Origin: Eledone cirrhosa
Taxonomy: Eukaryota
Assembly (NCBI GenBank): GCA_964016885.1
Contig: OZ024756.1
Location: 24,304,001 to 24,368,000, forward strand
Direction: 5' to 3'
DNA: 64,000 bases
Position 1 is the stretch's first letter. Every line of letters begins with the position of its first letter. Below the pieces are notes generated by a model. The model saw only the letters and a list, made by a program, of their open reading frames with translations. It did no database searches and was not told where the DNA came from. A program made the position numbers and the translations under genes. Positions 1 to 64,000 of this stretch are shown piece after piece.

Positions 1-627
1 GATCAGGAAAGGGTTAAGTGATAAGTGATTTCTACTAAAAATACATAAAGATTAACACCATAGCTAATGAGAGAGAGAGAGAGGAAGGGGATAGATACTT
101 AGTGAGATAGATAGATAGATACCTAGTGAGTGAGAAAGATATATATATATAGTGTGTGTGTATGTGAGAATATGTTTGTGTATAATAGGGTTGATTCATT
201 AATGGTAAGATCTAGGCTAAGATTAGTAAAAATCAGTAGGCAATACAAATTGTATTATAAGTGGCTTCTCACCAGCTGTGGATTAAAAACTTCAAATGAT
301 GAAAAAACACTAGAATAATTTGTTTACAAATATATAAAAAATATAAAAATATACAATAGATAGAAAACAAAAATAAAAGAAAGACAAGCAATGACATTTA
401 AGAAAAGCAACAGTAAGGAAAAGAGGGGAGTAGCAGTCTCTACACCCTAGTCACCTGTACCCCGTCCTGTGGACCAGTCTGGGTGGTATATCTCACCTGT
501 GGAGTAGTCTGGGTGATATATCTCACCTGTGCCCCCACACCATGGACACAAGGTGACACCCTCTGCTGCAACAGCCACTGTGCCTCCATCCTGCTTCTGT
601 GGAGGAAAAGGAAGCAGTTGGATAAAT

Positions 628-664
<37 letters not shown>

Positions 665-791
665 ATGATGATGATGATATATATACATATATATATGTGT
701 GTGTGTGTGTGTATCCCGGGTTCAATCGGAGGTAGCCACAGTAAGTAAGGTACTCAATACATAACAGAGTATAAATATTTAATATAGAAAT

Positions 792-843
792 GGCTTCTAC
801 AGGACTAGAACTGTTTCATTAGAAGGAAATCATCAGGAAAACC
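792..843 (-). ncRNA. Hammerhead ribozyme-like motif (family A), weakened stems I and II
   Basis: The minus strand reads GGTTTTC-CTGATGA-TTTCCTTCTAAT-GAAACAG-TTCTAGTC-CTGTA-GAAGCC. It is part of a short element at 714-845 flanked by microsatellites. Confidence 0.6.
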
Positions 844-848
844 GTGTG

Positions 849-884
<36 letters not shown>

Positions 885-1034
885 CATACACACACACATA
901 CACACAAATACATCATAATCACCATCAGCATCATCCTTTTTACATGCACTTTTCCGTGCTTCCATGGGTTGGCTGGGTCTTTCCAACATAGCTTCCCTCC
1001 ACCACCTAACTGCATTGTTTCATCATCTCCTCTG

Positions 1035-1073
<39 letters not shown>

Positions 1074-1081
1074 TATACATG

Positions 1082-1187
<106 letters not shown>

Positions 1188-1874
1188 GGCTGCCAACTCG
1201 TTTTCGAGTACGGCCACTACTTTATATCCATGTAGGAGAACCCCTACCGATGCGCTGAACGAGTGTGACTTTTTAGTCCAGCCAGCGACTTGAAAACTCT
1301 GGTACAAACACTACACCTGTGACAATTACTGACACATAGTGCTGGGCCCATGGTACCATGTGACGACAAGTGCAGAGAGATCTCCAGATATAAAGCAATG
1401 CCTGTGCCGTGAAGCTTTTATAGTGAGCAAAGGCACTGCACAAAGCCAGTCCCACTCTCTTAACCAAGATGATATTTACCAAAAAGAAGAACAAGTCAAC
1501 ATCATTGGATACCATCAGGGTTGCAGGTGTTATATCAGAGTTTTCCTTCTCCTAGAATTCTGCCTTGACAAAGGCTAAGGGGTCATCTCTCCTGGTGATT
1601 TTGGATGGCCATTGACTCTTAAGAGCTCCTTTGCCCTTTGACAGGTTTTGTTTTTAGTCCTGCAGGATGTCAAAAGTCACCCTCCTCACCAAGAAACCTT
1701 GGTAGGATTGCCAGTTTAGTCGCCAACGACCCGACCATGAGACACGTTGTACTGGGATACATGTTACCAGTAGCACCAACTGGTGACCTGACATACATAT
1801 ATATATATACATGTATATATATATATATATATATACACATATATATATATAAATGTATATATATATATATATAC

Positions 1875-1908
<34 letters not shown>

Positions 1909-1924
1909 GTATATATATATATAC

Positions 1925-1971
<47 letters not shown>

Positions 1972-2185
1972 TATATAGATATATATATGAAGATGACATG
2001 TATATGTGAAGGTATATATATCTCCTCTGATAATTTATACTATTTTTTTACATAGATCTTTAATGTGATACACATACCAACACATATATATCCCAAAAAC
2101 GATCATAAAATGATGATTTTTTTCAATATAAGGAACCTCTTCTTTGTTTTATTTCATTGTTTTTATTAATTTAATATATATATAA

Positions 2186-2235
<50 letters not shown>

Positions 2236-2563
2236 CGAAGGAAATGTGGTAAGGAACCAGATGGACCATAACGCACCAAAGTATTCAATACTTAGGGTAT
2301 ATTTATATACATATATATAAACATATATATATATATAGAGAGAGAGAGAATAAGAAAATGCGAAGTAGTTTCAGATGTTAAAGTCTTTTATTGATAAGGC
2401 TGTGATACATATTTCAATGATGACAGGGTCCACACAATTCCACGTATCCCGTGCCATGATCTCATCAGACAGCTTCTTACATAATAAGGTTACGTTCTCG
2501 AAGCAATCCAAATTAAAACGACAAGGGAACGGACAAAGATGATGTTCTTGAAGCCTTTGCCCG

Positions 2564-2607
<44 letters not shown>

Positions 2608-4049
2608 TGTGTGTGGGTGGGTGTGTGGGTGGGTGTGTGGGTGGGTGGGTGTGTGGGTGTGTGTGTGTGTTTGTAGCCAGATCATATTAGGGCGTGAAGA
2701 AAGGTCACTATTTTGATGGCCTCTTGTTTTCTGGAGGTATGGTCAAATTTGGACCTAGAAATCTTGGGTAGTGTTTTTGTTCCGTGTATGCACACAAATA
2801 AATAATATTATGATAATTGTTTCTACTTTTGGCACAAGACCAGCAATTACCCCAGTGCATTACTGGTACTTTATGTTAACTACCCCGTAAGGATGAAAGG
2901 CAAAGTTAACCTCGACAGGATTTGAATATATTATATTATGATAATATTATATATTATATATTATATATTATATATTATATATTATAATATAATAATATTA
3001 TGATAATAATAATAATATATATATATCGGATTAAGTTCCAACTTTTGGCTAGGAAAAAAATAAGTATCAGCTTATTACTAGAACAGTTAGTAAATTTAAT
3101 TAAATTCTTCCAAATACTCAATTTTCTAATAATTTTCAAATTTAATTGAAACACATGGGTAGTGTATTTTATTAGAAATATGATAGTGTAACGGTTAAGA
3201 CAGTTGGGTGTAATATGAGGGAGAATTAGCTGCTATATCTAGCAAACTGTGATACCACATGCTGGGCTTTCCCTCTCATTAGCACACTAGTGTTAGAGTG
3301 TACATGTTTAATGATGGAGAATTAGCTGCTATATCTAGCAACCTGAGAGACCACATGCTGGCTCCTCTCATTAGCATATTAGTGTGAGTCTGGACTTGTT
3401 CCATCCAGTTTCCTGTCAAACAGGTGGTGACATGTTTCAGTTTTTCAGTGGTTACTAAAGACTGGATGTAATCATGGCTGAGTGGTCAAGATAGCTTTAC
3501 AGATGTCATCAGAAGAAGCTCTTTGACACTGACACTGCTGCTTTCCCATTACAATTGGTCCTAGCAGCTGCCTCATAGCACACCCTTCTCCCCACCACCA
3601 CTTCCACAGAAGGCAGGCTAACTTTTTTCCCCATTCCAGGATAGTTGGGGGAGTAAATCCTTAATTTGGGATGCCTCAATCTCCGGTACCTACTTCATAC
3701 CTCAGCCCACAAACCAGGGTACCGCAGCAGCCCATAGTACAGAGAGGGGGAAGATAACCCTTCCACAAAGTGTAAATCAGTAATCTAATCAGGGTAACCC
3801 TTTTTTTCCCCATTCAAGGAAAGTAAATATCAATAATCTGTGGTAGCACATGCAGTAACATGTCCAGTACCAACCTCATTATCTGACTGCAGTCCATAGC
3901 ACAGAGGATCAGAAGATAACCAAATACTAGGATTTGATTGATCATTTCCTTTTTGGTGCTAGTTGCTGTTGAGATATCCTCAATTGCTGGATTGCCATTT
4001 CCCTCTGCAAAAATTGAAAGGAGTGTATTTTTCCTGAGGAAGGAACCCA

Positions 4050-4315
4050 TTCTAACCACAGGCCCATAATATAAGAGCTGGGATCTCTCAATTCAGAGAA
4101 GTAGCAGCTCTCTTTGGAGTGACTCTCTGATCTCCTGAGACATTATTACCACAAGCCCACAATATAAGAGCTGGGATCTCCCAATTCAGAGAAGTATCAG
4201 CTCTACTTGGAGTAACTCTCTCATCTGAGACATTCTTACCACAAGCCCATAATATAAGAGCTGTGATCTTTCAAGTCAGAGAAGTAGCAGCTCCACTTGG
4301 AGTGACTCTCTCATC
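4050..4315 (-). mobile_element. Same RTE segment tandemly triplicated on the minus strand
   Basis: Three ~90-bp units CCCA(T/C)AATATAAGAGCTG..TCAGAGAAGTA(G/T)CAGCTC..TTGGAGT(G/A)ACTCTCT, which are the reverse complement of the RTE fragment. Confidence 0.7.
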
Positions 4316-4801
4316 TCTTCTTTTTTACTATTTATTTTTTCTTCCCATTCTTCTTTCTTTTCTTTTTTCTCTCTTTCTGTATATATTTAATTTTTTAAAA
4401 ATACTTTCATTATTGTATTCCTTTTTTCATTAATAAATATTCATTAATCATAGTATCTTAGGAAAATATCTTTTACTGTAGTCTGGGGTTTGTGGGTGAA
4501 ATTTAGTAGGCTGAAACTGTATGGAAGCCCTTTTAGATGGACTGTATCTGTAATTCAAAGGGACAGCTTTGTCACCCACTATACCTCACTGAATCTTCCT
4601 ATGAATTATGTTAAGTTTACACATGTCTGTAGAATACGCAGCCATTTTTAAATTAACCCTTTTGATACCAAACCACCTGAAACAACCACCCCTGGTTCTA
4701 CAATAAAAAAGCCATTTCTTTTAAAATGTTTATATTTATCTAAATACTTTCCATCATAATTTAATTAAGAACCTTTGTTATGTTCTGCCCCAAACACCCA
4801 C

Positions 4802-5362
4802 TTAACCCTTTAGCATTTAAACCAGCCATATCCAGCCATACTTATGTTAAGGTATTGTTCTCAAAATAAATAATATCAAAATCTCATAGATTCAATATTA
4901 TGTGAGATAATTATGTGAGGTCAAACCTTTACCATGAAAACATAATAGTAGATATAGAGTAATGCAAATGCTAAAGGGTTAAACCAGCCATATCCGGCCA
5001 GAATTCTATTACTTTTTTCTGTTCAAACTGGCTGTAACCAGCTGCTCAAACTAATGTTAAGGTATTGTTCTCAAAATAAATAATTGTTTCTACTTTTGGC
5101 ACAAGACCAGCAATTATCCCAGTGCATTACTGGTACTTCATTTTATCGACCCTGTAAGGATGAAAGGCAAAGTTAACCTCTGCGGATTTAAACTCAGACT
5201 GTAAAGGGGCGTAACTCTATGCTGCAAAGCATGGCGTCCAACCCTCTAATTATTGCCAATAAATAATATCAAAATCTCATAGATTCGATATTATGTGAGG
5301 TAAAGCCTTTACCATGAAAATATAATAGTAAATATAGAGTAATATAAAAGCTAAAGGATTAA
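4802..5362. mobile_element. Two tandem copies of TTAA-flanked MITE family B
   Basis: TIR TTAACCCTTTAGCATTT/AAATGCTAAAGGGTTAA; solo copies at 5814-6042 and 23712-23927. Confidence 0.75.
5085..5257 (-). mobile_element. Deu/Nin-domain tRNA SINE with a 10-bp TSD
   Basis: Carries the AACTTTGCCTTTCATCCTTAC(A/G)GGGTCGATAAAAT..GTACCAG core. AATAAATAAT flanks it at 5075-5084 and 5258-5267. Further copies lie at about 2815, 6700, 7515, 11205, 11330, 12540, 12670, 26980, 28675, 29240, 30440, 54075, 54510, 55250 and 55850. Confidence 0.8.
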
Positions 5363-8300
5363 TAATGCGAAATATAGTTATTTTATTAAATCTCTCAAAA
5401 TTCTTGGTTAATTTCAAAATAATTTGAAAAGCCCACAGACAGTGTCTTTCATTAGAAATATGGTGATGAAAGGGTTAATTAATGAGCAGGCAGTGTGGCA
5501 GTCTGGACTTGTTTCATTCAGTGGGCTGTCAACAAGTTGTGACATGTCTGAGTTTTCAGTGGTAACTACAGACTGGGCTGTTTAGGGGCTTATTTTTTAA
5601 AACTTTTTTATGGCTGACCACAAAACTATGCTTTGCAGAAGAGATCTTTCTTGACCATTTTTCATCTGTTTTTCCATGCTGACATGTATTGAACTGCTAG
5701 CATGGATTGACCTGATGGATCTAGGGAAAGTCACAGGGAAAAATTTACAAAAGAAAAAGTCACAAAACAAACACAGTACATGTGCATACAAATATCACAA
5801 ACACACCATTTATTTAACCTTTTAGCATTTAAACCAACCATATCCAGCCAGAATTCTCTCACCTCTTTCTGTTCAAACTGGCTGTAACCAGCCACTCATA
5901 CTAATGTTAAGGTATTGTTCTCAAAATAAATAATATCAAAATCTCATAGATTTGACGCTAAGTAAGATAATTATGTGAGATAAAGCCTTTACTGTGAAAA
6001 TACAAAAGTAAATATAGAGTAATGTAAATGCTAAAGAGTTAATAGCTATTTTCCATGCTTGCATGGGTTAGACAGGCTGCCACACACTGAGGTTAGACTA
6101 ATCAGGTGATCATGTCTTGCTCGTATATTCCATTTCTGGCTTGGTTTCTAAGGTTAGATGCCCTTCTTAACACCAACCACTTTACAGTGTATGCTAGAAG
6201 CATTTTATCATGACTCCAGCCCAGTACTACCACTTTATGAGGTGAACTGTTTTTTTTTTTTGTTATATCACCAACCTTGCAGAGCGGACTGGGGTTTTGC
6301 ATCATGGCATCACTATGGGCTGCATTTTATTGTGGCACCAGCACTACCTCATTACAATTATGTGGTCTTGAACAAGTGTATTCTACTATAGCATCAGGCC
6401 AACCAATGCATTGTGAGTGAATTTGGTAGATACAAAATTATAAAGAAAGCTGTCATGTGTGTGTGCAAGTATGTATGTTATATTTATATATATACAATAG
6501 TTTACTCAGTCCCTATCATTCCACTGCAAAGTGGTCGTGGAGGTGCCACGGCAAAAAAGCACCCAGCACTCACTGTAAATGAGGTTGGTGTTAGGAAGGG
6601 CATCCAGCTGTAGAAATCAAGCCAGAATCAGTTCCCGTCCCACCCTTGCAAGCAGGGGAAAAGCGGACGTAAAATGAAATGATGATGAATGATGAATAGC
6701 AATACAGTCGTTAGAACATCAGATAGAATGCTTTGTGGTGTTCATTCCTGCTTTCTGTTCTCTTAGGTCAAATCCTGCGTGAGGTCAACTTTGCCTTTCA
6801 TCCATTTGAGGTGGATAAAAAAGTACCAGTCAAGTACAAAGGTCGATTCTTCCTCACTTCCATTCTCTCATTCTCTCTATCTTTCTCTGGAAGAAATCTG
6901 CAGTTTTCGGACATGGAGAGGAGATGGGCTCTGCCAAGTTTTTAAAATGTCCTAGAAACGGCGAATCTCAATATGGTGCCACTACAAGTCCCTTGGGAGT
7001 TATGGGACCGTTCATACAATAAGGGTAAATGTGAAGGTCCAATGTAGATGTTAAACATTTTTTTATTTGTGAATCTGTGATACATATTTTAATGGCGATA
7101 AAGTAACCATTCACAAAATAAAATTTTATGTAGGAACCTTTGTTAAGTTATGCTCCAAGCATTAGCTATATGAGAAAGTTATTTACATTACTCAATCCCT
7201 TCAAATACTTGATTAGTTAAAAAGATATATGAAAATGATAGGCAGTGTTTCTCATTTAAGATATGGTTATGAAAGGGTTACAGTGTATATATTCAACTAA
7301 AATATAACATCATAATTTTACAAGTTATGGTCCAAACACCAACTTGATAATGAGAAAGATAGTGATATTATTAAATCCCTCCAAATTCTTAATTATTTAA
7401 AAAACTATTTGAAAATCATAGGGCAGTATTTTTCTTTAGAAATATGATAATAAAATAGTTAAGATGTATATATTCATCTAAAAACTTTCCATTATAATTT
7501 TATGTCCCTTTATGATCTGAGTTCAAATCCCGCCGAGGTTAACTTTGCCTTTCATCCTTACGAGGTTGATAAAATAAAATACCAGTAATGTACTGGGTAA
7601 TTGCTGGCCTTGTGCCTAAAAATAGAAACAATTATAATTTTATGTAAGAACCATTGTTAAGTTATGTTCCAAACACCAGCTTAAAATGAGAAAGTTAGTT
7701 ACTAAATATCCCACAAATTCTTAATTATTTTCCAATTTATTTGAAAACCATAGACAGTAACTTTCTTTAGAAGCATGGTAAAGAAAGGGTTAATGTATAT
7801 GTATTTATCTGAAAACTTTCCATCATAATTTTATGTAAGAACCTTTGTTATGTTCCAAACACCAGCTTAATAAAGAGGAAGTTTGTTATATTACTAAATC
7901 CCTCAGAATTCTTCATTATTCTTAAAACTATTTGAGAATCATAGATAGTATTAGACAGTGTTTTTCTTTAGAAATATAGTAGTAAAAGGGTTCATTCTTA
8001 GCTCTTGGACCATAGATCCTCATGTTTTCTTTCCTGTTTAGAAAGAATGCCATGAACAATAGCATTTCTAAAATACCTCTCTATTTTAGTCAAATTCTTT
8101 CAAAGTAAACCTTAAACAAACACAGCGGGTGGTATCTTTCAAATGAAACCTTAATTGATTTAACAGTTTCAAATGGTAAATTTCAAAAATACATCCAACA
8201 TTAACTTAACTAGGTCAGTTAGATTTTTATTGTTTTTTGAGGGGAGGGTTTTGTTTTGTATTTTTTTTTATTTATATTTTTTTTTCTAGACTTTGACCAC

Positions 8301-8949
8301 AGGGGTAGATTGGATGGGGTGGATAGATAGGGGTCTTTTCAAACATGCTTCTGTTTAGAGATTAAAAACTTAATGATGACTACAATGATGATAATGATGA
8401 TGATTATGAGGATGACAATGATGATGATGATAATGATGGTCATCATCATCATCATAATCATTACTATGAATTAAATTAACATTTACTACTGTATAACTAC
8501 CAACCGCCACCACCACTACCACTTCCAACATCCTAAACCAACAACCAACACCACCGCCCTACCAGCCATGACTACCACTAACCAACACAACTACCAACAC
8601 CAAGAATAACAATACCCCATCATCATCAATTGCCATCACCACCAACAACACCATCACCCTAAACATCCTACCAACCACCATCATCACCAATCACCCCTAC
8701 TCCCACCACCCTAATCACCCTTCCAACCACCTCCAACAACACTGGGAAAGATTTTTTTAAAGAAATATCCCTATGTAAATTTAAATATCTTCTTTTTTGT
8801 TTTAAAGAGAAAAATATATTTTATTTCAAAATACTCAAATATTAGGATAAAATAATAAAGAATTTAATATTTAATCTTTTTCACTTCCCTTACCATTTTG
8901 CAGTTTTGGTGGTCTTATTCGCACCAGTCACCAATCTGGTACTTTCTCA

Positions 8950-9270
8950 AAACTGCAAATACAAGCGGCCGAAATGGGGTTCCTCCGAAGAGTCTTTGGA
9001 GTAACATTACTCGATAACATGTGTAGCGCAGAGATCAAAGAGTCACTCCAGGTAGAGCTGCTACTTCTCCAAATTGAGAGATCACAGTTCCAATACTATG
9101 GGCATATGGTTAGAATGTCTCAGGAAAGAATCGCTGGACAGATTTTATGAGCAAAACCAGCCTGTAGGAGACCCAGGGGTAGACCTCCAAGCAAGATGGT
9201 TGGATAATATTCATGAGCTCGGCTGATTTTGCTTGGGGATCCAGCTTGATCAGTTGGAGACACTTCTGCC
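8950..9270 (+). mobile_element. RTE-clade LINE 3' fragment (decayed)
   Basis: Translates LQIQAAEMGFLRRVFGVTLLDN..LLLQIERSQFQYYGHMVRMSQERIAGQIL*AKP..RRPRGRP, typical of RTE C-termini. Confidence 0.85.
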
Positions 9271-10224
9271 AGACTTATTGACATCAATAGTAACTTGTTG
9301 ATTTCTATGTTGTTGTTGTTGTTATTGATGTTATTGGTGACATTGTTATTGTTGCATGGTCATTGTTGATGTTGATGTTGTGGTAATTGATGTTGTAGTC
9401 ATTATTGTTGTTGATGTTATTTGTGTTGCTGATGTTATTATTGTTGTCATTGTTTTTGTTGTTAGTGGGTAGTGGTTGTGGAGGAGGAGGGGAGGAGGGG
9501 GAGGGGGGGAGAAGAAGAAGAAGATCATCAACAACATCAACAGCAAGAGGTGTCATCAGCAATATTTTGATAGTGGGATCCATGGCTGTTTGAAAACAGC
9601 ATGTTTCAGTCACATGACACAATGAGGGAGGAGGAGTAGAAGAGGTTCTGTTGAATTTGCCAAACTACCTTAAAATATATTAACAACAACAACAACAACA
9701 AAAAGAACAGCCAGCTTCAAAACTTCTAACCAAAGGTCAGTTCAGCCAATAAACACAATAATAAGTTGACCTCCATCTTTCTCTCCATTACTTGTATTCC
9801 TTTTTCCTTTCCCTCCTTTCTTTCTTTATTCTTCTTTTCCCTTCTTTCTTTCTCTCCATTCATCTTGCTCTTTCCTTCTTTTCTTTTTTTCTTCCTTCTT
9901 TGTTTCATACTTAACCACAACCCCACAACCACCCCCACATAACCACCACACAATACATACACTCTACATTTAATTTTCAAAAGACACAGCACTGCTGGTT
10001 GGTCATTGTGATTGGTCAGTTGTTGGACTTTGACCAGTTATACTCAGTCTTCTCATTGGTTGAAATATTTCTGAATGAAGGGAGGAGGAGAGACTGTTTC
10101 ATTGGGACTTTAAATAAACACTGAAGATTTGATAGAAAAAGAGAACATTTTTTCTTTTCTTTTTTCTTTTAATCAAATCAAATTCTGTCTCAACCTCATT
10201 TAAATAATAATAAAAGGTGTGTGT

Positions 10225-10260
<36 letters not shown>

Positions 10261-10404
10261 CACACACACACATACACATACACTCACACATATATATATT
10301 CAAGTGGACATGTTGACCAAGAGACAGTTTATTTGGGAGTCTTCATCTGACAACAACCACACTATAAAATAATAAAGTAGGAGAAAGTTTTTTGAGGAAA
10401 TAGC

Positions 10405-10945
10405 AATAAACAATAACTATAATAATACATCAACAACAACAGCAGCAGCAACAACAATAGCAACAACAACAACAGCAACAACAACATCAGCAACAATAAC
10501 AGCAACAACATCAGCAACAGTAACAAACAACAACAACAATAACATCAGCAACAGCAGCAACAATAACAGCAACAACATCAGCAACAACAGCAGCAACAAT
10601 AACAGCAACAACATCAGCAACAATAACAAACAACAACAACAATAACATCAATAACAGCAGCAACAATAACAGCAACAACAATAACAGCAGCAACAACAGC
10701 AACAATAATAGAAACAACCACAACAACAACAGTAGCAACAACAACAACAATAACAGTAGCAACAACAACAACAACAACAATAACAGTAGCAACAACAACA
10801 ACAACAACAATAGCAACATCAGCAACAACAGCAAAACATCAGCAATAATAACAACATCAGCAACAACAATATCAGAAGCAATAACAACAATATCAGCAAT
10901 AACAACAATATCAGCAACAATAACAATAACAACAACAGTAACACA
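10405..10945. repeat. Compound (CAA/CAG/TAA)n trinucleotide array
   Basis: Direct inspection; it produces the poly-Leu/Val ORFs on the minus strand. Confidence 0.95.
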
Positions 10946-13117
10946 ATTGACACTGAGCAACTAAAATATATATTTTCTACTTGATACATTTGCCCCAAAA
11001 ACAGAAATGAACTCTAAATATCACTTTAAATTTTAGATATTTTTTCATCCATGTTTCACCTTTCATGAAATTGAGAAGAAAATTATTTTACCCAAAGCAA
11101 ATAACATCATTTATAAACAATTGTAAGTATAACCAAAAATGATGTTTTTTCATTTCTAAATTAGCCTTCTTAATGTTTTGTTAGTTTTGTAAGTGTTTTG
11201 TTATTGGGGTCGATAAAATAAAGCACCAGTAATGCACTGGGGTAGATTTAATCGACTTTCCCCTCCACTTCAAATTGCTGGCCTTGTGCCTAAAGTAGAA
11301 ACAATTATTATTATTATAGAGTGGTGGATTGGCAGTTGGCAGTATCGGTAGACTGTGGGACAACATGCTTCATGGCATGGAGTTACAGCTCTTTTCATTC
11401 TAATTACAAATCCCACAGAGGTTAGCTTTGCCTTTCAACTTTACGGGGTCAATAAAATAAAGTACCAGTAAAATACTGGTATGAATTTAATCAACTTTCA
11501 TCTCCTCCCCAAATTGCTGGCCATGTGCCTATATTAGAAATCATTATTCAGGACAATTGATTCACGTCTCTGGCACCAATGCACTGTGGAGCAACACTTC
11601 AAAGCTATTGTGTGGCAACATTTTGATATGCATGGCACCAATGCACCAACATTGCAGCAACAATTCTAATCTAAAGTGTGGCAACATTTTGAACTGTATG
11701 GCTGCACACTCACGCAGCTTCCAGAGAAAGGTTACCTCCAAATGTGCACACACAAATATGTTTGTTTATGCTATAAGGAATGGTTAAATAGTTAATAAAT
11801 TTTCTTTGCACCCATGATGCCTTAAATTGATTAATTCCACCACATGATATTTGTGGTATCTTATGCCATAGCCTTGGGTTGATCAATGCAATAGGAGTGA
11901 AATCTGGTAGATGGACTGCATTTAATCCAACTATATAGGGAAAGCGGATGCTAAAATGACAATGAAATATATATATATATATACATATAATGCTGAATAA
12001 ACCAAAGTTTTTTAATGAAATCGATCTTTAATCTCAACAATTTACTCAAATTCCTGCTTGTTGTCAACCTCAAGTGTGTATTAGACTATTTTCTGTTGTC
12101 AAAATATACAACAAAGTTACTAATTCAATTTAATTTTAAAATCCCACTGTCGTTTTCTAATCACGTAATGTTAAATTTGTAACATTTGCGCGATGTAAAA
12201 GTCTTTTTCTATGTAGAGATTTATAAAAGAAAAGAAAATCACCTTTTTCCCCACCGCATACCAAGGAATAAAGGGAAGCAACTCATCTTTTGTTTTTTTT
12301 TAGTAAACATGAACAAATTTTATCCTTGACCGGTGGTTTAAATTATGAACACTAGAAGAAAAAACAAAGAGGTGGTGACAGCTGGAATGATTTTGATCGT
12401 AGGTCTACCTGATCAGCGCTAACCTGTACTAAAGTTTGCTAAAAATAAGTAAATATGTACAAACACAATAGTGTGTCCAGCATGGGATTTTCTCATTCTA
12501 GTAAATTCAGAAATATATTAATTTTTACTTAAACAACCAATAGACAAATGTATCTTGCTCTATTTAGTTATGTACCTTTACATTCTAGGTTCAAATCCTA
12601 CTAGTTTTTAACGCTCTGCATTTTAACTTTTTGGGGTTGATTAAAACATAGTCCAGTCAAACTCCTGGGGGAGTCATAGGGGCACTTTTAAACCTGGTGG
12701 AACACATCCCTTCACCCAACAGATTTCTTCCAGAGAAGAGGAGAGAAAGTGAGAGAATGGAAGTGAGAAAGAGACATAGAGAAAGAATCGACCCCCAGTA
12801 CTAGACTGGTACTTTTTTATCAACCTCGAGTGTATGAAAGGCAAAGTTGACCTCAGCAGGATTTGAATTCAGAGAGCAGAGAACTGGAACAAATACCGGA
12901 AAGCAATCTATTTGACGATCTAACGACTCTGCCAATTCACCCAGTCAAATACAGGGCATCAAATAGACTTACTATATCCTCCACCCAGCAGAGAAGGGTG
13001 GATAGCAATCCTTTGCCCAGCAGAGAAGGCTGGATAGCAATCCTTTGCCCAGCAGAGAAGGCTGGATGAGTTCAGAAAGAGGAAGATGGAAATAGAGCTA
13101 GTGATAAATGTTGGGAA

Positions 13118-13148
<31 letters not shown>

Positions 13149-13412
13149 TATAGAGTCAGGGCCCGACGTCTGAGCTCTTGCCGTTTGGCAAGCCCTCCCC
13201 TCCCCCCTTCACATACACACTCTCTAATATCCCAAGTATCCAGTACTCTGCTGAATAATGGTCTAACTAGTTTAAAACTGGTAAAATCCTGATTTATATA
13301 TACATACATTTTATTTATTTATTTGAGTTCCAATCAAGGGGCTGAGGCCAGGCTGGGGCACCGTCACTGATACTACACTTTCTATAGCCAGCCTTCCCTG
13401 GTTGGCCATTAA

Positions 13413-13448
<36 letters not shown>

Positions 13449-13561
13449 GAGAGAGAGAGAGAGAGAGAGGTAGACCACTGGAAGGTAATAGCCATAGTGG
13501 TAGAACACTCAGTCCATGGGACGAGTTTGGTAGAAGTAGTAACAACAGTTAGTTCACTATA

Positions 13562-13602
13562 CCGAGAACAATTGTTTCACCTTATGCAAATCTTCAGCTC
13601 GG
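13562..13602 (-). ncRNA. Inverted partner hammerhead (family B)
   Basis: The minus strand reads CCGAG-CTGAAGA-TTTGCATAAGGT-GAAACAATTGTT-CTCGG, with a weaker stem II. Confidence 0.55.
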
Positions 13603-13641
13603 ACTGGTCATGGTTATACGGCCTGTATAACCATGACCAGT

Positions 13642-13682
13642 CCGAGCTGAAGATCCACATAAGGTGAAACAATTGTTCTCGG
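13642..13682 (+). ncRNA. Minimal type I hammerhead (family B) with palindromic stem III
   Basis: CCGAG-CTGAAGA-TCCACATAAGGT-GAAAC-AATT-GTT-CTCGG. Stem I is CCGAG/CTCGG and AACAATTGTT is self-complementary. Confidence 0.65.
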
Positions 13683-13740
13683 TAATGTGAACTAAATGTT
13701 GTTACTATTTCTATATATATTATGAATATATATATTATAT

Positions 13741-14076
13741 GGAGGCATATGGCTTAGTGGTTAGAGCATTGGCCTTGCAATCGAAAGGTTGTGAGTTCAA
13801 TTCTCAGACTGGGTGATGTGTTGTTTCCTTGAGCAAGGCACTTTATTTCACATTGCTCCAGTTTACTCAGCTGTAGAAATGAGATGATAGGGACTGGGGT
13901 CCCTATCATTCCACTGCAAAGTGGTTGTGGAGGTGCCACAGCAAAAAAGCACCCAGCACTCACTGTAAATGAGGTTGGTGTTAGGAAGGGCATCCAGCTG
14001 TAGAAATCAAGCCAGAATCAGTTCCCGTCCCACCCTTGCAAGCAGGGAAAAAGCGGACGTAAAATGAAATGATGAT
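13741..14076 (+). mobile_element. Composite tRNA-head SINE with RTE-type tail
   Basis: A box TGGCTTAGTGG and B-box-like GAGTTCAATTC; tail AGGAAGGGCATCCAGCTGTAGAAA..CGGACGTAAAATGAAATGATGA. Confidence 0.85.
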
Positions 14077-14479
14077 ATATATGTATATATATTTATATAT
14101 CAGAAAGGCAGCAACCTGATTGGAGCCCCATGAGGTGGGGTGGCTGTTGCAGCAGGTGTCTCTGGTCATTCTCAGCAGTAATGCCTTTACCATTTCGTCT
14201 GTGGTTCGTGGCTGAGGCACTGTTCTGACTGTGATGTAGTGACAGTCCCTCCTCCCATTTCCCTTTCTTTCGTTGCTTGATTCTTTTTTCTTTTTCTTCT
14301 TTTCTGTTCCCTTCAATAGTGTAAAACAGCTTTGTAAAATATTATATGTACAGTGTGTTGCAAAAAAATGCATACACAGTTCAACAGCATTCTGATAAAT
14401 ATGTGTATACATTTTTTTTTGGGGGGGGGGGGGGGAGGGGGGGGGGGGACCCTGTATATACATATATATATATACTCGC

Positions 14480-14866
14480 AAGTCCTACATAATAGGTGGG
14501 TGAGTTGGAATAAGCGGGAGAGTTGGAAAATCAGTAATTTTTCTAGATTGTCTCCGTTGGTTTTTTTTTAAACCAGAATTAGTCGTTTAGTTTATATATT
14601 GAAACCCTAACCCATCCTATTTATTTCATAACGTATGGGGTTTCTAGTAATATACTTTTCTGTCATATATATTGTTTTTTATGTCCTAAGAAAATTAATT
14701 GTTGCAGGTATGCTACCACTTAAAATAAAATTTCACTAGTGATATATTAGCAAAAGATCTGAAAAATGAATAAGTGGAGAGGAGGGATGATTATTCGAGA
14801 CCCAATAATTTATCTATTTCTTTTTCTTTGTTTTGTTTTTTTCCAAACCACCCAAAGTGTGTCAGA
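14480..14866 (+). promoter_or_regulatory. Putative 5' UTR exon and short first intron (14708 to 14857/14865) of gene 1
   Basis: A CAG|GTATGC donor at 14707/14708 lies ~150 bp upstream of the acceptor before ATG 14867. The TSS is not determined. Confidence 0.4.
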
Positions 14867-17800
14867 ATGATGACAGAGAGTCACCAGCACCCAGAAGTTC
14901 GATTAATTTCTAGTTTTATTGCTGATACCAAAGATTCTTCTACTCAATCAATTGAACTTGTAACTGAATCTGATAAAAGCATTCACCGTAAGAAACCTGC
15001 AATAATACCCAGAAAACATATGAGAAACAAGGTAAAAGATGGATCTATAATAGTAGAACACCTGCAGCCTTCTGAAAATCAATGTACAGCAAATTCCAGT
15101 AGCATTTATCTTGTGAATTTAGAGACGCAAAATTCACCGATTTTCAAGTCAGGTGATCAAAATTCTTGCTATGGTTCCACAAGAAATTCAGGTGGAATTC
15201 CCAATAAATTTTTGATATCTCATGAAGTAAAAATCAGCCCATATGATGAGAGTAGTTATTGTATATCAAGATCACTGCTGCCATCAAAATGTGAAGAACA
15301 CCTACTACCACTATCACCAGCACCAGCACCAACAACAACAACATCAGCACCACCTCCAGCACCAACATCAACACCAACAACAGCAACACTGCTGCCAGCA
15401 CCATTTGATGAGTTAGATTTTTATACAGAGAGCCCATCCAAGCATGGAAAAAGCAGGCGTAAATGTGATGTTGTGGATGATGTTGGAAACCTTAGACCAG
15501 AGAAAAATACATGTTATTTGTTTGAGGAAAATGACGAAGGTATTGCATCACCATATAACTTGAGTCACTATTACAAAGCTACTGCTGGCTCCAGTGATAA
15601 GAATGTTAAAAAAACTAGAGTCTCTGATTTACACAATAAACATGATAGAATTAAAGATAAACATGACAAGCTTAAAGACAATACAGGCTTTGGTGGGTAT
15701 GATGAACAAGATGCATTAGATAATAATGATGATATTCGTGGCTCATCCAGTGGCTACAATAAGCTAGATGCATATCAGGATAATATGCATGTTCAATCCA
15801 ATGACTTATTAAACAAGCATGATATAGATGTACCAATGGATGATATATATGCTCTGAGTGATGGCTATGGTGATAAACGTAACATATCTACCAGTAATAC
15901 ACGAGGAGATTACAACATGTACCATGAATCTATTACATCACCTGATTATAGATATCCCATCAATGAAGATGGTGATGATAATGTGCTCTCTCCAAATATT
16001 AGCTACACTTTCTATGAAGATTACCACCAAAATACTCTACCTAAAAATAACATGGACGTTGAGTGTGATAACTACAATAGTACCCACAATGCATCTGAAT
16101 ATAATGTACAGCCTCCTCCTGCTGGTTATCATAAACAAGCTTTACCAAAAGATAGCAGACATATTCTGTCTAATAGCCATGAAACACATGGTGTATACAC
16201 AGATAACAGACAAGTACCAAATAACGTCATTCGTGAGGCTGTAGTATCTTCTAGTAATACATATAGCCAGAAGGAAGGCATTGAAAAAAGTATACCTTCA
16301 GATGCCATTCATGTTGTGTATGAGGACTACCATGAAAATGTTGTGCCTAGTGATAATACTCATGCTCTGTATGAAGACTTCATAAAAGATATCCCCCCTG
16401 ACAACTGCTATATTGACTACTATGAGATATTACCTGACACCTACAGTGATGGTCACAGGAACGCTTTATTTTCAGGTGTCACTCCCTCTGACAACTATCC
16501 TAAAAACTCACGTATCTCAAATGAGGAGTACTACAAAAACAGACATGTTACATATGAAGAAGATGGCATACCCACTGATAACACACAGGCTGTTTATGAC
16601 AACTACGACAACTACCCTCCAAATTTTTTACCAGCAGATGACTCATATATTCTATATGACAATTATCCAGATCATGTTGTACCTTCAAACAGAAATCAAA
16701 GGCGTTCTATCAATGGCTACCAAACTATCATACCCCAAGACAATGTACATTCTCTCTATTCAGACACCAAGCCATCATCTGTTAAAGAACCATTGTATTC
16801 CAATAATAACTTGGATTACATATCACCAGAGAGTGCACAGAAGTGGTACATGGATTCACAAAGAGATAAGGTTTCTCCGGTTCATGATCAAACTTCTAAT
16901 GTGGAGACACAAAGAAACGAAATACCTATCTCAGAAAGTCAAGCTTTCCCTGTTGATTGTTCTGAAAATAACAATACACCACAGAAGGTAAGAGGCTACA
17001 CCAGATTACTCAGGTCGTCCCCATCACCTACTTTCACTGAATACAGTCCAAGAGAAAAAGCTGGAGGACTCACAAACCCAGTTTTAACTCACCCTGAAAT
17101 GACCGATATAATCTACGATCCTTTATATGAAAGAGAATCAAGGAATTTTCGGCCAATGAAAATAACAGCTGAACAAGAATATCCAGAGAATTTTCAGTAT
17201 GTGTATGTGACTGATAGTGCTAACCAGATGGACAATGGTGACCACAGGAAAATGAGATCAGTGAATCCTTCAGAATGTTTCATCTACAGAGAGTCTTATG
17301 AGAATGGTGAAGAGATACCTAGTGATGGCTATCAGAATAAATCTAGACATGCATTTGTAGAAGAATTTGATTATAGCTTTAGAGATGTTGTTGACACACA
17401 ACATTCTAGTAATGGTGTTGGGGAAATTATCATACTTCCTAATGACGCTTCAGAAAAAGGTTTCCATGACTACAACCAAGATGAGGAATATGTAGATTAT
17501 TTATTAGCAGTATCACCACTTCCTCCAAGACGCCACAAGGCTGAAATTTCTGATAGACGTCATACAGTGGAATACAGTGCCCACAATGAAGACAACGCAA
17601 TCATTTATGACCCTCTAAATGGGGAAGAAGTTATTGTAGATGATGTCTTCTACATGGTTTCTCCTGAAAATAAACGATCTAGAACTTTACCATCTAAAAA
17701 TAGTTGTGGCAGTCTTTCAGGATACCCTTCTCACATCCACGACAAAGAACACTCCAGAGGGAAACAACAGCCTAAAACAGGTACTGGTCAGAAATCAAGT

Positions 17801-18860
17801 AGTAACCCCTCTACTGATAATGTTCCTGATGTCTTTAACAGTTCCTTTCAAGATAAAAGAAGAAGACCCATTTATTTCGACTTCAGTCAGCAATCTCCAC
17901 TTTATTACGAAGATATTGATGGAAGTAGTTCTCCTCTTTCGTTAAGCTCATCAAAGGTTAATTCCGATTATTATGAAATCTTGTCCCCTCTTGCTGCAAG
18001 TACTCCTGATGGAGTATCAAGGTGCAGTGGAAAATATAACGAAAATACTAAGAAACAGTACAGCAGAAGACACTCAAGTTTAGCAACCGATGAATCTGGG
18101 TTTGTAGATTGTATCAGTATATCTGGTGTTTCTAGTTCTGCTGACTGCCATAGAAACAGTGAAAAACTCTCAATACACTCATCTTCCAACTCTGAAGAAT
18201 ATGAATACAGTAACATAGATGTCTTTCCAGCTTATGTCGATAATTCTGAAAACTATGTGAATAATCCAGCTACTAATGATTTGGGTGAACACACAAAAAA
18301 GAAAAACAGGGTTTCTTTCGGCAGTTCAAAAGAGACAGGATGTGAACACTATGCCAACATTGATGATTTCAATAGCATTCTTCGAATATCAAACAAATAT
18401 AACTATGATGATGACAGCTCCACAAAAGAAACAACATTTTCATATCACTCTGGGAATTCTCCAAAGGATTTTCAAGAAAATCCTAGAAAATCTGCAAGGG
18501 ATTTTAAAGAGAATTCTGTAAGTTCTTCAAGAGATTTTAAAGACAATCCTGTAAAATCTTCAAGAGATTTTAAAAAGGACTCAAACTCTAAAAGGGTCCC
18601 AACACAACAAGAAAATGATTCAAAGGTTGACCTATACATGAATTCAGAAGATGCAGCCAATTATATTAATTCTTTAAGAATAAATCCTGGTGGAGTTTAT
18701 TATGAAACAAAATGTAATTCACCAGCCAAAGGAAATCCCAAGGATATGTCTGCAATAGAAAGAGGTTTTCTGAAATTGTCGGAAGCTTTAGAGAATACTT
18801 TCAGGAAGCCGCCATCTAAAATTACATTTGCATCAGACCGTGCAAAAAGAAAAAACTTCT
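14867..18860 (+). CDS. Giant first coding exon of an uncharacterised ~1,384-aa low-complexity Tyr/Asp/Asn/Ser-rich protein
   Basis: A 4-kb stop-free frame with ordinary coding composition. A polypyrimidine tract (14810-14845) and AG acceptor (14857 or 14865) precede ATG 14867. The frame ends at the canonical donor CT|GTAAGT after 18860 (phase 1). Confidence 0.85.
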
Positions 18861-18994
18861 GTAAGTTTTTTAAATAAATATTTCATGATAAAGAAGTTTA
18901 TGGGAATCAAAACTAGCTGGGTCAGTAATCTCTGATATCATTATCATTATTCATTGGTTGTTTTCCCTGATAGACATTTAAATTTCAATAATGC

Positions 18995-19440
18995 AGCCTC
19001 GTAGTAAGGGTGTTAAACTTACGATCATAATGTCATGGGTTCGATTCCTGGACTGGGTTATGTGTAGTGTTCTTGAGCAAAACACTTCATTTCCCATTGC
19101 TCCAATATACTCAGTAATAAATCTGTGATGGACTGGCGTCCTGTCCAGGGGAAGTTTTGTACTCTCTGTCACTTCATGCCACAGAAACTGGGATAAGCAC
19201 TGGTCTGATGAGCCTGGAGGCTCGGGACAGACTTTAATTCTGTGATGGACTGGCATCCTGTCCAACGGGGGAGTCTTGTACTCTCAGTAGCTTAGTGCCA
19301 CAGAAACTGGAATAAGCACTGGCTTGATAAGCCTCTGAGCACAAGACAGACTTTAACCCTGCAATGGACTGGCACCGGCCTGATAAGTACCGGCTTGATG
19401 AACCTCCAGGCTCGAAACAGACTTTAGACTTTAAACTTTT
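18995..19440 (+). mobile_element. tRNA-head SINE with a triplicated 3' segment (in the intron of gene 1)
   Basis: B box GGTTCGATTCC; the (G)ATGGACTGGC..CAGACTTTA unit occurs three times. Related heads lie at 20850-21082 (-), 56335 (+) and 60062 (+). Confidence 0.7.
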
Positions 19441-19909
19441 TAGTCTATTTAGCTGTTAATAGATACCATGATGATATATGGTAAATACCACAGCTGCTTG
19501 TAATTAAAAGACTATAAAATTCTGATCACAGTAGTAGTGCTGATATAAAACACACATTTCTTGGGAAAATTTTATAAAGGGTTCTGTCTAGTTGGCATGA
19601 CCTATTTTTGCTACATAAGGTTATCTGGTGCCTTAACCCATTTGATACCAAACTGACCTTGGTTCAACAATATGAAACTGGTTTTTAAAATATTTGTATT
19701 TATCCAAAGAGTCTTCCATTATATATATATCCTCATAGTGGCTAATGGCAACTTCTTTTTCCATCTTTTAAGGGTATTTACCCTATTTTATAAGCTATTT
19801 TGTAGCATTTATGTGTTTTAGCACATCATCTTTTATACTTATACACACGCGCACGCACATATATATATTCTCAGCACTTAAAAGTTCGAGAATTTGGCTT
19901 ATGTACATT

Positions 19910-19953
<44 letters not shown>

Positions 19954-22579
19954 CAGCTATATAGAGCAAACAAGTTAAAAATAGAATTAAATGTTCTGCT
20001 TAGTAAAAATGTCACCTAAAATGGATGTTTTTTTTTTGTTTTTTTTTTACTTTATTTTAAGCAACAAAGATTTATTGCAATGCAAAATATCCAGTAGTAA
20101 AAAAAAATTTACAATATACATGGCAATAATGAAACAAAAAAAGATGGAAATAAGAAAAATAGGAAAAACAAAGAAGGGAATTAAGCAACGAAAGAAAGGG
20201 AGACGGGACCGGAGCGACGGGCTCTAAACCCCAGTCTGAGTGGCATTTCAGTTGAGCCCCACAAATAAAATATCAAAGGTTTGCCACAAAGAATGGCCAG
20301 CCATACCTGTTACAACAGCCATTTCACCTCACAAGGCTTCTTCCTTAAGTGAACTGCTGTCATTCTGATTTTACTCTATAAGAAGCTCGTGTCTGGAATA
20401 AATGTATTAGTATAAACATAGGAAATCTTTATCTACAGTATTTTTGCATAGCTTTATAGCATATGTCAAAGTAACAGCACTCCCACCTTACAGGGTGGAC
20501 TGGGTGCCTTTTGTCATGGCACCAGCACTATCACCTTACAGGATGGACTGGATGTCTTTTGTCATGACACTAGCACTATCACCTTAGAGGGTGGACTGGG
20601 TGCCTTTTGTCATGGCACCAGCACTATCCTGTAGGATGGACTCGGTACCTTTTGTCATGGCACCAGCACTACCATCTTACAGTGAAAACTCGTTATTTTT
20701 ATTGTGGTGCCATCACAACCACTTCACAGGGTAGATACAAGAACCTAGTGTCTGGAATAAATGTATTAGTATGAACAAAGGAAATATTTATCAACAGTAT
20801 TTTTGTATAGCTTTATAGCATATATCTCAAAGTATGTCAATCGATCGATAAGATCCCAGACCTCATTCATTTACCATGTGGTCTTGAACTCATCAAATTG
20901 GACCAAGGAAACAATGTTTCCATTGGTCTTTCCAATTGCTGATACTATCTACCAGTCGCAACTCATGGCATAAAGAGCAACATGTCTTGCTCAAGAATAT
21001 AATGCATCGCCTGGTCCAGGAATTGAACTCGCAACCACACAATTGCAAATCCAATTCTCTAACCACTAAGCCACACACCTTCACTATAGCTTTAATATAC
21101 AGAGTATAGATGGCAGATCAGGAAGGTTGTTAGAATCTTGGGCTGAATGCTTTGCTGTATTTGTTCCAGTTTTCTGATATAACAGACATATGATCAAAAG
21201 TATTCCAGCCATGACCATCCAACCCTTTTTATACATATAGGACTATATCAGCCAATGAACCATTGTTTATTGAACTGATAGGGTATAACTATGAGGAAAA
21301 TTTGGCTGCTATTTCTAGAAGGCTGAGAAATAAAACAGACTCACTTGTTGGCTTAGATTGTGCAGCGATGGTGACAGTGGTGGTGTGTATGAAACATTAG
21401 AAGGTGACAGACTAAATTGAGGTTGATTAAGCAGGATTCCCACCACCATCCTACTAACCTCCTTCTACCCCCCCCCCCCCCATCAGTACTACCACAACCC
21501 CACCACCACCACCAACACTATTGCCACAACCTTCTTTGTGTACATGAGTTACATCCTGTGTTAGGAGGTGTTCTGTACTTTATCAAGGCCTTCACATGAT
21601 TGAGACTGTTCAACCAATGAAGTATACTCTATGGTTGCTAGACTTGCAAGAAATAGCAGCCAAATTAAATCTTAAATAGAAAATGAAAACAGAACACAGG
21701 CATTGTATAATGTAGTCATCATCATCATTATCATCATCATCACCACCACCACTGTTTAATGTCTAATTTCCATGCTTGCGTGGGTTAGAGGGGCCGCTAC
21801 ATTCTGAGGCTCGACTGGTCAGGTGACCATGTCTTGCTCTTACATTCAGTATTTGGTTTGGTTTTTGACAGCTGGATGTCCTTTCTAACACCAACCACTT
21901 TACATTGTGTACTGGGGACCTTTTGTCATGGCACAAGCACTACCACCTTACAGGGTGTACTGTATTTCTAGTGAAAGACTGCCTATGTGTTTAACCCTCT
22001 CATTACCATATTTCTAATGAAAGACACTGTCTGTGTCTTTAGCTCTTTCATTACCATATTTCTGATGAAAGACACTGTATGTCTTAAACCCTCTCATTTC
22101 TAATGAAAAACACTGCCTATGTGTTTCAATGAATTTTGAAAATAACCAAAAATTCAAAGGAAGTTAATAAAAATAAATATATTTTTCATTAGTAAGATGA
22201 TACTTAGAACATTACTTTAGAAAATTTTCTGGAATAAAATCATATAAAGATAAATATTTTAAAATAAACAGTTTTGTATCATATATCCAGAATGGTTTCA
22301 GACAGTTTCCTATCAAAAGGATTAATTCAGTGCATATGTGTTTAGTGTATTAATATCTTTATCATGTAAACCTATAAGCCAAGCATTTATATATTTACCA
22401 TATATTTCTCTATATTTTATGTATATATATATATTTATATATATATATATATATATACACACACGCAAAGGTAAGTCAAATTAAATTTTGTTTGTGTAGA
22501 TCCAATACACAGAAATATATGTTAAAGATTGAACACTGAATACATTTCTCCTGACTACTTCTAGTTATTCCTGTTTGTT

Positions 22580-22644
<65 letters not shown>

Positions 22645-22888
22645 GTTTAACAAGGTTCAATGAATTCATCAATGAATAAATTTTTTTTTATCAATGAATA
22701 AAGTATTTTATCTGATGAAGACATACTGCTGAAATAGCTCAGTACCTCTGAAATATGTATAATAAAATATATTTGATCACATGAATGTCTATATTTATTA
22801 ATATTTTGAAGTAATATATATATATATATACACATATTTATATATATGTATGTGATATATATTCTATATATTCATTGTGTGTTTGCAG

Positions 22889-23049
22889 ATATCAGTGGAA
22901 ATTGGGCCGAGAAAATTCCACCTGTGAAAATGGATGAGTCGTTTGATAAATATGGCTATGAAGATTATAAAACTCCAACAAGCAACCCTTTCAAACTGAA
23001 GAATTTCTTAAAGAAGAAAAAGAAAAAATTAGACACAACAATCCATTAA
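22889..23049 (+). CDS. Terminal coding exon of the same gene (Y-ISGNWAEKIPPVKMDESFDKYGYEDYKTPTSNPFKLKNFLKKKKKKLDTTIH*)
   Basis: Acceptor TGTTTGCAG| ends at 22888. The phase-1 T plus AT gives TAT (Tyr), continuing the upstream frame to TAA 23047-23049. AATAAA lies at 23104-23109. Confidence 0.75.
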
Positions 23050-23711
23050 AATAATAAGTTTCTACATGTAATTCCTGTTTCTTCATTATCGCTGGAATGG
23101 TAAAATAAAATTTCCCATTGAGTGATATAATGAACTGATACACACACACAGACACACACATACAGACATACCACACACAAACAGATACACACACGCACCA
23201 TACAGACAGACACACCACACACATACCATATAGACAGACACACCACACGCATACACACTAAACACTGACAGATACACACACACCATATAGACAGACAGAC
23301 GCACAGACTTACATGCACACACACACCACACAGACAAGCACGCCACACACTCACACATACACACTCAGAGACAGACACACACCATACACACTCACACAGA
23401 CATACACATATATTTGATGGGTACATATACCCATTCACTCTTAATATTATTCAGAAATAGGCATACTAATTTGCATATAATTAGCCCTTGTATTGGTAAT
23501 TAATTAAGATATATATTGAGAAGTGTGTTAGCAGCCGAAGTGTATGATAAATTTATATCTGTGTATTTACAGAGTGTATAACCAAGACTGGTTAAATGTA
23601 TACACATATCAAATATGTAGGTATGTAAACATGCCAGAAAATACATAATTCCTTGTGGTCGGTTGAATGATATACACATCTGATGAGGGTTCAATTAGAT
23701 CCCACAATCGA

Positions 23712-23927
23712 TTAACCCTTTAGTATTTAAACCAGCTGTATACAGCCAGAATTCTCTCACCTTTTTCTGCTTAAACCGGCTGTAACCAGCTGATCATACT
23801 GATATTAAGGTATTGTTCTTAAAATGAATAATATCAAAATCTCATAGATTCAATATTATGTGAGATAAAGGCTTTACCGAGAAAATACAATAGTAAATAT
23901 AGAGTAATGTAAATGTTAAAGGGTTAA
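23712..23927. mobile_element. MITE family B solo copy
   Basis: TTAACCCTTTAGTATTTA...TAAATGTTAAAGGGTTAA. Confidence 0.75.
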
Positions 23928-24489
23928 AGATGTTTATCATTTTTTAAAAATTTACATTCTTATTTTCTGTCATGTTTACATATATACATATTAGATATGT
24001 AAAAAAAAATGCCTAAGACCCACCATATGGCACCCCTACGCCTCCATCAGGGGTTACGGGTCTAAACATACATTGTCTATATCAGTGTTTCCTAAAGTGA
24101 GGCTTGACAAACTCTGAAAACAATTTGGTGGTTTCACAAGATAAAATATATTTTTCATAAAATGTAATTAAATTATCTTTTTTTTTTATATCTAAATAAA
24201 TCCTATATAAATGAGTTATGCAATTTTTTTTTTAAACCTGATGATGCAGACTTGTGATAAAGATGTTTCAACCATGACCATCCAGTAAATTTTTATAGTG
24301 ATACCAGTCTCCAAGACTGATGTTATGGAGTTCTTAGGTGAGGGAACTATAGAAAATGAGTAATTTATGATGGTTTGAAGACCATATTTATTCAAAACAT
24401 AAGAAAAATCATAAATTTCACCTCCAAAATTCTATCTAACCAATCCTATCAACAAACTTAACTTAAAATTAAATAAAAAATTACTACCA

Positions 24490-25135
24490 CTCCTCTGAAT
24501 CAAGACATCACAGCTCTGATACTAGGGCATGTGGTTAGAATCTCTCAGGAGATCAGATGGTCACTCCAGGTAGAGCCATGACTCCTTTGAATAAAGAGAT
24601 TACAGCTCTGATACTATGGGCATGTGGTTAGAATCTCTCAGGAGATCAGATGGTCACTCCAGGTAGAGCCATGACTCCTTTGAATAAAGAGATTACAGCT
24701 CTGATACTAGGGCATGTGGTTAGAATCTCTCAGGAGATCAGATGGTCACTCCAGGTAGAGCCATGACTCCTTTGAATAAAGAGATTACAGCTCTGATACT
24801 ATGGGCATGTGGTTAGAATGCCTAAGTAGATCAGAGAGTCACTCCAAGTAGAGTCACTACATCTCTGAATCAAGAGATCACAATTCTAATACTTTGAGCA
24901 TGTGGTTAGAGTGTCTCAGGAAAGAATCGCTGGACAGATTTTACAAGCAAAACCAACTGGCAGGAGACCCAGCAAGATGGTTGAATAACAATCATGAGCT
25001 CGGCTGGTTTCGCTTGGGGGGTCAAGCCTGATCAATTGGAGACAGTTGCTTCTGACAGGACCTGCTGGATGGCATTCTTGAGGACCCTGCTCCTATGAAC
25101 CTCCCAGGAATAAGTTGGCAGAGAAGAAGAGGATA
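24490..25135 (+). mobile_element. RTE 3' fragment with an internal ~92-93-bp segment tandemly repeated about 4 times
   Basis: Repeated AGCTCTGATACTA(T)GGGCATGTGGTTAGAATCTCTCAGGAGATCAG..., running into GAAAGAATCGCTGGACAGATTTT of the same family as 8950. Confidence 0.8.
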
Positions 25136-25920
25136 TCACACCCATTTCAGAGATGGGTGTGATAGTAAAAATTTATATACTATCCTACCTTTTCATACAT
25201 CTAAAATTATTACTATTACACCCATCTCCAAGATGGGTGTGATAATAAAAATGTATACACCATCCTACCCTTTTCATACATCTAAGAATTATTACTATTA
25301 TTTCATGGTAGTAGAAAAGAGATTTGAAAGAATTTGACTGTTATGTCATTTAGGTTAAACTAGCAATGGTTGTTGTTGTTTTTGTAGTTGTAGTTGTTGG
25401 TTTTTTGTTGTTGTTTTTCTGAGACTTCAGCTAAATTTGCTCACAAATAAAGTTGCTTGTGACAGACCAAGTAGACAGCTAGAGCAATATAAAATTGATG
25501 AATGTTTCAATAATTTGCAACAAGTTCAAGTGTTTTTGTCATGTTTTTGTCATCTTAGATGTGAATAGAAATATCGATATAATAGAAAATTAAGGCATCC
25601 TTCTTATTCTATTTTTCTTGACATTTATATTGTTTGACATTCATAGTATTTGTAATATTCTATTTTAGTGAATAAATCATATCATTTTTCTACTTTTTTT
25701 TGCAAAATTCTTGATATGAAATCATGTGTTGAATCAGATATTGTTGTACTTTAGTTGGGTCATACTGCCAACTAAAACACATGCACTAGTTGTTATTTCA
25801 CTTCAGTTTAATGACCTAATTATATAATTAGGTCATTAACCCTGTCATGATTATATTTCTTATAAAATATTATACATTTAATATGTTTCAATTAATTTTG
25901 AAAATAATCAAGAATATAGC

Positions 25921-26500
25921 TATAGTGCGTCAACACGTTGAATTTGCATGACCAGTCTGGAACCCCTATCTTGCTCAGAATATTGATCTCCTGGAAACTG
26001 TTCAGAAACAAATACCCTCCATCAGGCATCTACCATACTCTGAAGGCCTTGCCTCCCTGGGCATGGATACATTAAAGCTTCGACATCTGGCAGCTAATTT
26101 TGTAGACATCCACAAGCTTATTAACCATCTTTCCACCAACAACACTGGGCACCTTTTTGAATTCCATGTCTAACACCCATGACATGCTTACAAAATCAGA
26201 AAACAGTACAGTTTCCATGACTTTCGGAAACACTTTTTCATACTCAGAGTTGCTGAAGCATAGAACAAACTACCTGCATCAATTGTTAGCTGTCAGGACA
26301 CTGCATCCTTCAAAACTTCCATGCTTCCCGAAATTCGCCAACACTACACCTGATATTCCCCCTCCACACACGCTCGCATGTCAGTGTGTATGTCATGCAC
26401 TGTTCATTTCCTGACTTTTGTACATTATTCTATGTACTATACATGCACTTTTGATGAGTTGTAGTGCACCTGAGCATTGTACACAATAATTTTCATTATT
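25921..26500 (+). mobile_element. CR1-clade LINE 3' fragment
   Basis: IVRQHVEFA*PVWNPYLAQNIDLLETVQK..LPYSEGLASLG..HAYKIRK..RKHFF..RV..NKLP..FK. The 3' UTR tail recurs inverted at ~55095-55200. Confidence 0.85.
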
Positions 26501-27689
26501 TTTAAAAGGCTTCAGTATGGTGAACATGCAATTTTCTGCATTACATAATGGATGTCCACCAGAATTAAAAGACTAAACCATTGAATGCTGTGCCCTAGCA
26601 TGGCCGCTGTCTAATGACTGAAGCCAGTGAAAGAATGAATAAATGGGCTATCTAAGATCTGCATTAACAGTTTTAACTATGCTTAGCTGAGGAGGTCAAA
26701 TAAAACGAAACACTTCCGGAGTTATCACTCATTATACTGCTAACTATCAAACTCACTTCCTACTGCATTTCATGTATCATTAATTTCAATCATTTTATAT
26801 TTTGAAATTGTCTTCCTCTACTTATTTTTTATACTAGAATTAGTTATTTTAAAATAATAATTATTATTCCTTCATTACTACGGGTGAAATTTTAATCAAT
26901 TATTATTATTATTATGGTTTTTTTTTACTTACTGCACCAAGTACATTAGTACCCATTTTACTATTTTGTGTAATTCTGTGTTCAAATTCCATCGAAGACA
27001 AATTTACCTGTTATCCTTTCGGGATGGGGTCGATAAAATAAAGCACTAGGTCGATTTAATCGATTTTTCCATTCCCCACATCCAAAGAAAATTTAAAAAA
27101 ACTGTTCGACTTGTGCCTATATTGGAAAGCAATATTACCTCATCTGAGCTTTGCTTAATATTATTACTGCTGCTACTGAGCTTTTCACCAGATCTCTTTC
27201 TCTCCCTCTCTTATCGCTGTTGGTAGTTGTGTGTATTCAGAAAGACTGAGGAGGGAGGAGGGAAAGAGAAAGATACAGAAAGATGGAGGAGGGAAAAGAA
27301 AGATACAGAAAGAGCAGGAGGGAAAGAGAGAGAGAGAGAGAGAGAGATTTAGGACAGTTGCTTCAGAGGAATAGTCGAACCAACAAGCACCAATTAAACT
27401 TATAATTCTCAACGCGTAAGTAAAGCTATTATTCCATTTTTATGTGGCTTTATTGCCTTCTTATTTCAATTTTATTATTTTTATTGCTCTTTCTTTAACT
27501 TTTCAAAGACATAATATGATGTTTTCTTCTCTCGTTCCATCTAAATCCTCTCTCCAAGTTATCCATCGTCAGCCAAGAATGTTTATATTCTGCCAAACCT
27601 CAATCTTCTTGGTTAGTGTGATCCAACTGAATATATTCTCTCACCCCAGTACACATACACCTCCATATATATATATATATATATATATA

Positions 27690-29236
27690 TGATTATTTCA
27701 TACGAATAAAACAGTTCTAGTCCTGTAGAAATCATTTCTATATAAAATGAAAATTAAAAAATGCCTATACTCTACCAAAGAATTGAGTACCCTTTTTAAT
27801 TGTGGTTACCCCCCCCCCCCCCAGTCCCCCGATACAACTCGGGAATCTACATACATGTAATATATATATACTTTATTATGGTACTCTTCACAGGATCATC
27901 AGACAAGACAGTCTTGTCCGATTATCCTGTGAGGCGTACGCTTGTGAAACTCCAGAGTAACAGTCCACAGCCATAATAGAGAAGATTATTAAACCCTACT
28001 TCGGTATTGAGTACGTGGCAAACTGGCGTATACCTTACTAGGTACTCCGAGTTTTTATGTGTATATGATTTAGTTAGTCACAGAATATATGTTGAAAATT
28101 CGGAATCTATTTTGAGTATAATTGCGATTCTAAACATTAAAATTGTAACAAGATAAGAGATAAAACACACACTTGTTTTCAGTTCAAAATAGTATGTCTA
28201 TAAAAACGGAGACTATGGATATTATAAGTCATCTTGCCGAGGTCAACTTTGCTTTTCATCCTTCCAGTATCAATGTTACTATACCGTAAATATATAGCAC
28301 TTGTTCATTCGTATGAAATCATTCCTGATGATTTCATAGGAATGAAACAGTTCTAGTCCTGTAAAAGTCATTGCTATATAAAATTCTATAGCTCCACAGT
28401 CCTATGGACTGAGTGCTCTACTTACTACGAACATAAATAACCTCCCGGTATTCTTCCACTGTTTCTATATATATATATATATATAGAAAAGGCTTCTACA
28501 GGACTAGAACTGTTTCATTCGGGAGAAATCATCAGGAAGCCCATGTGGTTACCCCCGATTGAACCCGGGATAAACTTATATATATATATAATAAAATTAC
28601 ATAAACAAAACATTTTTGTTGTTGCCTGTTTCCGCCTCATTCTAATAGCTACACTCCCATATAAAACGTAAATAATTGTTTCTACTTTTGGCACAAGGCC
28701 AGCAAATACCCAGTGCATTACTGGTACTTTATTTTATCGACCCCGTAAGGATGAAAGGCAAAGTTAACCTCGGCGTGATTTGAACTCGTGATATAAAACG
28801 TAAATAATGCAATCCTTTAATTATATATATTTATATTTTTTTTAAATGGTTCGATGTGATAGTCCTTAAAATTTCTGGTATGTTAACCTAAAATATTTGG
28901 AATTACATCACAGCAGCCATGCATTTGAAGATTCGGAAATAAAAAACAACAGAATAATGGGACTTCTGAATGTTTCATTTCTTAATCTTACTTATACGAA
29001 CATAACTTCTAGGACTTCTAAAGATTTATAAAATTGGCGACAATTAATAACACAAAAATATATATAAATTGTATTATATTGGTGTGTTACGTTCCTGCTC
29101 CTTATTACTATCATGTAATGATGATTTTCTTCGCATGAAACAGTTCTAGTCCTGTAGTTGCCATTTCTATATTAAATTTGTCGTTTACACTCTACTAATG
29201 TATTGAGTACCTTACTACTGTGTTTACCCCCGATTG
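27690..29236. mobile_element. Cluster of degenerate hammerhead-bearing elements: family A at ~27690-27810, 28303-28430, 28489-28575 and 29119-29236; family C at 27888-28050
   Basis: Recurrent (G)AAACAGTTCTAGTCCTGTA and (T)ATTGAGTAC motifs, with short inverted arms at 27888-27932 and 28304-28346. Confidence 0.65.
28491..28541 (-). ncRNA. Type I hammerhead ribozyme (family A)
   Basis: The minus strand reads GGCTTC-CTGATGA-T-TTC-TCCC-GAA-T-GAAACAG-TTCTAGTC-CTGTA-GAAGCC, with a perfect 6-bp stem I whose sequence differs from the 30782 copy (covariation). Confidence 0.75.
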
Positions 29237-29378
29237 CCTTTCGTCCTTACGGGATCGATAAAATAAAGTACCAGTAACGCATTGGTGTCGATTTAATCGA
29301 CCGACCCCCCCCCCCCCCCCCCAAAATTGTTGGCCCTGTGCCTTATTCAGAAACCTATATATATGCATGTGTGTGTGT

Positions 29379-29428
29379 TCTTGTCTGATGACCCTGTGAG
29401 AAGCAGGTGAAACTTCACAGTAACAAGA
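29379..29428 (+). ncRNA. Type I hammerhead ribozyme (family C), intact core
   Basis: Stem I TCTTGT/ACAAGA; CTGATGA at 29385-29391; stem II C-CCTG-TGAGAAG-CAGG-T; GAAA; stem III ACT-TCAC-AGT; GTA triplet with predicted cleavage at 29422/29423. Confidence 0.75.
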
Positions 29429-29921
29429 TTTACTATTTAACCTTAATAAAATGAATATATATGTGTGTAGTTTAAATGAATACACGATACATTAATTCAA
29501 GTATATATTTTATTAATATTTACATCTCAACGATGTTTCATTCGTATTTATGATAGTTAGATAGATGAATGGATAGATAGATAAATGGCTACATAGATAA
29601 AACAAGCTAACGATGGTGCCTGTATGTGGTCGTTTGATCTGTTAAAAATAGTAACTAAATCATACCTTTATTGTCTTCGGAAAAAAAGGACACGTTGGTG
29701 AACGACGTAGTCATAAATAAACTGTCAGAGAAAAAAAAAAGGATAGCTTCGTCTGAAGACCATAGTTCTGCTCGATCAAAACTAACCCGGGGCTAAACAA
29801 CAACAAAGACTCTGAAATGGGGTGTTAGCTATTCAGTTGCGTATTTTTCCCTCTGTGTGTTATTGTTTACTGACCAAGTTAAGTAACCTTTGGTTAAAGA
29901 CATTCCAGCCATGACCATCTC

Positions 29922-29990
<69 letters not shown>

Positions 29991-30607
29991 TAGAGAATCG
30001 GGGCCCGACGGCTGGCTCTATCTCAAGTATCGAGTACAATAATGATCTTACTGGTGAATCTTGATCTATCTATGTGTGTGTGTGTAGGACTTGCATTAGT
30101 CAATGTCTTTCTTTTTTGAGGAAATATAGCTTCTATTTTTAGCTAGTTGTGTGACCTATGGAAATGCTTCCTTAGTTTCCTTTCCTATGCAATGTTATTC
30201 TTTAATCCACCTAAGCCTTGATTAAGCAAAGCAACGATCACAAACATTCCAGTAATGTTTATTCTGTCTTCTATCGATATTTATACACTGTAAGCTAAAC
30301 AACATCCAATGTATCTTTCCGTTTTATTTTGTGTTTTTCTAGCAAATCGAGCGAACACGTAGAAGGATTCGTGGATTAGATCGAGTTTACAAATACTCGC
30401 GCTAGATTGTGTTTAGATAAGATTGAAAAAAAAAAATCGATAAAATAAAGTACCTGTCATGTATTGAGGTCGTCGATATAACCAATGATACCCTGATATC
30501 CCCCTTCTACAGCTTTATACGTAGATTAGTACCTGTTAAATATTGAGGTCGATATAATCGACTTTCCACTTCCCCAGATATTGCTGGCCTTGCATCTAAA
30601 TTAGAAA

Positions 30608-30648
<41 letters not shown>

Positions 30649-30649
30649 G

Positions 30650-30851
30650 TTATTCCAGGTTGAATCGGAGGTAACCACAGTAAGTAAGGTACTCAATACA
30701 TAGAGTATAAAAGTTTTAATATAGATGAGATTCTACAGGACTAGAACTGTTTCATTCTTTAGAACTCATCATGAATCCCTCATGAGATTCCTGATGAGTT
30801 CTAAAGAATGAAACAGTTCTAGTCCTGTAGAATCTCATCTATATTAAAACT
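30650..30851. mobile_element. Family A Penelope-like remnant, inverted pair
   Basis: Perfect 60-bp inverted arms at 30712-30771 and 30792-30851. The tail (GTAACCACAGTAAGTAAGGTACTCAATAC) matches the copy at 714-845. There is (TA)n on both sides. Confidence 0.7.
30782..30838 (+). ncRNA. Type I hammerhead ribozyme (family A), intact core
   Basis: Stem I ATGAGATTC/GAATCTCAT (9 bp); core CTGATGA at 30791-30797; stem II GTTC-TAAA-GAAT; GAAA; stem III ACAG-TTCTAGTC-CTGT; GTA triplet with predicted cleavage at 30829/30830. Confidence 0.8.
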
Positions 30852-30979
30852 ATATATATATATATAAATGAAAAGTATAGAAATTATTGTAGCAAGAAGC
30901 CAACAGTATTCCATAATATATATGTAGATATACAATATATTAATAAATGGAAACTATATTTATAAAACCATATTTATTT

Positions 30980-31011
<32 letters not shown>

Positions 31012-31084
31012 TTTTCATCTTGATGTTATAGTCACTTATATGTCTGAATTACTGTCGGCTTCTTGCTTACATTAATTTCTCTAT

Positions 31085-31180
<96 letters not shown>

Positions 31181-32878
31181 TGTTTATTGTATAGCAATAA
31201 ACACTTTCATAAATCGTTTGTTTTTTTTCTTCGTTCTGTTTCATTTTATGTAAAAAAAAAAAAAAGAAATCCCCACGAATTTTATCACCCGTCTTTGTAA
31301 TGTAACCCCCGCGACATTCGTCACCTTTATAGCAAATAAAAGAACCTATTATTATTATTATTATCATTGCTATTATATGAGTGCGTGGTGGTTAATTTAT
31401 AGAATAGATGTCATATCTCTCATGTGATATATTTTTGGAGGGGAGGGCTATTAACGTTTTTGAAAAAAAACAGCTTCAAGAGAAAACAATACATACATAT
31501 AGATATATAAAGAAATCACTCTCTCTATATATAATATTATATAAATATATAAAATATTTTAAGGCTGTTGTTTTGAAATTCAATTTAACCAGAAAGGAAG
31601 TCTAGCAGCAAGCAACCTTTACATTTAGTGCGGGACTTGAAAAAGTAATTATATTTCGTTACTTTCTCTCATTTCCTGTCTCCAGCCAAGCCACAATAAC
31701 AACAATTACAATAATAATAACAATACCAATCTAACGAAAACAAAAAGAACCTCAGGTCTGCTTGCTTCTAGTATTGAAACACGTTCGTACATTGTAACAT
31801 TTATTTTCTAGCTCCCTTTGTCTGCGTGTTTTGTATTTATTAATCATACATGAGAAACACATAACCTTCTCTTAATTATGACGAAACTATTCACCCACCC
31901 CTTTCACTCCATCCATTTCTCTCTCTGATATTTTATATTTTTCTTCTTCAACTACGATGTTGGTATGTCTATATTGTATTTTGTCTCTTTAGATTAACGA
32001 CAATTCTGTAAATATATATAGAAATAAATAAATACACCAACGTAACTAAACATCAGTTCTATATTCATAATTTATGTGTGTACACCCTCCCACTCTAGTT
32101 AAATATCTCTATAGTGCCCATTTTAGATTTAACAACACCACAATTGCGACTGCGTTATGCATTCATACTTACATGTATATATATATATATATGTATATAT
32201 GTATATGTATATTATATGTATATGTATATTATATGTATATGTATATATTATGTATGTGTATATATTATGTATATGTATATATTATGTATATGTATATATT
32301 ATGTATATGTATATATTTTATATATGTATATATTTTATATATGTATATATTATATATATGTATATATTATATATATGTATATATTATATATATGTATATA
32401 TTATATATATGTATATATTATATATATGTATATATTATATATATGTATATATTATATATATGTATATATTATATATATGTATATATTATATATATGTATA
32501 TATTATATATATGTATATTATATATTATGTATATTATATATTATATATATGTATATATTATATATATGTATATTATATATTATATATATGTATATATATT
32601 ATATATATGTATATATATTATATATATGTATATATATTATATATATGTATATATATTATATATATATGTATATATATTATATATATATGTATATATATTA
32701 TATATATATGTATATATATTATATATATATGTATATATATTATATATATATGTATATATATTATTTATATATATGTATATATATTATTTATATATATGTA
32801 TATATATTATTTATATATATGTATATATATTATTTATAAATATGTATATATATTATTTATATATATATATATTATATG

Positions 32879-32909
<31 letters not shown>

Positions 32910-35900
32910 TTATATATATGTATATATATTATATATGTATATATATTATATATTTATATATATGTATATATATTATATATATTATATATTTATATATATG
33001 TATATATATTATATATGTATATATATTATATATTTATATATATGTATATATATTATATATATATTATATATTTATATATATGTATATATATTATATATTT
33101 ATATATATGTATATATATTATATATGTATATATATTATATATATATATATGTATATATATTATATATATATATATGTATATATATTATATATATGTATAT
33201 ATATATGTATATATATTATATATATGTATATATATTATATATATGTATATATATTATATATATGTATATATATTATATATATGTATGTATATTATATATG
33301 TATATATATTATATATATTATATATGTATATATGTATATTATATATGTATGTATATTATATATGTATATATATTATATATATGTATATATATTATATATA
33401 TGTATATATATTATATATATGTATATATATTATATATATGTATATATATTATATATATGTATATATATTATATATATGTATATATATTATATATATGTAT
33501 ATATATTATATATATGTATATATATTTATATATATGTATATATATTATATATATGTATATATATTTATATATATGTATATATATTATATATATTATATAT
33601 GTATATATATTATATATGTATATATATTATATATGTATATTATATATGTATATATGTATATATATTATATATATGTATATATATTATATATGTATATATG
33701 TATATTATATATGTATATATATTATATATATGTATATATATTATATATATGTATATATATTATTTATATATTATATATATATATATATTATATATATGTA
33801 TATATATTATTTATATATATGTATATATATTATATATATGTATATATATTATATATATGTATATATATTATATATATGTATATATATTATATATATGTGT
33901 ATATATTATGTATATATATTATTTATATATATGTATATATATTATATATATGTATATATATTATGTATATGTATATATATTATTTATATATATGTATATA
34001 TTATATATATATATGTATATATATTATTTATATATATGTATATATATTATGTATATGTATATATATTATTTATATATATGTATATATATTATGTATATGT
34101 ATATATATTATGTATATGTATATATATTATTTATATATATGTATATATATTATGTATATGTATATATATTATGTATATGTATATATATTATTTATATATA
34201 TGTATATATATTATTTATATATATGTATATATATTATTTATATATATGTATATATATTATTTATATATATGTATATATATTATTTATATATATGTATATA
34301 TATTATTTATATATATGTATATATATTTATATATATGTATATATATTTATATATATGTATATGTATATATATTATTTATATGTATATGTATATATATTAT
34401 TTATATGTATATGTATATATATTATATATATGTATATGTATATATATTATATATATGTATATATATATATATGTATATGTATATATATTATATATATGTA
34501 TATGTATATATATATATGTATATGTATATATATTATATATATGTATATGTATATATATTATATATATGTATATGTATATATATTATATATATGTATATAT
34601 ATTATATACATATATATGTATATGTATATATATATGTATATGTATATATATGTATATGTATATGTATATATATGTATATGTATATATATTATATATATGT
34701 ATATATATGTATATGTATATATATTATATATATGTATATGTATTATATATATGTATATGTATTATATATATGTATATGTATATATATTATATATATGTAT
34801 ATGTATATATATTATATATATGTATATGTATATATATTATATATATGTATATGTATATATATTATATATATGTATATGTATATATATTATATATATGTAT
34901 ATGTATATATATTATATATATGTATATGTATATATATTATATATATGTATATGTATATATATTATATATATGTATATGTATATATATTATATATATGTAT
35001 ATGTATATATATTATATATATGTATATATATTATATACATATATATGTATATATATTATATACATATATATGTATATATATTATATACATATATGTATAT
35101 ATATTATATACATATATGTATATATATGTATATATATTATATATATATGTATATATATTATATATATATATATGTATATATATGTATATATATTATATAT
35201 ATATATGTATATATTTATATATATATATATGTATATATATATGTAATATATATTTATATATATATGTATATATATTATATATATATATATGTATATATAT
35301 TATATATATATATATGTATATATATTATATATATATATATGTATATATATTATATATATATTTATATATATGTATATATATTATATATATATATATATGT
35401 ATATATATTATATATATATATATTTATATATATATATATGTATATATATTATATATATATATATTATATATATATATATGTATATATATTATATATATAT
35501 ATATTATATATATGTATATATATATATATATGTATATATATTATATATATATATATGTATATATATTATATATATATATATTATATATATATATATGTAT
35601 ATATATTAATATATGTATATATATTATATATATATATATGTATATATATTATATATATGTATATATATTATATGTATATATATTATATATATATATATGT
35701 ATGTATATTATATATATGTATATATATTTATATATATATATGTATATACATTATATATATGTAGTATATTATATATATGTATATTATATATATGTATATT
35801 ATATATTGTATATATATATATGTATATTATAAATTGTATATATATATGTATATTATATATATGTATATATATATATATGTATATATATATATGTATATAT

Positions 35901-36248
35901 ATATATGTATATTATATATATGTTATATATGTATATTATATGTATATTATATGTATATATATGTATATATATGTATATTATATATGATATATATATATAT
36001 ATGTATATATATGATATATATGTATATATATGTATATATGTATAATATATGTATATATATATATATGTATATTATATATATGTATATATATATATGTATA
36101 TATATATATGTATATATATATATGTATATATATATATATGTATATATATATATGTATATATATATATATGTATATATATATATGTATATTATATATATGA
36201 TATATATGTATATTATATGTATATATATGTATATTATATGTATATATG

Positions 36249-36295
<47 letters not shown>

Positions 36296-36398
36296 GTATA
36301 TATATGTATATATGTATATATATGTATATATATATATATATATGTATATATATTATATATGTATATATATGTATACTATATATATATGTATATATATG

Positions 36399-36430
<32 letters not shown>

Positions 36431-36441
36431 GTATATATATG

Positions 36442-36474
<33 letters not shown>

Positions 36475-36500
36475 GTATATATTATATATGTATATATATG

Positions 36501-36535
<35 letters not shown>

Positions 36536-36864
36536 GTATATATATGTATATATATATATATATGTATATATATACTATATGTATATATATGTATATATAT
36601 ATATATGTATATATGTATATATATATATATATGTAATATATATATATATGTATATATGTATTATATATAGTATATATATGTATTATATATATGTATATAT
36701 ATGTATATTATATATATGTATATATATGTATATTATATATATGTATATATGTATTTATGTTATATATATATATATGTATATATATGTATATTATATATAT
36801 GTATATTATGTATAATATATATATTATATATATGTATTATATATGTATATATATGTATATTATA

Positions 36865-36917
<53 letters not shown>

Positions 36918-37137
36918 TATATATATGTATATATATATGTATATATATATGTATATTATATATGTATATATATATGTATATATATATGTATATTATATGT
37001 ATGTATATATAATATATGTATATATATATGTATATTATATGTATGTATATATATATGTACATATATATGTATATTATATACTATGTATATATATATGTAT
37101 ATATATGTATATTATATATATGTAGTATATATATATG

Positions 37138-37168
<31 letters not shown>

Positions 37169-37279
37169 GTATGTATATATGTATATATATGTATATATAT
37201 GTATATATATGTATAATATATATATATATATATGTATATATATATGTATATATATATATATGTATATATAATATATATG

Positions 37280-37326
<47 letters not shown>

Positions 37327-37450
37327 GTATATATATATGTATATATATATATATGTATATATATATGTATGTATATTATATATGTATATATATATATATG
37401 TATATATATATATAGTATATATATATATATATGTATTATATATATATATG

Positions 37451-37481
<31 letters not shown>

Positions 37482-37500
37482 GTAATTATATATATATATG

Positions 37501-37599
<99 letters not shown>

Positions 37600-37623
37600 G
37601 GTATATATATATAGTATTTATAT

Positions 37624-37654
<31 letters not shown>

Positions 37655-37809
37655 GTATATATATAGTATATATATGTATATTATATATATATATATATTA
37701 TATGTATATATATATATTATATGTATAGTATATATATATGTATATATATATATATATATGTATGTATATATATTATGTATATATTTATATATGTATATAT
37801 ATATATATG

Positions 37810-37864
<55 letters not shown>

Positions 37865-37896
37865 TATATATATGTATGTATATATATGTATATATG

Positions 37897-37927
<31 letters not shown>

Positions 37928-38045
37928 GTATATATATATGTATGTATATATATATGTATATATATATATATATATATAGTATATATGTATATATATATAT
38001 ATGTATATATATATATGTATATATATATATGTATATATATATATG

Positions 38046-38078
<33 letters not shown>

Positions 38079-38091
38079 GTATATATATATG

Positions 38092-38138
<47 letters not shown>

Positions 38139-38156
38139 GTATATATATTATATATG

Positions 38157-38187
<31 letters not shown>

Positions 38188-38202
38188 GTATATATATATA
38201 TG

Positions 38203-38250
<48 letters not shown>

Positions 38251-38263
38251 GTATATATATATG

Positions 38264-38294
<31 letters not shown>

Positions 38295-38335
38295 GTATAT
38301 ATATATGTATATATATATTTATGTATATAATATGT

Positions 38336-38369
<34 letters not shown>

Positions 38370-38484
38370 ATATATATATGTATATATATATATATTTATA
38401 TATATATTATATTATATATATAGTATGATATATATTTATTATATTATATATATTTATATATATATATATATGTATATATATTTA

Positions 38485-38516
<32 letters not shown>

Positions 38517-38544
38517 TTTTATATAGATATATATATGTATATAT

Positions 38545-38744
38545 NNNNNNNNNNNNNNNNNNNNNNNNNNNNNNNNNNNNNNNNNNNNNNNNNNNNNNNN
38601 NNNNNNNNNNNNNNNNNNNNNNNNNNNNNNNNNNNNNNNNNNNNNNNNNNNNNNNNNNNNNNNNNNNNNNNNNNNNNNNNNNNNNNNNNNNNNNNNNNNN
38701 NNNNNNNNNNNNNNNNNNNNNNNNNNNNNNNNNNNNNNNNNNNN
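38545..38744. other. Assembly gap (200 N)
   Basis: A run of N; the round size suggests a scaffolding join of unknown true length. Confidence 0.99.
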
Positions 38745-39049
38745 CAAATTCAGAAACGAAATATTATATATATATTATATAAATTATATATATATATATA
38801 TATAAATTATAATATATATAATTATATATTTTATATAAATTATATAATATATATATTATATATATATATTATATATATATATATATTATATATATACTAT
38901 ATATTATATAAATTATATACTATATTATATATATATATTATATATATATATATATAATATATATATTATATATATATATATTATATATATATATATATTA
39001 TTATATATATATTATATATATATATATTATATATATATATATTATATTA

Positions 39050-39143
<94 letters not shown>

Positions 39144-39426
39144 ATTATATATAATATATTATATAATATATATTATATAATATTATATATATTATATATA
39201 TATATAATATATATTATATAATATAATATATTATATATATATTATATAATATATATATATTAAATATAATTATATATATATATTATATATATTATATATA
39301 TATTTATTATATATATTATATATTATATATATTTATATTATATATATATTATACATATATATATATTATATATATATATTATATATATATTATATAATAT
39401 ATATATATATATTATATATATATATA

Positions 39427-39478
<52 letters not shown>

Positions 39479-39828
39479 ATATAATATATTATATATATTA
39501 TATATATATTATATTGATATATATATATATATATATAATATATATATATATAGTATATATATATTATATATATATTTATATATATATTATATATATATTA
39601 TATATATATTATATATATATATATATTATATATATATTATAATATATATATTTATATATATATTATATATATATTATATATTATATTATATATATATATT
39701 ATATATATATATTATATATATATATTATATATATATATTATATATTTATATTATATATATATATTATATATATATATTATATATTTATATAGTATATATA
39801 TATTTATATATATATTTATATATATATT

Positions 39829-39859
<31 letters not shown>

Positions 39860-39993
39860 ATTTATATATATATATATATTATTTATATATATATATTATA
39901 TATATATTTATATATATATATATATTTATATATTATATATATATTTATATATACATATATATTTATATATACATATATATTTATATATATATT

Positions 39994-40045
<52 letters not shown>

Positions 40046-40370
40046 ATATTATATTATATATATATATATATTTATATATATATTATATATTTATATATAT
40101 ATTATATATATTATATATATATTATATATTTATATATATATTATATATTTATATATATATTATATATTTATATATATATTATATATTTATATATATATTA
40201 TATATTTATATATATATTATATATTTATATATATATTATATATTTATATATATATTATATATTTATATATATACATTATATAATATATATATATATTATA
40301 TATATATTTATATTATATATATATATATATATTATATAATATATATATATTATATATATATATTATATAT

Positions 40371-40402
<32 letters not shown>

Positions 40403-40423
40403 AATATATATATTATATATATA

Positions 40424-40464
<41 letters not shown>

Positions 40465-40653
40465 TATTATATATATATAATATATATATATAATATATAT
40501 ATATATAATTATATATATATATTATATATATAATATATATATATTATATATATATATTATATATTATATATATATATTATATATATTATATATATATAAT
40601 ATATATATATATATTATATTATATATATTATATATATATATTATATATATATT

Positions 40654-40695
<42 letters not shown>

Positions 40696-40706
40696 ATTAT
40701 ATATAT

Positions 40707-40739
<33 letters not shown>

Positions 40740-41036
40740 ATATATATATAATATATATATATTTATATTATATATTATATATTATTATATATATATATAT
40801 ATATTATATATATATAATATATATATATATATTATATATATATTATATATATATATTATATATATATTATATATATATAATATATATATATAATAATATA
40901 TATATATATATTATATATATATATTATATATATATTATATTATATATATATATATATATAATATATATTATATATATATAATATATATATATATATAATA
41001 TATATATATATATAATATATATATATATATTATATA

Positions 41037-41079
<43 letters not shown>

Positions 41080-41167
41080 ATATTATATATATATATTATA
41101 TATATATATTATATATATATATTATATATATATATTATATATATATATTATATATATATATTATATA

Positions 41168-41215
<48 letters not shown>

Positions 41216-41300
41216 ATATATATATTATATATATATATTATATATATATATATATATTATTTATATATATTATATATATATATATATTATATATATATAT

Positions 41301-41332
<32 letters not shown>

Positions 41333-41421
41333 ATATATATTATATATATCTATATATATATTATATAATATATATATATTATATATATATATATATATTA
41401 TGTATATATATATATTATATA

Positions 41422-41522
<101 letters not shown>

Positions 41523-41671
41523 ATATATATTATATATATTATATATATATATATTATATATATATATATATATTATATATATATATTATATATATATTAT
41601 ATATATATATATATTATATATATTATATATATATATATATATATTATTTATATATATATATATATATATTA

Positions 41672-41720
<49 letters not shown>

Positions 41721-41750
41721 ATATATTATATATATTATTATATATATTAT

Positions 41751-41826
<76 letters not shown>

Positions 41827-41879
41827 TATATATATATATATATATTATATATATATATATATATTATATATATTATATA

Positions 41880-41923
<44 letters not shown>

Positions 41924-41935
41924 ATATATATATAT

Positions 41936-41968
<33 letters not shown>

Positions 41969-42043
41969 ATATATATTATATATATATTATATATATTATA
42001 TATATATATATATATTATATATATATATATATATTATATATAT

Positions 42044-42074
<31 letters not shown>

Positions 42075-42100
42075 ATATATATATATATATTATATATATA

Positions 42101-42186
<86 letters not shown>

Positions 42187-42447
42187 ATATATTATATATA
42201 TATATTATATATATATATTATATTATATATATATATTATATATATATATATATTATATATATATATATATTATATATTATATATATATTATATATATATA
42301 TATATATTATATATATATATATATTATATATATATATTATATATATATATATATTATATATATATATATATTATATATATATATATATTATATATATATA
42401 TATATATTATATATATTTATATATATATATTATATATATATATATAT

Positions 42448-42479
<32 letters not shown>

Positions 42480-42622
42480 ATATATTATATATATATATAT
42501 ATTATATATATATATATTATATATATATATATATTATATATATATAGTATATTATATATATATATATATTATATATATATATATATTATATATATATATA
42601 TATATTATATATATATATATAT

Positions 42623-42654
<32 letters not shown>

Positions 42655-42889
42655 ATATATTATATATATATATATATATTATATATATATATATATTATA
42701 TATATATTATATATATTATATATATATTATATATATATATATATATTATATATATATATATATTATATATATTATATATATTATATATATATTATATATA
42801 TATATATATATATTATATATATTATATATTATATATATATATATATATTATATATATATATATATTATATATATATATATATTATATAT

Positions 42890-42920
<31 letters not shown>

Positions 42921-43043
42921 ATATATATTATATATATATTATATATATATATATATATATTATATATAATATATATTATATATATATATATATATTATAT
43001 ATATATATTATATATATATTATATATTATATATATATATATAT

Positions 43044-43077
<34 letters not shown>

Positions 43078-43147
43078 ATATTATATATATATATATATAT
43101 ATTATATAATATATATATATATATTATATATATATATATTATATATA

Positions 43148-43193
<46 letters not shown>

Positions 43194-43211
43194 ATATATA
43201 TATATATATAT

Positions 43212-43243
<32 letters not shown>

Positions 43244-43288
43244 ATATATATTATATATATATAATATATTATATATATATATATATAT

Positions 43289-43320
<32 letters not shown>

Positions 43321-43372
43321 ATATTATATATATATATATATTATATATATATATATATATTATATATATATA

Positions 43373-43415
<43 letters not shown>

Positions 43416-43585
43416 ATATTATATATATATATATATTATATATATATATATATATATATTATATTATATATATATTATATATATATATATTATATATATA
43501 TATATATTATATTTATATACTATATATATTATTATATATATATATATTATATTTATAGATATATATATATATATTATATTTATAG

Positions 43586-43621
<36 letters not shown>

Positions 43622-43640
43622 ATATATATTATATTTATAG

Positions 43641-43678
<38 letters not shown>

Positions 43679-43697
43679 ATATATATTATATTTATAG

Positions 43698-43729
<32 letters not shown>

Positions 43730-43868
43730 TATATATATATATATTATATTTATAGATATATATATTATATTTATATATATATATATTATATATTATATAT
43801 ATTATATATTATATATATATATATTAATATATTTCTATATTATATATATATATATATTATATATATAT

Positions 43869-43900
<32 letters not shown>

Positions 43901-43915
43901 ATATTATATATATAT

Positions 43916-43947
<32 letters not shown>

Positions 43948-44113
43948 ATATTATATATATATATTATATATATTATATATATATATATATTATATATATA
44001 TATATATTATATATATATTATATATATATATATTATATATATATATATTATATATATATATTATATTATATATATATTATATATATATTATATATATATA
44101 TATTATATATATC

Positions 44114-44146
<33 letters not shown>

Positions 44147-44158
44147 ATATATATTATA

Positions 44159-44245
<87 letters not shown>

Positions 44246-44268
44246 ATATATTACATATATATATATAT

Positions 44269-44299
<31 letters not shown>

Positions 44300-45450
44300 A
44301 TATATATATATATTATATATATATATATATTATATATATATTATATATATTATATATATATTATATATATATATAATATATTATATATATTATATATATT
44401 ATATATATATTATATATATTATATATATATTATATATATTATTTATATATTATATATATTATATATATTATATATATTATATATATATTATATATATATT
44501 ATATATATTATATATATTATATATATTATATATATTATATATATATTATATATATTATATATTATATTATATATATTATATATATATTATATATATTATA
44601 TATATATTATATATTTATATATATTATATATATTTATATATATTATATATATTTATATATATTATATATATATTATATATTTATATATATTATATATATA
44701 TTATATATATTTTATATATTATATATATTATATATATTATATATATTATATATATTATATATATATTATATATATTATATATATATTATTTATATTATAT
44801 ATATATTATATATATATTATATATATATTATATATATATATATTATATTATATATATATTATATATATATTATATATATATATATTATATATAAATATTA
44901 TATATATAAATATTATATATATAAATATTATATATATATATATTATATATAAATATTATATATATATATATTATATATAAATATTATATATATATATATT
45001 ATATATATATATTATATATATATCATATATATATTATATATATATTATATATATATATTATATATATATATTATATATATATTATATATATATATTATAT
45101 ATATATATTATATATATATTATATATATACATTATATATATTTTATATATATATATCATATATATATTATATAAATATTATATAAATATTATATATATAT
45201 TATATATATTTTATATATATTATATATATTATATATATATATATATATTATATATATTATATATATATTATATATAATATATATATTATATATATATATA
45301 TATAATATATATATTATATATATATATTATATATATTATATATATTATATTATATATATTATATATTATATTATATATATTATATATATTATATTATATA
45401 TATATATTATATATATTATATATATATATTATATTTATATATATATTATA

Positions 45451-46287
45451 TCTATATATATAAACTGTGGTTGTCTGTCTGTCTATCGATTTTTGGCACA
45501 CATCTCCTCTTAGAATCTCTCACGGAATTGCACCGAAATTGCTATACTTGTACATTGAGCCTAGCGAAGACATCGGAAAAAAAATATTTCAATTCACCCA
45601 CCCTATGTGACGAAATCGAATATAATGTATCGATTTTTGAGCGTAAGTTATCAGTTATTTCCCTTTGTTCTGTTTACATTGAGCGTCTTACGTAAAAAAT
45701 TACGCTGGCTTTAACAGTTGTCGAGCCAGCAAAATATTGACCTGCAAAATTCATCAGTTCGAACACTAAGCTTCCGTTTTGCTTCATTTCCATTTAAAAG
45801 CATTTTAAAACAATATTTTTACTTGAAAACAAGTCTATTTAAAGACTACGTAAAACAAGCAAATATTTCGTCGTTAGGCGTGCAGACAGACAGTCGTGCA
45901 GACAGACAGTCGTGCAGAGAGGTGATATAGGCGTGCAGACAGACAGTCGTGCAGAGAGGTGATATAGGCGTGCAGACAGACATAACTGATAATTTGGTTA
46001 CGCTAATGTTTTTCTCTGCGTTGCAGTGTTTACATTTTCGATCTTTGTTAATAAATAACCAGTGCAGTTTCTATCCCCAGCATCCTCTTTTGTTATAACA
46101 TTCGGGTTATCGTTATGTTTTCTTAACTTCATAAGGCATATTGTTGGTTGAGGGAATATTAATCAAAAACACCACATGCAAGTCTGCACAGTAGACACTA
46201 CAGTTTTTAAGCCAAGAAAGAAACTTAAAATTGTAACTTTAACACAGCTACTGAGCGACCCCGAGCAACGCCGGGCTTTACTGCTAG
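45451..46287 (+). mobile_element. Non-autonomous Helitron (~837 bp) inserted in the TA array
   Basis: A|TC 5' end; subterminal hairpin CCCGAGCAACGCCGGG at 46260-46275; CTAG|T 3' end; no TSD; internal GTGCAGACAGACA-based minisatellite at ~45878-45982. Confidence 0.8.
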
Positions 46288-46813
46288 TATATTATATATA
46301 TATATATTATATATATATATTATATTTATATATATATTATATATATTATATATATTATATATATATTATATATATATTATATATATTATATATATATATA
46401 TTATATATATATTATATATATTATATATATATATAATATATATATATTATATATATTATATATATATTATATATATTATATATATATTATATATTATATA
46501 TATTATATATATTATATATATTTTATATATTATATATATTTTATATATATATTATATATATATTATATATATTTTATATATATATTATATATATTATATA
46601 TATATTATATATATATATTATATATATTATATATATATATTATATATATATTATATATATATTATATATATATATTATATATATATTATATATATTATAT
46701 ATATATATTATATATATATTATATATATATATTATATATATATATTATATATATATTATATATATATTATATATATTATATATATATTATATATATATAT
46801 TATATATATATAT

Positions 46814-46847
<34 letters not shown>

Positions 46848-47011
46848 ATTATATATATATATATTATATATATATATTATATATATATTTTATATATATA
46901 TATATATTATATATATATATATTATATATATATATTATATATATATATTATATATATATATATATTATATATATATTATATATATATATTATATATATAT
47001 ATATTATATAT

Positions 47012-47043
<32 letters not shown>

Positions 47044-47911
47044 ATTATATATATATATATATATTATATATATATATATTATATATATATATATTATATA
47101 TATATATATTATATATATATATATATTATATATATTATATATATTATATATATTATATATATATTATATTATATATATTATATATATTATATATATATTA
47201 TATATATAATATATATATATTATATATATATTATATATATTATATATATATTATATATATAATATATATATATTATATACATATTATATATATATATTAT
47301 ATATATATATTATATATATATATATTATATATTATATATATATTATATACATATTATATATATATATATATATTATATATATATATATTATATATATATT
47401 ATATACATATTATATATATATATATATATTATATATATATATTATATACATATTATATATATATATATATATTATATATATATATTATATATTATATATA
47501 TATTATATACATATTATATATATTATATATTATATATTATATATATATATATTATATATTATATATATATTATATACATATTATATATATATATATTATA
47601 TATTATATATATATATATTATATATTATATATATATTATATACATATTATATATATATTATATATATTATATATATATATTATATATATATATATTATAT
47701 ATTATATATATATATATTATATATTATATATATATATATTATATATTATATATATATTATATACATATTATATATATATATATATATTATATATATATAT
47801 TATATATATATATTATATATTATATATATATTATATACATATTATATATATATTATATATATTATATTATATATATTATATATATATATTATATATTATA
47901 TATATATATAT

Positions 47912-47955
<44 letters not shown>

Positions 47956-48120
47956 ATATATTATATATTATATATATATATATTATATATATATATATTA
48001 TATATTATATATTATATATATTATATATATATTATATATATTATATATATATATTATATATATATAATTTCATCTCTACACAAAGGGTTAATAGTTAGAA
48101 ATATTATAATTGTAATACAA

Positions 48121-48528
48121 TCCATGTTGTATAGAATACATCCATGTTGTATAGAATACATCCATGTTGTATAGAATACATCCATGTTGTATAGAATACA
48201 TCCATGTTGTATAGAATACATCCATGTTGTATAGAATACATCCATGTTGTATAGAATACATCCATGTTGTATAGAATACATCCATGTTGTATAGAATACA
48301 TCCATGTTGTATAGAACACATCCATGTTGTATAGAGTACATCCATGTTGTATAGAACGCATCCCTGTTGTATAGGTCGCATCTATGTTTAGTATATGACG
48401 CATCAATGATGTATAGGACGCATCAATGTTCTATAAGTCGCATCAATGTTTAGTATAGGTTGCATCAATATTGTATAGGTCGTATGAATGTTGTATAAGT
48501 CACATGAATGTTGTATAAGTCGCATCAA
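48121..48528. repeat. 20-bp minisatellite (TCCATGTTGTATAGAATACA)n, about 20 units
   Basis: Nine identical units at 48121-48300, then progressively diverging units towards the AFF-like gene. Confidence 0.95.
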
Positions 48529-48540
48529 TTGCAATTAATA

Positions 48541-48575
48541 ATTTTGTTCCTTTCCTTTCTTTACTTTACTTCCAG
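48541..48575 (+). promoter_or_regulatory. 3' splice acceptor of a 5' UTR intron, 21 nt upstream of the AFF-like ATG
   Basis: Long pyrimidine tract TTTTGTTCCTTTCCTTTCTTTACTTTACTTCCAG| ending at 48575. Confidence 0.6.
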
Positions 48576-48596
48576 TGTATATTTTGTTATAACAAT

Positions 48597-51500
48597 ATGG
48601 CAGATGGGGAAGAATCTACGGAGAAACTTCCAGTCTTTACTTCTCCATATCGGATATTTGAGTTGAATGAAGATCCTATAAACCAGAAGTGTAAAAAAAT
48701 TCTCGGAAATTACGAAATGATGCAAACTTTTATTTCTGATTTCATATACATCTCTTCCCAAGAACGTGCTGAGATTCTGCATAATTTTCCTGAACGTCGC
48801 CTCGATGTATCGTACAGAGGCATAGGACCTTTCACCAAAAAATTGCAACCAGATATTAAAGTAACCCCGATGAGATATCAGAAAAAGAAACATTCACTTA
48901 GTTCTGCAAATATGACTTGTAAATCTGCTACAGCTCAAAGAACTCATGATAAAGGACACGGTGTAAATGTAAGCGATAAAAAACATAACCAGACATTAGA
49001 AAATCCACAAACACCCATTCCGTCTTCTGGAAATAATGATCCGACTTCTTCTAATCCTGTAGAGATACATTTAACACCAGATAACCGAGTTAATCAGGTA
49101 AAGACAGAGTTAACCCCAGTTAACCCAGTTAATCCGATAAAACTAGCAAGTTTGTGCTTAGAAACAGCTCCAAAAGATGACCAAAAACCAATACAATCTT
49201 GTCTTTTGCCAAAATCTGGTCAGGCAACGACCCTTCAAGAGAATGGAACCAGTAAAGATATACATCGTAAACCAGAAAAACATCAGATGAGAGATATTCA
49301 AACACTGGATATTGTTAATACTAGGAAGGATCCATTGAAAGAAAGAAATATAGAAGAAATATTTAGGTTTACGATTATAAAATCTGCTCTTGAGCCTCCT
49401 CTCTCTCCAATTTCATCACCATTAAACGAGTTGAAGAACCCTCCCCAGCCGGATCAAAGTTTGTCTTGCATGACGAAAAACAAACCAACAGTATCTATAC
49501 AGACTATATTTTCAGAAGTCCTCACCAGATTGACGCCTCTCAGTCCGATTCAAAGTCCAAAATTAAAGCCTGCTGAGAATAATAATTTAAAAAGAACTGA
49601 TATAAAAAATGTCGAATTTAATGTACTCCGACCTCATGATAATCAATTTAATATAAAACAATCAGTTGAAAATAAGAAAGAATGGGAAGAAAAGCCTATT
49701 TTGGAACCTCAGTATTCAAAGTCCTCCTCTCTTGTAGAACAGACTTCCAGGATATCCAATAATAAAAACATTTCAATTGTTTCTGTCTGCAAGTCACAAA
49801 CTGCACAAATATACGACAGCGATATTCAATATGGAATGGAAGAAAGCAATAAAAAATCGTCTCCTCGCGAAAGGAATTCTTATAGTGTGAAAATGGTGAC
49901 TAAAATGGAGAACCATCTTTCAAGCTTGAATAATATGACAAACTATTCATCATCGAAAGAAGGTAAAGATGTGTCAGAAGATTTCAACTTGGTAAAAAGT
50001 GACAAATCTGCTAGAAATGAAAAAGTTAATGATTTGAGTGGGTTTAAATATAGTTTCACAATGTCTGGAGAACAAAAGTGTTCCATGGCTGTACATCAAC
50101 TTGTGACGAATGTTAAGACTCTTGATGAAAATGAATATTTAAAACAGACAAAATATACTTGTGTAAATGTATCATCACATGATAAGAAGAAGAGTATTAA
50201 AACCATTGACAAGGAAAGTCCTTCGAAAAAACTGAGTTACAAATATCTATATAAAACCGAACACCAATTGTTTTCGCCACAAATATCTTTTTCAAATAGC
50301 TCTGAAATCTCTCCACTTAAAATTGCTTTTCCAGATGAAAAAATATTGAAAGATAAATTTTCAAAAGATGAACCTCTGAGACAAATTGTTAATACACAGG
50401 AATACGTGGAACCCTGTTTCACTGGTTCTCATCAAAATAACTATAAGCCGTATCTCAATATCAAAAAAGATATCGATATATCGGCTGCTCTCGTTGTTTC
50501 TTCTCCTAAATGCAAAGCGAGTTCATTTGATGTCTTCAATCATAAATGTTCGGTTTTGAGACTTCCTATTTATTCTCTAACACAGAAGGAAAAGAAATTG
50601 CTTATCAAAATTCCAATGGGTTTATTGGATAACAAGCTACAAATGAAAATAAAGTCTAAATTTGCCGGGAATTATAAAAGGAGAATACAACATTCACATT
50701 TTAATAGGAAAAGGGGAAATATATGTGTTATGGTGAAAATAAAAACTAGTTTACTTAGTAAAATACCTTATTGCCATATTTATAAAGATTTTAAAGACTC
50801 AAAGGCATATCCATATTCTATGAGGCACAATGGAATTCACAGTGAAGACTTACTCAACAACAGTTCTCGCCTGTTATTATCTGGAATGCCAGAGTCGTAC
50901 GGTTTCAACGATTCTAGTTCTTATAATGCAAAAGCCAAATATCTAAAAAACCAAGCAAAAATAATGAAACCAGCTGCACAAAGGTTTCTGAATTTGATGT
51001 CTGCTATGTGGTACATTATGTGTGGCCATAGAATGGAAGAGGAACAGCTATCCCATAATACTGTAATAACATTTTTTCAGAGAACCTTTGAGTTTTTTGA
51101 GAAAATTGGCCATTTTGATGATTCCCGAATGGAAACGCTAAAACTTTTACTCCAAACTGTAACAACTCGAAAGATTTACCTGTTAAGAAACTTTCAAATG
51201 AAACAGATTAGAATTGATTTAACTAAAGAATCTAAGTCAGTTTTTGGTAAACATTTCCCATCGCAGCAATTCCACAGTTATGTTCAGTCACATTCCAATG
51301 TAGCAAAGAATGAAAATTGTCCTTCTGTCAATGTTTCTAAAAAATGGCTTACTTTGAATAATGATTATATTGAAATAATGGAATTTCTTGTAAAAAGTAA
51401 CCAGTTTTGGTTGGAATCGCAATATATGATGCATGAAAATAAAGATTTCTTTTCTCTGTTTGAAAATAAATGCCAAACCCTTTCTTTAAATGGACATATT

Positions 51501-51611
51501 CCATTTGTGGTGAATTTTGTCAAAGATTGCTTGGAATTACTTCAACCAAAAGAATTGAAGATTTACACAGAATTCCAAAAACATATTAAATTTGAAAACT
51601 GTTTCATCTAG
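48597..51611 (+). CDS. AF4/FMR2 (AFF/lilliputian)-family protein, divergent, CDS in a single exon (probable retrogene)
   Basis: N-terminal PVFTSPYRI..EDPINQKCKKILGNYEMMQTFI resembles the AFF cyclin T1-binding segment (PLFAEPYK..DxLSSRIQxMLGNYDEMKDFI). IEEIF..PPLSPISSP resembles the ELL-binding segment. VMVKIKTSLLSKIP resembles the AF9/ENL-binding LxVKIxLxLLSRIP. YNAKAKYLKNQA..SAMWYIMCGHRME resembles the start of the C-terminal homology domain (YMQEAKRLKHKAD..AVxSFIECGNALE). The frame is an intact 1004-aa ORF. Confidence 0.85.
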   Translation: MADGEESTEKLPVFTSPYRIFELNEDPINQKCKKILGNYEMMQTFISDFIYISSQERAEILHNFPERRLDVSYRGIGPFTKKLQPDIKVTPMRYQKKKHSLSSANMTCKSATAQRTHDKGHGVNVSDKKHNQTLENPQTPIPSSGNNDPTSSNPVEIHLTPDNRVNQVKTELTPVNPVNPIKLASLCLETAPKDDQKPIQSCLLPKSGQATTLQENGTSKDIHRKPEKHQMRDIQTLDIVNTRKDPLKERNIEEIFRFTIIKSALEPPLSPISSPLNELKNPPQPDQSLSCMTKNKPTVSIQTIFSEVLTRLTPLSPIQSPKLKPAENNNLKRTDIKNVEFNVLRPHDNQFNIKQSVENKKEWEEKPILEPQYSKSSSLVEQTSRISNNKNISIVSVCKSQTAQIYDSDIQYGMEESNKKSSPRERNSYSVKMVTKMENHLSSLNNMTNYSSSKEGKDVSEDFNLVKSDKSARNEKVNDLSGFKYSFTMSGEQKCSMAVHQLVTNVKTLDENEYLKQTKYTCVNVSSHDKKKSIKTIDKESPSKKLSYKYLYKTEHQLFSPQISFSNSSEISPLKIAFPDEKILKDKFSKDEPLRQIVNTQEYVEPCFTGSHQNNYKPYLNIKKDIDISAALVVSSPKCKASSFDVFNHKCSVLRLPIYSLTQKEKKLLIKIPMGLLDNKLQMKIKSKFAGNYKRRIQHSHFNRKRGNICVMVKIKTSLLSKIPYCHIYKDFKDSKAYPYSMRHNGIHSEDLLNNSSRLLLSGMPESYGFNDSSSYNAKAKYLKNQAKIMKPAAQRFLNLMSAMWYIMCGHRMEEEQLSHNTVITFFQRTFEFFEKIGHFDDSRMETLKLLLQTVTTRKIYLLRNFQMKQIRIDLTKESKSVFGKHFPSQQFHSYVQSHSNVAKNENCPSVNVSKKWLTLNNDYIEIMEFLVKSNQFWLESQYMMHENKDFFSLFENKCQTLSLNGHIPFVVNFVKDCLELLQPKELKIYTEFQKHIKFENCFI

Positions 51612-52314
51612 TGGTCGTAGTCCCTTGAGAGACTCAACTGTGTAGCTAGAATTTATGTCACACAGACTAAAAATGCTCTCCCTTCCAAAATTATAGTGCC
51701 GTTCAGAACAGAGCACACCCAATGAGCCTTCTCCTTTTCCCTGTTTCATTGCGGTACCTTTATTTTATTTCTACTAATTATAAAAAGAATTGCCGACCTT
51801 GTGTCCAAATAAGAATTCATTGATTTGGAACTCATGAAATTCTATACTATCTAAAAGACATTCGACTAGATAGAACGTAGTTTTGCTCTTTAAAAATTAA
51901 TAAGTATTTATTTAATATATTATAATATATTATAATACATTAAGCAATATATTATATAATATATTACTCAAATATAATTATTATAACGAAATACATTCAA
52001 GAATTACATGAAAGGGATTTTTTCCAAATCAGCATAAGAGGAATTTGACTAAAATATCCCCCCACTTTAAGATAGAAATATTATGGTTCATAGCAAAACA
52101 TTTTCTTTTTTGTTTTATATTCTTTTTTAAATATTTATTTATTTACATTTTTTCAAATACAGGGAAAATATCTTGAATTTTTGTGATAACACACACACTT
52201 ACACACACACATACATACACACACATCCATATATATTAACACACATACACACACTGACCCATCCACCCATATACATATATATATTTATATATATATATAT
52301 ATATATATATAGTA

Positions 52315-52490
52315 GTAGTAGTAGTTCCACAACAGTTAGTTCACCATACCGAGAACAAATGTTTCACCTTATTCGGATCATCAGTTCTCGGTATGGTGTA
52401 CTAACTGTTGTGGAACTACTTCTACCAAACTAATCCCATGGACTGAGTTCTCTACTATTATGGATATAACCCTCCAGTGTTCTACTATTA
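52315..52490. mobile_element. Second family B Penelope-like remnant (inverted arms, minus-strand hammerhead-like motif at 52349-52391)
   Basis: Shares AACAGTTAGTTCAC..ACCGAGAACA..TGTTTCACCTTAT and the TCCCATGGACTGAGT tail with the 13.5-kb copy; flanked by (TA)n. Confidence 0.6.
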
Positions 52491-52501
52491 TATATATATT
52501 T

Positions 52502-52866
52502 CTAGGGCGGGTAAAATTCCTGAGATCTATGGACGAGTTCTCTCCAGCGGTCTCTGTCCCTCATTATCGCTGCCATCTCCTGCGTCTCCAACAGACCAGT
52601 GTCTGTCCTTAGGGTATCAACATACGTTAACCTTGGTCTTCCTCTTCCAGTGTGTCCATGTAGGAGCTCCCACAGGAGCACTGAGTGCAATGTCAACTCT
52701 GGATATCGGTGAGCATGTCCAGCTAACCTCAGTCTCCTTTGTGTCACTTTTGAGCTGACTTTTGGGAGGCTCCCATACAGCTCTGAGTTTTTCATCCTCA
52801 GTGTATACTGATTAATGTTCAGAGCCAACCTCAGCATTTTCGTGTAGCATCCATCCACCATCTGAG
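52502..52866 (-). mobile_element. RTE/RTEX-like LINE 3' fragment (second family), embedded in (TA)n
   Basis: DGCYTKMLRLALNI..LYGSLPKVS..QRRLRLAGHAHR..VLLWE..GRGRPRLTYVDTLRTDTG..MRDRDRWR. Confidence 0.85.
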
Positions 52867-52867
52867 G

Positions 52868-52906
<39 letters not shown>

Positions 52907-52964
52907 TAGAAGTATGAGTAGAAAGCGGTGAGTAGAGTTAAAAAATTGAAAGTTACAGCAAAGT

Positions 52965-53005
<41 letters not shown>

Positions 53006-53110
53006 TATATATATGTGTGTGTGTGTACGTAAAAGGTAAACAGAAATAACAACACAATCGGTACAGTATATGGAAGGGATATATTAGGTTAACGCTTGAT
53101 ATAGCAGGAA

Positions 53111-53155
53111 GAGAGTCTTAACGTTTCGGACGCTAATCCTTCATCAGAACAAAGA
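53111..53155 (-). ncRNA. Minimal Penelope-type hammerhead-like motif (further family)
   Basis: The minus strand reads CTGATGA-A-GGA-TTAGCG-TCC-GAAACGTTAA with a palindromic AACGTT stem III. Stem I is poor. Confidence 0.4.
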
Positions 53156-53251
53156 ATGAGAAATAAGATAGATTGAGGGGACGGGCGGGTTGGAATTGGA
53201 AAAAATGTCTTTAGATAAAAATAACAGGTCCATTCATGTTAACATATCTTG

Positions 53252-53323
<72 letters not shown>

Positions 53324-53535
53324 TAGAAAAGTGGCAGTGACTTCGAAGTTTTAGCTTAATCACTTCATTTGGATGCGTCCTGTGAAGGTCGTAAATGTCT
53401 TATAAGCCTTTCATGTAGGTCGAATGAAATAACTAAGCTGGAAATTCGAAGTCACTTCAACTTTTCTATTTAGAGATAGAGACTACATTTCTACACTCTA
53501 CCCACCAGTATTGAGTACTCATTGACTTTTCTGAT

Positions 53536-53597
53536 GGTTGTGACGTTTTAATGATCAAATGTGTTGCAACACATTTGATCATTAAAACGTCACAACC
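53536..53597. repeat. Perfect 62-bp spacerless palindrome
   Basis: GGTTGTGACGTTTTAATGATCAAATGTGTTG followed immediately by its exact reverse complement. Confidence 0.95.
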
Positions 53598-54240
53598 TTC
53601 ATTAAAAAATAACCACCACCAGATAAGCCATTATCATTTTTCAAATATATTTTACTGTACCAAAGATTTTTTTTTTCATTTCTATGTTCCAAACTGGAAC
53701 TAACCTTTGAAACGGCAGGAGCTCAGCCGTCTGGCCCGGACTCTTTCTAATATATATATATATATATATAAAAGAGAGAGAGAGATGAGATGTCCGTTTT
53801 TCCGTTGTCCTGTGCGGCCCCTGTTTTGAATTCGGGCTTTTTAAAAAACTATATATATATATAACTGATAATAGGTTCTTTTCTGAGAGAGAGAGAGAGA
53901 GAGAGAACTCAATACCTAAGCAGAGTATGTTTTTTTTTATTATTATTGGAGGTATAGGAGGTACATGCTCTCGGATTCATCTCCACAAATAGTCCGATGA
54001 ATCTCCGCTGAGATGATATTGATCAGGAACTTTAAAACACGGTATTTTCTATATCCCCCTCTCTCTTTCTGCAGATTGACAGTGTCGGTAGAGCGTCAAA
54101 CAACATGCTTTGCGGCATAGTTACGCCCCTTTACGTTCTGAATTCAAATCTGGCCGAGGTTAGCTTTGCCTTTCATTCTTACAGAAGTCAATAGAATAAA
54201 GAGTACCAGAAACGCACTAGTCGATTTAATCCCCCCTATC

Positions 54241-54278
<38 letters not shown>

Positions 54279-55597
54279 TGTGTGTATGTGTGTGTATTAT
54301 ACTATGAAAGATACTTCCTCTCTCTGGAAGAAATCGGCTGTTCTTCACTGGAGAGGAACAGGCTCCGACTGGTTTTAAATAGTCAAGAAAGACCCCGTGT
54401 CATGACAGCGTCCCTACGACACGTCATGTTGTTAAACCATGAATTGCCAAAGCTAAGATCAACGTGTAGTATCTGTTATTATTAGCTTAATATCTATATG
54501 TATGGTCCCGTAACTCCTGGGGAAGTCGTAGGGGCGCTGCATTTACATACGGCATTTTAAGCCTGGCAGAGCCAATTTCTTCTCCAGGTCTGAACACAGT
54601 AGGTTTCTTCCAGAGAAGAATAACGAGAGTGAGAGAATGGAAGTAAGAAAAAGATATAGAGGAATAATCGACGTCGTTACTAGACTCGTAGATTTTTTTT
54701 TATCGACCTCGAATGGTTGAAAGGCAATGTTGACCTTGGTGGGATTTGAACACAGAAAGCAGAGAGCCGAAACGAATACCACAAAGCATTCCATCCGATG
54801 TTCTAACAACTTTTCTGCTTCCATTTAATATTCGATATGTTCCTAATATAAGAACTCTGATAGTAAACTGATTTTTATTTAACGGCGAAGACGATGGAGC
54901 TTGTTCAAATTTTGCCACGGGTTGACCTGGTATTATATAGTACGTAAATTGGTTCGAAGCAATAATGGCCAAAGGGAAACTAATCCTACTAGTATTTTTC
55001 TCAACATGAGTTATCTTCCTTTAAAGTTTAAAATTTCGTGTATAATTATTTCAGACGTTATTGCTTTTTTTAATTCAATAAATATTTTGAGGATAAATAA
55101 TAATGAAATTATTGTGTAAAGTGCTCAGGTGCACTACAACTCGTCAATATAGTACATAGAATAATACACAAATGTCAGGGAAGTACATGTGTGTATGTGT
55201 TAGCTGTTCTGTTGGCGGATCTCGGGAAGCATGGAGGCCTTAAGTGGATTAGCAGAATTGATAAACTGTCGAATAAAATACAACTGCGGTATTTGTTCTG
55301 GTTCTTTACGTTCTGAGTTCAAATCCTTCCGAATTCAACTTTGCCTTTCATTCTTCCTGGGGTTGATAAAATAAAGGACCTGTCAAGTACTGGGTCAATT
55401 CTTCCTCTATATCTCTTTCTCATTTCCTCTCTCTCTCTCTCTCAATCTTCTCTTGAAGAAATCTGCTGTATTCAGACCCAAGAATCGTTGTATGCCATTA
55501 CAACTCCTTCAGGAGTTACGGATCCCTGATTTCCATTCATATATTAGCAGTGTCATTAGGTCAAATTAGATACCTGGTGGTATTTGTTTGGTTCAGT

Positions 55598-55679
55598 CAG
55601 TGACGTAGCTAGAGTGTGTGCCGTCCAGGACAACCCTTCAGTTTGCCGCCCTCAGGCTCCAAAATAAAATAATATTGTT

Positions 55680-55714
<35 letters not shown>

Positions 55715-55838
55715 AATTTATAAACTAGTCTGTGTACAATTATAATATTATGCTGCAGCATTAAAAGAACACTTATAGCCTACAGCAAACCCAAAAGTGC
55801 CGCTAGGGGTGGACAACCCCCCCTCTAGCTCACTACTG
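55598..55838. mobile_element. Possible hAT-like MITE
   Basis: Imperfect TIRs CAGTGACGTAGCTAGAG / CTCTAGCTCACTACTG; no clear 8-bp TSD. Confidence 0.4.
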
Positions 55839-57736
55839 ATGTCCAATGCACCTTAAGTTCAAATACCATCGAGGTCAGCGTTACCTTTCATTCCTCAGGG
55901 GTCAATAACAAAGTACCATTCCAGAGGAGTGGGATTGTTAAGTGTCACACGAAATACCTTGTGGTATTTGTTTCAGCTTTTTATGTTCTGATTAGACACA
56001 GTATAGCCATATGGTTGATTAGAGGCAAGGGAGATGGGATGAGAGAAAAATGTCAATGATTTATTTTGTTTCAACAAAATAGAAACTGGTTTATTTCTGA
56101 TAAAATAAAGCTCACGATTATGGTGTAAAATGATGTCGAGGGGGAAGAAGCTCCTCCATCGATCACAAATTCTATAAAAACCCATTCAAATAAAAAAATA
56201 GTTTTGTTTAAGTTCATACCTATGAATTTATAAAGTTAAAAATTAAATATTTTTTTCTCGGCAAAGTTCTGAGACACTAGCAATTTCACCACCACTGCTA
56301 CTAACTACTGACTAACCATATAATATTAAGTAATGCCATAGATGGCTAAATGGTTAAGAGTTTTGCTTTGCAATCTTTAGATCCTGGATTTGAACCCACT
56401 GCATGACATCTTGGACAGGTATCGTTTACTATAGCCTTGGGTCAATACAAACCGTGTGAATTGAAATTGTTCAGAAGCCCATTGGATTGATTGTACCAGT
56501 AATTCAAAGGCCCAGCCTTATCCTACACAGTGTCATGCTGAATCTCCCTAAGAATTACGTTGTTCAGGCTCTGCATGTCTGTGTATTGCTCAGCCACTTA
56601 CACATTAATTTTATGAGCAGGCTGTTCAACTGCTCACACAACTGGAATATCCATTGTCAAAACCAGTACTCCTTGCTGTAATACCAGTTACAATAGTATG
56701 TTTTCTGTTCCTTAAATGGTTGAGTATTCCACAGACACCTCTATATACCTTTAATGTAATCCCCATTTCCAATCAGCCTGACATAATATGTGACAAGGTT
56801 GAAACTTTGAAGTACAGATACAATCCTTTTCACAGCTGTCCCCAAATGGCTGGATTTCTTTTTTTTTTTTCTTTTTCCTTTGCTTTGGATTTTACAATTT
56901 GGCTACTGTTCTACAATATTTAATGTCAATTACATTCATTTTAAGTTTTGTAATAGTACAATACAGTGTTACCATAGGTCATTTATATACCTGTATACTT
57001 AACTCCAATTATTAATGGGGTTTCTTTCTTTCTTTTTATTTTAGATGATCAAATATGCTGCCTGTTCTACGATATAAGGAGAAATGGAATTAGCTAGTAA
57101 AACAGGTGATGGTTCCATAGCCTGATATTCGAGCAGATGTCTATGAAATCTTGCAAGAAAGATCATATTTCCTCAATGTTAAAACTAGTAAAACAGGTGA
57201 TGGTTCCATAGCCTGAGGTCCAAGTAGATGTCTATGAAATCCTGCAAGAAAGACCATATTTCCTCAATGCCAAAATGGGTTGCTGCATTTAGAGTTGCAC
57301 AATTTCTGGAAATTTTAATGGTAGAGATGTATTTGGCTGTTCTTGGCACAAACTGAAATAGATTCAAAACTGTGTTACTATTCTATATGATACCATAACA
57401 AATACTGTATGGAGGACAATAGTTAGTCTATGAGTATAACTATCATAATTACAACAGTATAGTCACATTAGAGAGGCACAGTATAGGGAAACATATTAGA
57501 GGAACAGTAAATAGGCACAGTACAGAGACACATTATAATCACAGAACAGAGTCACAGTACAGACTTATTATGGAGGCATATTATAGAGTCACAGTACAGA
57601 GGCACATTATAAACAAGGTTTTATAACCTAATCATTTTTAACACAAAGCACAAGGCTACAAATTTAAGAGATGAGAATAATATTAATCAATTTTATCAAA
57701 CCCACACTTAAGACAAAGTTAACCCTTTCATTACTA

Positions 57737-58195
57737 TCCAAACCATAATAAAGTAAGAAGCACGGGATTGCATACGGTTTATAATGTTTTATCCCCTTAG
57801 TAAAATAAGTTGGATTACTTTGAATGAATATTACATAATTTATCTACTAAATTTCGTGGCTGTTCATTAAATATATTTTATTATTTATTTAAAGATTTAA
57901 TTCTTTAAAATTGTCAAATGTCAACCACTTAAATAAATACTCATATATTTCCATCACTAATTTTCTCCTAATGCAGTTTATATATAATATCGTCTTTTTT
58001 TTTTAATGTATCATGGATTACATTACTGATTAAATAAGACAGTGTAACGCAGTCTTCATTCAATTTCTGTGTATATTGTCAATTACGATTTTATTTGATG
58101 CATCATATCTACATGCATATATACTTGCGTATAATATCAATATACACACTACACATCCTAGCAGAAAACCACCCGAAGGGTGGTTTTTCTGCTAG
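57737..58195 (+). mobile_element. Non-autonomous Helitron-like element (~459 bp) inserted into a MITE
   Basis: It splits the host motif TAACCCTTTCATTAC(C/T)A|TATTTCTAATGAAAG exactly between A and T. It starts TC, ends CTAG and has a terminal hairpin at 58158-58195. Confidence 0.75.
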
Positions 58196-58449
58196 TATTT
58201 CTAATGAAAGATACTGCTTAGGAGTTTGAAAATAATCAAGAGTTTAGAGGGGTTTAGTAACATAACTAACTTTCTCATTATTAAACTGGTGTTTGGAACA
58301 TAACTTCACAAAGGTTCTTACATTTTAACGGTTTCCACTTTAAATAAAAATCTTCCAACATAATTTTATATAAAAATCTTCCATTAATTTACTATCTTAG
58401 TAATGAAATAATTAATAATCTAAGTAACTCCCTCGAAATTCTTCTTCTG

Positions 58450-58667
58450 CTTCTTTTTCTTCAGCCAATTACTCCTGAGAGGGTTGTGGGAGCAGAGTCC
58501 TCAAACACTCCTTCCAGTGGGTCCTGTCAGAACCAACCGTCTCCAAGTGAGACCAGCCAAGCTCATGGATGTTATCCAACCATCTTGCTCGGGGTCTGCC
58601 TCTGGGTCTCTTGCCAGTTGGTTTTGCCTGTAAAATCTGTCCAGGTATTCTTTCCTGAGACATTCTA
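58450..58667 (-). mobile_element. RTE 3' fragment
   Basis: MSQERIPGQILQAKPTGKRPRGRPRARWLDNIHELG. Confidence 0.85.
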
Positions 58668-59120
58668 ATGATGATGATGATGGTAATGAATGTCTAATCC
58701 TTGATAGCAAGGAAGCTGGACTTTAAATGGTGATGAATCTCCCACACTTGATAGCAAGGAATGGTGAACATTAAATGATGATGATGACTAATAAAAACAG
58801 TGAAATTTGTTGATAAAAGATTAACACACTTACCTATGTAACCAATGTTGAAAAATTGATGCCATGAATAAGGAAATGGAACAGGTGATAAAGATAATAT
58901 TCCGAGGAAGATTCTGTAAAACACAGGTAAATATTGTATTTTGGTGGTGTTTTTTATTTTTTTTTTAATTGTTTTTAATTCATGTTCCTATTTTTTTTTT
59001 TTATTATCGTCAACACTTTATAACCTGGTTTTATTAACTGCTCTGACTATTACTACAACTACTTTTACTGCCACTACCACCATTATTACTATTCTATATA
59101 TTTGTATATGTATCATTTGA

Positions 59121-59461
59121 TCATCATCATCATTTCATTTTACGTTCGCTTTTTCCCTGCTTGCAAGGGTGGGACGGGAACTGATTCTGGCTTGATTTCT
59201 ACAGCTGGATGCCCTTCCTAACACCAACCTCATTTACAGTGAGTGCTGGGTGCTTTTTTTCCGTGGCGCCTACACGACCACTTTGCAGTGGAATGATATG
59301 GACCCCAGTCCCTATCATCTCATTTCTACAGCTGAGTAAACTGGAGCAATGTGAAATAAAGTGTCTTGCTCAAGGAAACAACACATCACCCGGTCTGAGA
59401 ATTGAACTCACAACCTTTCGATTGCAAGGCCAATGCTCTAACCACTAAGCCATGTGCCTCC
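59121..59461 (-). mobile_element. Near-identical inverted copy of the 13741 SINE
   Basis: Its reverse complement aligns end to end with 13741-14076; both give the same spurious MPFLTPTSFTVSAGCFF.. ORF. Confidence 0.85.
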
Positions 59462-59614
59462 ATTATATACACACACATAGAAATCCTGCCAGAAACAGTC
59501 CTGTATGAGCGAGACACGGTCTCTCGACCAATCTCACCTCAAGTGGGACAAAACCGTCCAACCCATGCTAGCGTGGAAGATGGACGTTAAACGATGATGA
59601 TGATGATGATGATG

Positions 59615-59647
<33 letters not shown>

Positions 59648-61779
59648 ATAGGAAGGGCATCCAGCCATAGAAAGCTTGCCAAAGAAAGAGTTGGGAGGAT
59701 TTTTCAGCTGTGTCAAAGACAGGACAACCTCTCCCGTGTACTTGGTAGAATGTGAGACCGTACATACGCAAGATGCAGACCACTCGGCCTGTCTGGGAGA
59801 TCAGCAACCCCGCCTCAGTGCTGACTTGGTCTATGTTGACCCGTGCAACCCTTGCTAGAAGGGAAAACAGACATTAAAACGGTGATGAAGAAAGATACTC
59901 ACTGATACTAAGATGATAATGACAATGATATTTAATGGGATACGAAAGATGTTCATAACAGTTGCCCGAGCTGCAATGTATAACAGGAGAAAAATATTAG
60001 TCACACATGGAAAGACTATTTCAATTTCTTCTAGAATTTACCAATGTTAAACATTTCTTGGGAAGGCATATGGCTTAGCAGTTAGAGAGTTGGATTCAGA
60101 ATCATGAGGTTGTGAGTTTGATTCCCGAGCTGGGCAATATATTATGTCCTTGAGCAAGACTCTTTATTTCACATTGCTCCTATTGCCAGGAGTTGCAACC
60201 GATAGATAGTACTAGCAATTAGAAAGATCAATGGAAACATTGTTTCCTTGGTCTGGTCTGACAAGTTCCACCCAACAACAGTAAGCGAATGAGGTGAGGT
60301 ATCAGGAAGATTCAGATCATTAAAAAAATAACGTTTCTAATGAAAGACACTAGCAATGATTTTTTTTTTTTTTTTTAAATCAATAATTTTGATAGATTTA
60401 GTAATATATCTAACTTTTTCATTAAAAAGCTGATCATGGAAGGCTTTTAGGTAACGTGTTGGCATTAGGAAGCTAAAATACAGATTCATATGTGCATAAA
60501 GTGGTCTCTGGACCTGACTTGTCTCATAATATGAAAACACACCTTAAATGATGACATATGTGTGTGTGTGTACATACATGACTGTTTAGATTTGTGTTGG
60601 TATTTATGTCTTGTAACTAACAGGTTGGACAAAGAAAAAATCAAACCCATGCTAGTGTAGAAAATGGACATTAAATGGTGATGATGATGATAAAATAAAC
60701 AAGTACTAGACTTAAAAAAATAAGTATTGGGGTAGATATGATTGACTAAATCAAACCATCATCACAAGAATAAAAGAAAAAAAAAGAAAAAACAACTTAA
60801 TAAAGGGGCTTCTACATGGTTGCTTGACAAGCTAAAAATAGCAGTCAAATTCGCCTCAAACTACTCTCTGTCTTTACAATACCGCATAGAGTACTGTTGT
60901 CTAAGATATACAATTCCAGAAGAAGAGACAGTATGGTAGTGGTTGGAATAAAATGCCTTTGATCATAAGTCTGTCTGCTCTACCAAGGGCTGACATGGGG
61001 TTAAACAGCAACAACAACTTACTGCTGTCTTTTAAGTATTTTCCTCTCATTGTTCCAATGGATGGCCAAAAAATTCCAACACAAACTTCAAACATAAGGA
61101 ATGCTTCAAATATGAGTGTCTGCTGCTGCAAAGGGAAGAAAATAAGGGATAGATAGATATATAGATAGAAAAGAAAGATATATATATATATATATATATA
61201 TACAGAGAAACCTACTACAGTCAGTAGGCATCTCTAACAAAATACACCCCCCGTCCCACCACCCCCACCCCATCGACCCTTTCAATGTAAAGTTATGTTG
61301 GTGCCACAACATCCAGGCCGAAACAAATGAGATCGTGTAGGTGTCACAACAAAAAAACACACAGTCCACGCTGTAATGTGGCCATGTAGGCAACACGGTA
61401 AAAACCTCCCAGCCCCACACTGTAAATGTGGTTGGAGTTAGGAAGAGCATCCAGCTGTAGAAAACCCGCCAGACAGTCCTATGCGAGCAAGATAATCACT
61501 CTAGCCTCAAGTGGGAAAACCCCCGTCCAAACCCATGCAAGCGTGGAACACGGACGTTAAACGTTGATGATGATGATGAGAGAGAGATAAATGTGGTTGA
61601 CATTAGGAAGGGCATCCAGCCATAGAAACCAAGCCAGAAACAGGTCTGTATGAGCAAGACACGGTCATCTGACCTGACTTGACTCACAACGGGACAACTG
61701 ATCTAACACATGCTAGCATGTAAAAATGAATGTTAAACAGTGATGATGCTGATGATAGATAGAGAACAGAGATAAATGT

Positions 61780-62160
61780 CATCATTTTTACATTCATTTT
61801 TCTGAGCTTGCATGGGTTGGATGGGTCCTTCTCAGCACGGCATCTCTCCACTCTCTGTGTTGCTTCATCACTCCCTCTGTGAGTTTGTGATTTGAGGTCA
61901 GCTCTGACAACCTCTGCCCATGTCTTTCTTGGTCATCCTCTATTGTGACATTCTTCCACTGGCATTTTTTGGCACTTTCACTCAATGATCATTGTCTATG
62001 CGCATCACATGTCCATACCAATGCACCACCTTGGATACCTCTTAAACCCAGCTTCTCCCTCAACTCGTCCAAGCTCTGCCTTTCTCTCACTTATATTGCA
62101 CATCCAATCTACATGTCCTCAGCAGTCACAGCCCATGTTTGACTACCATGCAGCATCAAA
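61780..62160 (-). mobile_element. Decayed RTE 3' end (third family) with (TGA)n tail
   Basis: The minus strand encodes frameshifted GHVMR..KKC..GRPRKTWAEVVRADL..EWRDAV-like segments ending in the AACCCATGCAAGC..TGATGA tail. Confidence 0.6.
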
Positions 62161-62929
62161 CTTCGCACACAGGTGTCCTTTTGTACATAAGGAGAAACCT
62201 ATATATATATAAATACCGTGACCTCTGGCGTCACGCAGTAATACAGAAGACCCGACTTACCACGGGTACAAGCCGAAGCTGAAGCATATAGACAATACCC
62301 CCCCCCCCTCTGCCCACTGTAAAGTGGTCGTGGAGGTGCCATGGCAAAAAAGCACCCAGCCCACACTGTAAAGTGGACGTGTAGGCGCCCACGGAAAAAA
62401 AAGCACCCAGCACTCACTGTAAATGAGGTTGGTGTTAAGAAGGGCATCCAGCTGTAGAAATCTCAAGCCAGAATCAGTTCCAGTATGAGCAAGACAAGGT
62501 CAGCCAACCAGACACTCCCCACAACAGGACAACCCATCTAACCCATGCTAGCATGGAAGAACAGACCTAAAACGGTGATGATGATATATATATACATATA
62601 TATATATATATTTAAAGATGGAAGTTGTCTATGTGCTCACCTTATACTCAGAAATTAAAAAACTGACACCCACAAAACAAAGAATTCAGAAAATGTGATA
62701 ACAAAAAAAATGTACACTATACATGGCAATAAGGAAACAAAAAGAACTGTTGAATATACAAGATTTTGATATTTATTTTGAGAAAAATACCTTAACATAA
62801 ATATGAACAGCCAGTTATGGCCGGTTTGAACAGAAAGAGGTGAAAGAATTCCGGCCAAATATGGCTGGTTTAAATGAGAAGGAAAGGAGGGAAAGCGCTA
62901 GAATTGTTAAGCAATGAAAGAGGGAAGGG

Positions 62930-63095
62930 GAGAGGATGACAGACTCTACACCTAACTCAAAGTGGTGTTTCAGCTGCGCCCCACAGACTAAATGGCTAAG
63001 ACATTGCCGCTGACAATGGCCAGTGACACCTGCTGCAACAGCCACCCCACCTCACGTAGCTCCTTCCTCAGGCAGGCTGCTGTCATTCTGATTTT
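62930..63095 (+). repeat. Unclassified dispersed repeat
   Basis: The GACACCTGCTGCAACAGCCACCCCACCTCA core is shared with 14105-14260 (-), more loosely with 20225-20372, and partly with 555-580. Confidence 0.6.
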
Positions 63096-63229
63096 ATGGA
63101 GGAGGTTAGCTGTACAGAGTTCAAGGATGCATGAGGTTTTGATGGTGACTGGTGGAAAGACTTCAACCTGTGTTCAGCTTTGGATTGCAAGTGTAGACTT
63201 ACTTTATACTAAATGATTGGAGATTTTTG

Positions 63230-63545
63230 TTTGACAGATTTTACAAGTAAAACCAACCAGCAGGGGATTCAGGGGTAGATAGACCCCGTGCAGGATGGTC
63301 TGATAACATCCATGACCTCAGCTAGTCTCGTTTGGGAATACAACTCCAATATTACAGACATAGTTAGAATGTCTAAGGAAAGAATCGCTGGACAGATTTT
63401 ACAGGCAATTGATGGTTGGATAAAAACCATGAGCTTGGCTGGTCTCACTTGGGGATCCAGCTGATTCAATTGAAGCTTCTGACATAACCCACTGGAAGGA
63501 GTGTTTGAGGGTTCTGCCCTTCATGACCCTACCAGGAATATGTAG
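63230..63545 (+). mobile_element. RTE 3' fragment, internally duplicated or rearranged
   Basis: Contains GACAGATTTTACA.. twice and GTTAGAATGTCTAAGGAAAGAATCGCTGG of the same family. Confidence 0.7.
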
Positions 63546-63906
63546 GCAAAGAAAAAGAAAAAGAAGAGTTTTTTATATCAATGTGTATTCATTTGTCAAC
63601 TAAGTTTATAATTCACAAATAAAGATTTTCAAAATATCTCAGTGAAAATGCAAGCACATTTGTTAACTACAAGATTTCTGATATATTTCACCATGATAAC
63701 TGTTCTCCAGTAATTTGTAAGAAAAAGATTTCTCACGTTTCAGTTACAAAATTTTCCTCCTCCTTCAGTGTGTTTGTGTTATTAAGACACTGTTAGAGTA
63801 TGTATGTGTGTGTGTGTGTGTTTTTGCTATTAAGATACCATTAGAATGTGTGTTTATTTGTGTTATTAAGACACTGTGAGAGACAAAAGATTTCCCAAAG
63901 ATTTCA

Positions 63907-63999
<93 letters not shown>

Positions 64000-64000
64000 T

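Follow-up and report, generated by a model that had tools for sequence, protein, structure and literature searches.

The window, a stretch of 64,000 nucleotides of Eledone cirrhosa DNA (contig OZ024756.1, positions 24,304,001 to 24,368,000), contains on its forward strand (48597..51611) an intact gene with a single coding exon, which encodes a divergent AFF/lilli protein of 1004 aa and is under purifying selection. Our reading, held with moderate confidence, is that this paralogue likely dates from before the separation of octopods and the remaining coleoids, and we predict that it serves the super elongation complex (SEC) as an alternative scaffold, likely in a restricted tissue.

Gene structure and flanking sequence

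The coding sequence extends from the ATG at 48597 to the TAG at 51609-51611 without internal stops, as the preliminary description had read it, and a stop-free frame of 1004 codons has a computed chance of about 1e-34.5 at the local base composition. The start methionine is identical in all full-length orthologues of the alignment. The intronless state, also claimed there, was confirmed in the DNA of two species: the E. cirrhosa assembly and a related species, in which a single contig covers 48528-51896 in one piece with 271 differing letters. Three further sequencing runs gave thin cover of DNA type only. Upstream of the ATG there is a pyrimidine tract followed by a 3' splice acceptor (48545..48575, forward strand), with a tract of 30 nt and a CAG at 48573-48575, located 21 nt 5' of the ATG and in the same frame. 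This CAG holds the sole AG within 48521-48597, and the related species' contig has a TAG at the same place, so that the YAG is conserved. The acceptor that had been noticed just before the ATG is thus present in the sequence and presumably joined to an upstream exon, either UTR or coding; since it is in frame with the ATG, a short upstream coding exon is possible, although the shared start methionine of the orthologues speaks against it. Directly 5' of the acceptor, 48114..48529 is occupied by an unstranded minisatellite of about 20 copies of 20 bp, likely intronic. Farther upstream, 45440..46290 (also unstranded) is the only island of complex sequence within a sea of TA repeats at 38700-48100; judging by its sequence, it may be left over from a transposon or else contain a promoter or 5' exon, and no second copy was found in the 489 kb of sequence examined. 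Neither a poly-A tail nor an AATAAA is present within 490 nt of the stop codon, and likewise no target-site duplication was seen there. The missing poly-A tail and AATAAA are uninformative in a gene of such age, since after hundreds of millions of years one would expect no remnants.

A single-exon gene encoding a choline dehydrogenase-like protein (GMC oxidoreductase) is located 106 kb from the AFF paralogue, so intronless genes are not rare in this region. The neighbourhood also includes Fox and zinc-finger genes, for which linkage to the Z chromosome was considered, and it is not claimed: a crude LINE count is equal on sequences C17 and C12 of the assembly. In O. vulgaris, chromosome 16 is the Z (10.1101/2024.12.09.627507), and a term search for AFF and CHDH gave no occurrence in the text of the Coffing supplement (supplement of PMC10925132).

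Family membership and terminal domains

The encoded protein belongs to the AF4/FMR2 (AFF/lilli) family. Its C-terminal homology (dimerisation) domain, CHD, includes aa 768-1004 (50898..51608, forward strand) and shows a match to Pfam AFF4_CHD (PF18876) of 30.3 bits over a cut-off of 24, with E 3.8e-7. The AlphaFold2 model of this domain, obtained from an alignment of 18 rows, has pLDDT 87 and pTM 0.82. Among the 500 Foldseek matches listed for the model, those at E<=0.001 are 6R80, 6K7P and 6KN5, all of them AFF4 CHD structures (TM 0.70-0.77, 16% identity), and the next has E 0.12. The AFF4 dimer-core residues (PMC7026398), with numbering transferred by alignment, map to Y861 (F1014), Y924 (Y1096), I925, L931 and V932, and H1090 of the AFF4 dimer face is a Leu in the paralogue. 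With the key aromatics Y861 and Y924 retained, this domain is predicted to dimerise. At the other end, aa 12-46 (48630..48734, forward strand) align to the AFF4 peptide as a predicted cyclin T/P-TEFb-binding segment. In a PDB search, residues 9-48 hit the AFF4 peptide of 4OR5/4IMY (E 0.017-0.024), and all four PDB matches are AFF4. PMC8022399 lists 14 residues that contact cyclin T, of which seven are identical in the paralogue, five conservative and two changed; some cyclin-contact positions, such as Y18, differ between E. cirrhosa and the related species.

Pfam AF-4 (PF05110) reaches 19.4 bits, below its cut-off of 26.9, and AF4_int gives no significant match. Canonical octopus lilli shows no match to AF-4 or AF4_int either, so the AF-4 model is not discriminating in cephalopods. 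The O. vulgaris orthologue CAI9737402.1 has AFF/lilli clusters as its nearest protein-atlas clusters, with a score of 0.90. The AF4/FMR2 identity that the preliminary description proposed is therefore borne out by the Pfam AFF4_CHD, PDB peptide and fold matches, and so are the AFF motifs it saw at both ends; in the Pfam check that it suggested, AFF4_CHD stands above its cut-off, and AF-4 and AF4_int stay below significance, as in octopus lilli.

Relatives and age of the duplication

The search with the full-length protein gave two matches among 6360 candidates: CAI9737402.1 of O. vulgaris (61% identity) and one Logan protein (57%). Eight matches came from a profile search over 1.84 billion representatives, among them canonical AFFs and the divergent proteins of a second group. 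Within the divergent clade this second group contains P0005-P0008 and P0010, plus P0029 from another search. The full-length orthologues share the start and the end of the AFF paralogue, the others being about 27% identical to it. One tree was built from the CHD, with 15 rows, and another from 470 well-filled columns, with 12 rows, leaving out the short fragments P0008, P0009 and P0010 and the near-duplicate cluster members. Both agree: the divergent clade has support of 100/100 and is sister to coleoid lilli, and each of these two clades splits into octopods and a second group, so that they mirror each other. Long branches meet in both trees. Holding the octopod genes together, as in an octopod-only duplication, was rejected (AU p 3e-67), and the narrow lineage-specificity suggested by the preliminary description did not hold. 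Holding lilli with abalone, as in a duplication older than the gastropod split, was weakly rejected (AU p 0.029). From the shape of the trees, the second group is likely formed by squid or cuttlefish proteins and the duplication likely predates the split of octopods from other coleoids; if the group is such, the duplication goes back more than 285-340 million years, the date figure used here (PMC10925132). O. vulgaris carries both genes, CAI9737402.1 (divergent) and CAI9737826.1 (lilli), and three Octopus species show strong conservation of lilli. The openly accessible literature matches listed include no paper on such a cephalopod paralogue.

Short motifs and the CHD loop

A motif at aa 45-90 (48729..48866, forward strand) is conserved across the divergent clade and unaligned in lilli. 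Over aa 1-90 the identity is 80% with the O. vulgaris copy and 41% with P0005 of the second group, and over aa 91-245 it falls to 43% and 20%. By its sequence, this clade motif is likely an added binding surface. Two ELL-binding-like motifs follow on the same strand. Copy 1 (aa 252-275, 49350..49421) is degenerate and was recognized by eye and with a post-hoc pattern; copy 2 (aa 301-321, 49497..49559), supported by alignment and pattern with the contacts of PMC8022399, lies in register with the second copy of octopus lilli and retains the four hydrophobic helix positions. A profile made from eight canonical ELL-binding (ELLBow) motifs detects none in the paralogue, and the PDB search was empty. 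The ELL motif region is 65% identical to the O. vulgaris copy and its flanks 43% and 55%. Two AF9/ENL-binding-like motifs are also on the forward strand: a weak copy at aa 668-677 (50598..50627), found with the relaxed pattern only and unscored by the profile, and a strong copy at aa 711-724 (50727..50768), found with a profile of eight canonical motifs. The strong copy, of the AHD-binding type LxVxIxLxxV/L, scores 12.5 bits against 5.5 for the best of 300 shuffles, and carries Thr in the fourth position of the consensus, a residue it shares with octopus lilli; it gave no match in PDB or to Pfam AF4_int. All the motif patterns were written after the motifs had been seen, which inflates their P-values, and the profile test is the one relied upon. 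Two AF9-type motifs are present in octopus lilli and in five of eight divergent proteins, the other three being short or partial, and abalone and fish have one. Since the AF9-type and ELL-type motifs are doubled in the divergent clade and in coleoid lilli and single in abalone, they support descent from coleoid lilli.

The CHD loop is shortened in the paralogue (aa 881-912, 51237..51332, forward strand, by alignment comparison) to 32 aa with no SP/TP site. Three divergent proteins have loops of 32-35 aa with no such site, and the canonical loops measure 106 aa with six sites in O. vulgaris lilli, 72 aa with six in abalone and 55 aa with five in fish AFF2. Chen and Cramer (2019) reportedly found that CDK9 phosphorylates this loop in human AFF4. 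The human crystal shows it as disordered (PMC7026398).

Selection

Among the coding indels listed against the related species, totals are 18, 15 and 12 nt, and the frame is kept. CHD codons 781-998 (218 codons) show 18 synonymous and 17 non-synonymous differences among the 35 listed of the 42 in the CHD, with dN/dS 0.21 (P 2.6e-5 versus neutrality). In the first 100 codons dN/dS is 0.62 (P 0.15), indistinguishable from neutral, a value calculated from the 40 rows listed of 361 and assuming that these are complete for this part. The gene is therefore not a pseudogene, given the ratio in the CHD and the frame-keeping indels; it is selected and fast-evolving outside the CHD. The preliminary description had taken the gene to be intact, and the purifying selection in the CHD, with a dN/dS that is not near 1, agrees with this.

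Origin of the single coding exon

The abalone ORF call P0017 starts and ends in apparent intron letters, and one of these breaks lies inside the P-TEFb segment, the intron positions being deduced. This segment is continuous in E. cirrhosa, so introns were lost along the way, and the abalone intron indicates an RNA step somewhere in the ancestry of the AFF paralogue. The preliminary description had proposed a retrocopy that gained a 5' UTR exon. One retrogene trait is present: the coding sequence lacks the introns of relatives, with a single exon in two species and a deduced intron in abalone. Another, a location unlinked to the parent, was not found in O. vulgaris, in which both genes are on records of 73,562,531 bases. 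Their equal length makes it likely that they are on one chromosome, and local DNA duplication fits this better than retro-insertion, since a random insertion would fall there about 3% of the time. In addition, two proteins of canonical type, P0018 and P0021, are each called in one piece on ENA and JGI/IMG contigs (possibly transcript contigs), which hints that lilli-type genes can lack introns in cephalopods, and one lilli protein is common to three O. bimaculoides accessions. The record length, the whole-call and shared lilli proteins and the single-exon neighbour together weakly favour an intronless lilli duplicated as DNA, and we give slightly better than even chances to a coleoid lilli that had no introns by then and was copied as DNA. 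A direct retrocopy of a multi-exon lilli with a new 5' UTR exon is a real but lesser possibility. It would agree with the intronless coding sequence behind an acceptor, with an N-terminus truncated relative to lilli, with the introns of the abalone gene and with a layout that is the same as in amphioxus SYCP1 (PMC5803294), but the O. vulgaris records, the whole calls of P0018 and P0021 and the presence of another intronless gene nearby count against it. Loss of the introns in place is improbable.

Canonical lilli in the E. cirrhosa assembly

No canonical lilli was found in the E. cirrhosa assembly with two Pfam families (PF18876 and PF05110), five protein queries from four regions (P0009, three Octopus lilli stretches and P0027) and one exact pattern. 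One Octopus lilli stretch had its best 135 of 2703 candidates scored and P0027 its best 111 of 130, and the P0027 query also missed the N-terminus of the AFF paralogue itself. Another Octopus lilli stretch found the paralogue at 24% identity and no canonical lilli. With the control family PF07303, two ELL exons were detected on C5 of the same assembly, one of 56 codons and one of 47, so short exons are detectable in it; the ELL C-domain lies at 103.92 Mb of C5. A second PF18876 match, on C12, was discarded as spurious, with internal stops, LINE-like sequence and no AFF exon in the surrounding 200 kb. Other lilli matches of low identity were low-complexity noise: five loci were inspected and the rest were judged at 27-49% identity, where near-identity is expected. 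The status of second paralogue given in the preliminary description is thus established for O. vulgaris, which has both genes, and not for E. cirrhosa. In this assembly the gene is formally the only AFF gene, a situation which that description had counted against its own reading, and which may be due to an assembly gap.

An assembly gap is likelier than true loss of lilli in E. cirrhosa, which we regard as unlikely. If canonical lilli had been lost, the divergent intronless gene would be the sole super-elongation scaffold and would be expressed everywhere, a replacement to which we give a low probability. It would explain why every lilli search of the assembly ended without a high-identity match, while the paralogue at 24% identity and the control ELL exons were detected, and all the main docking sites appear to be present in the paralogue. 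However, the assembly has gaps and absence from it does not show loss, two of the queries scored part of their candidates and one missed the N-terminus of the paralogue, and C17, at 44.7 Mb, is smaller than the O. vulgaris record with both genes, at 73.6 Mb. The N-terminal dN/dS of 0.62 is a loose constraint for a sole essential scaffold, the E. cirrhosa branch is not much shorter than the branches of lilli-keeping orthologues (0.12 versus 0.15 in the CHD tree), and the three Octopus species conserve lilli strongly. The most far-reaching reading, that coleoids have had a second, loop-less AFF scaffold for about 300 million years and that this octopod lost lilli outright, with the paralogue alone running the SEC, is doubtful. 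Were lilli truly gone in E. cirrhosa, the case would be one of the rare ones in which a core transcription factor was replaced.

Proposed role

As an alternative scaffold, the paralogue would dock on cyclin T with aa 12-46, probably bind the ELL C-terminal domain with aa 301-321, and add a strand to AF9/ENL's AHD domain with aa 711-724; its CHD would dimerise with itself or with lilli. These partners are the most likely ones according to the motifs. The resulting variant complex would release paused RNA polymerase II, and the loss of the Ser/Pro CHD loop, of long Ser/acidic tracts and of the N-terminal leader might let it escape from part of the regulation of lilli. By analogy with other fast-evolving paralogues, its expression may somewhat more probably be restricted than general, and the male germline is a tentative candidate, with odds a little short of even. 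A decoy or modulator, which would bind P-TEFb and AF9/ENL, pair with lilli through the CHD and dampen or redirect the canonical complex, is quite unlikely. Such a protein could be expected from ELL motifs that the profile does not detect, the loss of the Ser/Pro loop, a CHD that is the most constrained part of the gene, and the preference of human AFF proteins for heterodimers over homodimers (PMC8022399). But conservation is higher in the ELL motif region than in its flanks, copy 2 keeps its hydrophobic helix positions, and all four modules appear to be kept in order, which fits a working scaffold. Still far less probable is a decaying copy or unexpressed pseudogene: the paralogue was not found among the O. 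sinensis or O. bimaculoides proteins of the searched collection, and some relatives are split or shortened (P0006 and P0010, on equal-length contigs, and P0007), but the selection on the CHD and the frame-keeping indels largely refute decay, and full-length orthologues exist at 57-61% and at about 27% identity.

Comparison with known systems

To our knowledge, invertebrates are usually credited with a single AFF scaffold. A second AFF clade of old age in cephalopods, unconnected with the vertebrate expansion to AFF1-4, offers a natural experiment: the clade keeps the P-TEFb, AF9/ENL and dimer modules but has given up the Ser/Pro CHD loop together with half of the disordered scaffold, and it allows a direct test of CHD loop function and of a tissue-specific elongation complex obtained by scaffold swap. 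AFF scaffolds have the module order P-TEFb site, ELL site, AF9/ENL site and CHD (PMC7026398, PMC8022399). The paralogue appears to show the same order as the SEC scaffolds human AFF4/AFF1 and Drosophila lilliputian, with a CHD fold at the TM values given above; unlike them, it has a single coding exon, no Pfam AF-4 or AF4_int match, a CHD loop of 32 aa without SP/TP, doubled ELL-like and AF9-type motifs and the motif of aa 45-90. It shares with octopus lilli (CAI9737826.1, XP_029647915.1 of O. sinensis and XP_014770443.1 of O. bimaculoides) the doubled ELL- and AF9-type motifs and a short CHD helix linker. It differs from octopus lilli in length (1004 versus about 1915 aa), in an aligned identity of 16%, in the missing leader of 25 aa and in a CHD path from the common node about 2.4 times longer (1.23 versus 0.52), and from O. 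vulgaris lilli in Ser content (11% versus 19%) and pI (9.3 versus 6.1). The divergent clade in general has half the length of lilli, is missing the leader, and is poorer in Ser and more basic than O. vulgaris lilli. The direct orthologue is CAI9737402.1 of O. vulgaris (hypothetical protein, UniRef A0AA36BPN1; 990 aa, 61% identical), which is annotated automatically only and for which no paper was found. Mammalian ELL3 and the Drosophila tTAFs are testis-restricted transcription paralogues and are not SEC scaffolds. The testis-restricted BRDT (PMC11908497) is likewise a fast-evolving paralogue of a general transcription factor, although not an SEC scaffold. The amphioxus SYCP1 retrogene (PMC5803294) has one 3-kb coding exon and a spliced 5' UTR, and its parent is described as not found in the genome; unlike it, the AFF paralogue has a parent that persists in at least O. 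vulgaris, and replacement is here a rival reading only.

Lilli-type proteins related to the AFF paralogue

P0018 and P0021, lilli-type proteins from ENA and JGI/IMG contigs, respectively, are shortened and belong to the non-octopod group. P0018 shows an internal duplication, with a fragment of the C-terminal homology domain (CHD) located mid-protein, which suggests that further intronless lilli copies exist.

Genomic surroundings

The repeats around the intronless AFF paralogue include a near-pure TA-rich microsatellite of about 16 kb (window 32000-48070), interrupted at window 38545 by 200 N of assembly gap. Immediately downstream of the paralogue are a high-copy repeat and a minus-strand LINE reverse-transcriptase remnant (window 52300-53083). 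Another long single open frame (window 14774-18877, plus strand) has 1367 codons from stop to stop, or around 1336 aa counted from an ATG, and a Pfam search with it gave zero matches. This frame looks, from its sequence, like a large terminal exon or an intronless gene, of the phosphotyrosine docking type. Its product is rich in Tyr, Asp and Ser and shows YxN motifs repeated towards the C-terminus, and a pyrimidine tract is located close to its start. At the right edge of the window falls the end of a minus-strand gene encoding a C2H2 zinc-finger array of about 480 aa (window 63907 to G000:C17:24369364).

Sequence C17 of the searched assembly, G000, contains three other genes or frames near the window, all on the plus strand: a Gln/Asn-rich open frame of 2321 codons without match in the Pfam search (G000:C17:24286875-24293837; stretch L057:2875-9837), a single-frame Forkhead gene (G000:C17:24212671-24214224; L065/L064; Pfam, 113.7 bits), presumably FoxQ2-like, and a complete one-exon gene encoding a choline dehydrogenase-like GMC oxidoreductase (G000:C17:24461566-24463383; L055:3566-5383). 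Animal choline dehydrogenase genes are multi-exon as a rule; the one-exon gene is possibly a retrogene replacement.

ELL in the assembly

The sole match to the C-domain of ELL, a super elongation complex partner, in G000 is encoded in two exons on another sequence, C5 (G000:C5:103922631-103924183; L066, L067). This gene may be the canonical ELL itself, or else a paralogue that has diverged from it; compared with human ELL2, its C-domain is rather diverged.
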